Shown here one piece after another: positions 1-44,412 of a DNA stretch of 44,412 nt; the first letter of the stretch is position 1; the number at the start of each line of letters is the position of its first letter. The DNA is from Spirochaetota bacterium. Lineage in GTDB: Bacteria; Spirochaetota; UBA4802; UBA5550. The stretch spans positions 1 to 44,412 of the forward strand of contig JAZRYV010000122.1 of NCBI GenBank assembly GCA_045600925.1. Direction: 5' to 3'. The notes beneath the pieces are model-generated. The model was not told where the DNA came from and did not search any database. It was given only the letters and a program-made list of their open reading frames with translations. The position numbers were made by a program, and so were the translations under genes.

Positions 1-1278
1 GTCCATCTGCTTCCAGCGTTTTGCTCTGGACAGACGGTTTCTGTACTCTATCATCTGTTTCATGATATGTGCGCCGTTTTTTGATACTTCGGTTTCAATC
101 GGGAATATATCTTCTCCTACGTTGACACCGTCAATAATAGCCTGCTCTCTGGAGTATTCGCTGACCACGTTTTCATTGAAGAAACCCAAGGTGCGCTTGT
201 CCGGTGTAGCGGTTAATCCGATGATAAAAGCGTCAAAGTACTCCAGTACCTGACTCCAGATATTATAAATCGACCGGTGACATTCATCGACGATAATACA
301 GTCGAAGAACTCCGGCGGGTATTTTTCGTTATAGACAACCTCTTTGACAGACTGGCTGTCGGCACTTTTCTGTTCAAAGAGTGATTCTTCCTCTGCGGAT
401 TCGTCCATCTCTTCCCCTTTCAGGATGGAATACATCCGCTGAATGGTAGAGATGCAGATTTGGATGTCGTTGGGTATGTAAGAATTCTTGAGACGGCGCA
501 CACCATATAGCTGTGCGAAAGAACGGTTGTCATCATTGGGCGTATAAGCAAGAAACTCACGTTCTGCCTGTTCGCCCAGAGATTTTGTATCCACGAGAAA
601 AAGAATCCGTTTCATCTTACCGTATTTCAATAAACGGTATGCCGCTGTTATGGCAGTGAAGGTTTTCCCTGCGCCGGTCGCCATCTGTACCAGCGCTTTT
701 GGGCGATTATCGGCAAAGGACTGATCTAAATTTTCTATGGCTTTGATCTGACATTTGCGAAATCCTGTCGTATCAAAATCCGGAAAATGCTTCATATTGT
801 TCCGAATGGTATCATTTTGTGCAAGCAGCGCCTGCAGTGTTTCCGGACGATGAAAAGAGAAAACTCTCCTTGAACGATACTTACTGTCTTTATAATCCGT
901 AAACCGTGTCAGTTGTCCGGTTGCTTCATAGGCAAAGCGGATATGTGCTTCTTCAACAGGAAAAAATTTGAACTTGCTGACGGAATATCTTTCTGTTTGA
1001 TCTTCGACAACAGTGATATTTTCACCGAGGTCATCCTTCTTGGCCTCAACCACACCGACTGGCTTGCCATCAACAAAAAGGGCGTAGTCAACCGGCCCGG
1101 TACTGGTAGGATATTCCCTAACCGCCACACCGAGCGAAGCCATAGGATTAACATTTTGCAAGTCCTGCAGTATCCAGCCGGATTGAGTTAACCTTGCATC
1201 AATAAATTGTCTTGCTTTTTCTTCCGGAGTCATTGTTTCCATCACCGCTTCCCGATATAACTGCTCTAATTCAAACAT
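1..1278 (-). CDS. HsdR-like (type I restriction R-subunit family) PD-(D/E)xK nuclease + SF2 DEAH helicase. Only the N-terminal 426 codons are present; the gene runs past the window start.
   Basis: Open minus-strand frame from ATG 1278-1276 to nt 1. It is absent from the ORF track because it is open-ended. My translation starts MFELEQLYREAV. It contains PVDYALFVDGKPVGVVEAKK (D...EAK nuclease motif, ~1036-1095), FRKCQIKAIENL (Q-motif), QMATGAGKTFT (Walker A, ~655-690), DECH (277-288) and IIGLTATP (motif III). Confidence 0.8.
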   Translation of the reverse strand, partial: MFELEQLYREAVMETMTPEEKARQFIDARLTQSGWILQDLQNVNPMASLGVAVREYPTSTGPVDYALFVDGKPVGVVEAKKDDLGENITVVEDQTERYSVSKFKFFPVEEAHIRFAYEATGQLTRFTDYKDSKYRSRRVFSFHRPETLQALLAQNDTIRNNMKHFPDFDTTGFRKCQIKAIENLDQSFADNRPKALVQMATGAGKTFTAITAAYRLLKYGKMKRILFLVDTKSLGEQAEREFLAYTPNDDNRSFAQLYGVRRLKNSYIPNDIQICISTIQRMYSILKGEEMDESAEEESLFEQKSADSQSVKEVVYNEKYPPEFFDCIIVDECHRSIYNIWSQVLEYFDAFIIGLTATPDKRTLGFFNENVVSEYSREQAIIDGVNVGEDIFPIETEVSKNGAHIMKQMIEYRNRLSRAKRWKQMD

Positions 1279-1439
1279 CCACCGTTATTTTTGTAAATCA
1301 CTTTCAGAACAAAATTTTTAATTAATTATAAAAGAATGGACAGCTCCCCTGCCCATATGGAAAAGCTTATGAAAATTTGCTTTACTGATTATTTAAATAA
1401 GACAACACTGCCGGAAAATACATATAACAACAGGATTCC

Positions 1440-2345
1440 ATGAACAGAACTTTTTCAGGCTTCAATAACTGGTCAGTTAAACTTATAATTATAAATACAG
1501 CCATTTATTTTCTGTCTTTTGCAGGAGGACCGGAGATCCTTTCGGAATATGCCCTTATTCCGGCTTCCGTTTTTGAAGGAAAAATATGGCAGATCGTCTC
1601 CTACATGTTCCTTCACGGGAATCTGAGCCATCTTTTCTTCAACATGTATGCCCTGCTTGTTTTCGGCATTCCCGTGGAACAGACCTGGGGAAGCAGAAGA
1701 TTCCTGATCTTCTATTTTTTTGCAGGAATCGGGGCAGGACTGACCATTCTGGCGACGAACGGCCTTATTCTGGGAGACGGATATATGTATGTTCCCACAC
1801 TGGGTGCTTCCGGGGCCATTTTCGGAGTTCTTACCGCATTCGGTTTCCTGTTTCCCGACAGCGTTATCCTTCTGTTCTTTGTTATTCCTCTGAAGGCAAA
1901 ATACCTTGTAATCCTGTACGGAGCCGTTACTTTCTGGGCCATGATTTCCGGAGACGGAGGAACCATCTCCCATGCAGGTCATCTGGGAGGTCTGATTTTC
2001 GGACTGATCTTTATCCTTGTCTTCAGAAAAAATCTCAGACATGCAGGCAATACTGCCGTCAAATTCATGATAAAGCCGGAACCCGTAAAACAGGAAAAAC
2101 TGCCGGACGAAGAAAAGGATCTTTCACCTCTTGCTGAAAAACTCATGACAGGAGGACATGGGGCTCTTTCCGATGATGAATTTCAGGAAGCCCGCTATCT
2201 GACCATTATGACAGATACGGAAAAGGCCGGCATGTGTGATGAAAAGGAATTTGAACTTAAGGATTCGTACTGCATGGAATGTGAATTTTTCAGAGAATGT
2301 ACAGTCCGTGAAATAAAGAAACATATGCCCGGAGAACAGGCATGA
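1440..2345 (+). CDS. Rhomboid-family intramembrane serine protease with a C-terminal Cys4 tail
   Basis: 301 aa, polytopic. Rhomboid motifs are HGNLSHLFFNM, GASGAIFGV (catalytic Ser) and HAGHLGGLIFG (catalytic His). The stop overlaps the dut start (ATGA at 2342-2345). Confidence 0.9.
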   Translation: MNRTFSGFNNWSVKLIIINTAIYFLSFAGGPEILSEYALIPASVFEGKIWQIVSYMFLHGNLSHLFFNMYALLVFGIPVEQTWGSRRFLIFYFFAGIGAGLTILATNGLILGDGYMYVPTLGASGAIFGVLTAFGFLFPDSVILLFFVIPLKAKYLVILYGAVTFWAMISGDGGTISHAGHLGGLIFGLIFILVFRKNLRHAGNTAVKFMIKPEPVKQEKLPDEEKDLSPLAEKLMTGGHGALSDDEFQEARYLTIMTDTEKAGMCDEKEFELKDSYCMECEFFRECTVREIKKHMPGEQA

Positions 2346-2776
2346 TACAGATAAAAATAAAAACTGCTGAAGGAGCAAAAATTCCGGAATACCAGACAGA
2401 AGGAGCTGCAGGGGCTGATGTTTATTCCTTCCTGCAGGAACCTGTTCATCTGCTCCCCGGAGAAACCAGACTCATTCCCACAGGCATTTTCATAGAAATC
2501 CCGGAAGGATGGGAAGCACAGATCCGTCCCAGGAGCGGACTGGCTCTTAAAAACGGAATAACTCTCATGAATGCCCCAGGGACCATTGACTGCGACTACA
2601 GAGGAGAGGTTGGAGTCATTCTGACCAATCTTGGAAAAGAAACTTTTACAGTCACAAACCATATGCGTATTGCACAGATGGTCTTTACCAGAGTTTACAG
2701 AGGGAATTTCATCCCTGCAGAAAATCTGGAAAAGACAGAAAGAAATGACGGAGGATTCGGACATTCAGGCATATGA
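2342..2776 (+). CDS. dut: dUTP diphosphatase
   Basis: 144 aa. dUTPase motifs are AAGADVYS, RPRSGLALKNG, GTIDCDYRGEVGVIL and GGFGHSG. Confidence 0.95.
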   Translation: MIQIKIKTAEGAKIPEYQTEGAAGADVYSFLQEPVHLLPGETRLIPTGIFIEIPEGWEAQIRPRSGLALKNGITLMNAPGTIDCDYRGEVGVILTNLGKETFTVTNHMRIAQMVFTRVYRGNFIPAENLEKTERNDGGFGHSGI

Positions 2777-4449
2777 AAAAAAAATCATCATCAGAAAAAG
2801 CTGAAAAAACAATAAAGATCATTCCCCTGGGAGGACTGGGGGCCATAGGCAAAAACATCACCCTTCTTGAATACGGCGGGGACATCATCATAATTGACTG
2901 CGGAATCTCTTTCCCGGACGCAGACACTCCCGGAGTGGATCTAATCATTCCGGATTTCACATATATAAAAGAAAACAGAGACAAAATAAAAGCCATCCTC
3001 ATTACCCACGGCCATGAAGATCATATAGGAGGCATTCCATACCTTCTCCGGGAAATCAATGTCCCCATTTATGCAACAAAGCTGACAATAGGACTGATTC
3101 AGAGCAGACTGGCAGAACATCCTCTGGAAAATCCGGCTGAATTTGTAGAAGTAAAGCCCAGGGATATATGCAGCATCGGGAATTTCCGTGTGGAATTTAT
3201 CCGGGTAAACCACTCTGTTTCCGACGGAGTCGGACTGGCAGTAATGACTGACCTGGGAACTGTTATACACACCGGAGATTTCAAAATAGATTTCTCCCCT
3301 GTGGACGGGCAGGTCACCGACATCTACAGCTTTGCGGAACACGGGGAAAAAGGGGTCCTTCTCCTTATGTCTGACAGCACAAATGCTGAAAAACCGGGAT
3401 TCACAAAATCCGAAACAGCACTTAACTACAGGCTTACAGAAATATTTGCAGAGGCAAAAGGAAGAATCATCACTGCAACCTTCGCATCCAATATCAACCG
3501 TATTCAGCAGATAATGGACACAGCAAGGAAGTTCAACCGTAAAGTTGTCATATCCGGCCTTTCCATGCAGAAAAACATAGAGATATCCAAAACACTCGGC
3601 TACCTGAATGTAAAGGATGATCTCATCATTGAACCTGAAGAGGCAAACAGTATTCCTGACAAGAAACTGGTTATAATAGGAACCGGCACTCAGGGAGAGC
3701 CAATGTCTGTTCTTTCCAGATTTGCCATGGGAACTCACAGGCTGTTCCGGGCCAAAAGCGGGGATACTGTAATAATCACTGCCTCCATTATCCCTGGCAA
3801 TGAAAAGATGATTAACAATGTAATCAACACTCTCATGGCTCTTGGTGTAAAAGTCTATGATGACCAGAAAGGAGACATCCATGTTTCCGGACACGGTTCC
3901 ACAAAGGAACTGGAACTCATGCTGACCATTACAAAGCCGAAATTCTTCATGCCTGTTCACGGAGAATTCCGTCACCTGAAAGCCCATGCGGATCTGGCAG
4001 AAGGTCTTGGCATAAAACCGGCAAACATCATAATCGGAGAAAACGGGGATATTCTGGAACTCAGCCGGAATTTCTTTGTAAAAACCGGAAACATTCCTGT
4101 TTCAAGCATATATGTTCACGGAAACGAAACAGGAGATGCAGCCAACAGCATGATCAATGACAGACAGACCATGGCCACAGACGGAATTGTCATTATCACA
4201 CTGATTCTTTCCCAGGGCTTTCTGCTCAAAGATCCGGACATCATTTCAAGAGGTGTTACTGCAGATGAAAAACCGGAAATCCTTAACAGGCTTAGAAAGG
4301 ATGTGGCAAACAGAGTAAAAAAAATGCTGAAAAAGAACCTGTCCCCGGCAGAGATAAAGGAAGCGCTGGAACAGGATATGGGAAATTTTCTGTTCCGGCT
4401 CATAAAAAGAGATTCTCTTATTGCAGTTCAGGTTATTGAGGTGGATTAG
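2773..4449 (+). CDS. rnj: Ribonuclease J
   Basis: 558 aa. It has the N-terminal IIPLGGLGAIGKN and the metallo-beta-lactamase HGHEDHIGG motif, with beta-CASP-type length and layout. ATGA overlap with the dut stop. Confidence 0.93.
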   Translation: MKKKSSSEKAEKTIKIIPLGGLGAIGKNITLLEYGGDIIIIDCGISFPDADTPGVDLIIPDFTYIKENRDKIKAILITHGHEDHIGGIPYLLREINVPIYATKLTIGLIQSRLAEHPLENPAEFVEVKPRDICSIGNFRVEFIRVNHSVSDGVGLAVMTDLGTVIHTGDFKIDFSPVDGQVTDIYSFAEHGEKGVLLLMSDSTNAEKPGFTKSETALNYRLTEIFAEAKGRIITATFASNINRIQQIMDTARKFNRKVVISGLSMQKNIEISKTLGYLNVKDDLIIEPEEANSIPDKKLVIIGTGTQGEPMSVLSRFAMGTHRLFRAKSGDTVIITASIIPGNEKMINNVINTLMALGVKVYDDQKGDIHVSGHGSTKELELMLTITKPKFFMPVHGEFRHLKAHADLAEGLGIKPANIIIGENGDILELSRNFFVKTGNIPVSSIYVHGNETGDAANSMINDRQTMATDGIVIITLILSQGFLLKDPDIISRGVTADEKPEILNRLRKDVANRVKKMLKKNLSPAEIKEALEQDMGNFLFRLIKRDSLIAVQVIEVD

Positions 4450-5285
4450 TGCTGTACCTTCCAATGCTGATTCTTGCAGCAGTACAGGCTGTAGCTGAAT
4501 TTCTGCCTGTGTCCTCTTCCGGACATCTGCTGATCATTCAGAATACCAGCCTTTACAGAAAAGTTCTGAACAACTTAAGCCCTGAAACTGAAATGCTGAT
4601 TAATATATGCCTTCATCTGGCAACACTGCTGGCAGTACTCATATATATGAGGAAGGATGTATTCTCAATTCTTTCAGGTTTTTTCCGGAACACTGCAGCA
4701 GGGAATTTTTCTGCACCGGAAGTCCTTACGGTACGGAACATATGCATTGCCACAGTCCCTGCAGGGGTGGCAGGCATTATTGCAGGCAGTCTGTTTAAAG
4801 CCGTCTACACCTCCCTTTTCCCGGTTTTTATTTTTCTCATAATCAACGGCATTATCCTGATAAGTTCTAAAAAAATACCCAGAGGAAGCCGAAAATTAGA
4901 AGAGATGGGTATAATCAGATCTGTCATGACAGGCCTGTTTCAGATGGTTGCCATTCTGCCAGGGATCTCAAGATCAGGAATGACCATTACAGGAGGACTT
5001 ATTTCCGGCCTTTCTCCCAATGATGCTGCCAGATTTTCCTTTCTCATGGCAGTTCCGGTAATAGCCGGAGCAGGAATTCTGGAAATAAGGAATGCAGAAC
5101 CGGGAGATTTTCCTTCGGAACTGCTTCTTCCGCTGCTGGTATCCATGGTCATTGCTGTTTTAATATCCCTTTCCTCTCTGAAACTGCTGTTCGCTCTGGT
5201 TAAACAGGTTCGTATAGATGTCTTCGGAATCTATACAGTCCTTGCCGGAACTGCAGGAATCATCTGCCTGATTCTGAAAGACTGA
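4449..5285 (+). CDS. uppP: Undecaprenyl-diphosphate phosphatase (BacA/UppP)
   Basis: 278 aa, polytopic. Family motifs are EFLPVSSSGHL and PGISRSGMTI. The GTG start overlaps the rnj TAG by 1 nt; an alternative ATG lies at 4464. Confidence 0.9.
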   Translation: MLYLPMLILAAVQAVAEFLPVSSSGHLLIIQNTSLYRKVLNNLSPETEMLINICLHLATLLAVLIYMRKDVFSILSGFFRNTAAGNFSAPEVLTVRNICIATVPAGVAGIIAGSLFKAVYTSLFPVFIFLIINGIILISSKKIPRGSRKLEEMGIIRSVMTGLFQMVAILPGISRSGMTITGGLISGLSPNDAARFSFLMAVPVIAGAGILEIRNAEPGDFPSELLLPLLVSMVIAVLISLSSLKLLFALVKQVRIDVFGIYTVLAGTAGIICLILKD

Positions 5286-5311
5286 TACCCCTCTGTTTTC
5301 CGGAGGGCATT

Positions 5312-8300
5312 TTGTTCAAAGATAAAAGATTTCAGGAAATAACAGGGATAGTTCTCATTCTGGGAGCGATTATCCTTTTCCTTTCAATTTTTACATTCAG
5401 ACTTTCGGACTACAGCCTTTTACAGGCCGGAAGTCCTGTTAGCAACTTAATAGGTCCTCTCGGGGCAGGTTTAAGCCATGCCCTCAGATCCGGTCTTGGT
5501 CTCTCTGCCTATATTATAGCTGCAATGCTGGCCTTTGCAGGATGGACTGTTATCCGTACAGGAGAAACATCAGCACTTCCTGAAAGAATTTTTGCCTTCT
5601 TCTTTCTTGCCATAACATTTTCCGCTCTGGCAGGCATGATATCTCCTGATATTCCTCAGGAAAGCGGCGGATATACAGGCTGTGGAATCGCAGGATTCCT
5701 GACCAGAGCACTGGGGAAAGTGGGAGCATTTCTCATAATCACAATACTTAACATAATGGGACTGATACTCCTGGGAGCTTTTTCCATGACTTCCTTAATA
5801 AACAGAGCTTCCGAAGCTGAAAAGAAAATCAGCGGAAAAGGCATTCAGCCATTTGCCATGATAAAGAACATACCCGGTCTCCTGCTTTCTGCTGTGTCCC
5901 GCAGAAAAACTGATCCTTCAGAAGCTGAACAGGCAGAAACTGATGATATTCCTCTTAATTCCATCTGTCAGGAAGGAGTTAAGGAATCCCAGGCAGCAGA
6001 AACGGTTTATAAAAAAGAAAAACCTGCAAAAAAGAACTATATTCCATGGATCACAAAGGAAAAGGTTCTGGTGGAAGAAAAACGCTTCGGCTTCTTCCGT
6101 ATTGTGGAAAAGGATAAACCTGTATCCGAACCGGCACCTGTCCTGCTTAAGCTGCCGGAACCTGTTCCGGCCTGGGACGCAGGAAGTTTTTCCATATCCA
6201 TGGGAGCTGAAAATCTGCATGGTTCCGCCTTCGCAGATATTTCCCGTACATCTGCAGATTACTCATCTGCTTTCAGCGGTTTTGCATGCGGACCCGGACG
6301 GATTCTGGATCCCATCCCTGCGGAAGCAGACATTTATGACAGCCCGGAAACTGATCAGGATGAAACGGAAAATTTTGCCATGGCTGCAATGGAAAAATTT
6401 GCGGAAAGCGAAGAGCTGGCAGAACAGGTTTCCATGAAAATTCCTGAATACGATACTGTCCTGACTGCAGAGCCGGCTGATGATGCTGTCTTTTCACCTT
6501 CTGCCTGCAGTACAGAAAATTTCTATTTCGAAGAAGAACAGAAAGAGCTGCCGGAAGATGAAGAAGTGATAATCCATTCCAGCAGACTGTCCATGGAAGA
6601 AGATTCCGGTACAGACATGGCTGAAGAATTCAGACCGAACAGAATAATTTCCATTTCTGAGGAGGATGAATCCTGTGAAGAAAAAATCTGTTCCGAAGAA
6701 CCAGTATCTGCAAAAAACAGAAGTTCCTTCAAAACATTTTCTCCTGAAAAAAACTCAGCAGATTCCGGCAAAGAACAGACTGAACATACAGGGAAACAGG
6801 CATCAGCACAGATACACAGAGCTCTGCTCACAGACCATAACAGAGAAGAGGATCCATTTGATGATATAAACACAAAGGATCTGTCCAGACCTGTCACCAT
6901 GTTTTTTGAAAAACTGAATATAGGAAAGTATGATGTGCCTCTGAGTTTTTTCCATATGTCTGTTCCTCCTGACACAGGGAAATGGAAAGAAGAGATGAGC
7001 CGTAATTCCCAGAGACTTGTAAATGCTCTGGCAGAATTCAGGGTGGAAGCAAAGGTTGTGGAAGTTCACAGAGGACCTGTCATCACAAGATACGAAATTA
7101 CTCTGGCACCGGGAACTCCTGTTCAGAGAGTTACAGGGCTTTCCGACAACCTGGCCATGAATCTGGCAGCAGAAACCATCCGCGTCGTGGCTCCTGTTCC
7201 GGGGAAAAGCACTGTTGGCATTGAACTCCCAAACAGAGAAAGAGAAACTGTAACTCTTGGAGATATCCTTAAAAGCAGAAAATACAATGACACTTCCTGC
7301 AGCCTTAAAGTAGGGCTGGGCAAGGATATTTCCGGGAATACTGTTACAATCGACCTGAAAAAACAGCCTCACCTGCTGATTGCAGGAGCAACAGGTTCAG
7401 GAAAATCCGTATGTGTAAACACCATAATATCCAGTCTGATTTACAGATACGATCCAAACTGTGTAAGATTCATTCTTGTGGATCCCAAGATGGTGGAACT
7501 CCAGATGTACAACGGAATACCGCACCTGCTGACACCTGTAATCACTGAACCTGCAGTGACTCCGTCTGTCCTTAAATGGGCCATTTGCGAAATGGAACGG
7601 AGATACAGACTGCTGTCATCCATGAACACAAGGGATATAGAGATATACAATCAGAAGGTAAAGGGAACCGGCGGGGAATCCCTGCCCTACATTGTCATCA
7701 TCATAGACGAACTGGCGGACCTTATGATGGTGGCCTCCAAGGAGATAGAAAACTACATTACCAGGCTTGCCCAGAAGGCAAGAGCCATAGGTATTCATCT
7801 GGTTCTGGCAACCCAGAGGCCATCGGTTGATGTTATCACAGGAGTCATAAAGGCAAATTTCCCTGCACGAATCGCTTTCCAGGTGGCACAGAAGAACGAT
7901 TCACGTACTATTCTGGACAGAAACGGAGCTGAAAAACTTCTGGGACAGGGAGACATGCTGTATCAGTCTCCCACAAAATCTTTTCCTGTCAGAATACAGG
8001 GGGCCTTCATTTCTGAAGAAGAAATATCAGGGATGGTGGAATACCTGGAAAAATACGGAGATCCGGTATACATAGATATTGAACAGGCTCTCTTTGACGC
8101 TACTGAATCTTCCAGAGAAGAGGACGGCTGTGACGATGAACTGTTCCTTGACGCACTGAAGATTGTGGAGGAGACAAGAAAGGCATCGGCCTCCTATCTC
8201 CAGAGAAGGCTGAGCATAGGCTACAACAGGGCCGCCCGTATCATTGAACTTATGGAATCCAGAGGATACATCGGTCCACAGCAGGGCAGCAGACCAAGAG

Positions 8301-8314
8301 AAGTTTATATATAA
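5312..8314 (+). CDS. ftsK: DNA translocase FtsK/SpoIIIE
   Basis: 1000 aa with N-terminal TM helices and a long acidic linker. The motor domain has LIAGATGSGKSV (Walker A) and IIIDELADLM (Walker B). The C-terminal gamma-domain-like segment reads SYLQRRLSIGYNRAARIIE. The TTG start lies 4 nt after GGAGGG. Confidence 0.95.
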   Translation: MFKDKRFQEITGIVLILGAIILFLSIFTFRLSDYSLLQAGSPVSNLIGPLGAGLSHALRSGLGLSAYIIAAMLAFAGWTVIRTGETSALPERIFAFFFLAITFSALAGMISPDIPQESGGYTGCGIAGFLTRALGKVGAFLIITILNIMGLILLGAFSMTSLINRASEAEKKISGKGIQPFAMIKNIPGLLLSAVSRRKTDPSEAEQAETDDIPLNSICQEGVKESQAAETVYKKEKPAKKNYIPWITKEKVLVEEKRFGFFRIVEKDKPVSEPAPVLLKLPEPVPAWDAGSFSISMGAENLHGSAFADISRTSADYSSAFSGFACGPGRILDPIPAEADIYDSPETDQDETENFAMAAMEKFAESEELAEQVSMKIPEYDTVLTAEPADDAVFSPSACSTENFYFEEEQKELPEDEEVIIHSSRLSMEEDSGTDMAEEFRPNRIISISEEDESCEEKICSEEPVSAKNRSSFKTFSPEKNSADSGKEQTEHTGKQASAQIHRALLTDHNREEDPFDDINTKDLSRPVTMFFEKLNIGKYDVPLSFFHMSVPPDTGKWKEEMSRNSQRLVNALAEFRVEAKVVEVHRGPVITRYEITLAPGTPVQRVTGLSDNLAMNLAAETIRVVAPVPGKSTVGIELPNRERETVTLGDILKSRKYNDTSCSLKVGLGKDISGNTVTIDLKKQPHLLIAGATGSGKSVCVNTIISSLIYRYDPNCVRFILVDPKMVELQMYNGIPHLLTPVITEPAVTPSVLKWAICEMERRYRLLSSMNTRDIEIYNQKVKGTGGESLPYIVIIIDELADLMMVASKEIENYITRLAQKARAIGIHLVLATQRPSVDVITGVIKANFPARIAFQVAQKNDSRTILDRNGAEKLLGQGDMLYQSPTKSFPVRIQGAFISEEEISGMVEYLEKYGDPVYIDIEQALFDATESSREEDGCDDELFLDALKIVEETRKASASYLQRRLSIGYNRAARIIELMESRGYIGPQQGSRPREVYI

Positions 8315-8353
8315 AAGTATTGGACAAAAGTCCGCATAAAACACTTTATGAAA

Positions 8354-8379
8354 GTCCCGTCTTACGGGGCTTTTGTTTT
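8354..8379 (+). terminator. Rho-independent terminator after ftsK
   Basis: Hairpin GTCCCGT-CTT-ACGGGGC followed by TTTTGTTTT. Confidence 0.6.
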
Positions 8380-8395
8380 AAATAAGGAGGATATT

Positions 8396-10051
8396 ATGGA
8401 TAACACAGAACTTGCAGAACTTCTTTTCCCGAATATAAAAGAAACACCGGAATACTACGAGAGCCTTTTCCCTCAGAGGAAGCTTCCTGCAGGAGCAAAG
8501 GTCACAAGACTGGGCCCCAGTCCCACAGGATTCATTCATCTGGGAAACCTGTACGGGGCATTTGTGGATGAAAGACTTGCTCATCAGAGCGGAGGCACTT
8601 TTTTTCTGCGTATAGAAGATACGGATGATAAACGGAAGGTTGACGGCGCAGTCGAGATCATCATCAACGCCCTGAGATTTTTCAGTATTAATTTTGACGA
8701 AGGGGCAGGACTCACAGGAGATACCGGTTCCTACGGCCCCTACAGCCAGAGCATGAGAGGAGCCATCTACCAGTGCTATGCAAAACTCATGGTAAAAAAA
8801 GGACAGGCCTACCCATGTTTCCTGACAGAAGATGAAATAACAGAAATACGCAGACAGCAGGAAGAACAGAAGGAAGAAACCGGCATCTACGGGAAATGGG
8901 CAGTATCCAGAAATCTGTCCATGGAAGAAATACGTCAGAATCTGGCTCAGGGGAAACCATATGTAATCCGACTTAAATCGCAGGGCCAGAGAGGAGAAGC
9001 AGGAAAGACCATTACTGTATATGATGCAATCCGCGGTGAACTTTCCATGCCTGAAAATTTTCAGGATGTGGTAATCCTCAAGGCCACAGGCATTCCGACA
9101 TACCATTTCGCCCATGTAATAGATGACCATTTAATGAGAACAACCCATGTTGTACGTGGAGCAGAATGGATCTCCTCTGTTCCGGTTCATGTGGAACTGT
9201 TCGGCATGCTTGGCTTTAAAATGCCTGTCTACTGCCACACTGCCCAGCTCATGAAACTGGATGCAGCAGGAAACAAAAGGAAGCTGTCCAAAAGGGAGGA
9301 TCCTGAACTTTCTTTGGATTATTACCGCAGGGAAGGCTATCATCCTCAGGCTGTAAGAGAATACATGCTGACCATCCTCAATTCCAACTACGAAGAATGG
9401 CGTACAGCAAATCCGGAAGCATCTTCTGATGACTTTCCTTTTTCACTGGAAAAGATGAGCACTTCCGGAGCACTGTTCGATCTGGACAAACTGAACGACA
9501 TCAGCAAGGAAGTGCTGGGAAAAATTCCTGCAGCAGAACTGGCTGATTTTCTTACAGGGTGGGCTGATGAGTTCCGGCCTGAGCTGAAACCGGTTCTGGC
9601 AGACAGAGAATATCTGGAAAAGATTCTGGACATTGGCAGACACGGTGACCGGCCAAGAAAGGATCATATCTGTGCAGACCAGATGTTCACCTTCATAAAA
9701 TATTTCTTTGATGAATACTTTGAAAAACAGCAGCCGGAACCATATCCTGCCAATGTACCTGCAGAGGATATTCCTGCCATACTGAAAGGATACATGGCCA
9801 CATACGATCATACTGACACCCAGGAAGCCTGGTTTGAAAAAATACGTGCTCTTTCCACAGAACTGGGCTATGCTCTGAAGCCTAAAGACTATAAAAAGAA
9901 TCCGGACAAATTCAGGGGACATGTGGGAGATGTAAGCACAGTCATAAGGACAGCCCTTACAGGCCGGAACCAGTCTCCGGATATCTGGGAAATACAGCAG
10001 ATTCTGGGAGAAGAAAAGACCAGAGCAAGAATCCTTAAGGCAGCACAGTAA
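8396..10051 (+). CDS. gltX: Glutamate--tRNA ligase (GluRS-type class I aaRS)
   Basis: Motifs are PSPTGFIHLGN (HIGH), LRIEDTD and KLSKR (KMSKS). I moved the start from ORF-track 8348 to ATG 8396. That ATG is preceded by AGGAGG, and the 8348 extension would read through the ftsK terminator. Confidence 0.85.
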   Translation: MDNTELAELLFPNIKETPEYYESLFPQRKLPAGAKVTRLGPSPTGFIHLGNLYGAFVDERLAHQSGGTFFLRIEDTDDKRKVDGAVEIIINALRFFSINFDEGAGLTGDTGSYGPYSQSMRGAIYQCYAKLMVKKGQAYPCFLTEDEITEIRRQQEEQKEETGIYGKWAVSRNLSMEEIRQNLAQGKPYVIRLKSQGQRGEAGKTITVYDAIRGELSMPENFQDVVILKATGIPTYHFAHVIDDHLMRTTHVVRGAEWISSVPVHVELFGMLGFKMPVYCHTAQLMKLDAAGNKRKLSKREDPELSLDYYRREGYHPQAVREYMLTILNSNYEEWRTANPEASSDDFPFSLEKMSTSGALFDLDKLNDISKEVLGKIPAAELADFLTGWADEFRPELKPVLADREYLEKILDIGRHGDRPRKDHICADQMFTFIKYFFDEYFEKQQPEPYPANVPAEDIPAILKGYMATYDHTDTQEAWFEKIRALSTELGYALKPKDYKKNPDKFRGHVGDVSTVIRTALTGRNQSPDIWEIQQILGEEKTRARILKAAQ

Positions 10052-10057
10052 AACAAA

Positions 10058-10085
10058 GGCCCCGGAACCGGGGCCTTTTTATTTT
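10058..10085. terminator. Bidirectional terminator shared by gltX (+) and the restriction-like operon (-)
   Basis: Perfect palindrome GGCCCCGG-AA-CCGGGGCC. T-runs follow on both strands: TTTTTATTTTT on +, TTTGTTTT on -. Confidence 0.7.
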
Positions 10086-10142
10086 TCAACTAAAAATGGA
10101 ATATCCCTTCCAAAACCTGCTTTGAGCAGCCTTTTAAGCAAC

Positions 10143-13100
10143 TCATTCCATAGGTTTGATTGTGGACTCGATAAAGGCGATTTCTTCGGATGTTAAACCG
10201 TATTTAGCATACAGTTGAGCATCTATTTCGTTAATATCAAAACCGTATTTTTCTTTTGCAACAGAATCAATTTGAGTAATAGATTTCGACCAATCAATGT
10301 CAATAGATTCTTTTGAAAAATCCAATTTTGGTACATACTGGAAGCTGCTTTCCGAAAAAAGAATGCCAGACAATGTAGATAATATTAAAAATCTTGTAAA
10401 CTTAGTTTTATAATAATTACAACAATTATCTGCCTCTATTTTTGTGTCGAAATAACCGATTATCATATATGATTCGGTACAAATTTCATCATTTAGCAGG
10501 ATGTTTGGTGTTGTAATAACTCTATATGATGATGTAAAATCTTTCACCTTGATTTCTCCATTACTTGGTCGTAAAATTCCAATTCTCACTTTGTATGTTT
10601 CTGCAAGATTATTGTTTTTGGTTATTTCATCGGAAGAGACATATCCAACACCTTCACTGTGAAACAGTTTAAAGCATCCGGGGAAAACACTCTTCTTGCC
10701 TCTTGCGTATGTTCTAAACCCAAAAGGTTTTGATGTCAATATCAAACTCTCCATCGTATCTAAAGATTCCCTTGCTTTTTCAAGAATAGAAACCGCTGAA
10801 TTATAACGAATAACTATAGGATACTGATTCAGTTTCCTGTTGATATTTGAAAAGACCCCATTGTTATGATTAAAAAATGCACACTCGCCTACATATTGTT
10901 TATTCCAAACAAAAAACGAAACACCTCCGGCAATATTTACTGAATTTGCAAAACATTCTGTACTATCTGTAAAATCATCAATGCGAGATATATGACCTTC
11001 GTTAATAAATGCGCTACGAAAACTGTTAAATTTACTACTTGAATACCAACTTGCTTTCGTAATCATCGATACATATTGTTTAGTTAGTGCTGTGCCAGTT
11101 AATATGAATTTTTCAAATATGGACGAACCTCCTATCTCATAACCACCGCCGCCTGCGGTATCTTGATACGGCGGATTTCCTACCACAACATCAAAAATCA
11201 CTTTCTCATCTCCTTCGCCGATTTCATCGTAAATAGTAATTTCATTAAACGGCTTGTTCTGTGTCAGGATTGCACAAATTTTTTCAAAGTCTATTTCTTT
11301 TGTGTTTTGACCTGTTTTTTTGCCTTTAGTATATTTCTTCTTTATTTTCAGCAGGTCATAATCGTTAAACTTGTCGGCGATATTTTCTACATTCAAGCCC
11401 AAAATCTCATAAATCATACGGGTAAACTCGTATGTGAGACCGGATGTTGGGATCGTATAAATCGTACCTTTGATTTGGTCAAGGCTATAGCCGAGCCTCT
11501 TGAAACGCTCGAAAACTGCAAGAGCGAATTCTCCGGCTTTTCCTGCAATATCAAGAATCTTATGACCGTTTTTAATTACACCAGTAAATCCTTCATCCGG
11601 CACAAGAGCGACCATCTCATCACAAATCTTCTTTGGGGTGATTACTTCCGATTCACCAAGTTTTCCGAACTTTTGAACAGCAATGGTCGCTCTTTCAAAC
11701 GGGTTGACGGACGTGTCATTAGAAAGCTTGTTGAGGTTGTGAATCTTATAATCAAGCTTTCGCAGGGTAAATTTGTTGATATTATTTTGAATACTTTCCA
11801 GCACCGGTTTGGAAATGCCGATATGCTTTGCGATTCTGGCATTATCCTCTGTTTCTATCATGGAGATAATACCTTCAAGGGAAATAACGGTATCTCTGGT
11901 CAGAAATGCGAAAAACAAAATTCTTGCATAATATGAACGAAACTGCTTTGCAGGATCGTTTTTCTTTTTCTCATCGTTTGTTCCGCCAGCTGTATCTGTT
12001 CCATCGGTTTCATCTCCGGGCTCATGAGTTCCATCACCACCCGCAGCGCCATCGTCACCGACGTCGCCTCCGGTATCCATATCAGTCCCGTCGCCTTCGG
12101 TTGCTTTAATAGTAAGACCGGCTTTTGAGCCAAGTTCGTTTTCTCTTTCAATGGCACGGCGAATAACGGCAATCTTCATAAGCGAAAGATCAACTGGAAT
12201 CTCAAGAGTTTCTTCCGCTACGCCACGTGATTTGGAATACTCACTGACTGCGTTCAGAATATCCGCTGCCTGCACTTCCTCCATTTTATCACTGTTCATA
12301 ACGATAATCGGAGAAATACGCAGTTCCTCTTTCAGCCGTTCTTCCAGTCTGCTGTTCCCGGCATCGTCCACATTGACATTGTAAATCTGTGCTTTCTGTT
12401 CCTGCATGGAGAACATTCTACCGGGCATAAAGTCCACAAGAAGCGTCTGTGGCTTCATATTGTACTTGATTACATTGCCATTATCGTCAATGTACTTTTT
12501 GATATACTGATTCTGCAAACGGAAAATCGCCTGATCGTATTCCTGCGGAGAAGCGGTATCTTTCAAGAAGAGCATCGTATCCCACTCTTCTACTGTGCTG
12601 CCGGTCAGCATACGGTTTACGGTGAGCGTCAGAGTCTTTTTGCCTTCCTCTTCGCAACGATGAATAAAACTTTTGATTTTCTGAGGATAGCCCAATTTTC
12701 TCGGGACATCGAGCCCGGAGATGTTTACGATCTCGTAGTCGTTCAGATTCTTGAACTTATCGGGATTGCTGCGAATCAGCTCTTCCATTGCGTCACAGGA
12801 GGCACAATAAGGCAACACCATAACGATATGGCGGCACATATTACCGTCTTTGATTTTGTTATAGTCAAGAAATCCGAGAAGTTCGTCATCTTCTTTGCTT
12901 CCGTCGATGACTTCAAGCAGATCGAGGACTTCCTGTTCATAGACAAACTTTTTGTGACTGCCGTCATCCGCTCTTTTTACAGATTTCGGTTTTAACAGAG
13001 CTGAAAAGGCAAAGGAAACACCGCTTTCTTTTAACTCTTTCAGACGCCGACGAGAAGATTCATTGGGGTTAAAGGCAAAACGAATCATCTGCGGGAAGCC

Positions 13101-14279
13101 GTAATACGGGTTGTCCCACTCTTTTACGTCATCAGACAAAACATGTGCTTTATCCCATGCTTCCTGATCCTTCACGATGTCGGAGAATTGATAAAATGCG
13201 ATAATATCATCTTTCGTGAATTCGCTTCCCATCAAAATGCGGTAGGGTGTACCGGAAAGATGTAGTCTGACTTTCGGCTTCAAAACCCTTTCGATCTGCT
13301 CGTCAGCTTCCGATGCTTCAACAAAATCATCGTTATCCTTTTTGTGATTCTGTGCTTTGATCTCGTCTTTGCCAAGTTCACGAAGCACCTGTCCATATTT
13401 TTCTGCGCGGGCACCAAAGTGCGTCTCATCCACAATCAAAAGGTCTATTTGATTTTCAAAGACTTCTTTGTGCTTTTCTTTGATTTCACCACCCTGCAAA
13501 TCCTGCAAGGTCAGAAAGATCGCAGCCTTTTTACCACCGGTAACCGTTTCTTTGATGGTATTTTCATTTGCCAGAAGCGCATTCCCGTCAATGAAAACAT
13601 AATCCGCAAACTTTGTATGGCTTTCTACGGTCTTTTTCCATTCTTCTTTTACATCGGCTTTGGCTGAGACAATAGCGACAATGTTGGCGCCCATCTCAAC
13701 TGCACAACACATAGAGGTAAACGATTTGCCAAAGCGCATAACGGCATACATCAAAAGATTTTTTCTGCCTGCTGCAACTGCAGTTTTGAAACGGTCTATG
13801 GTATCTTTTTGATTGGGGCGGGGCTCATAACTTTCTGTTCTTGCATAAGTAAATGTTTCGGCAAGGCGGGTTTCGGCGTTATAGAACTGATATTTGCCGC
13901 CATTTTGCTGATAATCCCGTGTGATATCTTCTATTGCTTCAATAATATCACGTGCAGTTGCTTCTTTGAAAAACTCTTTTGAATAATAAACATCCGTGGG
14001 AATGTCTGTCTGCTGCAACCGGATGCGTTTCTTTTCGCTTTCGAGAAAATAATGTATCGCAAAATCACGGAAGTAAACATCACTGTCAACTTTCGCTATT
14101 TCTTCATATTGTTTTTCCAAATCGGGGAAATACTCTTTCCACTCATTTAAGCGAACGGAAACAGGACGATATGTATCACCAATTTTCAGATAGCTCGGAA
14201 CAGTCCCTGTCGTAAAAGCATAGATATGAGGATCAACTCTGCCAACTATGATATTATCAAGCAATGAGATATCTTTCAT
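10143..14279 (-). CDS. Single-polypeptide restriction-modification-like enzyme: T5orf172/GIY-YIG-like domain + SF2 helicase + gamma-class N6-adenine DNA methyltransferase + C-terminal target-recognition-like region (1378 aa)
   Basis: The ORF track gives 10143..14324. I start at ATG 14279 (MKDISLL), 4 nt after the upstream stop. N-terminus: HIYAFTT..YLKIGDTYRPVSVRLNEW..SKEFF (~14025-14252). Helicase: EPRPNQ, MRFGKS (13722-13739), DETH (13419-13430), LSGTPYR. A D/G/T-rich acidic linker spans 11955-12104. Methyltransferase: EVITPKKICDEMV (motif X), ILDIAGKAGEFA (motif I), VVGNPPYQ (NPPY at 11166-11177). About 340 further residues follow, ending ..YGLTSEEIAFIESTIKPME. Confidence 0.85.
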   Translation of the reverse strand: MKDISLLDNIIVGRVDPHIYAFTTGTVPSYLKIGDTYRPVSVRLNEWKEYFPDLEKQYEEIAKVDSDVYFRDFAIHYFLESEKKRIRLQQTDIPTDVYYSKEFFKEATARDIIEAIEDITRDYQQNGGKYQFYNAETRLAETFTYARTESYEPRPNQKDTIDRFKTAVAAGRKNLLMYAVMRFGKSFTSMCCAVEMGANIVAIVSAKADVKEEWKKTVESHTKFADYVFIDGNALLANENTIKETVTGGKKAAIFLTLQDLQGGEIKEKHKEVFENQIDLLIVDETHFGARAEKYGQVLRELGKDEIKAQNHKKDNDDFVEASEADEQIERVLKPKVRLHLSGTPYRILMGSEFTKDDIIAFYQFSDIVKDQEAWDKAHVLSDDVKEWDNPYYGFPQMIRFAFNPNESSRRRLKELKESGVSFAFSALLKPKSVKRADDGSHKKFVYEQEVLDLLEVIDGSKEDDELLGFLDYNKIKDGNMCRHIVMVLPYCASCDAMEELIRSNPDKFKNLNDYEIVNISGLDVPRKLGYPQKIKSFIHRCEEEGKKTLTLTVNRMLTGSTVEEWDTMLFLKDTASPQEYDQAIFRLQNQYIKKYIDDNGNVIKYNMKPQTLLVDFMPGRMFSMQEQKAQIYNVNVDDAGNSRLEERLKEELRISPIIVMNSDKMEEVQAADILNAVSEYSKSRGVAEETLEIPVDLSLMKIAVIRRAIERENELGSKAGLTIKATEGDGTDMDTGGDVGDDGAAGGDGTHEPGDETDGTDTAGGTNDEKKKNDPAKQFRSYYARILFFAFLTRDTVISLEGIISMIETEDNARIAKHIGISKPVLESIQNNINKFTLRKLDYKIHNLNKLSNDTSVNPFERATIAVQKFGKLGESEVITPKKICDEMVALVPDEGFTGVIKNGHKILDIAGKAGEFALAVFERFKRLGYSLDQIKGTIYTIPTSGLTYEFTRMIYEILGLNVENIADKFNDYDLLKIKKKYTKGKKTGQNTKEIDFEKICAILTQNKPFNEITIYDEIGEGDEKVIFDVVVGNPPYQDTAGGGGYEIGGSSIFEKFILTGTALTKQYVSMITKASWYSSSKFNSFRSAFINEGHISRIDDFTDSTECFANSVNIAGGVSFFVWNKQYVGECAFFNHNNGVFSNINRKLNQYPIVIRYNSAVSILEKARESLDTMESLILTSKPFGFRTYARGKKSVFPGCFKLFHSEGVGYVSSDEITKNNNLAETYKVRIGILRPSNGEIKVKDFTSSYRVITTPNILLNDEICTESYMIIGYFDTKIEADNCCNYYKTKFTRFLILSTLSGILFSESSFQYVPKLDFSKESIDIDWSKSITQIDSVAKEKYGFDINEIDAQLYAKYGLTSEEIAFIESTIKPME

Positions 14280-14283
14280 ATAA

Positions 14284-15276
14284 TCACTTCCTGTTAATTC
14301 TTTTCCTCTTAAGCAGATCAACAAATTTTACTGTTTTATTTTCTTTCCAGTCTTTAATTCTACAGTAAATACCCGTATGAGCATAGGGATCATTTTTAGT
14401 ACACCCTTTGCATGGCTCCTTTTTTGTCTCTGTGTCAAACAGACTAATCTGGTCCGGTTCCTTCTCCTTGCAGCTTTCTGGAACAACAAATTTCAGGCCA
14501 TCCATTTGCCATATATTCCATGATATAATCGTTGCTATCTCTTTGAGATGTTCTTTAATGGGGAATACACCAAACTTGTTTTCGTAATAATCTATAAAAG
14601 TAAACAGCAGATTTTCTCTTGCAAGCAGAACATTATCGCCCTGCCATTCAAAGCCATATATACTTTGAAATGCCCTTTTCACCCAAAAATACCATTCTTG
14701 TTCATCATCTATATTTTCGGAAACAACCCTGAGCTTTCTGTCAAGAAGACCGATCCTGCGTTTAATCTCTATTACTTCACCTGTCACAGCATCATATCTG
14801 CTTACAAGATACGGGGCTTCACCGCAGGTGATTTCAAGACGAGTATCATCAATATAATCCTGCCAGGTTTTCCCCGATGGTGCAGGAAACGGAACTTTTT
14901 CTGCTGATTCAGTCCATGTTTTATCATGTTCAACATTGAACATCCCTTCCGACTCGAACCAGGCGTTATCTACCAAATTATTTTGTGCATTACAAATCCA
15001 CGAAGGAGTAAACACTTCCGCCTTTTTTCGAATACGTTCTGCCTGTTCTTTTTGTGATTTTTCCGTTCTTGGCTTTATAACATTTCCATTATATCCGGTG
15101 ATGCTTTGAATTGTTATTTGATCCTGAAAATGATAGCCAAAACCACGATCTGAGTAATTATCAGTTGCCCAGATTATGTTTTGTTTTGAAGAATGATCTT
15201 GAAGCAGAATAGAAAGAAGCTCTCTGTCAAGCTTGTATATGTAGTTTTCTTTGATATCTATTAAATTCTTAGCCAT
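14284..15276 (-). CDS. Partner protein: truncated gamma-methyltransferase-like fold with a degenerate motif IV and a C-terminal Cys4 cluster. Function unknown.
   Basis: 330 aa. AEVFTPSWICNAQ (motif X-like, 14998-15018). LEITCGEAPYL (resembles TaqI-type motif I LEPACAHGPFL, 14806-14838). IYGFEWQGDNVLLARENL (motif II-like). NIWQMDGL (motif III-like). NDPY sits where NPPY is expected (14383-14394). The protein ends 32 aa later. Cysteines at residues 269/289/292/305 follow C-x19-C-x2-C-x12-C. The stop is 4 nt from the downstream start. Confidence 0.6.
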   Translation of the reverse strand: MAKNLIDIKENYIYKLDRELLSILLQDHSSKQNIIWATDNYSDRGFGYHFQDQITIQSITGYNGNVIKPRTEKSQKEQAERIRKKAEVFTPSWICNAQNNLVDNAWFESEGMFNVEHDKTWTESAEKVPFPAPSGKTWQDYIDDTRLEITCGEAPYLVSRYDAVTGEVIEIKRRIGLLDRKLRVVSENIDDEQEWYFWVKRAFQSIYGFEWQGDNVLLARENLLFTFIDYYENKFGVFPIKEHLKEIATIISWNIWQMDGLKFVVPESCKEKEPDQISLFDTETKKEPCKGCTKNDPYAHTGIYCRIKDWKENKTVKFVDLLKRKRINRK

Positions 15277-15305
15277 ATTTTATTATCTAAAAAGAAAGAC
15301 TTCAT

Positions 15306-15333
15306 AAAAGACCCCGGGAAGCGGGTCCTTTTT
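15306..15333. terminator. GC-rich hairpin with flanking A/T runs (bidirectional terminator or attenuator) just upstream of the restriction-like operon
   Basis: GACCC-(8 nt)-GGGTC, flanked by AAAA upstream and CTTTTTATTT downstream. It lies about 30 nt upstream (minus sense) of ATG 15276. Confidence 0.4.
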
Positions 15334-15469
15334 ATTTCATAATTAGGGTCTGAACAGAACAGCCATTCCTCCATATGGGGGAATAATAAGACCTGGTGTA
15401 GATATGATAATTATTGTCCGCATGGAAATCATTTTCCATCAGATTTTCCATCGTTACTATACCTGTCAT
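15332..15469 (-). CDS. Unlisted 45-aa small ORF (MTGIVTMENLMENDFHADNNYHIYTRSYYSPIWRNGCSVQTLIMK), hypothetical
   Basis: My own translation. The ATG at 15469 is preceded by AAGGAGAG with a 6-nt spacer. The TAA stop at 15332-15334 abuts the hairpin. I recognise no motif. Confidence 0.25.
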   Translation of the reverse strand: MTGIVTMENLMENDFHADNNYHIYTRSYYSPIWRNGCSVQTLIMK

Positions 15470-15609
15470 CCTACTCTCCTTATAACACATATTCAGGCAA
15501 TGTCAAGAAAAGAAAAAGCCTGTATAAGGAATACATAAATGAAGGCTGAATTTTTAAAAATTTCTTTTTTATGAAGTTTCAGACCTCTTAAGTCTGAACA
15601 CCGGCAGAT

Positions 15610-16305
15610 TTATTCCCCGGAGGCACCGGCTCTCTGACGGACCAGAAGCCTTCGCCAGTTTACGAACCCGTAGAGATCATTCATCAGAAATATCACAAAG
15701 CAGAAAATCATTGGAGCATAAACAGGATCTTCTGCTGCAGCCAGAATCCACAGCAGAATAAGAACAGCATCATTGGATGCATAGGCTGCTGCGTAGTAAA
15801 CGGATCTGAGACATACAAAACCTGCACCAAGAAAACTGGTGGCAACAGAGACGGAAGACAGTACAAGATTAGGGGTGTCCAGATACTTCAGCAGAAAATA
15901 AAAAAATACTGTCACAGGAACTGTAAGAAGAAACAGAATAACACATGCCTTTCTGCCCGGAACTGCTATTTCCACCTGATTTTTCTTTTCAGAGGGATGC
16001 CTGAGCCAGATAATGCCGGAGATAACCGCACTGGGAAGGCTCATGAGCAGAAAGGTCGCCATCTCTCCGTAATACCTGTACCGGAAGGAAATCCAGGCAT
16101 ACATAAGACAGAACAGAGCCATGAGGAACTGGCCGGCAGGATTTGCCCGTGCAATAAAAATAAGGGAAGTGGCACCGGTAATCACTGCAGCAAGGGTCAA
16201 AGGATACTGATCCGGCATAAGGAAGAAAACAATAGAAACACCAGTTATGGAAAAAATCCACAGCCCCAGCTCAAAACCGGTAAAGGAAGATAAAAATCCT
16301 TTCAT
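15610..16305 (-). CDS. pnuC: PnuC-like nicotinamide riboside/NMN transporter family protein
   Basis: 231 aa, about 7 hydrophobic segments. Family-like blocks as I recall the consensus: SFRYRYYGEM, YYAAAYASNDAVLILLWI, FLMNDLYGFVNW. Confidence 0.65.
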   Translation of the reverse strand: MKGFLSSFTGFELGLWIFSITGVSIVFFLMPDQYPLTLAAVITGATSLIFIARANPAGQFLMALFCLMYAWISFRYRYYGEMATFLLMSLPSAVISGIIWLRHPSEKKNQVEIAVPGRKACVILFLLTVPVTVFFYFLLKYLDTPNLVLSSVSVATSFLGAGFVCLRSVYYAAAYASNDAVLILLWILAAAEDPVYAPMIFCFVIFLMNDLYGFVNWRRLLVRQRAGASGE

Positions 16306-16319
16306 AAAAACCTGTAAAT

Positions 16320-16339
16320 AAGGTCCGTTTCCGGACCTT
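16320..16339 (-). terminator. Hairpin between the ccmF stop and the pnuC start (weak terminator or processing site)
   Basis: AAGGTCCG-TTTC-CGGACCTT, an 8-bp stem. The T-run on the minus strand is not immediately adjacent. Confidence 0.35.
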
Positions 16340-16356
16340 ATGAATTTTCGGAAAAA

Positions 16357-18522
16357 TCAGGACTGTTTCCCGCTTTTCCTCATAGTCAGAGCAAGAACTC
16401 CTCCTGCCACAATGAGGACAGTTCCGGCCCAGACAAACCAGATCAGATGTTTGACAGACACATCAACAAGCACAGTATCCGCAGGGATTCTGGAGTCCTT
16501 TCCAGGTTCTACAAAAAGACTGACTGTTTTTTCTCCCGGATCAAAGCCTTCCATAAAAATCTGCCTGCCTTCAAAAAGACCAGGCAGAGGCTGACGTTTC
16601 CCGTTTTCAAAAATGAAACCTGTTTTCACCCTTTTCCCGTTAACAAGAAGCTCTGCAAAAACTGAAGGGTTTTCCGACATCATTCCGGCTGTGGACAGAT
16701 CCCTGTATTCCACATTAAGACCGCAGACTGACCTCTTTTCTCCTTTTGAAAGAGAAACCCTGGACATCATTTCTTTACCGGAAGTGTACTCCTCTGCAGA
16801 AATATAAATATCACCTGATATGCCGGATGAAATATAGGGAGCTCTGTACAGTCCGCCGCCTTTTCCGCTCATAAAATAAGGACAGCTGAATTCTTTCACA
16901 GCGGAACCATTTTCCATCCGAAAAGAGATGGATGATTCTCTGCCTTCATTAAATTTTACAAAAGTCAGAGTTACAGGTCCAAGCTGGTCAGCATGTCCCT
17001 GAACAAGTCTTGCACTGAAAGTCTCTGTATAAAAACCAGAGGCTATGCAGCCTGCAGCAAAAAGAGCAGTCCCGCAGTGTGCCAGTCTGGACGGAAACAG
17101 AGACTTTTTCCGGACAAGGATCAGATCTTCAATGCATCTTACGACAGCAAAGAAAGATACAAGTGTAAAAATCCATGCTGTAATGTTTCCGGAAAAAGAA
17201 ATGTTCACTGCTGCAGAACCGGCTGCGGCCAGAATACCGGCTGTTATGTTTTCCTTAACAGAACCTGATCTCATGGAAACTGTTCCCAGTATCATAAAAA
17301 CCAGAATTATCAGTCCGAATGGAATGCTCAGACTGTTGTAGAACTTTGCAGTAACAGATGCCGGATTCCCTGCCAGCCCGGAAAGAATGGGCATGGAGGT
17401 TCCGGTTAAAATTATAAGTCCGAAAATGACCAGAGCTGCACTTCCGTAAAGCGTAAGGCTGTCCCAGGCCCACATCTTTTCTGAAAGGGATTTTCCCCTG
17501 ACTGACGAAATACTTTTCTTTATAAGAGCAGCAGCAAGAACAATGTAAAACAGCAGAAAAAACAGAATGTATCCGGAAACACCCCCTCCTCCGAAGGAAT
17601 GAACAGAGAAATCAGAAAGCACTCCGCTCCGTGTCAGATATGTGCTGTAGAAAACCAGAACCGGATATGCAAATGCAAGAACAAGACCGGTTCTGACAAG
17701 GGCTCCTTTCCTTTTCTGAATAAGCAGTACATGAAGAAGAGCCACAGCTGCCAGCCATGGAATAAGGGAAGAATTTTCCACAGGATCCCAGCCCCAGAAA
17801 CCTCCCCATCCAAGAACAGTGTATGCCCAGTATCCACCCAGAAAAATTCCGGTTCCCAGAGCTGCCACGCTGAAAAGAACCCATTTACAGGAACGATCCA
17901 GCCAGGAGGTATAATCTTTTCTGATGATGCCTGCCGCTGCATAGCCGAAAGGTATTATGGAAGAGGCATAGCCAAGGAAAAGCAGAGGAGGATGAGAGAC
18001 CATCCAGGGGTCTGCCAGAAGCGGATTCATGCCAAGCCCGTCAAATCCTTCAGGAAGGAATTTCCCGGCAGTAAAATCTTCAGGATAAACATCCCATATA
18101 AAACGGAATGGAGATTCTGCAACAAGAAGGAGAAGGATAAAGACCTGCGTGATAATGACCAGGCCAAGAATTATATTCTCAAAGGACCTTTCTGTCCTTG
18201 TAACTGCAAAACCGGCAAGGCTTAAAAACAGAAGCCAAAGGAGGAAACTTCCCTCCTTGCCGGCCCACACTGCTGCCGCCTTGTATGCCACAGGAAGATC
18301 AAAGGATGAATTTTCATAAACATAAAGGAACCGGAAATCATCATTAAGAAAGGACACTGTCAGCAGTAAAAATGAAAAAAGGATCATTATGCCTGCAAGA
18401 TAGAAAATCTGCCTTGCACTTACCATGGAAAGCCTGTTCCCTGAAGCACTCTTTCCGATGAAAAACAGAGACAGACAGGAAAGAATCAGGGCTCCGTACA
18501 GGAGAATATTTCCCATGTTCAT
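16357..18522 (-). CDS. ccmF: Cytochrome c-type biogenesis protein CcmF (heme lyase)
   Basis: Large polytopic protein with the WWD heme-handling motif WGGFWGWDPVENSSLIPW. ATG 18522 (MNMGNIL) overlaps the ccmE stop (TAATG). The ORF-track start at 18555 would overlap ccmE. Confidence 0.9.
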   Translation of the reverse strand: MNMGNILLYGALILSCLSLFFIGKSASGNRLSMVSARQIFYLAGIMILFSFLLLTVSFLNDDFRFLYVYENSSFDLPVAYKAAAVWAGKEGSFLLWLLFLSLAGFAVTRTERSFENIILGLVIITQVFILLLLVAESPFRFIWDVYPEDFTAGKFLPEGFDGLGMNPLLADPWMVSHPPLLFLGYASSIIPFGYAAAGIIRKDYTSWLDRSCKWVLFSVAALGTGIFLGGYWAYTVLGWGGFWGWDPVENSSLIPWLAAVALLHVLLIQKRKGALVRTGLVLAFAYPVLVFYSTYLTRSGVLSDFSVHSFGGGGVSGYILFFLLFYIVLAAALIKKSISSVRGKSLSEKMWAWDSLTLYGSAALVIFGLIILTGTSMPILSGLAGNPASVTAKFYNSLSIPFGLIILVFMILGTVSMRSGSVKENITAGILAAAGSAAVNISFSGNITAWIFTLVSFFAVVRCIEDLILVRKKSLFPSRLAHCGTALFAAGCIASGFYTETFSARLVQGHADQLGPVTLTFVKFNEGRESSISFRMENGSAVKEFSCPYFMSGKGGGLYRAPYISSGISGDIYISAEEYTSGKEMMSRVSLSKGEKRSVCGLNVEYRDLSTAGMMSENPSVFAELLVNGKRVKTGFIFENGKRQPLPGLFEGRQIFMEGFDPGEKTVSLFVEPGKDSRIPADTVLVDVSVKHLIWFVWAGTVLIVAGGVLALTMRKSGKQS

Positions 18523-18899
18523 TATTTTTTCTCCTTTGTGTACTTTGAAGGACACTTAGTAAGTACTCTGTCAGCCTCAAAAAAGTTCTGTTCTTTTTCA
18601 AACCGGCCCAGAACTACAACGCTGTCTGCATGTTCAAAATTCACAGGTTTAACATCATGACTGACCACCGTCATAAGGCTTCCGGAATCATTTTTCATTA
18701 CAAAGGAAAAACCGTCATCAGACTGTCTGACAGGAGAGTCTTTATCAATTTTCCCGATTACCTGAACACAGGAACCTGCCTTTTTTACTGCGTCATCAAA
18801 AGAAACATATGGAGACACGAGATCATCACTTAAAAGCAGAATCCCGGCCACCATCAGAACTGCTGCCAGTCCGAAAATCACCAGTCTTTTAGTCTTCAT
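18522..18899 (-). CDS. ccmE: Heme chaperone CcmE, variant type with a C-x-x-x-Y C-terminus
   Basis: N-terminal anchor MKTKRLVIFGLAAVLMVAGILLL followed by a soluble body. The C-terminus reads RVLTKCPSKYTKEKK where canonical CcmE has H-x-x-x-Y. I place the start at ATG 18899; the ORF-track TTG at 18983 is a 5' extension. Confidence 0.8.
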   Translation of the reverse strand: MKTKRLVIFGLAAVLMVAGILLLSDDLVSPYVSFDDAVKKAGSCVQVIGKIDKDSPVRQSDDGFSFVMKNDSGSLMTVVSHDVKPVNFEHADSVVVLGRFEKEQNFFEADRVLTKCPSKYTKEKK

Positions 18900-19008
18900 G
18901 AATCTCTCTCTCCAGTACAGATATTCTCCGGTCTGTCCTGAACAGCCAGCATGCAAGCCCAAGCCACACGATAAGAATAACAAGCATAACAGCTATAAGT
19001 TCACTCAT
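18889..19008 (-). CDS. ccmD: Candidate CcmD (small heme-exporter subunit), 39 aa, not in the ORF track
   Basis: My translation is MSELIAVMLVILIVWLGLACWLFRTDRRISVLEREIHED: one TM helix plus a charged tail. RBS AAAGGAG precedes ATG 19008. It sits between ccmC and ccmE and overlaps the ccmE start by 11 nt. Confidence 0.5.
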   Translation of the reverse strand: MSELIAVMLVILIVWLGLACWLFRTDRRISVLEREIHED

Positions 19009-19031
19009 ATTATCTCCTTTCAGAAAACCGG

Positions 19032-19697
19032 TCAGTTCCCCTTTTCTTCTTTCTCATCCAGAATTTCTTCTATTTTAAGGAGCCTGTTCTTAAGGCTCAT
19101 AAGATGGCAGTACAGGAAAATAAATGCGGCTGATGAAATCAGCAGTGTTATTCTCATGACACTGTCCAGTTTAAATGTTCCCTCTGCATTGATGATGGTA
19201 TCAGGATGGAGGGACTGATATATCCTGGGAATGACAAAAACAAAAAACGGCATAACAGCCATGGCCAGAATCAGGTACACAGATCCGATCCTTCCCTTTG
19301 CCGGACTGTTTCCAAGAGAGGAATTAAGACTGAAATAGGCAATATAAATGAGAAGCAGGACCAGAACAGAAGTTTCTCTGGGATCCCAGTTCCAGAAACT
19401 TCCCCAGGCCATCTTTGCCCACAGGGATCCGGTAATCAGAGTAATCACGGAAAAAAGCAGTCCCAGACCTGCAGAAGCTGCAGCCTTTCTGCACAGCATT
19501 TCCGGCCCCTTTTTTATAATGTACATAACGGACCAGACTCCTGCAGCAGCAAAGGCAATTACAGAAACCATGGCAGCCGGTACATGAAAATATATAATTC
19601 TGCCAGTATCCCCCAGAATTTCAGTCCTGGGAGCCAGAAGAAATGCAGCCAAAATCGCTGCAGGCATAAGAATGTAAACAAGTTTTGTAATTTTCAT
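19032..19697 (-). CDS. ccmC: Heme exporter protein CcmC
   Basis: 221 aa, polytopic. WWD motif WGSFWNWDPRETS. ATGA overlap with the ccmB stop. Confidence 0.9.
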   Translation of the reverse strand: MKITKLVYILMPAAILAAFLLAPRTEILGDTGRIIYFHVPAAMVSVIAFAAAGVWSVMYIIKKGPEMLCRKAAASAGLGLLFSVITLITGSLWAKMAWGSFWNWDPRETSVLVLLLIYIAYFSLNSSLGNSPAKGRIGSVYLILAMAVMPFFVFVIPRIYQSLHPDTIINAEGTFKLDSVMRITLLISSAAFIFLYCHLMSLKNRLLKIEEILDEKEEKGN

Positions 19698-20350
19698 TTT
19701 TCAAGCCATATATATCGGAATAGCAGGAACGAAAGAGCAATGACCGTTCCGGAAAAGGCAAGCAGAAAGAACACATTGTTAAAGCTTCCCTCAGCCTGTT
19801 CAAGACTGACTGCAGTTGTGAAAATGCTTACCAGCATACAGGGCAGCAGCAGAGGAAAGGAGATGATAGTAAACAAAGCACCTCTGCCTCCGGCTCCTGC
19901 AGCAATGGCAGCCAGAACAGTAGATGCAGAGGAAAGGGCAAGACCGCCTGCAAGCACAGTCAGCACAAAAAGAGGGATATTGATAATGTTCACATCCATA
20001 AAAAAGACGAACAGCGGACAGACAATAAGCTGAAGCACCAGAAAAAACAGACAGTTGAAGATCAGCTTGGAAAGATAGATATTTTCCGGTTTAATATTCA
20101 GTGTCAGGAAAAGAGCAGTCCGTTCCTGTTCCTCTCTGATAAAGGTATGAAGGAGACTGTTCATGGCACAGAAGAAAAGAATGATCCAAAGGAAAACGGA
20201 AAGGACATCTGGACTGTATGATGTTCCTCGGGATACCATGCTTACCGCCAGTGTTGTAATGCAGGCAAAGGCAGCGGCAGCTCCTGCTGCTGCCGGATTT
20301 CTGAACTCAACCTTCAGGTCCTTTGCCAGACTTCTGATAATTTCAGTCAA
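19694..20350 (-). CDS. ccmB: Heme exporter permease CcmB
   Basis: Polytopic protein between ccmA and ccmC. I prefer TTG 20350 as the start: GGAGGA lies 6 nt upstream, and the product would begin LTEIIRSLAKDLKVEFRNP, which resembles CcmB N-termini. The ORF-track start at 20401 is also a TTG but has no SD. Confidence 0.75.
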   Translation of the reverse strand: MTEIIRSLAKDLKVEFRNPAAAGAAAAFACITTLAVSMVSRGTSYSPDVLSVFLWIILFFCAMNSLLHTFIREEQERTALFLTLNIKPENIYLSKLIFNCLFFLVLQLIVCPLFVFFMDVNIINIPLFVLTVLAGGLALSSASTVLAAIAAGAGGRGALFTIISFPLLLPCMLVSIFTTAVSLEQAEGSFNNVFFLLAFSGTVIALSFLLFRYIWLEK

Positions 20351-20954
20351 GACTGATCCTCCTGCTGCAGAGCCGCGCCTCCTCTTCTTCGTTTGTTGCA
20401 AGTATAATAATTGTGTTCTCTTTCATTGCATTTATCTCTGAATATATCAGATCCCGTCCTGCCATGTCCAGATTTGATCCTGGTTCATCCAGAAAGAGCA
20501 CTGCAGGGTGAACTGCTGAGGAACAGAGAAATTTCAGTCTCTGTTTCATGCCGGAAGAACAGTGCCGGACCTGTTTGTTTTCATGTCCATTCAGCTGAAA
20601 GTGTTCCAGCCCTGCCATGAGGAAATCTCTGTCCTTTCCACCGCAGACAAAGGCAAGATTTTCATAAACAGTCAGATCTTCATAGAGGGAGAGAGCAGGA
20701 CTGCAGAAACCTGCTGCGGATCTGGCAAGGTCATCATCAGCCTTAACACCGTCTTTATAATAAGAAACCGTTCCTTTTACAGGAGACCGAAGCAGTGCAA
20801 GTATCTGCAGCAGAGTGGATTTGCCGGAACCATTATGGCCCGTAACAGCCAGAGATTCTCCTGTGGAAAGTGAAAAAGAAAGATCCCGGAAAAGCACTCT
20901 GCGTAAAAATTTCTGATACAGTCTGTCTGCAGAGATTGTCATTTTTTCTTTCAT
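20343..20954 (-). CDS. ccmA: Heme ABC exporter ATP-binding protein CcmA
   Basis: 203 aa. Walker A GHNGSGKST, signature SSGMKQR, Walker B LFLDEP. First gene of the ccm cluster. Confidence 0.85.
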   Translation of the reverse strand: MKEKMTISADRLYQKFLRRVLFRDLSFSLSTGESLAVTGHNGSGKSTLLQILALLRSPVKGTVSYYKDGVKADDDLARSAAGFCSPALSLYEDLTVYENLAFVCGGKDRDFLMAGLEHFQLNGHENKQVRHCSSGMKQRLKFLCSSAVHPAVLFLDEPGSNLDMAGRDLIYSEINAMKENTIIILATNEEEEARLCSRRISLD

Positions 20955-21161
20955 GTCTGCATTTAAAAAAAGTTTTTTGCCTGTGTCAAGTGTAAAGTTC
21001 CTGCCGGAATCCGGACATTAAACTCTTTTTTACAGTTTATATAAAACCGGATTTAATTTTTGAGTTGACTATTATTATTTTAATGTATAAAGTGCTTAAA
21101 TCTTGCAGGCAGCAGCCTGATATAATTCATTTCTCCTCAGGGAGAACAGGAGGATTTAAAA

Positions 21162-21617
21162 ATGAAAAAATTACTCAGCATTGCTGCAGTTCTTTCAATC
21201 AGTGTAATTATTGCAATGACAGGCTGCAGTTCCGGACAGCTGGGAGGAACTGTTGAAGGAGAAAGCTACACAACAGAAGGATGGATTGATGACAACACCT
21301 ACCGCATTGCAGCAACAGGTGCTCCCAAATCAACACTTTCAAATAGAATCCAGAGACAGGAATCTGCAAAACGTGCTGCAATCCTCAACGCCCAGTATCA
21401 GATCCTTGAAAAATTCAAAGGTTCAAAACTGGAAGGGGCTTCAGGCATGAATGACTTTGAAATCTCCGGAATGGCAGTTGCTCAGGAAGTTCAGGGAACC
21501 ATAAAAGGCGGATCTGTAACAAAGGTTACATACGATGAAGAACAGAACTGCGAAATCATCTATGAAATCAAGGCAAAGGGACTTAAGAACAAAGTTTCTG
21601 CTGCCCAGTGGGAATAA
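21162..21617 (+). CDS. Lipoprotein, possibly LPP20/FlgP-like; paralogue of the next gene
   Basis: Signal peptide plus lipobox (IAMTG|C). RBS AGGAGG. The block WIDDNTYRIAATGAP..ESAKRAAILNAQYQILEKFKG resembles LPP20-type lipoproteins from memory. Confidence 0.7.
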   Translation: MKKLLSIAAVLSISVIIAMTGCSSGQLGGTVEGESYTTEGWIDDNTYRIAATGAPKSTLSNRIQRQESAKRAAILNAQYQILEKFKGSKLEGASGMNDFEISGMAVAQEVQGTIKGGSVTKVTYDEEQNCEIIYEIKAKGLKNKVSAAQWE

Positions 21618-21639
21618 TTCCCACTTTAAAAAAAGAAAA

Positions 21640-21666
21640 GGCTGCCTCCGGGGCAGCCTTTTTTAT
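21640..21666 (+). terminator. Rho-independent terminator after the first lipoprotein gene
   Basis: GGCTGCC-(5 nt)-GGCAGCC followed by TTTTTTAT. A second inverted repeat, GTGGGAA-TAA-TTCCCAC, spans the stop codon at 21608-21624. Confidence 0.7.
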
Positions 21667-21683
21667 ACTTTCCCGGAGGACAG

Positions 21684-22157
21684 ATGAAAAAAATTCTTAT
21701 GCTGACAGGCCTTTTGGCTGCAGGACTGATTCTGTGCTGTTCTGTTAAAACAGATAATTCTGTAAATCCATACGCTTCTGATTTCGAAAAATACTGTTCA
21801 TGGATTGACGAAAACACACTGGAAATAACTGCTGCCGGGACAGCTGACGAAAAATATGAAGGGAAATCTGAAATCATAAAAGAAAACGCAGCCTGTTCAG
21901 CCGCAAAAATCAAAGCAATGACAATTGCGGCATATGTTCTGAAAGGAGAAAACAGCAGTGAATTATCCGTCCTTATAAAGGGAGGAAAGACTGTAAGCCG
22001 GACATACAGCCCCGCCGGCAGTACCTGTACCACAGTGTACAGAATCAGCAGGAAAAATCTTTCCGCACTTAAAAGACCTGATACTGAATCTCCGGAACCG
22101 GAAGCTGACCCTGTTCAGGAATCAGAGCAGGAAGATGAACATGGGACAGAGGAATAA
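21684..22157 (+). CDS. Lipoprotein, paralogue of 21162..21617, with an acidic C-terminal tail
   Basis: Signal peptide plus lipobox (GLIL|C). RBS GGAGGA. It shares WIDENTLEITAAGTA, ..AAKIKA..LKG and GG..v..tY..C..vY.I blocks with the upstream gene. Confidence 0.7.
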   Translation: MKKILMLTGLLAAGLILCCSVKTDNSVNPYASDFEKYCSWIDENTLEITAAGTADEKYEGKSEIIKENAACSAAKIKAMTIAAYVLKGENSSELSVLIKGGKTVSRTYSPAGSTCTTVYRISRKNLSALKRPDTESPEPEADPVQESEQEDEHGTEE

Positions 22158-22317
22158 ATACTCTGTTCCATGGTAAGGAGAATGTAAGACATCCTTTGTC
22201 CAGCCCCCCAGGACTTAATAAATGGAGCCGGTAATTATCAAACAGACACAGAAAAACTGAAATGAATCGGAATCCAGCCGCAGACAGCCCATTTTCCCCA
22301 ATACTTCCTTTTTATCG

Positions 22318-22346
22318 TTGCAAAAAAATATTAGTTCAGATATATG
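22318..22346 (+). promoter_or_regulatory. Sigma70-like promoter candidate for uvrB
   Basis: TTGCAA (22318-22323), a 17-nt spacer, then TATATG (22341-22346), about 55 nt upstream of the uvrB ATG. Confidence 0.35.
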
Positions 22347-22401
22347 TTAAACAGTTTCTTTCCGGAACTGCCGTAAATCTCTAGTATTAAGAACTGAAAT
22401 T

Positions 22402-24411
22402 ATGCCTGCACTTAAAGTTGTATCCCCTTTTACCCCTTCAGAAGATCAGCAGAAAGCCATAGATCTGGTTTCAAAAGGCTTTAAGGACGGCATGAAATAT
22501 CAGTGCCTTCTTGGAGTGACCGGATCAGGCAAAACCTTCACCATGGCCAAAATCATTGAAAAGATTCAGAGGCCAACACTGATTCTGACCCACAACAAGA
22601 CCCTGGCTGCCCAGCTGTACAGAGAATTCAGCGGATTCTTTCCGGAAAACGCAGTGGAGTACTTCGTTTCCTACTACGATTACTATCAGCCGGAAGCCTA
22701 TGTGGTATCCTCGGATCTGTACATCGAAAAGGATGCCTCCATAAATGATGAAATTGACCGGCTGAGATTAAAGGCCACATCCTCTATTATGGAAAGAAAG
22801 GATGTAGTTGTTGTCGCCTCTGTATCCTGTATCTACGGTCTGGGAACTCCGGAGGAATTCCGGAACCGGCATCTGGTCATAAAACAGGACGATGAGATGG
22901 ACAGGGACGAGCTGCTCCGGGATCTTGTCGGCATCTACTACGAAAGAAATGACGTTTCCTTTACCCGCGGAACTTTTCAGGTCAAAGGAGACATCCTGGA
23001 AATTTTTCCTGCATCCATGCAGAAGGAAGCCTACAGAATAGAATTTTTCGGAGACACCATTGAAGCCATCTCTCTTATAGATCCTCTGACAAAGGCAGTC
23101 CTTGCCAGAATGAAGTTCTGCTGCATTTATCCTGCAAAGCACTTTGTATCAGATCCGGCCGAAATGAAAACTACCATTGAAATGATTCAGCAGGAACTGG
23201 ATGCCAGGCTGGAAGAACTGAGAAGCAGTGGGAAACTGGTGGAGGCTCTCCGTCTTGAAACCAAGACAAAGTACGACATGGAAATGCTGCTCGAAACAGG
23301 CTACTGTCCAGGAATAGAAAACTATTCACGTATCATTTCCAGACGAAAACCAGGAGAAAGACCAGCCTGTCTTCTCGATTACTTTGATGATGATCTTGCC
23401 GTACTAATTGACGAGTCCCATGTTACACTGCCACAGCTCAGAGGCATGTTTGCCGGAGACCGGTCCAGGAAAGAAAATCTTGTGGAATACGGATTCCGGC
23501 TGCCTTCAGCTCTGGACAACCGGCCTCTCTTTTTCGAGGAATTTTTTCAGATTGTCAGACAGAGCCTCTTCGTATCCGCAACTCCCGGTGATTTTGAAAT
23601 TCAGAACAGCCAGCAGACTGCAGAACAGGTCATCCGGCCCACAGGGCTTCTGGATCCGGAAGTCATTATCCGGCCGGCAAAACACCAGATCGAAGATCTG
23701 GCAGGGGAAGTAAAAAAACGCATTGCCGCAGGGGAACGTGTTCTGGTCACAACCCTGACCAAAAAGATGGCAGAGGATCTGACAGATTATTTCAACGAAA
23801 TAGATATCAGCTGCAGATATCTCCATTCTGAAATCACAACCATTGAAAGAGTTGAAATAATCCGGGATCTCCGAAAAGGCGATTTTTCCTGCCTCATAGG
23901 AATCAATCTTTTAAGGGAAGGGCTGGATATACCTGAAGTCTCCCTTGTAGCCATACTTGATGCAGACAAGGAAGGATTTCTCCGTTCCCACAGATCCCTT
24001 ATACAGACAGCAGGCAGGGCAGCCAGAAATGTAAATGGAACAGTAATCATGTACGGAGATGTGATTACGGACTCAATGAAGGCTGCCGTCACAGAAATGA
24101 AACGCCGCAGGAAAATCCAGCAGGAATACAATGAAACACATGGCATTACACCGTCAACCATAGTCAAGGACATACGGGATATAATTGAAAGGGAATATAT
24201 TCAGGAAAACAGCGAAGCCTCCTGTGCAGCAGATTACATTTCCGAATATAAGAAAAACAGTCTGCCCGACATGAAAAAACTGAAAGACAGGCTCAGAACA
24301 GACATGCTTAAGGCTGCAGAAGAACTTAACTTTGAACAGGCTGCCGTTTTAAGAGATCAGATGACAGATATTGCCGCCAGAATACAGCTTCTGGAAAAGA
24401 CAAAAAAATAA
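22402..24411 (+). CDS. uvrB: Excinuclease ABC subunit B
   Basis: 669 aa. [12 protein letters not shown] Walker A, helicase motifs, and a C-terminal UVR domain ([10 protein letters not shown]). Confidence 0.97.
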
Positions 24412-26237
24412 TGGAACGAACCATAGAGCTTCTTGCTCCTGCAAAAGATAAAGAAACAGGAATTGCAGCCATAAATTCCGGAGCTGATGCAGTATATATT
24501 GGAGCTCCGGAATTCAGTGCCAGAGCAGCCGCAGGGAATACTGTCAGTGACATAGAAAAGCTGGCCTCCTATGCCCGCAGATACAGAGTAAAAGTCTATG
24601 CAGCAGTAAACACAATAATTTATGAGCCGGAACTGGAAAGAGTCCGGAATCTCATTTTTGATCTCTGCCGGGCCGGAACAGATGCAGTAATTTTTCAGGA
24701 CATGGGGATCCTTGAAATGGATCTGCCGCCGGTTGCCCTTCATGCCAGCACACAGTGTCACAACTATTCCCCTGAACACATAAAATTTCTCAGTGATACA
24801 GGAGTCTCCCGCATCATTCTGGCCAGAGAGCTGGAGCTGGCACAGCTGGCTGAAGCCAGAAAGGCAGCCTCCTGCAGTCTGGAATGTTTTGTTCACGGAG
24901 CCCTCTGCGTTTCCATGAGCGGAAGATGCTACATGAGTGCTGCAGCAGGCGGCAGAAGTGCAAACAGAGGAAACTGTGCCCAGCCCTGCCGAAAGGCTTA
25001 TTCGGTCATAAATCAGTCCGGAAGACCTGCAGACATGGGGAAATATCCGCTGTCACTGAAGGACATGAACAGAGGGGCATATCTGGAACAGCTGATTCTG
25101 GCAGGAATGGATTCTCTTAAGATCGAAGGCAGACTAAAGGACCAGTCCTATGTTAAAAACATTACATCCTGGTACAGACATAAACTGGATGATATTCTGA
25201 ACAGGCACCCTTCTCTGGAAAAGGCTTCTGCGGGAACAGTCATTCAGAACTTCGAACCAGATCCTGCCAGAACCTTCAACCGGGGATTCACGGAATATTT
25301 TCTGGAAGGCAGGAAAGAATCAGTCAGATCATCTGCCACTCCAAAATCTTCAGGGGAATATCTTGGCAGAGTACTTAAAACAGAAAAGAACCGGTTCTTT
25401 CTTAATACCGAAAAACAGATTTCTGCCGGAGACGGACTTTTCTTTTTTACAAAAACCGGAGAGACCCGCGGCATACAGGTAAACCGGACAGAAAAAGGCT
25501 TTATATATCCCCTTTCGGCAAACGGAATCTTCCCAGGGGCAGAACTTTTCCGCAACAGAGATGCAGCCTTTGAAAAAATTCTTTCCTCGGCAAAAATTCA
25601 AAGAAAAATCCCTGCAGACATGGAATTCCTTGAAACAGAAAAAGGATTTCTTCTTTCCATGAAAGCAGACGGACTTTCTGTTTCAGCCGCTGCAAAGATA
25701 CAGGCGGAAAAGAGTTATGATCCGGAAAAGAATTCCGGCATCATAAAAAAGCACCTTTCAAAAACAGGGGATTCTCTTTTCATGCCCGGAACTGTCACTG
25801 TTAAAACAGATAAATTTCTGCCGGTATCCTTTATCAATTCCATGCGAAGGGAGTGCACGGAAAAACTGGAACAGATTCTGGCAGAACGCAGAATGCCTGC
25901 AGAAAAGCCTGTAATAAGGGCTGATGTGCCTTTCCCGGAAAAAGAGGGAGATTTCACATGGAACATTTCAAACTCAATGGCAGAAAAATTCTACCGCAGG
26001 AGAGGTGTTCAGAAAACTGTTCCCGCCTTTGAACTGTCCGTGGGGAAACAGGAATCTGTGGTAATGGAAACGAAAATGTGTCTCAGATATGAAACAGGGA
26101 AATGTCCGAAATATCAGAAGCAGGGAAAAGCTGAATCTGCCGATGAATACTATATTCTGTCTGACGGTCAGAACAGGTTCCGGGCTGAGTTCAACTGCCG
26201 GGACTGCATAATGACCATCAGACAGGAAAGCAGATAA
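24411..26237 (+). CDS. Peptidase U32 family protein (long form)
   Basis: 608 aa. N-terminal ELLAPAKDKETGIAAINSGADAVYIG and the U32 signature region ECFVHGALCVSMSGRCYMS. The ATG overlaps the uvrB TAA by 1 nt. Confidence 0.85.
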   Translation: MERTIELLAPAKDKETGIAAINSGADAVYIGAPEFSARAAAGNTVSDIEKLASYARRYRVKVYAAVNTIIYEPELERVRNLIFDLCRAGTDAVIFQDMGILEMDLPPVALHASTQCHNYSPEHIKFLSDTGVSRIILARELELAQLAEARKAASCSLECFVHGALCVSMSGRCYMSAAAGGRSANRGNCAQPCRKAYSVINQSGRPADMGKYPLSLKDMNRGAYLEQLILAGMDSLKIEGRLKDQSYVKNITSWYRHKLDDILNRHPSLEKASAGTVIQNFEPDPARTFNRGFTEYFLEGRKESVRSSATPKSSGEYLGRVLKTEKNRFFLNTEKQISAGDGLFFFTKTGETRGIQVNRTEKGFIYPLSANGIFPGAELFRNRDAAFEKILSSAKIQRKIPADMEFLETEKGFLLSMKADGLSVSAAAKIQAEKSYDPEKNSGIIKKHLSKTGDSLFMPGTVTVKTDKFLPVSFINSMRRECTEKLEQILAERRMPAEKPVIRADVPFPEKEGDFTWNISNSMAEKFYRRRGVQKTVPAFELSVGKQESVVMETKMCLRYETGKCPKYQKQGKAESADEYYILSDGQNRFRAEFNCRDCIMTIRQESR

Positions 26238-27170
26238 CTACATCTGTGTTCTTTTACCGATAAGATCTGCCAGCATGCCGATTCCCAGCATATGAACAGC
26301 ACTGACGAAGAAAATCAGGAAAGTGGTGTTGTACAGTTTACCGAAAAAGAGACCGCCGATAAAAATCAGCAGACCAATAAGCAGCAGAATAATACTAACC
26401 GGGAGAAAAACCTTCAGAGGGTTAAAATAAATAACTGTTCTTATAATAATCTGAACAAAATTCATTGTATCTCTGATGGGATGAATTTTGGATTTTCCCG
26501 TTCTCTTCATATAGTCAATATCCAGATAATAGATCCTGTATCCGTTGGACATGAGAGCAATGGTACTTGTGGTTGTAAAAGAAAAACCTTCGGATATAAT
26601 ATGGAAGAATTTTACAATGACATCCTTCTTTAAAATACGAAGACCTGAGTTTATGTCCCCGATCTTTTCGTTTACCAGATAGCTTGCCAGCTTCGTCAGA
26701 AACCACTTGGCAGGCTTTGTGAGAGTCGGAAGTTTTTTGAAAGGACGCTTTCCAACAACCATATCGTAGCTTCCATTAATGCTTATATCCAGCATTTCCG
26801 GAATTCTTTCATTTGGATAAGTTGAGTCAGCATCTGTAATACAGATGTAGTCATATTTTGCAGCCCTGATCCCTGTCTTAAGGGCAGCACCGTATCCCTT
26901 GTTGAACTGATGTTCACAGAGGATTACATTCTTTTTTTTCATTGTTTTAAGGGCTGTCTTAATGAGTTCTCCGGACCCGTCCGTAGAGCCATCATTTACC
27001 AGAATAAGTTCATGGGTAATATCTGCCTTTTCAAGAATATCAAGGACCTGTTTTATAGTATCCTCAATCGCCCCTTTTTCATTATAAACAGGAATGACAA
27101 CACTGACTTCCTTTTTATCAGCCTTAACAGTTTTAACTGTTTTTGCAGCTTTAACAGCCTGTTTGCTCAT
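26238..27170 (-). CDS. Family 2 glycosyltransferase, polyprenyl-phosphate sugar transferase type (GtrB/ArnC/DPM1-like)
   Basis: 310 aa. Motifs VSVVIPVYNEKGAI, LVNDGSTDGS and ITDADS (DxD), plus two C-terminal TM helices. Its stop directly abuts the U32 stop. Confidence 0.85.
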   Translation of the reverse strand: MSKQAVKAAKTVKTVKADKKEVSVVIPVYNEKGAIEDTIKQVLDILEKADITHELILVNDGSTDGSGELIKTALKTMKKKNVILCEHQFNKGYGAALKTGIRAAKYDYICITDADSTYPNERIPEMLDISINGSYDMVVGKRPFKKLPTLTKPAKWFLTKLASYLVNEKIGDINSGLRILKKDVIVKFFHIISEGFSFTTTSTIALMSNGYRIYYLDIDYMKRTGKSKIHPIRDTMNFVQIIIRTVIYFNPLKVFLPVSIILLLIGLLIFIGGLFFGKLYNTTFLIFFVSAVHMLGIGMLADLIGKRTQM

Positions 27171-27361
27171 TTTTGTTCACCTACATGGGAAATATATCAT
27201 CATAATGTTTTAAAGTGTATAATAGTCAAGAAGGAAAATCTGAAACAGCAGGAATAAAAAGAATCCGACAGACCTGAACAAAAAACTGCAGTGTCAAAAA
27301 TCATGTACGGACTCTAAACTGCTTCCGGATGCTGATCACAGATACAGAGATCCCTGGAAAA

Positions 27362-27392
27362 GAAAAAAGCCCTTCCGCAGGGAAGGGCTTTT
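27362..27392 (-). terminator. Rho-independent terminator after putP
   Basis: GCCCTTCC-GCAG-GGAAGGGC, an 8-bp stem. A T6 run follows on the minus strand, and the hairpin starts 6 nt after the putP stop. Confidence 0.75.
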
Positions 27393-27394
27393 CA

Positions 27395-28900
27395 TCAGTC
27401 ACTGAGCTTCATATATTCGTCAAATTCCTTAAGGACTTCCGGATCCTTGTTTTTATTCAGCAGGCTGATGATGACAGCCACAAGACCGCAGATAATAAAT
27501 CCGGGAAGAATTTCATAGAGATCAAAGATGCCGCCCTTAAGGTTATGCCATACAACAACAGTAACACCGCCGGCAATAATTCCTGCCAGAACTCCGTTTC
27601 TTGTAAGACCTCTCCAGAACAGGGCCAGAAGGATAATTGGACCGAAAGTTGCACCGAAACCAGCCCAGGCATAGCTTACAAGACTGAAAATTGAACTGTT
27701 TGGATCCCTTGCCAGCAGAAATCCTATAAAAGCGACTGCCAGAACTGTTATACGGCTTACATTAAGAACTGTCTTTTCAGATGCATCCTTTTTTATCCAG
27801 CCCTTGAAAATATCCCTTGAGAAGGCAGATGAGGCAACCAGCAGCTGGGAATCCGCAGTACTCATGGCAGCAGCCAGCATTCCGCAGAGGAAGATACCTG
27901 CAATAAAGCCGGGGAACAGCTTCTGAATGGAAACGGCAAAAACAGTTTCAGCTGCTGACTTTGTCAGGTATTCAGGGAAAAGGTAGGCTCTTCCGATAAT
28001 ACCTACTGCAACTGCGGCAGCCAGAGCCAGAATAACCCAGCATATGGCAATACGCCGTGAAATCTTCACTTCGTGGTTGGAACGGATGCCCATGAACCTT
28101 ACCAGAATATGAGGCATACCGAAATATCCAAGCCCCCATGCCAGAGCGGAAACAATGCTCATACTGCTGAATGTTCCGGCATACAGAGGATTGTCAGGAG
28201 AATCTGATCCGAAAGCTCCGACTGCACTGTTCCCGAACTCAGCAATCTTCAGCACTGCAGCTTCGGGTCCGCCAAGAGCAATTACCATGCCAGATGCAGA
28301 AATCAGCAGAGCAGCAAGCATGATCGTTCCCTGAATAAAGTCAGTGGCACATACAGCCAGATATCCGCCTAAAAGAGTATAGGTCAGAACAACTGCTATT
28401 CCAAGAATAAGTGCCCAGGAATAGCTGATCTGAAAACAGGAAGAGAAAAGCTTTGCACAGGCCACAAAACCGGATGCAGTATAGATTATAAAAAAGAAAA
28501 GAATAAATATAACAGAAACCAGTGCAATAAGTCTTGACCGGTCCTTGAATCTGTTGGTGAAGAATTCAGGAAGGGTGATTGAGTCACTGGAATGAATACT
28601 GTATTTTCTGAGCCTCTTTGCAACCAGAAGCCAGTTGAGATATGTACCTATAATAAGACCTACAGCTGTCCAGAAGGCTTCCCAGAAACCGCCTATAAGA
28701 TAAGCAACACCCGGAAGTCCCATAAGAAGCCATCCTGACATATCGGAAGCCTCTGCAGAAAACGCTGTCATCCATGGCCCAACCTTTCTTCCGCCAAGGA
28801 AGAAATCAGCAGAGCTTGCATTCTTCTTCATATAGGTCCAGCCGATAAAAACCATCACTGCAAGATACAGAACAAAGGCTGAAATCATACTTAAACTCAT
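27395..28900 (-). CDS. putP: Sodium/proline symporter (SSF family)
   Basis: Polytopic protein. The N-terminus FFLGGRKVGPWMTAFSAEASDMSGWLLMGLPG is typical of PutP. I prefer ATG 28900 (GGTGG 5 nt upstream) over the ORF-track GTG 28909. Confidence 0.85.
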   Translation of the reverse strand: MSLSMISAFVLYLAVMVFIGWTYMKKNASSADFFLGGRKVGPWMTAFSAEASDMSGWLLMGLPGVAYLIGGFWEAFWTAVGLIIGTYLNWLLVAKRLRKYSIHSSDSITLPEFFTNRFKDRSRLIALVSVIFILFFFIIYTASGFVACAKLFSSCFQISYSWALILGIAVVLTYTLLGGYLAVCATDFIQGTIMLAALLISASGMVIALGGPEAAVLKIAEFGNSAVGAFGSDSPDNPLYAGTFSSMSIVSALAWGLGYFGMPHILVRFMGIRSNHEVKISRRIAICWVILALAAAVAVGIIGRAYLFPEYLTKSAAETVFAVSIQKLFPGFIAGIFLCGMLAAAMSTADSQLLVASSAFSRDIFKGWIKKDASEKTVLNVSRITVLAVAFIGFLLARDPNSSIFSLVSYAWAGFGATFGPIILLALFWRGLTRNGVLAGIIAGGVTVVVWHNLKGGIFDLYEILPGFIICGLVAVIISLLNKNKDPEVLKEFDEYMKLSD

Positions 28901-29166
28901 AAAAACCACCTGAAAAATAATTAGAGTTCCCGGGAATGTCCGGATATGTTATAATTTTTCATATTTGTTTTATGTGTCAATAAGTAAAATGTTTCTTTAT
29001 ATAGAAATCAATGTGATGCTCAGCCGAAAAAACAGACTGTATTCGAAAATCGTGAAATGACAGCTAATTTTCATAAAAAATCGAAATATTATTTGACATT
29101 TATTCCGAAATATTCAATACCGAGCGGGCAGTCAGGCTGCTATTATTTTCCTCAGGAGGAATAATC

Positions 29167-29988
29167 ATGGGATATTTAACAGGGGATAAAAAACCATTTT
29201 CAATCAAAGATTTTAAAGCAAGAAAAAAGGCCGGAGAACCTTTCTCAATGATCACCTGTTATGAGTACGGTTTTGCCAGTATTCTTGAACAGACAGACAT
29301 AGACACAATACTCGTAGGCGATTCACTGGGGAACGTAATTGCAGGATATAAAAACACCATTCCGGTCACAGTTGATCAAATGATCTATCACGGAGAAATT
29401 GTAAAGAGAGGTGCTCCTTCCAAATTCGTTGTTGTGGATATGCCTTTCATGAGCTATCATATTTCCGTTGAGGATGCTCTCAGAAATGCAGGAAGAATCA
29501 TGAAGGAAACAGGAGCAAATGCCGTAAAACTGGAGGGGGGAAGAGAATTCGCAAAGACAGTAAAAGCCATGACAGATGCATCAATTCCTGTTGTCGGACA
29601 TCTGGGGCTTACTCCTCAGTCCGTTCATAAGCTGGGAGGATATTCAGTTCAGGGAAGAGAAGAGGACAAACGTGCAAGAATTCTGGAAGATGCAGAGATT
29701 CTTCAGGAGGCAGGCATCTGTGCACTGACACTGGAAATGGTTCCGGCATCCCTTGCCACAGAGATATCTCAGAAACTGGAAGTTCCCACAATAGGCATAG
29801 GTGCCGGAAACGGATGCGATGCACAGGTTCTGGTCATTAACGACATGCTGGGTCTCAATACAGAATTCACACCGAAATTTGTAAAGAAATTTGCAAATCT
29901 CTGTGATGAAGTAAAAAAAGCAGTCAATGAATATGCAGGTGCCGTAAAGGACAGATCCTTCCCCGGCCCTGAAAACACTTTCAAATAA
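29167..29988 (+). CDS. panB: 3-methyl-2-oxobutanoate hydroxymethyltransferase
   Basis: 273 aa. Blocks are MITCYEYGFA, ILVGDSLGNV, VVDMPF, NAVKLEGG and PVVGHLGLTPQS. RBS AGGAGG. Confidence 0.93.
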   Translation: MGYLTGDKKPFSIKDFKARKKAGEPFSMITCYEYGFASILEQTDIDTILVGDSLGNVIAGYKNTIPVTVDQMIYHGEIVKRGAPSKFVVVDMPFMSYHISVEDALRNAGRIMKETGANAVKLEGGREFAKTVKAMTDASIPVVGHLGLTPQSVHKLGGYSVQGREEDKRARILEDAEILQEAGICALTLEMVPASLATEISQKLEVPTIGIGAGNGCDAQVLVINDMLGLNTEFTPKFVKKFANLCDEVKKAVNEYAGAVKDRSFPGPENTFK

Positions 29989-30464
29989 TGGCAGGAACAG
30001 TAAAACCGCTGGATGATCTGGATGCCGGAATTATTTCCCGGCTCCAGACTGACGGCAGAATCAGCAACACGGAACTTGCCAGAGAGTTCAAAGTATCAGA
30101 AGCCACTATCCGCAGCCGCATCAAACGTCTTACAGATGAAAATATAATACAGATAGTTGCAGTGGCAAATCCGTTTAAAGTCGGCTTTCATGTAACCGGA
30201 GACATCAACATCCGGGTAAACCTTGCCCAAATGGACCATGTAATAAAGGCCCTGGAAAAGATTCCGGAACTCTGGTACATTGTGGTAACCACAGGTAATT
30301 CAAACATCAATGCGGAATTCGTTACAGGCAGTCTGGATGAGCTTCACGATCTGGTTTACAACCGGCTCAGCAAAATTGACGGCATAGATCAGATAGAAAC
30401 ATCTGTCATTATGAAGTACATAAAACGAAAATACAATTTCGGAACGCCTGCAAAAAAAGAATAG
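29988..30464 (+). CDS. Lrp/AsnC family transcriptional regulator
   Basis: 158 aa. N-terminal HTH LDAGIISRLQTDGRISNTELAREFKVSEATIRSRIKRL plus a C-terminal ligand-binding-type domain. TAATG overlap with panB. Confidence 0.85.
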   Translation: MAGTVKPLDDLDAGIISRLQTDGRISNTELAREFKVSEATIRSRIKRLTDENIIQIVAVANPFKVGFHVTGDINIRVNLAQMDHVIKALEKIPELWYIVVTTGNSNINAEFVTGSLDELHDLVYNRLSKIDGIDQIETSVIMKYIKRKYNFGTPAKKE

Positions 30465-30492
30465 CCGGAACATTATCGACTTTTATTTTATG

Positions 30493-30521
30493 TTGACCTG
30501 AATCATCCCTGATTCTATCCT
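30493..30521 (+). promoter_or_regulatory. Sigma70-like promoter candidate for the DUF493 gene
   Basis: TTGACC (30493-30498), a 17-nt spacer, then TATCCT (30516-30521). Confidence 0.3.
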
Positions 30522-30540
30522 TTCCAAAACAGGAAAAACA

Positions 30541-30822
30541 ATGGAAAAACTTAACATTATAACCGAAACTCCCATGAACGAGGAAAAATTTCCGGCAGAC
30601 ATAGTCTTTAAAGCCATCATCCGGAACACAGGAAATTTCACTCTGGAGAGCATAAAAACACTTCTGCAGGCAAAAAACCTTAAAGCTTCCGTGACAACAA
30701 AGGACAGCGGAAAGGGAACTTTTACTTCATATACAGTGGCAGCCAGATTTCCCTCAAAGGAGTGCCTTACAGCTGTATGCAATGAGATATCTGCACTGCA
30801 GGGATTTATGACTCTGTTCTGA
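30541..30822 (+). CDS. DUF493 (YbeD-like) small protein
   Basis: 93 aa. The pattern FPADIVFKAI...SGKGTFTSYTVAARF...LQGFMTL matches my recollection of YbeD: FP..y.fKvmG ... S.kG.Y.S.t. Its 3' end overlaps the convergent gene by 17 nt. Confidence 0.6.
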   Translation: MEKLNIITETPMNEEKFPADIVFKAIIRNTGNFTLESIKTLLQAKNLKASVTTKDSGKGTFTSYTVAARFPSKECLTAVCNEISALQGFMTLF

Positions 30823-32044
30823 CAGAACTGCCGGCCAGTGCACCTGTACTCCAGGCAAACTGAAGATTGTATCCTCCGCTCTCACCGGCAATATCCAGCA
30901 GCTCCCCTGTAATATAGAGATTTTTTACAAGCAGAGATTCCATGGTTGCAGGATTAATTTCATCAACAGACACACCTCCTGAGGCAGCAACAGACTCCCT
31001 GAAATCCCCCGGCTTCCCGGGATCCATTGGCATAGCTTTAAGCAGGCTGATGAATCTTTTCCGATCCTGCAGCTTCACTGAAGAAACCCTTGTATCAGGA
31101 GAAATTCCTGCTGCGGAAGGAAGCACATCACACATTCTGTCCTTTAAAATCCCTGCAAGACTGAAGGAAAACTTTTTCCGGTCATCTGCCCAGACTGAAT
31201 CCAGCATGGCTGTCAGCTGATCCTCTGTCATTGAAGGAAAGAAATCTGCCATAATAACTGTCTTTCTGTTCTTTTCCAGAGAAGCATTCACTGCTCCTGA
31301 AATCATAAGAGCTGCAGGACCTGATATTCCTTTTGCAGTAAACAGCATCTCCCCCGTTCCTGAACCTGCAGTTTTTCCCCCTGCCAGGACAGTCAGATCT
31401 GTATCCCATTTTATGCCCTGCAGCCTGTGGAATATTCTGTTTTCAATATTCACAGGAAGAATCACCGGACGGGGAGGAACAATTCTGTGTCCAAGAGAGC
31501 GGGCCAGATCATATCCAAGTTCTGTCCCTCCCAGAGAGGGCCAGGCACAGCTGCCGGCTGCAAGGATTACTGAATCAAAATCAAAGGTTTCATGGCCGGC
31601 TGTGGTAAGGGTAAAACCTTCCCCTTTCCTGCGGATCTCATCAACCCTCCGTTCCGTAAGAAGCTGTACACCGCGTTTCTTAAGCTCATACATAAAAATG
31701 GCTGTAACAGCGGATGCCTGAAGACAAAAAGGGAAAAGCCGGCCCTTTTCCTCAGTAAAAGGAAGACCTGCAGAAGCGAAAAAGACCTCGGTTTCAGCAA
31801 GACCGAATCTTCCGAACACGTTGTTTACAAAGGAAGGATTCTCTCCCATATAGTGGCCGGAAAAATCGGAAAATTCCGGAGACAGGCTCCTGTTGGAAAT
31901 ATTGCATCTGCCGTTTCCGGATGCTGAAATTTTCCGGCCAGGTTTAGAATGTTTTTCAAAAATGGTTACGGAGGCCCCTCTGTCTGCTGCATAACATGCA
32001 GCCATAAGGCCAGAGGCTCCTGCTCCAATTACTGCTGTTTTCAT
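30806..32044 (-). CDS. HI0933/BaiN-family NAD(P)/FAD-dependent oxidoreductase
   Basis: 412 aa. N-terminal VIGAGASGLMAA dinucleotide fold, KISASGNGRCNISN block, and C-terminal GGYNLQFAWSTG. Confidence 0.85.
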   Translation of the reverse strand: MKTAVIGAGASGLMAACYAADRGASVTIFEKHSKPGRKISASGNGRCNISNRSLSPEFSDFSGHYMGENPSFVNNVFGRFGLAETEVFFASAGLPFTEEKGRLFPFCLQASAVTAIFMYELKKRGVQLLTERRVDEIRRKGEGFTLTTAGHETFDFDSVILAAGSCAWPSLGGTELGYDLARSLGHRIVPPRPVILPVNIENRIFHRLQGIKWDTDLTVLAGGKTAGSGTGEMLFTAKGISGPAALMISGAVNASLEKNRKTVIMADFFPSMTEDQLTAMLDSVWADDRKKFSFSLAGILKDRMCDVLPSAAGISPDTRVSSVKLQDRKRFISLLKAMPMDPGKPGDFRESVAASGGVSVDEINPATMESLLVKNLYITGELLDIAGESGGYNLQFAWSTGALAGSSVRTES

Positions 32045-32067
32045 TATATAAAAAAGTCCGGCCTGAA

Positions 32068-33015
32068 TCAGAAAACAGGCTTGGAATCAAACTGATGCCT
32101 GGCTTTGATCTGTCTGATCGTATGGGTCTTATGACGAAAGACAATAGAGGAAGTCTCTGCTCCGCCGGAAACATATCTTACCCCAGGGAGAAGAACGCCG
32201 TCTGTAACTCCTGTGACAGCAGTAAGGATTTCATTCCCCGGAACAAGATCATTTATTGAATAGATCTTACTGTAGTCCACTCCGGTCATAAAGGCAGAAT
32301 CAGCATCCTCCGGTCCTGGCAGGAATCTAGCCTGAAGATCACCTCCCAGACATTTCAGAGCGGCTGCCGCAAGAATTCCTTCCTTACGGCCTCCTGTTCC
32401 TATGAGGATATCAATCTTATTTTCCGGCATACCGGCAGAAATCACACCAGTTATATCTCCGTCCCTGATAAATACAATTCTGGCACCGGTTTCACGGATC
32501 TCTGAAACCAGAGGAAGATTGTATTCCCGGTCCAGAATACATACTGTAATATCTTCTATGTACTTATTCTTTGCTCTGGCCACACGCTTTATATTTATGG
32601 AAGGAGGAAGGTCAATATCTATGACACCTTTTGCATCAGCCCCTACAGCTATCTTTTCCATAAGGCCTGTCTCTGTAGTCATAAAAGATCCAGGATCCCC
32701 CACTGCAATTACGGCAGTGGCATTATGCCCTCCTCTGGCACAGGTCATTTTCCCGTCCAGAGGTTTAAGGGCAATATCTATTGCCGGCTGTTCACCTTCC
32801 TTTCCAAGATGAACTCCGCTGACCAGTCCGCTTTCCTGAAAATCAGAACCTACAGAGATCTTCATATCTCCGTGAAGGGAACTGAGCACTCTCAGCATGG
32901 CATCGGATGCTGCCATATAAGCAGCCATTTCATTCCCCCTTCCCACATGTCTGCTGGCAAAGAGAGCTGCCACTTCTGTAAGTCTTACTGCTTCAAGTGT
33001 CAGGTACCGGTCCAT
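32068..33015 (-). CDS. glpX: Class II fructose-1,6-bisphosphatase
   Basis: 315 aa. N-terminal LEAVRLTEVAALFASRHVGRGN and the blocks IGTGGRKEGILAAAALKCLGG and VLLPGV. Confidence 0.9.
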   Translation of the reverse strand: MDRYLTLEAVRLTEVAALFASRHVGRGNEMAAYMAASDAMLRVLSSLHGDMKISVGSDFQESGLVSGVHLGKEGEQPAIDIALKPLDGKMTCARGGHNATAVIAVGDPGSFMTTETGLMEKIAVGADAKGVIDIDLPPSINIKRVARAKNKYIEDITVCILDREYNLPLVSEIRETGARIVFIRDGDITGVISAGMPENKIDILIGTGGRKEGILAAAALKCLGGDLQARFLPGPEDADSAFMTGVDYSKIYSINDLVPGNEILTAVTGVTDGVLLPGVRYVSGGAETSSIVFRHKTHTIRQIKARHQFDSKPVF

Positions 33016-33026
33016 AGTTCCTCCGG

Positions 33027-35657
33027 CTATTTGAGCTGCTCCGCAGCTGCTTTAACTGCTTCGTTTAATGCCTCATTAAGAGCTGAAGGATTCTTTCCTC
33101 CGGCCTGAGCCTTTTCCCTGCTTCCTCCTCCGTTGCCTCCGGCAATAGAGGATGTCTTTTTAATCAGAGCTCCGCAGTCTGCTCCTTTTTCCACAGCAGC
33201 CTTTGTAGCTGTATAGAACAGAAAAGCTTTTCCGTCCAGAACAGATCCAAGAAGAATAAGGGCAGACTGTTCCTTTCCCTTTATGGAATCAGCCATGGTC
33301 ATCATGGATTTTACATCAACCCCTTCCAGTGCCTTAGAAATGATCTTTACTCCGCTGATTTCCTGTGCATCTGCAGAAAGATCGCCTGCAGCGGAAGCCA
33401 GACTGTCATTTTTTATCTTTTTAATTTCCTTTTCAAGAGCTCTGTTCCTTTCCAGAACATCTTCCAGCCTTTTAAGGAGATCATTTTCGGAAGCATTAAG
33501 TTTTTCTGCCACTGTCTTAACAGTTCTTTCCCTGTCAGCATATCTGTCCAGAACTCCCTTCAGGGTTGCAGCCTCAATACGGCGGATTCCTGCTCCAGGA
33601 GACATTTCCTTTAATATATGGAAGAGGCCGATCTTGCCTGTGTTATCTACATGAGTTCCTCCGCAGAGTTCACGGCTGAAATCTCCCACGCCTACAACAC
33701 GTACATGATCTTCATATTTTTCATCAAAAACTGCCATGGCCCCGGATGCAACGGCTGTCTTAAGATCCATCTCCGTTGTTGTAACAGGAATATTTTCCCA
33801 GATCTTTTCGTTTACAGTCCTTTCAACTTCTGCCAGCTCCTCCTGAGTCATGGGACTGAAATGGGAGAAGTCGAATCTGAGATGATCCTGGTCAACGATG
33901 GATCCGGCCTGCTTAACATGAGGACCAAGAACTTTTCTTAAAGCAGCCTGAAGCAGGTGAGTGGATGTATGATTTGCACGAATAAGATTTCTGCGAATGA
34001 TGTCTATCTCTGCTGAAACATAATCCCCTTCTCTGAAGGATCCCTGTTCCACATGTCCTATATGCAGGAAGGTTTTATTGAGCTTCTTTGTATCTTCAAC
34101 AATGAAGAGTGCACCGGAATCAGAGAAAATCTTTCCATGGTCACCAACCTGTCCGCCGGATTCACCATAGAAAGGAGTTTCCTTAAGAACCAGGAAACCT
34201 TCATCTCCTGCATTCATAAAAGAAATTTCTCCGTTTCTGCCGAAAATTCCTGTTATCTGTGTTTTACAGGTCTCGTTTTCATATCCTTTAAAGGATGTAT
34301 CTCCGCACTTTCTGGCAGCTGCTTCAAAATGTTTTGCAAGGCCTGTATCTGCACCTTTCCAGCTGTTCTTTCCTCTTTCTCTCTGGATGTTCATTTCAGC
34401 TTCGAAGCCCTTAAGGTCTGTGGCCAGCCCCTGTTCTGCTGCAATTTCATTAGTCATTTCCACAGGGAAACCAAAAGTATCATAAAGAACGAACATATCC
34501 CTTCCTGAAATGGTTTTTCCGCCGGAATGTTTAAGCCCCTTCATGATTTCTTCAAGGCGGTCCATTCCGTTTTCTATGGTCTCAAGGAAACGTTTTTCCT
34601 CTGATTCGATTACGGCTTTTACATTCTTCAGCGGTTCCTTTATCTCAGGATAAAAACTGCCCATTGTTTCCACAATAGGGTCACAGATCCTGTACAGAAA
34701 AGGTTCCTTTATTCCTATAAGTCTGCTGAAACGGAGCCCACGGCGGAGGATTCTGCGGAGCACATAACCACGGCCTTCATTGGAAGGATAGACACCATCA
34801 GACATTGCAAAAGTAAGAGACCGGGCATGTTCTGCCATTACTCTCATTGGGATAATGTTTTTTCCTTCGTAGGGAAGACCGGATTCCTTTGATATAAAAT
34901 CTGTAAGAGATCGAAACTCATCTGTCTCATAGACGGAATCCACTCCCTGAACCAGAGTAGCAAGTCTTTCCAGTCCCATGCCTGTATCTATACCTGTTCT
35001 GGGAAGAGGATGGAAATTGCCGTTAATGTCCTGATTAAACTGGTTGAAAACCAGATTCCAGAATTCAAGGAAACGTTCACAGTCGCATCCTGGTCTGCAG
35101 TCAGGAGAACCGCATCCGAAAGCCTCTCCTCTGTCCAGATAAAGTTCGGAACACGGTCCGCAGGCACCGGAATCTCCTGCAGGTCCCCAGAAGTTGTCTG
35201 CCTTGCCAAGACGGACTATACGTTCTTCCGGTATGCCTATATATTTATTCCAGAGTTCCAGGGCTTCATCATCATCCTGATAGACAGTGGCCCAGATCTT
35301 TTCCTTGGGAAAACCAATAACTTCCGTGGAAAAATCCCAGGCGTACCTCATGGCTTCCTTTTTAAAATAGTCCCCGAAGCTGAAATTTCCCAGCATTTCG
35401 AAGAATGTAAGATGACGCTTTGTCTTTCCGACATTTTCCAGGTCGCTGGTACGGAGACATTTCTGAACAGAAGAAGCTCTTGTATATTCCAGTTCAACAG
35501 TTCCGGCAAACATAGGCTTGAACTGAACCATTCCGGCTGTTGTAAAAAGCAGTGTGGGGTCATCTTTCGGCACCAGAGAACTTGAAGGCACAATTCTGTG
35601 ACCTCTTTCTCTGAAAAAATCAACAAAAGATGTTCTGAGATCCATAACCTTAAGCAT
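33027..35657 (-). CDS. alaS: Alanine--tRNA ligase
   Basis: 876 aa. Blocks FTTAGMVQFKP, FEMLGNFSFGDYFK and WNLVFNQFN, the editing-domain HTSTHLL, and a C-terminal DHHA1-like region. Confidence 0.97.
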   Translation of the reverse strand: MLKVMDLRTSFVDFFRERGHRIVPSSSLVPKDDPTLLFTTAGMVQFKPMFAGTVELEYTRASSVQKCLRTSDLENVGKTKRHLTFFEMLGNFSFGDYFKKEAMRYAWDFSTEVIGFPKEKIWATVYQDDDEALELWNKYIGIPEERIVRLGKADNFWGPAGDSGACGPCSELYLDRGEAFGCGSPDCRPGCDCERFLEFWNLVFNQFNQDINGNFHPLPRTGIDTGMGLERLATLVQGVDSVYETDEFRSLTDFISKESGLPYEGKNIIPMRVMAEHARSLTFAMSDGVYPSNEGRGYVLRRILRRGLRFSRLIGIKEPFLYRICDPIVETMGSFYPEIKEPLKNVKAVIESEEKRFLETIENGMDRLEEIMKGLKHSGGKTISGRDMFVLYDTFGFPVEMTNEIAAEQGLATDLKGFEAEMNIQRERGKNSWKGADTGLAKHFEAAARKCGDTSFKGYENETCKTQITGIFGRNGEISFMNAGDEGFLVLKETPFYGESGGQVGDHGKIFSDSGALFIVEDTKKLNKTFLHIGHVEQGSFREGDYVSAEIDIIRRNLIRANHTSTHLLQAALRKVLGPHVKQAGSIVDQDHLRFDFSHFSPMTQEELAEVERTVNEKIWENIPVTTTEMDLKTAVASGAMAVFDEKYEDHVRVVGVGDFSRELCGGTHVDNTGKIGLFHILKEMSPGAGIRRIEAATLKGVLDRYADRERTVKTVAEKLNASENDLLKRLEDVLERNRALEKEIKKIKNDSLASAAGDLSADAQEISGVKIISKALEGVDVKSMMTMADSIKGKEQSALILLGSVLDGKAFLFYTATKAAVEKGADCGALIKKTSSIAGGNGGGSREKAQAGGKNPSALNEALNEAVKAAAEQLK

Positions 35658-35784
35658 TGTAATCCTCGTTTTTTCAGATAAACCGGCTGATTCCGGGACA
35701 GGAAACAGATTCCGGCAATATAGGCATTTTACAAAGCAATGTTTTTTTTTTCAAGGACAAAAGAGACAGCATATAAAGATTATG

Positions 35785-35818
35785 AAGAAGAAAAAGGCAG
35801 CCGGAATCTCCGGCTGCC
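35785..35818 (-). terminator. Rho-independent terminator after the tpsA/immunity pair
   Basis: GGCAGCCGG-(5 nt)-CCGGCTGCC, a 9-bp stem, at 35796-35818. TTTTTCTTCTTC follows on the minus strand. Confidence 0.75.
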
Positions 35819-35836
35819 ATGGATTATTGCCGGATG

Positions 35837-36415
35837 TTAAAAATTATAATAAAAACAATTCTGACTTCCGTCATCTACCGGAATCAGATCATAAGGAGAT
35901 TCCACAGGTCCGCAGAGATCTATGCACTTAAGGTCCACTTTTATGCTGAATTCAAAGCTGCACGGGATTCCGTTTACAGTAAAATTGTAGTAATAAGAAA
36001 CATCATTCCCTGAAAGATTAAACTCAGAAGGATTTTCAATATCAAAATTCCCAGGCATGTTCTTTTTATAGAAGTCCAGGAACTCCCTGAAAGTCTTTTT
36101 TACTTCTCCCGTCCTGCATGGAACATCAATACCTGATATTGCTATATTCTTCTTTAAAAGTTTTTTTTCATGACAGTATTTATCCAGTTCTAAATATGAT
36201 ACATCTTCAAGTGTTCCTCTGAAGACAGGCATACTGACTTCCTTCCCTTTCCGGACATATACTATATTTGAACAGTAAAGTACAATACTGTAAGGGCTGT
36301 TTTTCATCTGACCCACATGCTTTTCTGTAAGTTCTCCTGCTGTTAATGTCTTTTTTTCAGCACCAGAAGCGGCGGCTGCGGCCAGAATCATAAGCACGGC
36401 TGCGATTTTTTTCAT
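35837..36415 (-). CDS. Secreted 192-aa protein; candidate periplasmic immunity protein for the upstream toxin domain
   Basis: Sec-type signal peptide MKKIAAVLMILAAAAASGA|EKK with no lipobox. RBS AAGGAG lies 8 nt upstream, inside the tpsA 3' end. The start overlaps the tpsA ORF by 59 nt. I recognise no family. Confidence 0.55.
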   Translation of the reverse strand: MKKIAAVLMILAAAAASGAEKKTLTAGELTEKHVGQMKNSPYSIVLYCSNIVYVRKGKEVSMPVFRGTLEDVSYLELDKYCHEKKLLKKNIAISGIDVPCRTGEVKKTFREFLDFYKKNMPGNFDIENPSEFNLSGNDVSYYYNFTVNGIPCSFEFSIKVDLKCIDLCGPVESPYDLIPVDDGSQNCFYYNF

Positions 36416-39400
36416 TCTTTTTCTCCTTACTCTTGTTTTTTCTTATAATATTGTATTTCATCAAAGTCTTGGTTTTATTAAGAACCATTTCGTCCGGTTT
36501 TTTCGGATCTGGTTTACAGAGCCTGTTTTCTCTGGGATCATAGTAGGTATAGCTGGAATTGACTCCTGCAGGATCCTTAACTGTAAAATACAGCTGATTG
36601 TTTATAACTGTATATCCGTCAAAAACCACTGAATGTCCCCGTTCTTTACCAGGACCTTCCCCTACTCTGGCATGAATCACTGCCCCTTCATTAAGAACTT
36701 TAATCATGTCATTGACTGCGCTGTCAGTCGGGGCACCAAATTTTTTAGAAACAGGATCATAGGCTCCTGTATCAATGTATGCCTCCGGCCCCCCGCTGAC
36801 TCCAAGGAGCTCCAGGATCTTCGACGGATCCCGGACATAGGCATCCTTCCCTCTGACTGCGGAATTCTTCCCGTCCCAGGACAGCGTATTTACCGCCATG
36901 TCAAAGGCTTCCGCCAGAGAAATATCAGGATTCCCTCCCAGAATCTGAGCTATCATGTAGTAGCTGGTAAAAGTACAGGCTGATTTGCCAGGTCTGGTAC
37001 TGCCAAGACTCATCTGATAATAATTCTGAATTTTTGAGGCAAGACCTTCAATGTCAATATCCGGATATTTTTCCTTAAGGGCTGCTACAAAGTCATCAAT
37101 TTTTTTCTGAATTCCTTCCGCAGCATTTCCTTCCTCTTCCGGAACAGATTCTTCAGCCTCAGAAACGGCAAAAGAAAAATCCAGCCCGAGGGACTGAAAT
37201 ATGCCGTTGATTTTTTCCTTCATGGAATCAATCTTTCCGGAAGCCTCTCTTCCCAGACCTGATACTATGCTGTCCCATGTATTACCCGGTTCTGACAGTA
37301 CATTTATAAGATCCTCATAAAAAGCAGGAAGTCCGGCCTCTATTCTGTTATACAGAGCCACCCCCTGTGAAAAAGCGGTGGACAGTGTATCCAAAGGATG
37401 AAGGATCTCCTCATTTATTTCAAAAGCTCCGCTGAAACCCAGTTCAGGTCCTTCATACTGGGAGACACTGGTGTCCCTGTTCAGACCTTCTGTACTGCCT
37501 CCATCCAGAACAGTTATGGTTCCAGCTCCGACTGTTGCAATATTATTCTGACTGCTCCAGTTCACTCCGTAGTCTCCGGAAACCGTTCCGGAAGAATCCG
37601 ATTCGCCTTCCCCTGTACTGCACTCTGCACTGAGTCCGAAAGAAAAGCTGCCCTCAGAATCCTGAATGCTGCTGTATTCCAGACTTCCTGTGGTCAGATC
37701 CAGTTTTTCATCATCCGAATCAATTACAGCTCCCCTTATTGATGTTTTCCCTGCGACATTAATATCAACAGAATTCCCTGTAAAGGATGTCTGATCCGTT
37801 ACCCATGATCTGTCAGATGAAGATACAGATAAAGAGGCATTTCCTCCGGAGGTATTCACTCCACCTCCAAAAGAAGCAGAGGAAGAAGAGGAAGTATCCT
37901 GAAGAGATTCCAGAAGAAGATTTCCTCCGGCAGATACAGACAGAGCCCCCTCTGCATCCACATTGACACCGGAACCGGTTATATTCCCCTCCGAATTAAG
38001 AGTAATATTTCCACCTGTAATAACACTGTTTACATGAAAAGATGCGTCATTTTCATTCTGAGAAACATTTCCTGAAGCAGAGCTGAAACTCAGTCCTGCT
38101 GTTCCTATCCCGAAAGACGCATTAAGAGAATGACTGGAAGAACTGCCGGATGAGGATCCTTCTCCGGCTCCCAGACGGATCTCTCCTGCTTCTATGAGAA
38201 TATTTCCTGCAGAAACAGGTTCTTCTCCATCTTCCGGTTCACCAAAAGAATAAGATGTAACAGTACTGCCGGTAATATCAGCACTTTCTCCTGCCTTAAT
38301 GACAACGTTTCCTTCCCCTGCAATAACAGAACCCACAGTATTTTCGGAATGGGAAGAAGAGGTATTAACAGAGGCACTTATATCCATATTCACATCTGCC
38401 TTAAAACCTGCTGTTCCAAGACTGGCTGCTGCATTTCCTGCAGCAGAAACAGCAGCCAGAGCTGCTGCAGCCTGATTTTCAGTACACAGCACAATATTTG
38501 CCAGATAATACTTCTCTGCTTCCATAGTTCGGTCATAGGTTTCCTTTGTAATGAGCCCTTTTTTATAAGCTTCCTCTGCCTTTTCCTTTTCATGGAGATA
38601 GGCATCGTAATCCTTTCTTGCCTGATCCAGTTTTTCCGTGGCTTCTGCAGCTTCTTTTATTGCCTGAGCCGCAGATCCTCCGGAATTACTTACCCCGGCA
38701 GAAACCACCACTGCCCCCTGAGCTGTGCTTTCAGAAGAATCAGCTGTTTCCACAGCACAGTTTATGACTACATTTTTTTCCGATGACAGGGAAAGATCAT
38801 CTTTTGCCGACACATAAGAACCTGTGACAGTCAGATCTCCTTTTGATGAAATGGATACATTCTGACCATATATGCCGGATGATGTCTGAGATGTTTCAGA
38901 AGTACTGTTCTCCTGTTTAAGATACTCTCCTGTGGCAAGGGTAACGGAAAGACTTTCTCCGGAAAACAGAGTTTCCAGTATTTCCGGAGTATTGTTATAA
39001 TTAAAAAAATCTCCGGCTATTTTGTCAAAGTCTCTGATGCAGTCTCCGGCAGTAATATTTATATTTTCATGGGAACTGTGTTCCATGTAAAAATTTTCCG
39101 CCGTCTCTGCAGTAAAGGCTCCGTCAGTATTAATATCCACACTGTATGCAGAAACAGTACTTCCACTTAACAGTGTATCTCCGCTGCTGTGGCTTATAAA
39201 ACCTCCTGCCTCTGCTTCCGTTCCATGAGACGAGACAGACATATTTCCTGCTGTGTCTGCAGTTATATCCGCCAGATTCAGACCATCAACAAAGGAAGCT
39301 GATGAATGAAGATGTTCCTCACTGTGATAGTCATATGAAGAAAGGAGACTGATGTCTCCGCCGGCTTCCATGGAAATACAGTTCCCTGCAGAAACACAGC

Positions 39401-42400
39401 TTCCTGTAAGAGTAACATCCGCCCCTGCATCATATGAATTATTCCCTTCTGAAGAAGATGATGATCCAGCAGAAACAAAATCCTGTACAGAATCAGCATC
39501 CTGAGATTTTCCCCAGACACCTCCGTGACCGAAACCACTTTTGGTTTCAGTATGAACATATTCATGTTCATTTACAGCAGCATTCTCAGTAATGCTTCCT
39601 TCAGCCTGACGGCTTATACTCCCTCCTGCTGAAATTGTACTTCCCTGAATGATCAGATCCTCTCCGGAAATCAGTTCCACACCCTCTCCTGCCTGAATAG
39701 AAGAACCGACAGACACCTTATCCCATTCCCGCGTATAAGAATCGAAAGATGACCATGTACTGTCCCCGTGATGGATTCTTTCATAAAGCCTGCTCTCATA
39801 GGCATCCGCAATAGAAAAAGTTTTCCCTGCCTTCCCGTAAAAAGACCCGCCTGTATTTACAGTACTTCCCTGAATCAGAATTCCGCCACCTGCATTCAGA
39901 CCAAAACTCCCTGCTGTATTTACCTCCACAGGAAGAATCTCAGTCTGAGTCAGGCTCCAGGATGTTCCTCCTCCGGATGATCCGGTCTGAGAAAAAACTT
40001 CCTGATTCGTAATATTTACGGATCCGGCTGCTTCCATCCAGACATCTCCGTCCCCATGCAGAATACCGTGTATTTCAATATCTCCGTCAGCAGAAACATC
40101 AGCATTCCCTCCTGCAGAAATTTCAGCAGTACTGCCTGTATAACTGAAAATCTGTCCGGAAGAATTTTCCTGTTCAATATATGATCCGCTGTACAATGAT
40201 CCGGAATTAATGATAATATCATCTCCGGAATGGACTGTCCCGCTTAAATTAGAAAAGACACCCTGAACATCAGCAGTCAGATCTTCTCCCGAAGAAAGAA
40301 TGCCGCTGCTTCCTCCGGCACTTTCATTATAAAAGGCAGAAGACTGAATATTAATATCTTCTTCTGCAGTTATAAAGCCGCTGTTATGGACTGAGCCGTC
40401 AATATCAATGTCCACACTGCCCCCTGCAAGAACAGCTCCCTGTCCGGAATCAAAGCCTTCAAGCATGGAGGATGGAACATAAATTCTGGGAATCAGAACT
40501 GTTTCTCCGTCTATGACCTCGTAAACATACCATACAACAGGCTGCTGAAGACTGCTGATCTGTTCCGGAGTAAGTTCTGTTCCTATGGAAAGATGAAGAT
40601 TCTCCATGACATTTTCTGCATTATCCATGAGAATAAGCATCTGTTCCCTGTCTGATGACACCTCTTTGGAAATATACTTTCTCTTAAGAGCCTGTTCCAC
40701 CATGAGAGACACCAGCTGCTGCTCATAAAAAGGATCCCCCGCAAACTTTGTGCCATCCGGAACTTCTATTCCTGCCCTGCTGAGAAAATATTCAGAACCG
40801 AAAAAATCTGACTGATCCACGAACTGACTCCGTGTTTCCACAAGGTACTGTGAATCTCTGGATGCCTGCTGAAATACAGGCATGCCGTTCAGATAATGAA
40901 TATAATCCGATGAATCTGCATATCCGTTATCCTTTATGTTCTGTATACGGTCCGAATACACAGTATGGATTCCAGGCAGCTCTGCAAATCCGTTCCACAG
41001 TCCTGTGTTCTCTTCAGATGCACCGTCCTTTACAGAAAGATTTCCACCTGCAAGAACAGATGCCTGATCAGAAGAAATAAAGGTAAGAGTTCCGGAATCC
41101 CACCAGTCGGAATACCTGTTATGATGATCATATGTAAAGGGACCTATTTTTTCGGATACCCATTCCTTTTTTCCCCAGTGTCTCCATTCCGGCAGGAACA
41201 GATCCTCCGTAAAGGTCAGATTCTTTACAGTATCTGCATTCAGATTCATATCCTGTCCGGCCAGTATCAGGCTTCCATTGTTTTCCAGAACCGATGCTTC
41301 TACAGTAAGATCTGTTCCTGCACTTATTACTGAAGGAACAGATGTTTTTTCATAATCCGCAGTGTACTCCTCAAGAACAACCGTGGATTCACTCTGATAA
41401 TCGCTTTTAAACTGTTTTATGAGAGTATATACTGCATCCCTGTCCAGCCCGTTATTATAAAGTTTTCCTCTTCCAAGATTCATAGTGACAGAACCGTCGG
41501 CAGAGATAAAACCTTCATCATTGTAAAGGTCCATATCTTCCATGCCTTCGAACAGAAGATCATCAAAGCTGCAGACAGCACCCTGCTGATTACGCAGAAT
41601 GGCAGCTGTTATGCTCATGTCTCCGGAAGACAAAAGCAGTCCCAGATTGTTCACCTGATCAGCAGTAATATTCATGAAACCTCCTGATTCCACAGAGGCA
41701 TCCGGTCCGTTCGTAACAGTTTTACCTGTTAAACTGACTCCTCCCAAACCGGAAACAAAACCTTCATTATCGATGCTGTCCGCAGATACTTCAACTCTGC
41801 CCATGGACTCCGAAGTTCCCCTGCCGGTAAAACTTCCTGCTGCAGTTACAGAAAGATTCCCGGCAGCGGCTGTATCTGCCAGCTCAATGTTTCCCTGAGC
41901 CGTGATCACCAGATCTCCGGCATCAGCAGTCAGGGCAGAATCTGATCTTACGCCAAGACCTGCCTCATTGCCTACAAGGTAAATTCTGCCTGCAGAAACG
42001 TTTCCAAGAACAGAACAGTCCACTGCAAACTGAGGAGCAGGACCGGCATTCCGGTCTTCCTGCTTCAGTTTTCTGCTGCCGTAATCATAGGACCCGGTTC
42101 CGGTCTGCATATGGAGATTTTCTGCTTTCACAGCTCCGCCGACAGTTATGGATCTGGTCACAAGATCAAGTCTGTCTGTTCCGTATGCATTCATTCCTCC
42201 GGATCCTATTTCAATGCTGCCGCCGCTGACATCAGCCCCCTTAAAACTGCCTCCTTCATAAATTCCTCTTCCTGTAATCAGAGAAGCAGAAGGCATGTTG
42301 ATGAAACCTGCACCGCTGACATACATTCCGTTCGGATTAAGAAGCACCAGATCTGCTGATTTACCGAACATTTCGGTTGTACCTGCAAGAGTGGAAGGCA

Positions 42401-42764
42401 GAGAACCTGTAACTTCGTTTACAACCAGATCCGCAGTTCTTCCGTTCTGCTGATAGTCAGGATTTCCGCAGATGTATCCGCCGAGAACTGACTGACCGTA
42501 CTGAACCGAATTGTTCAGAATCAGATTGGATTCATCCACATTGTAGGATGAAAAATGATTGAGAGAAACTCCTGCCGGAGAAGGAGCCGTAAGGTTGATT
42601 ACAGGTGTTCCGTTGGGAGCAATATCCATTCCGGGACCGTGACCTGCGGAATTATCAGGAACAATGTTTGCCCCGAAGACTTTTGAAACAGCCAGCTGCA
42701 TTTGTGCAGCTGCTGCCAGAAGCAGAAATACAGCTGTCAGAAAAGATCTTTTTACCGCTTTCAT
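36357..42764 (-). CDS. TpsA/FhaB-family filamentous exoprotein (2135 aa) with a C-terminal papain-fold cysteine peptidase-like toxin domain
   Basis: Signal peptide MKAVKRSFLTAVFLLLAAAAQMQLA. The TPS (haemagglutination activity) domain reads NGTPVINLTAPSPAGVSLNHFSSYNVDESNLILNNS...LLNPNGMYVSGAGFIN (~42240-42677). About 1700 aa of G/S/T/N-rich beta-helix-type repeats follow. The C-terminal ~190 aa carry GKSACTFTSYY (Cys codon 36975-36977), GHSVVFDGY (His codon 36633-36635) and FTVKDPAG. Confidence 0.88.
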   Translation of the reverse strand: MKAVKRSFLTAVFLLLAAAAQMQLAVSKVFGANIVPDNSAGHGPGMDIAPNGTPVINLTAPSPAGVSLNHFSSYNVDESNLILNNSVQYGQSVLGGYICGNPDYQQNGRTADLVVNEVTGSLPSTLAGTTEMFGKSADLVLLNPNGMYVSGAGFINMPSASLITGRGIYEGGSFKGADVSGGSIEIGSGGMNAYGTDRLDLVTRSITVGGAVKAENLHMQTGTGSYDYGSRKLKQEDRNAGPAPQFAVDCSVLGNVSAGRIYLVGNEAGLGVRSDSALTADAGDLVITAQGNIELADTAAAGNLSVTAAGSFTGRGTSESMGRVEVSADSIDNEGFVSGLGGVSLTGKTVTNGPDASVESGGFMNITADQVNNLGLLLSSGDMSITAAILRNQQGAVCSFDDLLFEGMEDMDLYNDEGFISADGSVTMNLGRGKLYNNGLDRDAVYTLIKQFKSDYQSESTVVLEEYTADYEKTSVPSVISAGTDLTVEASVLENNGSLILAGQDMNLNADTVKNLTFTEDLFLPEWRHWGKKEWVSEKIGPFTYDHHNRYSDWWDSGTLTFISSDQASVLAGGNLSVKDGASEENTGLWNGFAELPGIHTVYSDRIQNIKDNGYADSSDYIHYLNGMPVFQQASRDSQYLVETRSQFVDQSDFFGSEYFLSRAGIEVPDGTKFAGDPFYEQQLVSLMVEQALKRKYISKEVSSDREQMLILMDNAENVMENLHLSIGTELTPEQISSLQQPVVWYVYEVIDGETVLIPRIYVPSSMLEGFDSGQGAVLAGGSVDIDIDGSVHNSGFITAEEDINIQSSAFYNESAGGSSGILSSGEDLTADVQGVFSNLSGTVHSGDDIIINSGSLYSGSYIEQENSSGQIFSYTGSTAEISAGGNADVSADGDIEIHGILHGDGDVWMEAAGSVNITNQEVFSQTGSSGGGTSWSLTQTEILPVEVNTAGSFGLNAGGGILIQGSTVNTGGSFYGKAGKTFSIADAYESRLYERIHHGDSTWSSFDSYTREWDKVSVGSSIQAGEGVELISGEDLIIQGSTISAGGSISRQAEGSITENAAVNEHEYVHTETKSGFGHGGVWGKSQDADSVQDFVSAGSSSSSEGNNSYDAGADVTLTGSCVSAGNCISMEAGGDISLLSSYDYHSEEHLHSSASFVDGLNLADITADTAGNMSVSSHGTEAEAGGFISHSSGDTLLSGSTVSAYSVDINTDGAFTAETAENFYMEHSSHENINITAGDCIRDFDKIAGDFFNYNNTPEILETLFSGESLSVTLATGEYLKQENSTSETSQTSSGIYGQNVSISSKGDLTVTGSYVSAKDDLSLSSEKNVVINCAVETADSSESTAQGAVVVSAGVSNSGGSAAQAIKEAAEATEKLDQARKDYDAYLHEKEKAEEAYKKGLITKETYDRTMEAEKYYLANIVLCTENQAAAALAAVSAAGNAAASLGTAGFKADVNMDISASVNTSSSHSENTVGSVIAGEGNVVIKAGESADITGSTVTSYSFGEPEDGEEPVSAGNILIEAGEIRLGAGEGSSSGSSSSHSLNASFGIGTAGLSFSSASGNVSQNENDASFHVNSVITGGNITLNSEGNITGSGVNVDAEGALSVSAGGNLLLESLQDTSSSSSASFGGGVNTSGGNASLSVSSSDRSWVTDQTSFTGNSVDINVAGKTSIRGAVIDSDDEKLDLTTGSLEYSSIQDSEGSFSFGLSAECSTGEGESDSSGTVSGDYGVNWSSQNNIATVGAGTITVLDGGSTEGLNRDTSVSQYEGPELGFSGAFEINEEILHPLDTLSTAFSQGVALYNRIEAGLPAFYEDLINVLSEPGNTWDSIVSGLGREASGKIDSMKEKINGIFQSLGLDFSFAVSEAEESVPEEEGNAAEGIQKKIDDFVAALKEKYPDIDIEGLASKIQNYYQMSLGSTRPGKSACTFTSYYMIAQILGGNPDISLAEAFDMAVNTLSWDGKNSAVRGKDAYVRDPSKILELLGVSGGPEAYIDTGAYDPVSKKFGAPTDSAVNDMIKVLNEGAVIHARVGEGPGKERGHSVVFDGYTVINNQLYFTVKDPAGVNSSYTYYDPRENRLCKPDPKKPDEMVLNKTKTLMKYNIIRKNKSKEKKNEKNRSRAYDSGRSRRFWC

Positions 42765-42788
42765 ATATTCCTCCAGAAAAAATTTTCC

Positions 42789-42873
42789 GAGGGAAAATCC
42801 CTCTGAAAGGAATACGTAAATGGAGGCCTGATTTTTAAAAAAATACGGAATTTTTTTGAACTTTTTTTAAAAA
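42789..42873. repeat. Copy A of an ~85-nt imperfect direct repeat (tpsA leader/promoter region)
   Basis: Shares an identical 18-nt core CCTCTGAAAGGAATACGT (42800-42817) with copy B. It also shares ordered blocks: GAGGG(C)AAAA, GAGG(C/T)CT, TTTAAAAAA, CGGAA(T/C)TTTTTT, TTTTTTT(G)AAAAA. It contains the hairpin GAGGGA-AAA-TCCCTC (42789-42803). Confidence 0.8.
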
Positions 42874-42882
42874 TTTTAAATT

Positions 42883-42905
42883 TTTTTTGCATTTTATGCA
42901 AAAAA
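42883..42905. promoter_or_regulatory. Perfect 10-bp A/T-rich palindrome (weak terminator of the 81-aa ORF or an operator in the tpsA promoter)
   Basis: TTTTTTGCAT-TTT-ATGCAAAAAA, immediately after the stop codon at 42906-42908 (minus sense). Confidence 0.4.
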
Positions 42906-43151
42906 TCAGCCTTTTATGACCAGTTCAGTGATTACTGACATGGGAATACCTGTGATTCCGGAAACAAAGGAAGGAGGACTGCCGGATGACAGCAGAGCCT
43001 GAGACATCTCCATTCTTGCCTTCCTTTCCCCTATTTTTATGCCTGCTCGTTCCCCCAGAGAAATACCTTCCCTCATTCCCTCTGTTCTGGCATTCTGATA
43101 TTTCATCCTCAGAATCATAAATGCCTGTTTCCACTGATCAGAATTTTTCAT
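42906..43151 (-). CDS. 81-aa ORF resembling only the C-terminal module of Rpn/TIGR01784-type PD-(D/E)xK putative transposase-family proteins; probable gene remnant or stand-alone small protein
   Basis: The segment ARTEGMREGISLGERAGIKIGERKARMEMSQALLSSG..ITGIPMSVITELV matches the EG-repeat plus helix-turn-helix-like tail I recall for that family. No nuclease domain is present. RBS-like AGAGG lies upstream. Confidence 0.45.
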   Translation of the reverse strand: MKNSDQWKQAFMILRMKYQNARTEGMREGISLGERAGIKIGERKARMEMSQALLSSGSPPSFVSGITGIPMSVITELVIKG

Positions 43152-43220
43152 TTTTACCTCTTTTTTCTGAAATTCTCCCCGGACAGGGATTGGCTTTCTT
43201 CTGCCCTTTTCCCTGAACAG

Positions 43221-43313
43221 GAGGGCAAAAAGGAAAAGCCTCTGAAAGGAATACGTTTTTGAGGTCTTAAAATTTAAAAAATTCCGGAACTTTTTTCTGT
43301 TTTTTTGAAAAAA
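43221..43313. repeat. Copy B of the ~85-nt imperfect direct repeat (leader of the 81-aa ORF)
   Basis: Core CCTCTGAAAGGAATACGT at 43239-43256, same orientation as copy A and 439 nt away. Confidence 0.8.
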
Positions 43314-43439
43314 TGAAGTTTTTAATGGTTTGATGCTTTAAAAAGAACAGACGTTCGGGCTGAACAGTTAAATATCAGCAAAAAAAATCCTTGAAAAAAA
43401 CCTGTTATTATTAATAAACTTCAAACAGGAGGAGAAAAT

Positions 43440-43736
43440 ATGGGACAGATAATATATGATATTCCAAGAACTGAAGGAGAGATCATTCGTGTTGAAGTAA
43501 GTGACTTCAAAGGGCATGAACTGATTAATATGAGAACATGGTATGCATCCATTGATACAGCATCAGGCAGTCTGACCTACAAACCAACACAGAAGGGATT
43601 TGCTCTTAAAGTTGAAAAATTCAGCGAACTGAAAGAAGCTGTAAGAAGGCTGGAACTTTTTCTGTCCGACAGGGAAAAAGGCATTCAGCCAGAACAGTTT
43701 CAGGAAGCGAAAACTGAAGATATTCCGGAAGAATAA
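43440..43736 (+). CDS. PC4/YdbC-like small ssDNA-binding-fold protein
   Basis: 98 aa. The pattern EIIRVEVSDFKGHELINMRTWY...KPTQKGFALKVEKFSELKEAV matches bacterial PC4-like proteins as I recall them. RBS AGGAGGAG. Confidence 0.55.
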   Translation: MGQIIYDIPRTEGEIIRVEVSDFKGHELINMRTWYASIDTASGSLTYKPTQKGFALKVEKFSELKEAVRRLELFLSDREKGIQPEQFQEAKTEDIPEE

Positions 43737-43753
43737 TTAAAACAGGTGATCTT

Positions 43754-44290
43754 ATGAATAAAAAATTTTTTTCATTCTGTTCTGCTTTTATTGCTGCCGC
43801 TGCCTTTCTTATGCTTTCATGTTCTTCTGTCCAGAATCAGGGAGATGAATATGCTTCAGACGGTTTTCTGACAGCAGATCCTGAATCACCGGAACTTTTT
43901 CATGTTCTTCTGACGGCAGATTCCTATCAGGTCGTTCAGATGAAAAAGAAAGCCTCTATAGCCAGAGTTGAGGACAAAGGAGGAGATGCCTATATCTCCT
44001 CAGAGCTGACTGCTTTCAACAAGATTGATGAGGTCCGTGACGGCATAATAGCAGTCTGGCTTTTTCCTGACACCGGCAGGCTGATGAAGATCCGCCCTCA
44101 GAAATCAACATATCTTATGGAAATAGACAAACTGATTACTGATGACATACAGAGATGGAACTTCACTTTTCCAAATAAAACAATAGAACCCACAAGCTTC
44201 AGCATCCGGTACAGAGTCGTCCTTAAAAAGACTCTTTCCGATGAAGAAATAATCAAGGAAGTCCAGGACCGCATGAGAGAAGGAAACTGA
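43754..44290 (+). CDS. Lipoprotein, hypothetical
   Basis: Signal peptide plus lipobox (FLMLS|C). RBS AGGTGA. I recognise no family. Confidence 0.65.
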   Translation: MNKKFFSFCSAFIAAAAFLMLSCSSVQNQGDEYASDGFLTADPESPELFHVLLTADSYQVVQMKKKASIARVEDKGGDAYISSELTAFNKIDEVRDGIIAVWLFPDTGRLMKIRPQKSTYLMEIDKLITDDIQRWNFTFPNKTIEPTSFSIRYRVVLKKTLSDEEIIKEVQDRMREGN

Positions 44291-44314
44291 TTTCTTACCT
44301 TCTCTGCAGATAAG

Positions 44315-44347
44315 AAAAAGCCGGCTGTGCCGGCTTTTTCTTTTTTA
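44315..44347. terminator. Bidirectional rho-independent terminator
   Basis: AAGCCGGC-TGT-GCCGGCTT, flanked by an A-run upstream and TTTTTCTTTTTT downstream. It sits between convergent genes. Confidence 0.75.
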
Positions 44348-44358
44348 TGAAGGAAACA

Positions 44359-44412
44359 TTACAGAGACTTAGTATTTATAATAAGACGGACCTTGTTCTC
44401 CTCAAGATTCAT
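44359..44412 (-). CDS. 3' end (last 17 codons ..NLEENKVRLIINTKSL) of a minus-strand gene that starts beyond the window end
   Basis: Open frame from the window edge to TAA at 44359-44361, followed by the bidirectional terminator. Too short to identify. Confidence 0.3.
   Translation of the reverse strand: MNLEENKVRLIINTKSL

What the first reader, a model, noticed from the sequence alone, without database searches (positions are those of the whole stretch)
10143..15276. Restriction-like two-gene module centred on a T5orf172(GIY-YIG)-helicase-methyltransferase single polypeptide
The 1378-aa product has the domain order nuclease-like head, SF2 ATPase (GKS, DETH, SGTP), gamma-class N6A methyltransferase (motif X, motif I, NPPY) and a long C-terminal recognition-like region. 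That order matches Type ISP enzymes such as LlaGI/LlaBIII. The head, however, is not an Mrr/PD-(D/E)xK domain. It reads HIYAFTT..YLKIGDTYRPVSVRLNEW..SKEFF, which fits the T5orf172 branch of GIY-YIG. Type ISP enzymes act as single polypeptides, whereas this gene is tightly coupled (4-nt gap) to an upstream 330-aa methyltransferase-like partner. I do not recognise this combination as a named RM or defence type.
Basis: partly seen in the sequence, partly recalled or inferred. Interest (0 to 1): 0.8.

Follow-up and report, generated by a model that had tools for sequence, protein, structure and literature searches.

The report
Motor-driven restriction enzyme with split methylase
This is a real, widespread but uncharacterised two-gene restriction-modification system. 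A nuclease-motor-methylase giant is always paired with a small protein that is only the cofactor-binding front half of a DNA methylase, so the methylase appears to be assembled from pieces on two genes.

Summary
Two minus-strand genes, 14284-15276 (330 aa) and 10143-14279 (1378 aa), are separated by 4 nt. The large protein has the domain order T5orf172 head, SF2 ATPase, gamma-class N6-adenine methylase, hypervariable target-recognition domain. The T5orf172 call is supported through homologues that pass Pfam PF10544, not by the window protein itself.

The combination is not uncatalogued. REBASE-derived PADLOC models match both proteins end to end, as "Type IIG RE-MTase" and "Type II MTase". The pair occurs in more than 589 species. 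I found no characterised member.

The partner is not a complete methylase. It carries motifs X and I-III and stops just before the catalytic NPPY strand, and it has no recognition domain.

Relatives show the same six modules in other arrangements:
- The NPPY/recognition module is fused to the partner in a ~670 aa methylase that sits beside a ~1120 aa T5orf172-helicase.
- It is a separate gene in phage PTm1.

Best reading: a Type ISP-like, ATP-driven restriction enzyme whose methylase is completed in trans by the partner. The main rival is that the large protein is self-sufficient and the partner is an accessory subunit. I class it as a new variant of a known kind, interest about 0.6.

The parts
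14284..15276 (-). Partner gene (330 aa), here called N*. It is the N-terminal AdoMet-binding half of a gamma-class N6-adenine methylase, with no motif IV-VIII and no recognition domain.
   Evidence: ORF. PADLOC PDLC03390 matches full length. No Pfam or PDB sequence hit. It aligns to residues 1-320 of ~670-aa methylases, in which FDFVIGNPPYQ plus a recognition domain follows. No [NDS]PP[YFW] motif.
14998..15021 (-). Partner motif X (AEVFTPSW, residues 86-93)
   Evidence: Invariant in 17 homologues. It is the only stretch that aligns with the large protein's motif X.
14806..14841 (-). Partner motif I (RLEITCGEAPYL, residues 146-157), strand beta1
   Evidence: Invariant E148, C151, G152, E153, A154, P155, Y156. 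It corresponds to beta1 (147-150) in the AF2 model of fused homologue P0242. It resembles M.TaqI EPACAHGPFL (my recollection of that sequence).
14608..14661 (-). Partner motif II (IYGFEWQGDNVLLARENL, residues 206-223), with the canonical acidic residue after beta2
   Evidence: Invariant Y207, G208, W211, Q212, G213, D214, N215. beta2 is 207-211 in the P0242 model.
14494..14523 (-). Partner motif III (SWNIWQMDGL, residues 252-261)
   Evidence: Invariant. beta3 is 256-258 in the P0242 model.
14362..14472 (-). Partner Cys/His cluster (C269, C289-x2-C292, H300, C305), a probable zinc-binding hairpin. The protein ends about 10 residues before the position where beta4/NPPY starts in fused relatives.
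   Evidence: Invariant in close homologues. Weak MYND zinc-finger similarity. Not universal in the fused forms or in the 282-aa E. faecium partner.
14280..14283 (-). 4-nt intergenic gap (TTAT) between the partner stop codon and the large-gene ATG
10143..14279 (-). Large gene (1378 aa): T5orf172 head, SF2 ATPase, linker/coupler, methylase N-half (N'), NPPY catalytic half, recognition domain
13905..14240 (-). T5orf172 (GIY-YIG-related) nuclease-like head, residues ~14-125 (HIYAF, KIGDTYRP, RL, H..FLE, EFF)
   Evidence: Homologous heads pass Pfam PF10544 (P0105). The window copy itself is below the reporting threshold. Nearly invariant across 48 homologues.
12330..13832 (-). SF2 helicase-like ATPase, residues ~150-650 (MRFGKS, DETH, SGTP, QAIFRLQ)
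   Evidence: Pfam ResIII. Motif positions. Mean pairwise identity 0.56-0.93 across the family.
11970..12137 (-). Acidic, Gly-rich low-complexity linker, residues ~715-770
   Evidence: Translation. Poorly conserved columns.
11670..11969 (-). Helical 'coupler'-like region, residues 771-870
   Evidence: The AF2 model is all-helical here, pLDDT about 85-95.
11220..11669 (-). N', the large protein's own methylase N-half, residues 871-1020. Motif X is EVITP. Motif I is LDIAGKAGEF, with Lys where the first Gly of GxG is expected. Motif II is IYTIPTS, with no acidic residue. Motif III is DYDLL.
   Evidence: (beta1 907-913, beta2 940-944). It co-varies with the helicase (r=0.92) and not with the NPPY core (r=0.30).
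10890..11219 (-). C-core, the catalytic half of the methylase (FDVVVGNPPYQ, motifs IV-VIII), residues 1021-1130
   Evidence: Pfam Eco57I. PADLOC PDLC03375 'MTase_II' matches 1024-1377. 32% identical to the C-half of fused methylase P0242. AF2 beta4-beta7.
10356..10889 (-). Hypervariable target-recognition domain, residues ~1131-1308
   Evidence: Mean pairwise identity 0.18-0.41 here, against 0.55-0.9 elsewhere in the protein. The fold matches the recognition-domain parts of CamA and M.TaqI.
10146..10355 (-). Conserved C-terminal tail (DIDWSKS...LYAKYGLTSEEIAFIESTIKPME), residues 1309-1378
   Evidence: Identity 0.52-0.69. Shared with fused methylases and with the phage C-half gp277.
10055..10078 (.). 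Bidirectional terminator-like hairpin between the large gene and the convergent gltX

Best explanation
This is an ATP-dependent restriction-modification system that works like a Type ISP enzyme but is built differently.

Shown:
- The large protein carries a T5orf172 nuclease-type head, an SF2 motor, and a CamA/M.TaqI-like adenine methylase with a hypervariable recognition domain.
- The small upstream protein (N*) is the AdoMet-binding front half (motifs X, I-III) of a methylase of the same family. It lacks the NPPY half and any recognition domain.
- Across the family the same six modules always occur: N*, head, motor, N', NPPY core, recognition domain. The NPPY/recognition cassette sits either behind N' (as here) or behind N* (670 aa + 1120 aa systems). 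In a phage it is a separate gene.

Inferred:
- The recognition domain binds a short asymmetric site.
- N* docks onto the NPPY half in trans and supplies AdoMet, and the enzyme methylates one adenine to mark self.
- On unmethylated sites the motor translocates on ATP, and the T5orf172 heads of converging enzymes cut the DNA.
- N', whose AdoMet motifs are degenerate, is a non-catalytic docking or coupling piece of the motor subunit.
For: Restriction-type architecture:
- Domains and motifs.
- Methylase fold.
- The recognition domain is hypervariable (0.18-0.41 identity) while the head and motor are conserved, the usual signature of specificity turnover.
- Relatives sit on conjugative plasmids and in defence islands beside Hachiman, Gabija-like, retron/SIR2 and GmrSD genes, sometimes with an upstream HTH resembling RM controller (C) proteins.
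- PADLOC RM models match full length.

Partner is half a methylase:
-.

Functional link between the two genes:
- The partner is directly upstream in all informative loci out of 80 species-level loci, drawn from more than 589 species.
- A fusion protein joining the two exists (P0269).

N* plus the C-half is a working unit:
- They are fused in cis in ~670-aa methylases next to a T5orf172-helicase that ends in N' with no NPPY (L057, L081-L089).
- They are separate genes in phage PTm1. gp277 starts MKFDIIVGNPPYQ, gp279 is N*, and no motor is present.

N' looks non-catalytic:
- It is unavoidably an orphan in the 670+1120 architecture.
- It has the same degenerate motifs in all three lineages: K-[S/T/A]-G in motif I and no motif II acid.
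- It co-varies with the helicase (r=0.92) and not with the NPPY core (r=0.30).

N* looks like a shared core component:
- It keeps canonical residues and the same invariant positions whether free or fused.
- It is equally similar across the two motor subfamilies (0.62 vs 0.60), while the helicase drops from 0.61 to 0.30.
Against: - AlphaFold2 of the large protein alone packs N' against the NPPY half as a complete Rossmann fold with high confidence (pLDDT 86, pTM 0.69). A cis N' would normally outcompete a trans N*.
- No coordinates or PAE were available, and no complex could be modelled.
- There are no biochemical or methylome data for any member.
- The only tested analogue with split parts, B. 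subtilis DnmA-YeeB-YeeC, gave no restriction or phage defence (PMC9973331).
- The window's own head does not reach Pfam significance.
- Motif VI of the motor (QAIFRLQ) lacks the second canonical arginine (sequence).
- In this window the module sits between housekeeping genes, not in a defence island.
Confidence: 0.5

Rival explanations
1. The large protein is a self-sufficient Type ISP-like enzyme whose own N' plus NPPY half form the active methylase in cis. The partner is a non-catalytic accessory subunit: an AdoMet sensor or allosteric licence for cleavage, an assembly factor, or a DNA-binding or methylation-state-reading subunit.
For: - AF2 builds a complete, confident Rossmann fold from N' plus the C-half.
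- N' is strongly conserved within each subfamily.
- Covalent linkage favours cis pairing.
- Type I and Type III enzymes use AdoMet as an allosteric effector (established knowledge).
- The partner has a Cys/His cluster and a conserved charged N-terminal region that could bind DNA.
Against: - N' lacks the motif II carboxylate and has Lys in the glycine loop in all lineages.
- N' is a certain orphan in the 670+1120 architecture, while N* is the cis partner of the same C-half family there and its only possible partner in phage PTm1.
- N* keeps the same AdoMet-motif invariants whether free or fused.
- This reading requires N* to hold two different jobs in two architectures.
Confidence: 0.3
2. This is a classical Type IIG enzyme plus a separate complete Type II methylase that modifies the second strand, as in Eco57I. 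That is what the database labels ('MTase_II', 'restriction endonuclease subunit M') imply.
For: PADLOC labels. The NCBI name. An RM-fusion-plus-M gene pair is a known Type IIG arrangement (established knowledge of Eco57I).
Against: - The partner has no motif IV-VIII and no recognition domain, and it ends before beta4.
- It is nearly constant (55-82% identity) while the recognition domain of its neighbour is hypervariable, so it cannot carry a matching specificity.
- The large protein has an SF2 motor, which classical Type IIG enzymes lack.
Confidence: 0.03
3. The module is a decayed or domesticated relic. It would be an orphan methylase used for gene regulation, with an inactive motor-nuclease, as proposed for B. 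subtilis DnmA-YeeB-YeeC.
For: - PMC9973331 found no restriction or defence for the split analogue.
- In this window the module lies between gltX and pnuC, outside a defence island.
- Several MAG loci have interrupted large genes.
Against: - Both window ORFs are intact and all motifs are present.
- Head and motor are under strong purifying selection across hundreds of species.
- The recognition domain is diversifying.
- V. crassostreae DnmA-YeeB mutants did change phage sensitivity, as reported in PMC9973331.
Confidence: 0.07
4. Half-domain exchange switch. The single NPPY/recognition module alternates between the two N-halves. Paired with N* (AdoMet-competent) it methylates. Paired with N' (AdoMet-incompetent, wired to the motor) it reports an unmodified site and licenses translocation and cutting.
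For: - Two N-halves per C-half in every architecture.
- The C-half is found covalently behind either N-half.
- There are low-confidence linkers on the N-terminal side of the NPPY strand in both models.
- N* and N' differ in their AdoMet motifs.
Against: Exchanging half of a Rossmann sheet is energetically demanding and has no precedent that I know of. There is no direct evidence for it. A static hetero-complex explains the same data.
Confidence: 0.1

Closest known systems
Type ISP restriction-modification enzymes (LlaGI, LlaBIII)
   Same: Same domain order on one chain: nuclease, SF2 motor, coupler, gamma-class adenine methylase, recognition domain. The predicted methylase fold finds LlaGI among its Foldseek matches (5ffj). 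Probably shares an asymmetric site, one-strand methylation and cleavage by translocation and collision (inferred).
   Different: The head is T5orf172/GIY-YIG-type, not Mrr PD-(D/E)xK. There is an obligatory second gene encoding half a methylase. A family profile finds no LlaGI/LlaBIII chain in the PDB by sequence. The NPPY/recognition cassette can reside on the other gene.
DnmA (YeeA)-YeeB-YeeC of B. subtilis and V. crassostreae (MmeI-like methylase + SF2 helicase + T5orf172 protein)
   Same: The same three activities (adenine methylase with recognition domain, SF2 helicase, T5orf172/GIY-YIG) in one conserved operon. Morgan et al. 2009 proposed it as a Type I-like system with single-strand modification.
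   Different: There the three parts are separate proteins and the methylase is a complete MmeI-type enzyme. Here the nuclease and motor (and, in the window, the methylase too) are fused, and there is an extra half-methylase. Homology of the motors was not tested.
Type IIG enzymes of the Eco57I/BpuSI/MmeI kind (the label the REBASE-derived HMMs give)
   Same: Nuclease and gamma-class methylase plus recognition domain on one polypeptide. Pfam Eco57I domain. BpuSI and MmeI are structural matches. PADLOC 'REase_MTase_IIG' matches full length.
   Different: Classical IIG enzymes have a PD-(D/E)xK head and no motor, and where they have a companion it is a complete methylase. This protein has about 500 aa of SF2 ATPase, and its companion is half a methylase.
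Type III RM (Mod + Res), compared with the 670+1120 aa architecture of relatives
   Same: A methylase/recognition subunit plus a helicase-nuclease subunit. Probably one-strand methylation of asymmetric sites.
   Different: Type III Mod is beta-class and Res carries a C-terminal PD-(D/E)xK nuclease (established knowledge). Here the methylase is gamma-class and CamA/TaqI-like, the nuclease is an N-terminal T5orf172 domain, and the Res-like protein ends in a degenerate methylase half.
Naturally split C5-cytosine methylases M.AquI and M.EcoHK31I (two polypeptides forming one methylase)
   Same: Precedent that one DNA methylase fold can be encoded as two polypeptides that assemble. Both are cited as natural heterodimeric methylases in PMC3404938 and PMC2836561. 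The details are my own knowledge.
   Different: Those are C5-cytosine enzymes with no motor or nuclease, no second competing half, and no evidence of the catalytic half moving between genes.
MANTIS (Gao_RL) and BREX: methylases that need partner proteins to act
   Same: CamA/PglX-like adenine methylases for asymmetric sites whose activity depends on other subunits, coupled to a helicase-nuclease effector (MANTIS preprint 10.64898/2026.09.23.753747). BrxX is a top structural match.
   Different: Different proteins: DUF499 AAA+ ATPase, PLD nuclease, four or more genes. Neither window protein hits any PADLOC model other than the RM models at E<=0.1. NCBIfam PglX similarity is only 24 bits.

Membership tests
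Type ISP RM (LlaGI/LlaBIII) | Domain order on one polypeptide: nuclease, SF2 helicase-like ATPase, coupler, gamma N6A-methylase, recognition domain | tested here: met
Type ISP RM (LlaGI/LlaBIII) | Mrr-family PD-(D/E)xK nuclease head | tested here: not met
   The head belongs to T5orf172 (PF10544) by homologues. No Mrr or PD-(D/E)xK hit.
Type ISP RM (LlaGI/LlaBIII) | Acts as a single polypeptide with no other subunit | tested here: not met
   The partner gene is invariably adjacent in genomes and is sometimes fused. Biochemical dependence was not tested.
Type ISP RM (LlaGI/LlaBIII) | Detectable sequence homology to LlaGI/LlaBIII | tested here: not met
   A profile of 49 family members finds no PDB chain at E<=1. 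There is only fold-level similarity of the methylase part (5ffj at rank 42).
Type ISP RM (LlaGI/LlaBIII) | One-strand m6A at an asymmetric site; ATP-driven translocation; cleavage on head-to-head collision | not testable with these tools
   Needs a methylome and biochemistry.
Type IIG RM (REBASE sense) | Restriction and modification domains in one polypeptide, matched by a REBASE-derived family model | tested here: met
   PADLOC PDLC03626 REase_MTase_IIG, 1373 bits, full length.
Type IIG RM (REBASE sense) | Cleaves at a fixed short distance from the site without an NTP-driven motor | tested here: inconclusive
   An intact-looking SF2 ATPase (GKS, DETH, SGTP) argues against this. Activity was not measured.
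T5orf172 / GIY-YIG-related nuclease domain | Match to Pfam PF10544 above the gathering score | tested here: inconclusive
   The window head gives no hit at E<=10. The homologous head of P0110 (55% identical full-length protein) scores 33.4 bits against a 20-bit cut-off. Three of five second-subfamily heads score 22-33 bits, one scores 15 bits and one gives no hit.
T5orf172 / GIY-YIG-related nuclease domain | Conserved core residues: Tyr strand, K-I/V-G-x-T, Arg, and the Glu of the E-W/F-F motif | tested here: met
   HIYAF, KIGDTYRP..RL and EFF are nearly invariant in 48 homologues. Catalytic competence is inferred only.
Gamma-class N6-adenine DNA methylase (partner protein) | Motifs X and I-III (AdoMet-binding half) | tested here: met
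Gamma-class N6-adenine DNA methylase (partner protein) | Catalytic motif IV (N/D/S)PP(Y/F/W), motifs V-VIII, and a target-recognition domain | tested here: not met
   No such motif is present. The protein ends about 10 residues before the beta4 position of fused relatives.
Gamma-class N6-adenine DNA methylase (large protein, residues 871-1378) | Complete Rossmann fold with NPPY and a TaqI/CamA-like recognition domain | tested here: met
   AF2 pLDDT 86. Foldseek finds CamA at E about 3e-11, plus BrxX, BpuSI and M.TaqI.
Gamma-class N6-adenine DNA methylase (large protein, residues 871-1378) | Canonical AdoMet contacts: glycine loop in motif I and an acidic residue after beta2 | tested here: not met
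   Motif I is LDIAGKAGEF (Lys in the loop) and motif II is IYTIPTS (no acid). The same holds in the second subfamily and in the 1120-aa proteins.
DnmA-YeeB-YeeC type system | Three separate genes: a complete MmeI-like methylase, an SF2 helicase, a T5orf172 protein | tested here: not met
   Here there are two genes with fused parts plus a half-methylase. The description of the family comes from PMC9973331 and PMC2731913.

The most novel reading that the evidence does not exclude
The family is a modular 'three-piece' methylase-motor machine. A single catalytic/recognition cassette (NPPY half plus recognition domain) is freely exchanged by recombination and can be plugged behind either of two different AdoMet-half domains. 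In the holoenzyme the cassette pairs with the free, AdoMet-competent half (the partner) to methylate. It pairs with, or is sensed by, the degenerate half wired to the motor to license restriction. If so, the self/non-self decision would be made by which half-domain completes the methylase fold. At minimum, the window encodes a naturally trans-split N6-adenine methylase inside a motor-nuclease, which to my knowledge has not been described.
Probability: 0.12. Interest if true: 0.85.

Novelty: new variant of a known kind. Interest (0 to 1): 0.6.

Why it matters
The family is common in gut and rumen bacteria. It was found in more than 589 species across Clostridia, Bacteroidales, Treponema, Eggerthellaceae, Opitutales and others. 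It is also carried on Enterococcus faecium conjugative plasmids and in phages. Yet annotation pipelines file it as an ordinary 'Type IIG enzyme + Type II methylase', and I found no characterised member.

If the partner really supplies the cofactor-binding half in trans, three things follow:
- Database calls of a stand-alone 'methylase' for thousands of these genes are wrong.
- Methylome-to-gene assignments for these genomes need both genes.
- The system offers a natural example of how a motor-nuclease is coupled to a methylase through exchangeable half-domains, and of how specificity cassettes that include part of the catalytic fold are swapped.

It would also be the first ATP-driven RM enzyme shown to cut with a T5orf172 nuclease.

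Tried and rejected
- Pfam on the window's isolated N-terminal 150 aa at E<=10 gave nothing. The T5orf172 call therefore rests on homologues.
- NCBIfam gave only sub-threshold BREX PglX similarity (24 bits against a 500-bit cut-off). BREX membership rejected.
- PDB sequence searches found nothing meaningful, using single sequences and profiles for both proteins.
- I first read the partner's SWNIWQMDGL as a degenerate NPPY. I rejected this once fused relatives showed a true NPPY about 75 residues further on, and the AF2 model placed SWNIW on beta3.
- Profile-profile comparison of the partner against the large protein aligns only motif X (probability 2.6%). N* and N' are too diverged to call them recent duplicates.
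- Phase variation or shufflon control: no homopolymers or short tandem repeats in 10001-15700, and no room for silent cassettes downstream.
- MANTIS/Gao_RL, DISARM and Hma: no PADLOC hits other than the RM models. MANTIS uses PLD and DUF499 proteins.
The host was not identified.
- I could not model the partner/large-protein complex.

Full report
OBSERVATION

Two minus-strand ORFs occupy 10143-14324 and 14284-15276. From its ATG the large gene is 10143-14279 (1378 aa).

The motifs are at the stated places:
- HIYAF 18, KIGDT 32
- GKS 184, DETH 284, SGTP 342
- EVITP 878, ILDIAGKAGEF 908, NPPY 1035

G+C falls to 0.34-0.39 at 10-12 kb and 14-16 kb, against about 0.44-0.47 in the flanks. The neighbours are housekeeping genes: FtsK and GltX on one side, PnuC and CcmF on the other. 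A bidirectional terminator-like hairpin lies at 10055-10078.

THE LARGE PROTEIN

Pfam finds ResIII (151-346) and the Eco57I methylase domain (978-1110). An AlphaFold2 model of residues 771-1378 (pLDDT 86.1, pTM 0.69) contains, in order:
- a helical region;
- a Rossmann fold, with beta1 at 907-913, beta2 at 940-944 and the NPPY strand at 1029-1034;
- a beta-rich C-terminal domain.

Its best PDB matches are CamA, BrxX/PglX, BpuSI, M.BseCI and M.TaqI. These are gamma-class N6-adenine methylases with a TaqI-like recognition domain.

The head gives no Pfam hit in the window protein itself. It is nearly invariant across homologues. The homologous head of P0110 passes PF10544 T5orf172 at 33.4 bits against a cut-off of 20. 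Three of five heads of a second, more canonical subfamily (LIYIF..LKIGEAT..EWF) score 22-33 bits. P0105 carries a precomputed PF10544 hit. The T5orf172 assignment is therefore supported by transitive homology.

T5orf172 proteins that act as nucleases are known from the ICP1/PLE conflict (papers listed). Catalysis by this head is inferred, not shown.

CATALOGUED OR NOT

PADLOC's REBASE-derived models cover both proteins end to end:
- PDLC03626 'REase_MTase_IIG' scores 1373 bits (3-1377 of the protein against 8-1359 of 1359).
- PDLC03390 'MTase_II' scores 429 bits.

NCBI calls the partner 'restriction endonuclease subunit M' and relatives of the large protein 'Eco57I restriction-modification methylase domain-containing protein'. 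Morgan et al. 2009 and Smith et al. 2012 had already pointed to uncharacterised MmeI/Type ISP relatives with helicase domains and GIY-YIG nucleases. I found no paper characterising a member. No PDB chain matches by sequence, even with family profiles.

DISTRIBUTION AND LINKAGE

The large protein has more than 5,700 homologues and the partner at least 8,000. They come from Clostridia, Bacteroidales, Treponema, Eggerthellaceae, Opitutales, Gastranaerophilales, Oxalobacter and others, mostly gut or rumen organisms.

In every one of the 80 retained loci with enough downstream sequence, a T5orf172-SF2 gene follows the partner within a few bases. Forty-one loci are complete copies of the window's architecture. 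Starting instead from homologues of the large protein, a 325-328 aa Pfam-less gene always sits immediately upstream.

The systems occur:
- on E. faecium conjugative plasmids, next to a GmrSD-like gene;
- beside Hachiman, Gabija-like genes and an RVT_1 reverse-transcriptase gene with a SIR2 gene;
- in some loci behind a small HTH gene of the kind that acts as a controller in RM systems.

WHAT THE PARTNER IS

The partner is very conserved, 67-82% identical among the top 120 clusters. Its invariant blocks are:
- AEVFTPSW (motif X);
- R.EI.CGEAPYL (motif I, which resembles my recollection of M.TaqI EPACAHGPFL);
- YG..WQGDN.LLARENL (motif II, with the canonical acidic residue);
- SWN.WQMDGL (motif III);
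- a Cys/His cluster.

It has no [NDS]PP[YFW] motif.

An exhaustive profile search found 2,230 clusters at 50% identity, many of them 650-710 aa long. In these longer proteins the partner-like region is followed directly by FDFVIGNPPYQ, motifs V-VIII, a recognition domain, and the same C-terminal tail as the window's large protein. The C-half of P0242 is 32% identical to large-protein residues 1022-1378 (E = 2e-48).

The AF2 model of P0242 (pLDDT 83.4) places beta1-beta3 at 147-150, 207-211 and 256-258 in the partner-like part, and beta4/NPPY at 329-336. Its top structural matches are again CamA, BrxX and M.TaqI.

The 330-aa partner is therefore the AdoMet-binding front half of such a methylase. 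It ends about ten residues before the catalytic strand.

THREE ARRANGEMENTS OF THE SAME SIX MODULES

(A) The window type: N* as one gene, then head-motor-coupler-N'-C, where C is the NPPY core plus the recognition domain.

(B) N*-C as a ~670-aa methylase, followed with overlapping stop and start codons by a ~1120-aa head-motor-coupler-N' protein. That protein ends just where NPPY would begin. Examples are L057, L081 and L082-L089. PADLOC has no model for the 1120-aa protein.

(C) Phage PTm1: a stand-alone C-half (gp277, starting MKFDIIVGNPPYQ), an HTH gene, and a stand-alone N* (gp279), with no motor.

Two further variants were seen. A B. longum plasmid has arrangement B with IS256 inserted between N* and C. 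P0269 fuses N* to the head-motor. In second-subfamily A-type proteins the cassette still begins '...MKFDA(I/V)VGNPPYQ'.

WHICH HALF COMPLETES THE FOLD

N' has the same peculiar motifs in both A subfamilies and in B: K-[S/T/A]-G in place of the glycine loop, and no acidic residue after beta2. N* has canonical residues and the same invariant positions whether free or fused.

Across 42 A-type systems:
- head, motor and N' co-vary tightly (r = 0.91-0.96);
- C-core and recognition domain co-vary with each other (r = 0.73);
- N' hardly tracks C-core (r = 0.30);
- N* is as similar to the window's copy in the distant motor subfamily (0.60) as in the near one (0.62), whereas the helicase falls from 0.61 to 0.30.

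Within the window's subfamily, identity collapses right after the NPPY strand. It drops to 0.18-0.41 across 1052-1308 and recovers in the tail.

Because N' is necessarily an orphan in arrangement B, and N* is the only possible partner of C in B and in the phage, the economical reading is that N* plus C is the methylase in all arrangements. N' would then be a non-catalytic coupling piece of the motor subunit.

Against this, AF2 of the large protein alone confidently packs N' against C, and a cis half should outcompete a trans one. I could not model the complex. I therefore give trans-completion about 0.5 and the 'self-sufficient enzyme plus accessory partner' rival about 0.3.

MECHANISM (INFERRED)

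The steps are recognition of an asymmetric site by the variable domain, one-strand m6A as the self mark, ATP-driven translocation from unmodified sites, and cleavage by T5orf172 heads, probably on collision as in Type ISP enzymes.

Caveats:
- Motor motif VI (QAIFRLQ) is non-canonical.
- The only tested split analogue, B. subtilis DnmA-YeeB-YeeC, showed no defence, although Vibrio homologues did.

COMPARISON AND VERDICT

The system works like a Type ISP enzyme but fails three membership tests for that family: the Mrr head, the single polypeptide, and sequence homology. Databases label it Type IIG, but it has a motor and a half-methylase companion. Arrangement B resembles Type III in subunit logic only.

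I rate it a new variant of a known kind. The T5orf172 head alone is a modest novelty that the literature had already hinted at. The half-methylase partner and the mobile catalytic/recognition cassette are, as far as I could find, undescribed.

Noticed in passing
L091 (Tenacibaculum phage PTm1) 4564-5598, 5792-5992, 5989-6996: A jumbo phage encodes a stand-alone NPPY/recognition half (gp277, starts MKFDIIVGNPPYQ), a small HTH gene and a stand-alone N* half (gp279). There is no helicase-nuclease. This looks like a naturally split methylase, presumably used for anti-restriction.
   Followed up: partly
L093-L095 11293-14040; L098 10064-12811; L099 6461-9208: A 915-aa Pfam-less gene recurs immediately downstream of window-type large genes in several loci. 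It may be an extra component or a neighbouring defence gene. It is absent from the window, where gltX follows a terminator.
   Followed up: no
L098 4765-4974; L090 6699-6902; L091 5792-5992: A small HTH gene lies just upstream of the partner in a subset of systems (Pfam HTH_26 in L098/L099, HTH_3 in the phage), like RM controller (C) proteins. None is present in the window.
   Followed up: partly
L092 (B. longum plasmid) 6932-13747: An IS256 transposase is inserted between the N* half and the NPPY half of what was a fused 670-aa methylase, followed by the 1113-aa helicase gene. Cases like this may be the source of the stand-alone 'MTase_II' C-half model in PADLOC (PDLC03375).
   Followed up: partly
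L005-L008, L018, L028, L056, L064 (large gene downstream of the partner): Several MAG loci have the large ORF interrupted while the partner is intact. These could be pseudogenes, assembly errors or on/off variants. No repeat tracts that could drive phase variation exist in the window copy.
   Followed up: partly
window 15310-15520: A 45-codon ORF and a terminator-like hairpin (15310-15327, GACCCCGGGAAGCGGGTC + T-run) end only about 35 nt before the partner's ATG. That leaves very little room for a promoter, so how the operon is transcribed is unclear.
   Followed up: no
window 11970-12137 (large-protein residues ~715-770): An acidic, Gly/Asp/Thr-rich low-complexity linker sits between the motor and the helical region. 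Its length and sequence vary among homologues.
   Followed up: no
window 36357-42764: A 2135-aa two-partner-secretion / filamentous-haemagglutinin-type protein (Pfam TPS and Fil_haemagg_2), possibly a contact-dependent inhibition toxin. It is unrelated to the finding.
   Followed up: no
P0269 (1125 aa) and P0296 (933 aa): Two rearranged family members. P0269 has N* fused in frame to a truncated T5orf172 head and the helicase. P0296 has N* fused to the coupler-N'-NPPY-recognition part, with the head and motor deleted.
   Followed up: partly
L081 2893-6997; L082 13910-16007; L096 7397-10706; L090 12122-13366: Relatives sit in defence islands: OLD-TOPRIM + UvrD (Gabija-like), HTH + reverse transcriptase + SIR2, HamA + helicase (Hachiman), and a GmrSD_N protein. 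Resolvase or integrase genes often flank them. The window copy, in contrast, lies between housekeeping genes.
   Followed up: partly

Follow-up and report, generated by a model that had tools for sequence, protein, structure and literature searches.

A TpsA-Type Exoprotein with a Predicted Papain-Fold Toxin Domain and a Candidate Exported Immunity Partner in an Uncultured Spirochaetota Bacterium

Organization of the tpsA–imm locus

The window analyzed here is a whole contig of 44,412 nucleotides (44.4 kb) from a Spirochaetota bacterium, and it carries two overlapping genes on the reverse strand. The tpsA gene (36357–42764, stop codon included) is one uninterrupted ORF of 6.4 kb encoding a protein of 2135 residues. 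The second gene, imm (35837–36415), encodes a candidate cognate immunity protein of 192 residues. The gene coordinates given in an initial annotation of this DNA proved exact, and all motifs quoted there are found in the translation. The 192-residue protein had been described as the product of the next gene; its ORF is exact, but the gene is not simply adjacent, as it overlaps tpsA by 59 nt. A ribosome-binding site (AAGGAG, 36423–36428, reverse strand) lies 7 nt before the ATG of imm. The unit is closed by a strong intrinsic terminator on the same strand (35796–35818; a 10-bp stem with eight G-C pairs and a T-run), which lies 19 nt past the stop codon of imm. Upstream, the leader/promoter region of tpsA (42795–42884, reverse strand) corresponds to one copy of a direct repeat of ~90 nt, and the other copy (43234–43323) precedes an 81-residue ORF. 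The two copies have an exact 18-mer in common (2 matches versus 0.06 expected by chance), which was found in none of 91 fetched loci. An Rfam scan of the region from 35.5 to 44.4 kb gave only terminator-driven noise, and the GC content shows no anomaly.

TpsA begins, as had been noticed earlier, with a Sec-type signal peptide, MKAVKRSFLTAVFLLLAAAAQMQLAVSKVFG (42672–42764, approximately residues 1–31; the cleavage site is approximate). By inspection of the translation, it consists of a basic n-region with Lys and Arg followed by a 13-residue hydrophobic core. The TPS secretion domain (41880–42671, residues 32–295) matches PF05860 over its entire profile (positions 1–252 of 252, E-value 4.3e-35 in a Pfam scan) and TIGR01901 of NCBIfam (E-value 5.9e-12), and it contains the motifs LILNNS (residues 81–86) and NPNGMYV (residues 143–149). 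The filament shaft (37488–41879, residues 296–1759) is built of FHA-type repeats and non-repeat inserts. Four stretches match Fil_haemagg_2 (PF13332, E-value 6.7e-36), the best of them at residues 1462–1632 (37869–38381). These three profile matches bear out the assignment of the carrier to the TpsA/FhaB type. The ~1700 residues of repeats proposed at the outset stood only in part: FHA-type repeats are present there, but they are interspersed with non-repeat segments, such as a conserved helical stretch at approximately residues 1365–1450.

The protein aligns colinearly with a 2440-residue TpsA (P0003, 30–41% identity; 30% over the ~1600 residues of the shaft) and a 2300-residue TpsA (L088). 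No close relatives of TpsA were found among 185,579 species-representative genomes. At loci L081 and L088, the colinear relatives lie in canonical operons with the order tpsB, small gene, tpsA and imm, tpsB thus being upstream of tpsA. On the contig studied here, no large ORF matches POTRA_2 or ShlB. A tpsB remnant in the window was likewise rejected, as a tblastn search with the L081 TpsB was empty. Upstream of tpsA, a further 1.6 kb with two opposite-strand genes lead to the contig end, and an exact-sequence look-up of the neighboring LA_2219-like protein, made towards a possible tpsB, returned nothing. Synteny anchored on alaS revealed tpsA or imm in none of 80 related alaS loci (flanks of up to 10 kb each); the module is therefore accessory. 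Gene orientation differs among these loci, so that a clean insertion site could not be defined.

The shaft is followed by a pre-toxin motif, GLNRDTSVSQYE (37452–37487, residues 1760–1771), which is conserved in relatives. This GLNRD..QYE motif also occurs at L081, L088, P0009 and P0012, and the orphan cassettes L085 and L090b retain it at their 5′ ends. TpsA shows no Pfam PT-VENN match and no VENN letters, in agreement with the absence of a VENN-type demarcation noted at first; GLNRD..QYE is seen instead and, in this lineage, seems to stand in for VENN. The demarcation typical of CDI would thus be present in function, not in the defining VENN sequence. Between this motif and the C-terminal domain lies a lineage-specific linker (37032–37451, residues 1772–1911), taken to be helical in the initial annotation, of which residues 1781–1873 (query residues 1–93) retrieved only themselves among 1.84 billion cluster representatives. 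The protein ends in a basic tail of 24 residues, SKEKKNEKNRSRAYDSGRSRRFWC (36360–36431), which, according to the domain alignment (A1) and the DNA sequence, extends beyond the usual end of the family and into the imm gene. A run of six A lies at 36436–36441, and one additional A would stop translation at the TAA at 36427–36429.

The predicted C-terminal papain-fold domain

The C-terminal domain of TpsA (36432–37031, residues 1912–2111) is predicted to be the toxin and to adopt the papain fold of C39_2-like cysteine peptidases. Cys1930 (codon at 36975–36977) is located in SACTFTS, His2044 (36633–36635) in GHSVVFDGY and Asp2064 (36573–36575) in VKDPAG. These three residues are candidates for the catalytic triad, and Gln1917 is a candidate for the oxyanion hole. 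In alignment A1, His134, Asp154 and the YDP motif (residues 2075–2077 of TpsA) are invariant, the Cys occurs wherever its position is covered (12 of 12 sequences), and a Gln is found 13 residues upstream of it in at least 70% of the sequences. The isolated 225-residue domain matches Peptidase_C39_2 (PF13529) over profile positions 3–143 of 143 with 26.2 bits, above the gathering cut-off of 24 (E-value 1.3e-5), whereas full-length TpsA reaches 20.6 bits (E-value 7e-4), below that cut-off. Peptidase_C39_2 matches 11 of 14 family members, while C70 and C10 match single members. The C39-like papain-fold layout proposed in the initial annotation is hence supported by the ordered and conserved Gln, Cys, His and Asp as well as by this profile.

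The AlphaFold2 model of the domain (pLDDT 73, pTM 0.71) places the Cys at the start of a helix (residues 19–33) and the His and Asp on strands. A Foldseek search of this model against the PDB returned papain-fold cysteine peptidases as all of the interpretable top hits, with probabilities of up to 0.99, although the scores are weak (best E-value 4e-3, TM-scores of 0.33–0.43). The C-terminal domain of the T6SS effector BtaeB leads these neighbors, followed by staphopain, including the staphopain–staphostatin complex, phytochelatin synthase, IdeS/Mac-1 and cathepsins. With the domain or its profile as query, HMMER found nothing among PDB sequences. Staphopain C47, C70, C39, C39_2, BtrH and phytochelatin synthase have been placed in one subcluster of papain-like cluster I (PMC10318531). 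The C-terminal ~200 residues can thus be assigned, at the level of sequence and weakly at that of the predicted fold, to the C39_2/staphopain/phytochelatin-synthase subcluster of papain-fold cysteine peptidases.

An assignment to NlpC/P60 or CHAP was considered and rejected on three grounds. No NlpC/P60, CHAP or amidase family of Pfam matches any of the 14 members at E-values of up to 1, and the top 50 Foldseek hits include neither NlpC/P60 nor Tae structures. The candidate Cys and His are separated by 114 residues, a spacing that suits papain and staphopain rather than NlpC/P60.

The immunity candidate and the polymorphism of the cassette

The product of imm starts with a signal peptide, MKKIAAVLMILAAAAASGA, in which a basic n-region and a hydrophobic core can be recognized by inspection. 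A word-indexed search with the 192-residue protein found only itself, but a profile built from synteny-derived homologues defined a family of 26 members, confined to Spirochaetota; metagenomes were scanned with the alignment of this family (A4). An N-terminal hydrophobic export signal is present in 24 of the 26 homologues, the remaining two being truncated gene calls, which upholds the proposed signal peptide, and 14 of the 26 have a lipobox-like Cys. Cys81 is conserved in at least 90% of the members and Cys152 in most of them, a pattern compatible with a disulfide. The 26 members show no meaningful match in Pfam, including the Imm*, SUKH and SuFu families, and in the PDB the protein sequence has no match and the profile finds nothing below an E-value of 0.1. 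The AlphaFold2 model of the protein is confident (pLDDT 91) and has no structural neighbor (best Foldseek hit with an E-value of 0.026 and TM-scores of 0.2–0.3). A staphostatin-, cystatin- or BtaiB-like fold was rejected by the same search.

The pairing of the two genes is consistent across relatives. A member of the immunity family lies directly downstream, on the same strand, of all 18 distinct toxin ORFs found, which backs the idea that imm encodes the cognate partner; the more divergent toxins at L096 and L100 (two) show the same order of toxin and immunity gene. In addition, orphan immunity genes occur at L086, L094 and L095, and tandem immunity genes are also seen.

The peptidase domain itself is rare. 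An exhaustive HMMER search, by which relatives are detectable, found 13 other representatives in 1.84 billion protein clusters, while a word-indexed search with the C-terminal domain found none. Gut-associated metagenome-assembled genomes are the source of some related loci. Without exception, the domain occupies the extreme C-terminus of its carrier, which may be a TpsA protein, an RHS protein (one case) or a short orphan cassette. At L082, a neighboring cassette of the same array has a Peptidase_M23 C-terminal domain and an exported partner. The TpsA alleles of L081 and P0009 share ~95% identity before the junction and ~25% beyond it, with the break ~75 residues past the GLNRD..QYE motif. 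Both this motif and AGELV(D/E)KT are conserved in relatives as recombination handles. The range of carriers and the sharp break in identity speak for the polymorphic-toxin reading. Across loci, the identities of toxin pairs and immunity pairs showed no correlation (rho −0.03, n = 21 pairs from 7 loci).

Proposed action, alternatives and relation to known systems

The explanation that we favor, with somewhat better than even confidence, is a CDI-like polymorphic toxin module of an uncultured, Leptospirales-like spirochaete in which a C-terminal cysteine peptidase acts in the periplasm and is countered by an exported immunity partner. Because of the established biology of TpsA and CdiA, we infer that TpsA would cross the inner membrane by Sec, that a TpsB channel encoded at another site would recognize its TPS domain, and that the protein would be displayed as a β-helical filament. 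The peptidase may then be delivered to the periplasm of a neighboring cell, where it would cut an envelope protein or peptide substrate without having to cross the inner membrane. The immunity protein would be made from the tpsA transcript and exported through its own signal peptide, and in many relatives it is probably lipid-anchored. In the periplasm of the producer, it would bind and block the peptidase, protecting the cell from attack by siblings and from its own toxin waiting there before delivery. Since the immunity protein is predicted to be exported, the target should be periplasmic or in the envelope, and the compartment is probably the periplasm of a rival cell. Toxin–immunity cassettes would be swapped between carriers by recombination at GLNRD..QYE and AGELV(D/E)KT, as seen in relatives. 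A more specific version, which we consider decidedly unlikely, holds that this is the first TPS/CDI protease to kill from the periplasm, that its substrate is a spirochaete-specific envelope protein and that its partner has a new cysteine-protease-inhibitor fold. The substrate in that version could, for example, belong to the periplasmic flagella or be an outer-membrane lipoprotein tether.

Other explanations differ mainly in the substrate and its location. The domain might be a peptidoglycan-directed amidase or endopeptidase that cuts the stem peptide, e.g., at the γ-D-Glu-mDAP bond or the cross-link, as T6SS Tae effectors do, instead of a protease acting on proteins. An exported immunity protein would imply a periplasmic target in this case too, phytochelatin synthase, a structural neighbor, acts on γ-glutamyl peptides, and the M23 peptidoglycan-endopeptidase cassette of L082 lies in the same array. 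Amidase or transpeptidase chemistry on peptidoglycan peptides is indeed possible for the domain. The Pfam and Foldseek results described above nevertheless argue against such an enzyme, and the Cys–His spacing together with the helical lobe suits papain cluster I, so that we regard this alternative as fairly unlikely. Papain cluster I is kept apart from the peptidoglycan-processing cluster (PMC10318531). Action in the cytoplasm of the target, in the manner of Cpe1, is improbable: the exported 192-residue protein would then only shield the periplasm of the producer during export, whereas protection among siblings needs cytoplasmic immunity. Yet all complete proteins of the partner family have an export signal, and there is no second small gene between imm and the terminator. 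CdiA-borne, C39-related papain-like toxins with cytoplasmic targets are documented, however (PMC12136450), and the linker of ~140 residues before the domain could be an entry domain.

Alternatively, TpsA could be a host-directed or surface-remodeling exoprotein, comparable to an adhesin or cytolysin, that bears a staphopain/IdeS-like protease, with the 192-residue protein as a staphostatin-like self-inhibitor. Among the structural neighbors, two virulence proteases (staphopain and IdeS/Mac-1) and the complex of staphopain with staphostatin fit this idea, as do the gut-associated genomes among the sources of relatives. It is set against the hallmarks of polymorphic toxins (the identity break at the junction, orphan cassettes, stand-alone and tandem immunity genes, and an RHS carrier) and a model of the partner that does not resemble staphostatin in Foldseek, and we hold it to be very improbable. 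A protease directed at a eukaryotic host would equally require an exported inhibitor, which counts against the preferred explanation. Least probable, in our estimate, is that the papain domain works as a releasing peptidase in autoprocessing, or is itself degenerate, in a locus that is a decaying, non-secretable remnant. The contig has no TpsB, the 3′ end of tpsA is odd, with an extension of 24 residues past the family terminus that may reflect a homopolymer frameshift, and in polymorphic toxins a releasing role can fall to papain-like domains (PMC3482391). However, the 6.4-kb ORF is intact with all candidate catalytic residues, Pfam detects no other toxin domain in TpsA that could be released, the dedicated partner gene is conserved, and the contig end precludes a conclusion on TpsB.

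The periplasm-acting toxin module that we favor shares with CdiB/CdiA/CdiI systems the Sec signal, the TPS domain, the FHA-repeat filament, a variable C-terminal toxin, an immunity gene directly downstream, orphan toxin–immunity cassettes and a sharp identity break between related alleles. It differs in the host phylum, in having no cdiB/tpsB adjoining this copy, and in the use of GLNRD..QYE and AGELV(D/E)KT as a handle in place of VENN/PT-VENN. In addition, CdiI proteins are cytoplasmic or in the inner membrane, whereas the immunity protein here is predicted to be exported or lipid-anchored. The immunity protein of Cpe1 is presumably cytoplasmic as well, and its predicted exported counterpart here would set the two systems apart. 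Nor do ComA and LahT appear among the structural neighbors of the present domain, where staphopain, phytochelatin synthase and BtaeB are found. Otherwise, Cpe1/Cpi1 of T6SS and CDI systems is similar in its C39-related, papain-like C-terminal toxin with Cys, His and Asp, its CdiA and Rhs carriers and its dedicated downstream immunity protein; Cpe1 cleaves the cytoplasmic GyrB and ParE and has 85 CdiA-linked homologues (PMC12136450). Nucleases and ionophores make up most of the CDI toxins characterized so far (PMC11630599).

The Tox-PL-C39 class has the C39-like papain fold and the C, H, D triad predicted here, a C-terminal position and carriers that include RHS proteins; its recorded phyla are Bacteroidetes, Chloroflexi and Firmicutes, and its delivery is by T2SS, T6SS or PVC (PMC3482391). 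No dedicated immunity family is tabulated for it there, with Imm-SuFu found alongside in Bacteroidetes, whereas the family described here is linked to T5bSS, belongs to Spirochaetota and has its own exported immunity family. The best structural match of this family, the C-terminal domain of BtaeB from the Bacteroides fragilis T6SS (PDB 9jdd), is weak and structural only (E-value 4e-3, 16% identity), and the literature found on BtaeB/BtaiB consists of a passing mention in which no activity is described. The Tae/Tai amidases and the metallopeptidase VgrG2b, both of the T6SS, follow the same logic of an exported immunity protein against an envelope or periplasmic target, but their secretion system and their fold (NlpC/P60 or zinc metallopeptidase) are different, with no detected homology.

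CdiA and Rhs proteins are already known to carry papain-like toxins, and exported immunity proteins against periplasmic effectors are known as well, which limits the surprise of the present system. Nearly all characterized CDI toxins, being nucleases or ionophores, work at the inner membrane or past it. If true, however, a TpsA-borne cysteine peptidase with an always-exported immunity protein would extend CDI to an enzymatic attack on the periplasm. The peptidase domain would add a new and very rare toxin subfamily, and imm, given its confidently predicted fold without a structural neighbor, would add a new family of immunity proteins or inhibitors. To our knowledge, there is no prior study of CDI-like systems in uncultured Leptospirales-like Spirochaetota. 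The loci described here, as judged from their sequences, would document CDI-like warfare in these bacteria, including cassettes and immunity genes that occur as orphans.

The TpsA carrier and its predicted papain-fold domain

The tpsA gene (36357–42764, minus strand) encodes a 2135-residue protein, and the candidate immunity gene imm downstream of it (35837–36415, minus strand) a 192-residue protein, exactly as placed by the initial annotation. The TPS domain proposed there was recovered with Pfam TPS at residues 32–295 (E = 4.3e-35). TpsA also matches Pfam Fil_haemagg_2 (E = 6.7e-36) and the NCBIfam NPXG haemagglutinin N-terminal domain, which establishes the carrier architecture. All quoted motifs and the residue numbers Cys1930, His2044, and Asp2064 are correct. 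Chance is impossible as an explanation for these reading frames, domain matches, and motifs. The reported absence of a VENN motif from TpsA was borne out; the motif GLNRD(T/V)S..QYE (residues 1760–1771 in the window TpsA), conserved in every TpsA protein and fragment examined, appears to stand in for it. Further upstream, a strongly helical Lys/Glu-rich segment (38450–38672, residues ~1365–1450; AAQAIKEAAEATEKLDQARKDYDAYLHEKEKAEEAYKKGLITKETYDRT...) breaks the FHA repeats and is also conserved in a 2440-residue relative, P0003.

A word-indexed homology search with the C-terminal domain returned zero relatives. When 1.84 billion cluster representatives were scanned exhaustively with HMMER, only 13 emerged, aligning to residues ~1918–2090 with E values of 2e-10 to 3e-4. 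These are the TpsA protein P0003, two C-terminal fragments of TpsA proteins (P0009 and P0012), a C-terminal RHS fragment (P0004, called from YD-repeat and core-end sequence, not from Pfam), and short proteins of 165–450 residues. Candidate catalytic residues are conserved: the alignment of the relatives shows no variation at the His, at the Asp of V.DP, or in a YDP motif, the ACTF Cys is present wherever the aligned sequence covers the position, and this Cys is preceded by a Gln at a distance of 13 residues.

The full-length TpsA gives a sub-threshold match to Pfam Peptidase_C39_2 at residues 1912–2066, and the isolated domain scores 26.2 bits against a gathering score of 24, in agreement with the C39-like layout first suspected. 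Peptidase_C39_2 is matched by 11 of the 14 family members, and a few also match C70 or C10. The AF2 model built from the relatives' alignment (pLDDT 73, pTM 0.71) has papain-like Foldseek neighbors in the PDB, including the C-terminal domain of the Bacteroides fragilis T6SS effector BtaeB (9jdd), staphopain, phytochelatin synthase, IdeS/Mac-1, Lpg2622, and cathepsins, but the scores are weak (E of at least 4e-3, TM 0.33–0.43). In a recent classification, a single subcluster of papain-like cluster I unites C47, C70, C39, C39_2, BtrH, and phytochelatin synthase, and cluster I is held separate from the peptidoglycan-processing NlpC/P60-CHAP cluster (PMC10318531). The neighbor families of the toxin fall mostly within cluster I. 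Judged by sequence, the toxin domain belongs to the C39_2-like papain group. Assignment to NlpC/P60 or CHAP was also considered; no such signal was found, and that cluster is disfavored by the Cys–His spacing of 114 residues.

A partner family with export signals linked to the toxin

A homology search with the 192-residue protein alone returned only itself. The genes directly downstream of the toxins in the relative loci L081, L082, L083, and L085 are nevertheless homologous to it (26–32% identity), and a profile of these five sequences retrieved 26 members, every one annotated as hypothetical. All members with a taxon label come from Spirochaetota or Leptospirales. None of the 26 has a Pfam match, and the family has no sequence match in the PDB. 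Its AF2 model is confident (pLDDT 91, pTM 0.83), and Foldseek found no structural neighbor for it (best E 0.026, TM 0.2–0.3). The family carries export signals: a basic n-region followed by a strongly hydrophobic core is present in 24 members, the other two being truncated gene calls, and 14 members have a Cys at position 17–22 resembling that of a lipoprotein signal peptide. Most members share two conserved Cys.

HMMs of both families were run against all ORFs of 27 fetched loci and the window. A partner-family ORF lies directly after the toxin ORF on the same strand for 18/18 distinct toxin ORFs, demonstrating strict linkage, and the same order holds for two further divergent toxins of this type (L096 and L100). 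By homology to the TpsA shaft, the carriers are of TpsA type in the window and in L081, L088, L092, L093, L096, and L102. L082 has an RHS-type carrier, and all others are short orphan cassettes, two of which (L085 and L090b) still open with an LKRDV..AQY pre-toxin motif. Partner genes also occur without an adjacent toxin or in tandem (L086, 10001–10645; L094, 2461–3084; L095, 7965–8594; L100, 1061–2285, the tandem), which suggests selection for protection from the toxins of neighbors. The copy in L086 adjoins a phage-type integrase and lies near PIN/VapB and MazE modules.

The claim of a polymorphic toxin held when variability was compared among relatives. The TpsA of L081 and the fragment P0009 are ~95% identical until ...AEGGELVDK and only ~25% identical thereafter, a sharp break that is the signature of cassette exchange; beyond this junction, the two proteins bear different subtypes of the same peptidase. 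Cassette exchange has taken place in relatives. Papain-toxin cassettes also sit in arrays with other toxin–immunity pairs (L082, 3037–5306; L085, 1–2219; L099, 3–1566). L082 encodes a 539-residue protein with a C-terminal Peptidase_M23 domain (33.6 bits), followed by a 217-residue protein with a signal peptide, while L085 and L099 carry another, unassigned toxin with a homologous partner of ~215 residues, which in L099 starts with a lipoprotein-type signal. These pairs look like further envelope-directed toxin families.

Genomic setting of the module

The window, a chromosomal contig of 44.4 kb, has a GC content of ~44%, and the tpsA–imm locus shows no anomaly in composition. Its housekeeping genes include ftsK, gltX, uvrB, ccm genes, panB, glpX, and alaS, and its AlaRS is 55–74% identical to those of metagenome-assembled genomes of uncultured Spirochaetota and Leptospirales. 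The toxin module is missing from all 80 related alaS loci and is thus accessory. A strong terminator lies 3' of imm and makes tpsA and imm a self-contained bicistronic unit, distinct from alaS. Between imm and the terminator there is no further small gene.

The two genes overlap by 59 nt, and the imm ATG is preceded at 7 nt by the ribosome-binding site AAGGAG. The tpsA frame extends 24 residues beyond the usual C-terminus of the family, into imm (36360–36441, minus strand). Within an A6 run at 36436–36441, one additional A would create a TAA stop at 36427–36429, 11 nt before the imm ATG; toxin–imm gaps in relatives are 12–33 nt. The tail may be a real extension, a recent frameshift, or a homopolymer error.

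In complete relatives, the operon order is tpsB, a 124/125-residue gene, tpsA, and imm. The second of these genes (L081, 7436–7813; L088, 2534–2908) is conserved, encodes a signal peptide, has no Pfam match, and is missing from the window; it may serve the spirochaetal TPS systems of these relatives as an accessory factor. Neither TpsB nor a trace of it is found anywhere on the 44.4-kb contig, which ends 1.6 kb upstream of tpsA. This interval holds an 81-residue ORF (42906–43151, minus strand) and two opposite-strand genes (43440–44290, plus strand), which are divergent from the tpsA region and encode a PC4/p15-like ssDNA-binding protein (98 residues) and a homolog of the LA_2219 family of laminin/E-cadherin/plasminogen-binding proteins (178 residues). 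The 81-residue ORF, located between tpsA and the PC4-like gene, faintly matches (E = 0.006) the C-terminal part of Rpn-family recombination-promoting nuclease/putative transposase proteins and is unrelated to the 124/125-residue gene. In the relative loci L023 and L025, the LA_2219 homolog immediately precedes alaS and points the same way, a hint that the surroundings of the toxin module have been rearranged locally. A direct repeat of ~90 nt is also present (42795–42884 and 43234–43323, 72% identity); its first copy immediately precedes the start codon of tpsA, and its second copy immediately precedes the 81-residue ORF. Both copies contain the exact 18-mer ACGTATTCCTTTCAGAGG (0.06 matches expected by chance), which is absent from all 91 fetched loci. 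The repeat may be a duplicated promoter/leader or the footprint of a rearrangement that split tpsA from tpsB.

Elsewhere, a stretch at ~10–16 kb encodes a 1393-residue fusion of ResIII helicase and Eco57I-type methylase domains (10143–14324, minus strand), which looks like a type IIG/ISP-like restriction-modification enzyme; the next ORF (14284–15276, 330 residues) has no Pfam match. Because its GC content is 34–39% compared with ~44% in the rest of the window, this stretch is likely a separately acquired defense islet.

Proposed mode of action and relation to known systems

The observation behind the initial annotation is real, and its interpretation is supported. TpsA would be secreted through a distant TpsB and would deliver the peptidase into the periplasm of a neighboring cell, where its substrate would be a protein or peptide of the envelope; in the producer, the peptidase would be inhibited by the exported partner. 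A periplasmic site of action is favored above all by the export of the partner. According to the established model, CdiA keeps its C-terminal half waiting in the periplasm of the producer, and such a stage would call for an inhibitor that is exported. The M23 cassette of L082, with its exported partner, fits arrays specialized for envelope targets.

Peptidoglycan amidase chemistry in place of proteolysis is unlikely for a domain grouped with papain-like cluster I. C39-related Cpe1 toxins, found on 85 CdiA and 70 T6SS carriers, act in the cytoplasm, where they cleave GyrB and ParE (PMC12136450). A similar target is improbable here, as protection against it would take an antidote in the cytoplasm and the terminator follows imm with no other small gene before it. 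A host-directed protease with a self-inhibitor has a lower probability still, followed closely by the reading that the domain is a releasing peptidase or that the locus is decaying.

Papain-like domains in polymorphic toxins were catalogued in 2012. Among them is Tox-PL-C39, recorded from Bacteroidetes, Chloroflexi, and Firmicutes, with delivery by T2SS, T6SS, or PVC and no immunity family of its own (PMC3482391). Characterized CDI toxins are mostly nucleases or ionophores (PMC11630599). The window system is a member of both the TpsA and the papain-like families, and its two proteins, known from sequence, would work like CdiA-CT/CdiI. It differs from known systems in its very rare toxin subfamily, so far confined to Spirochaetota, its own demarcation motif, its new, exported immunity family, and probably the compartment attacked. 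The system would be a useful addition to the catalogue of interbacterial toxins, and its partner may represent a new inhibitor fold.
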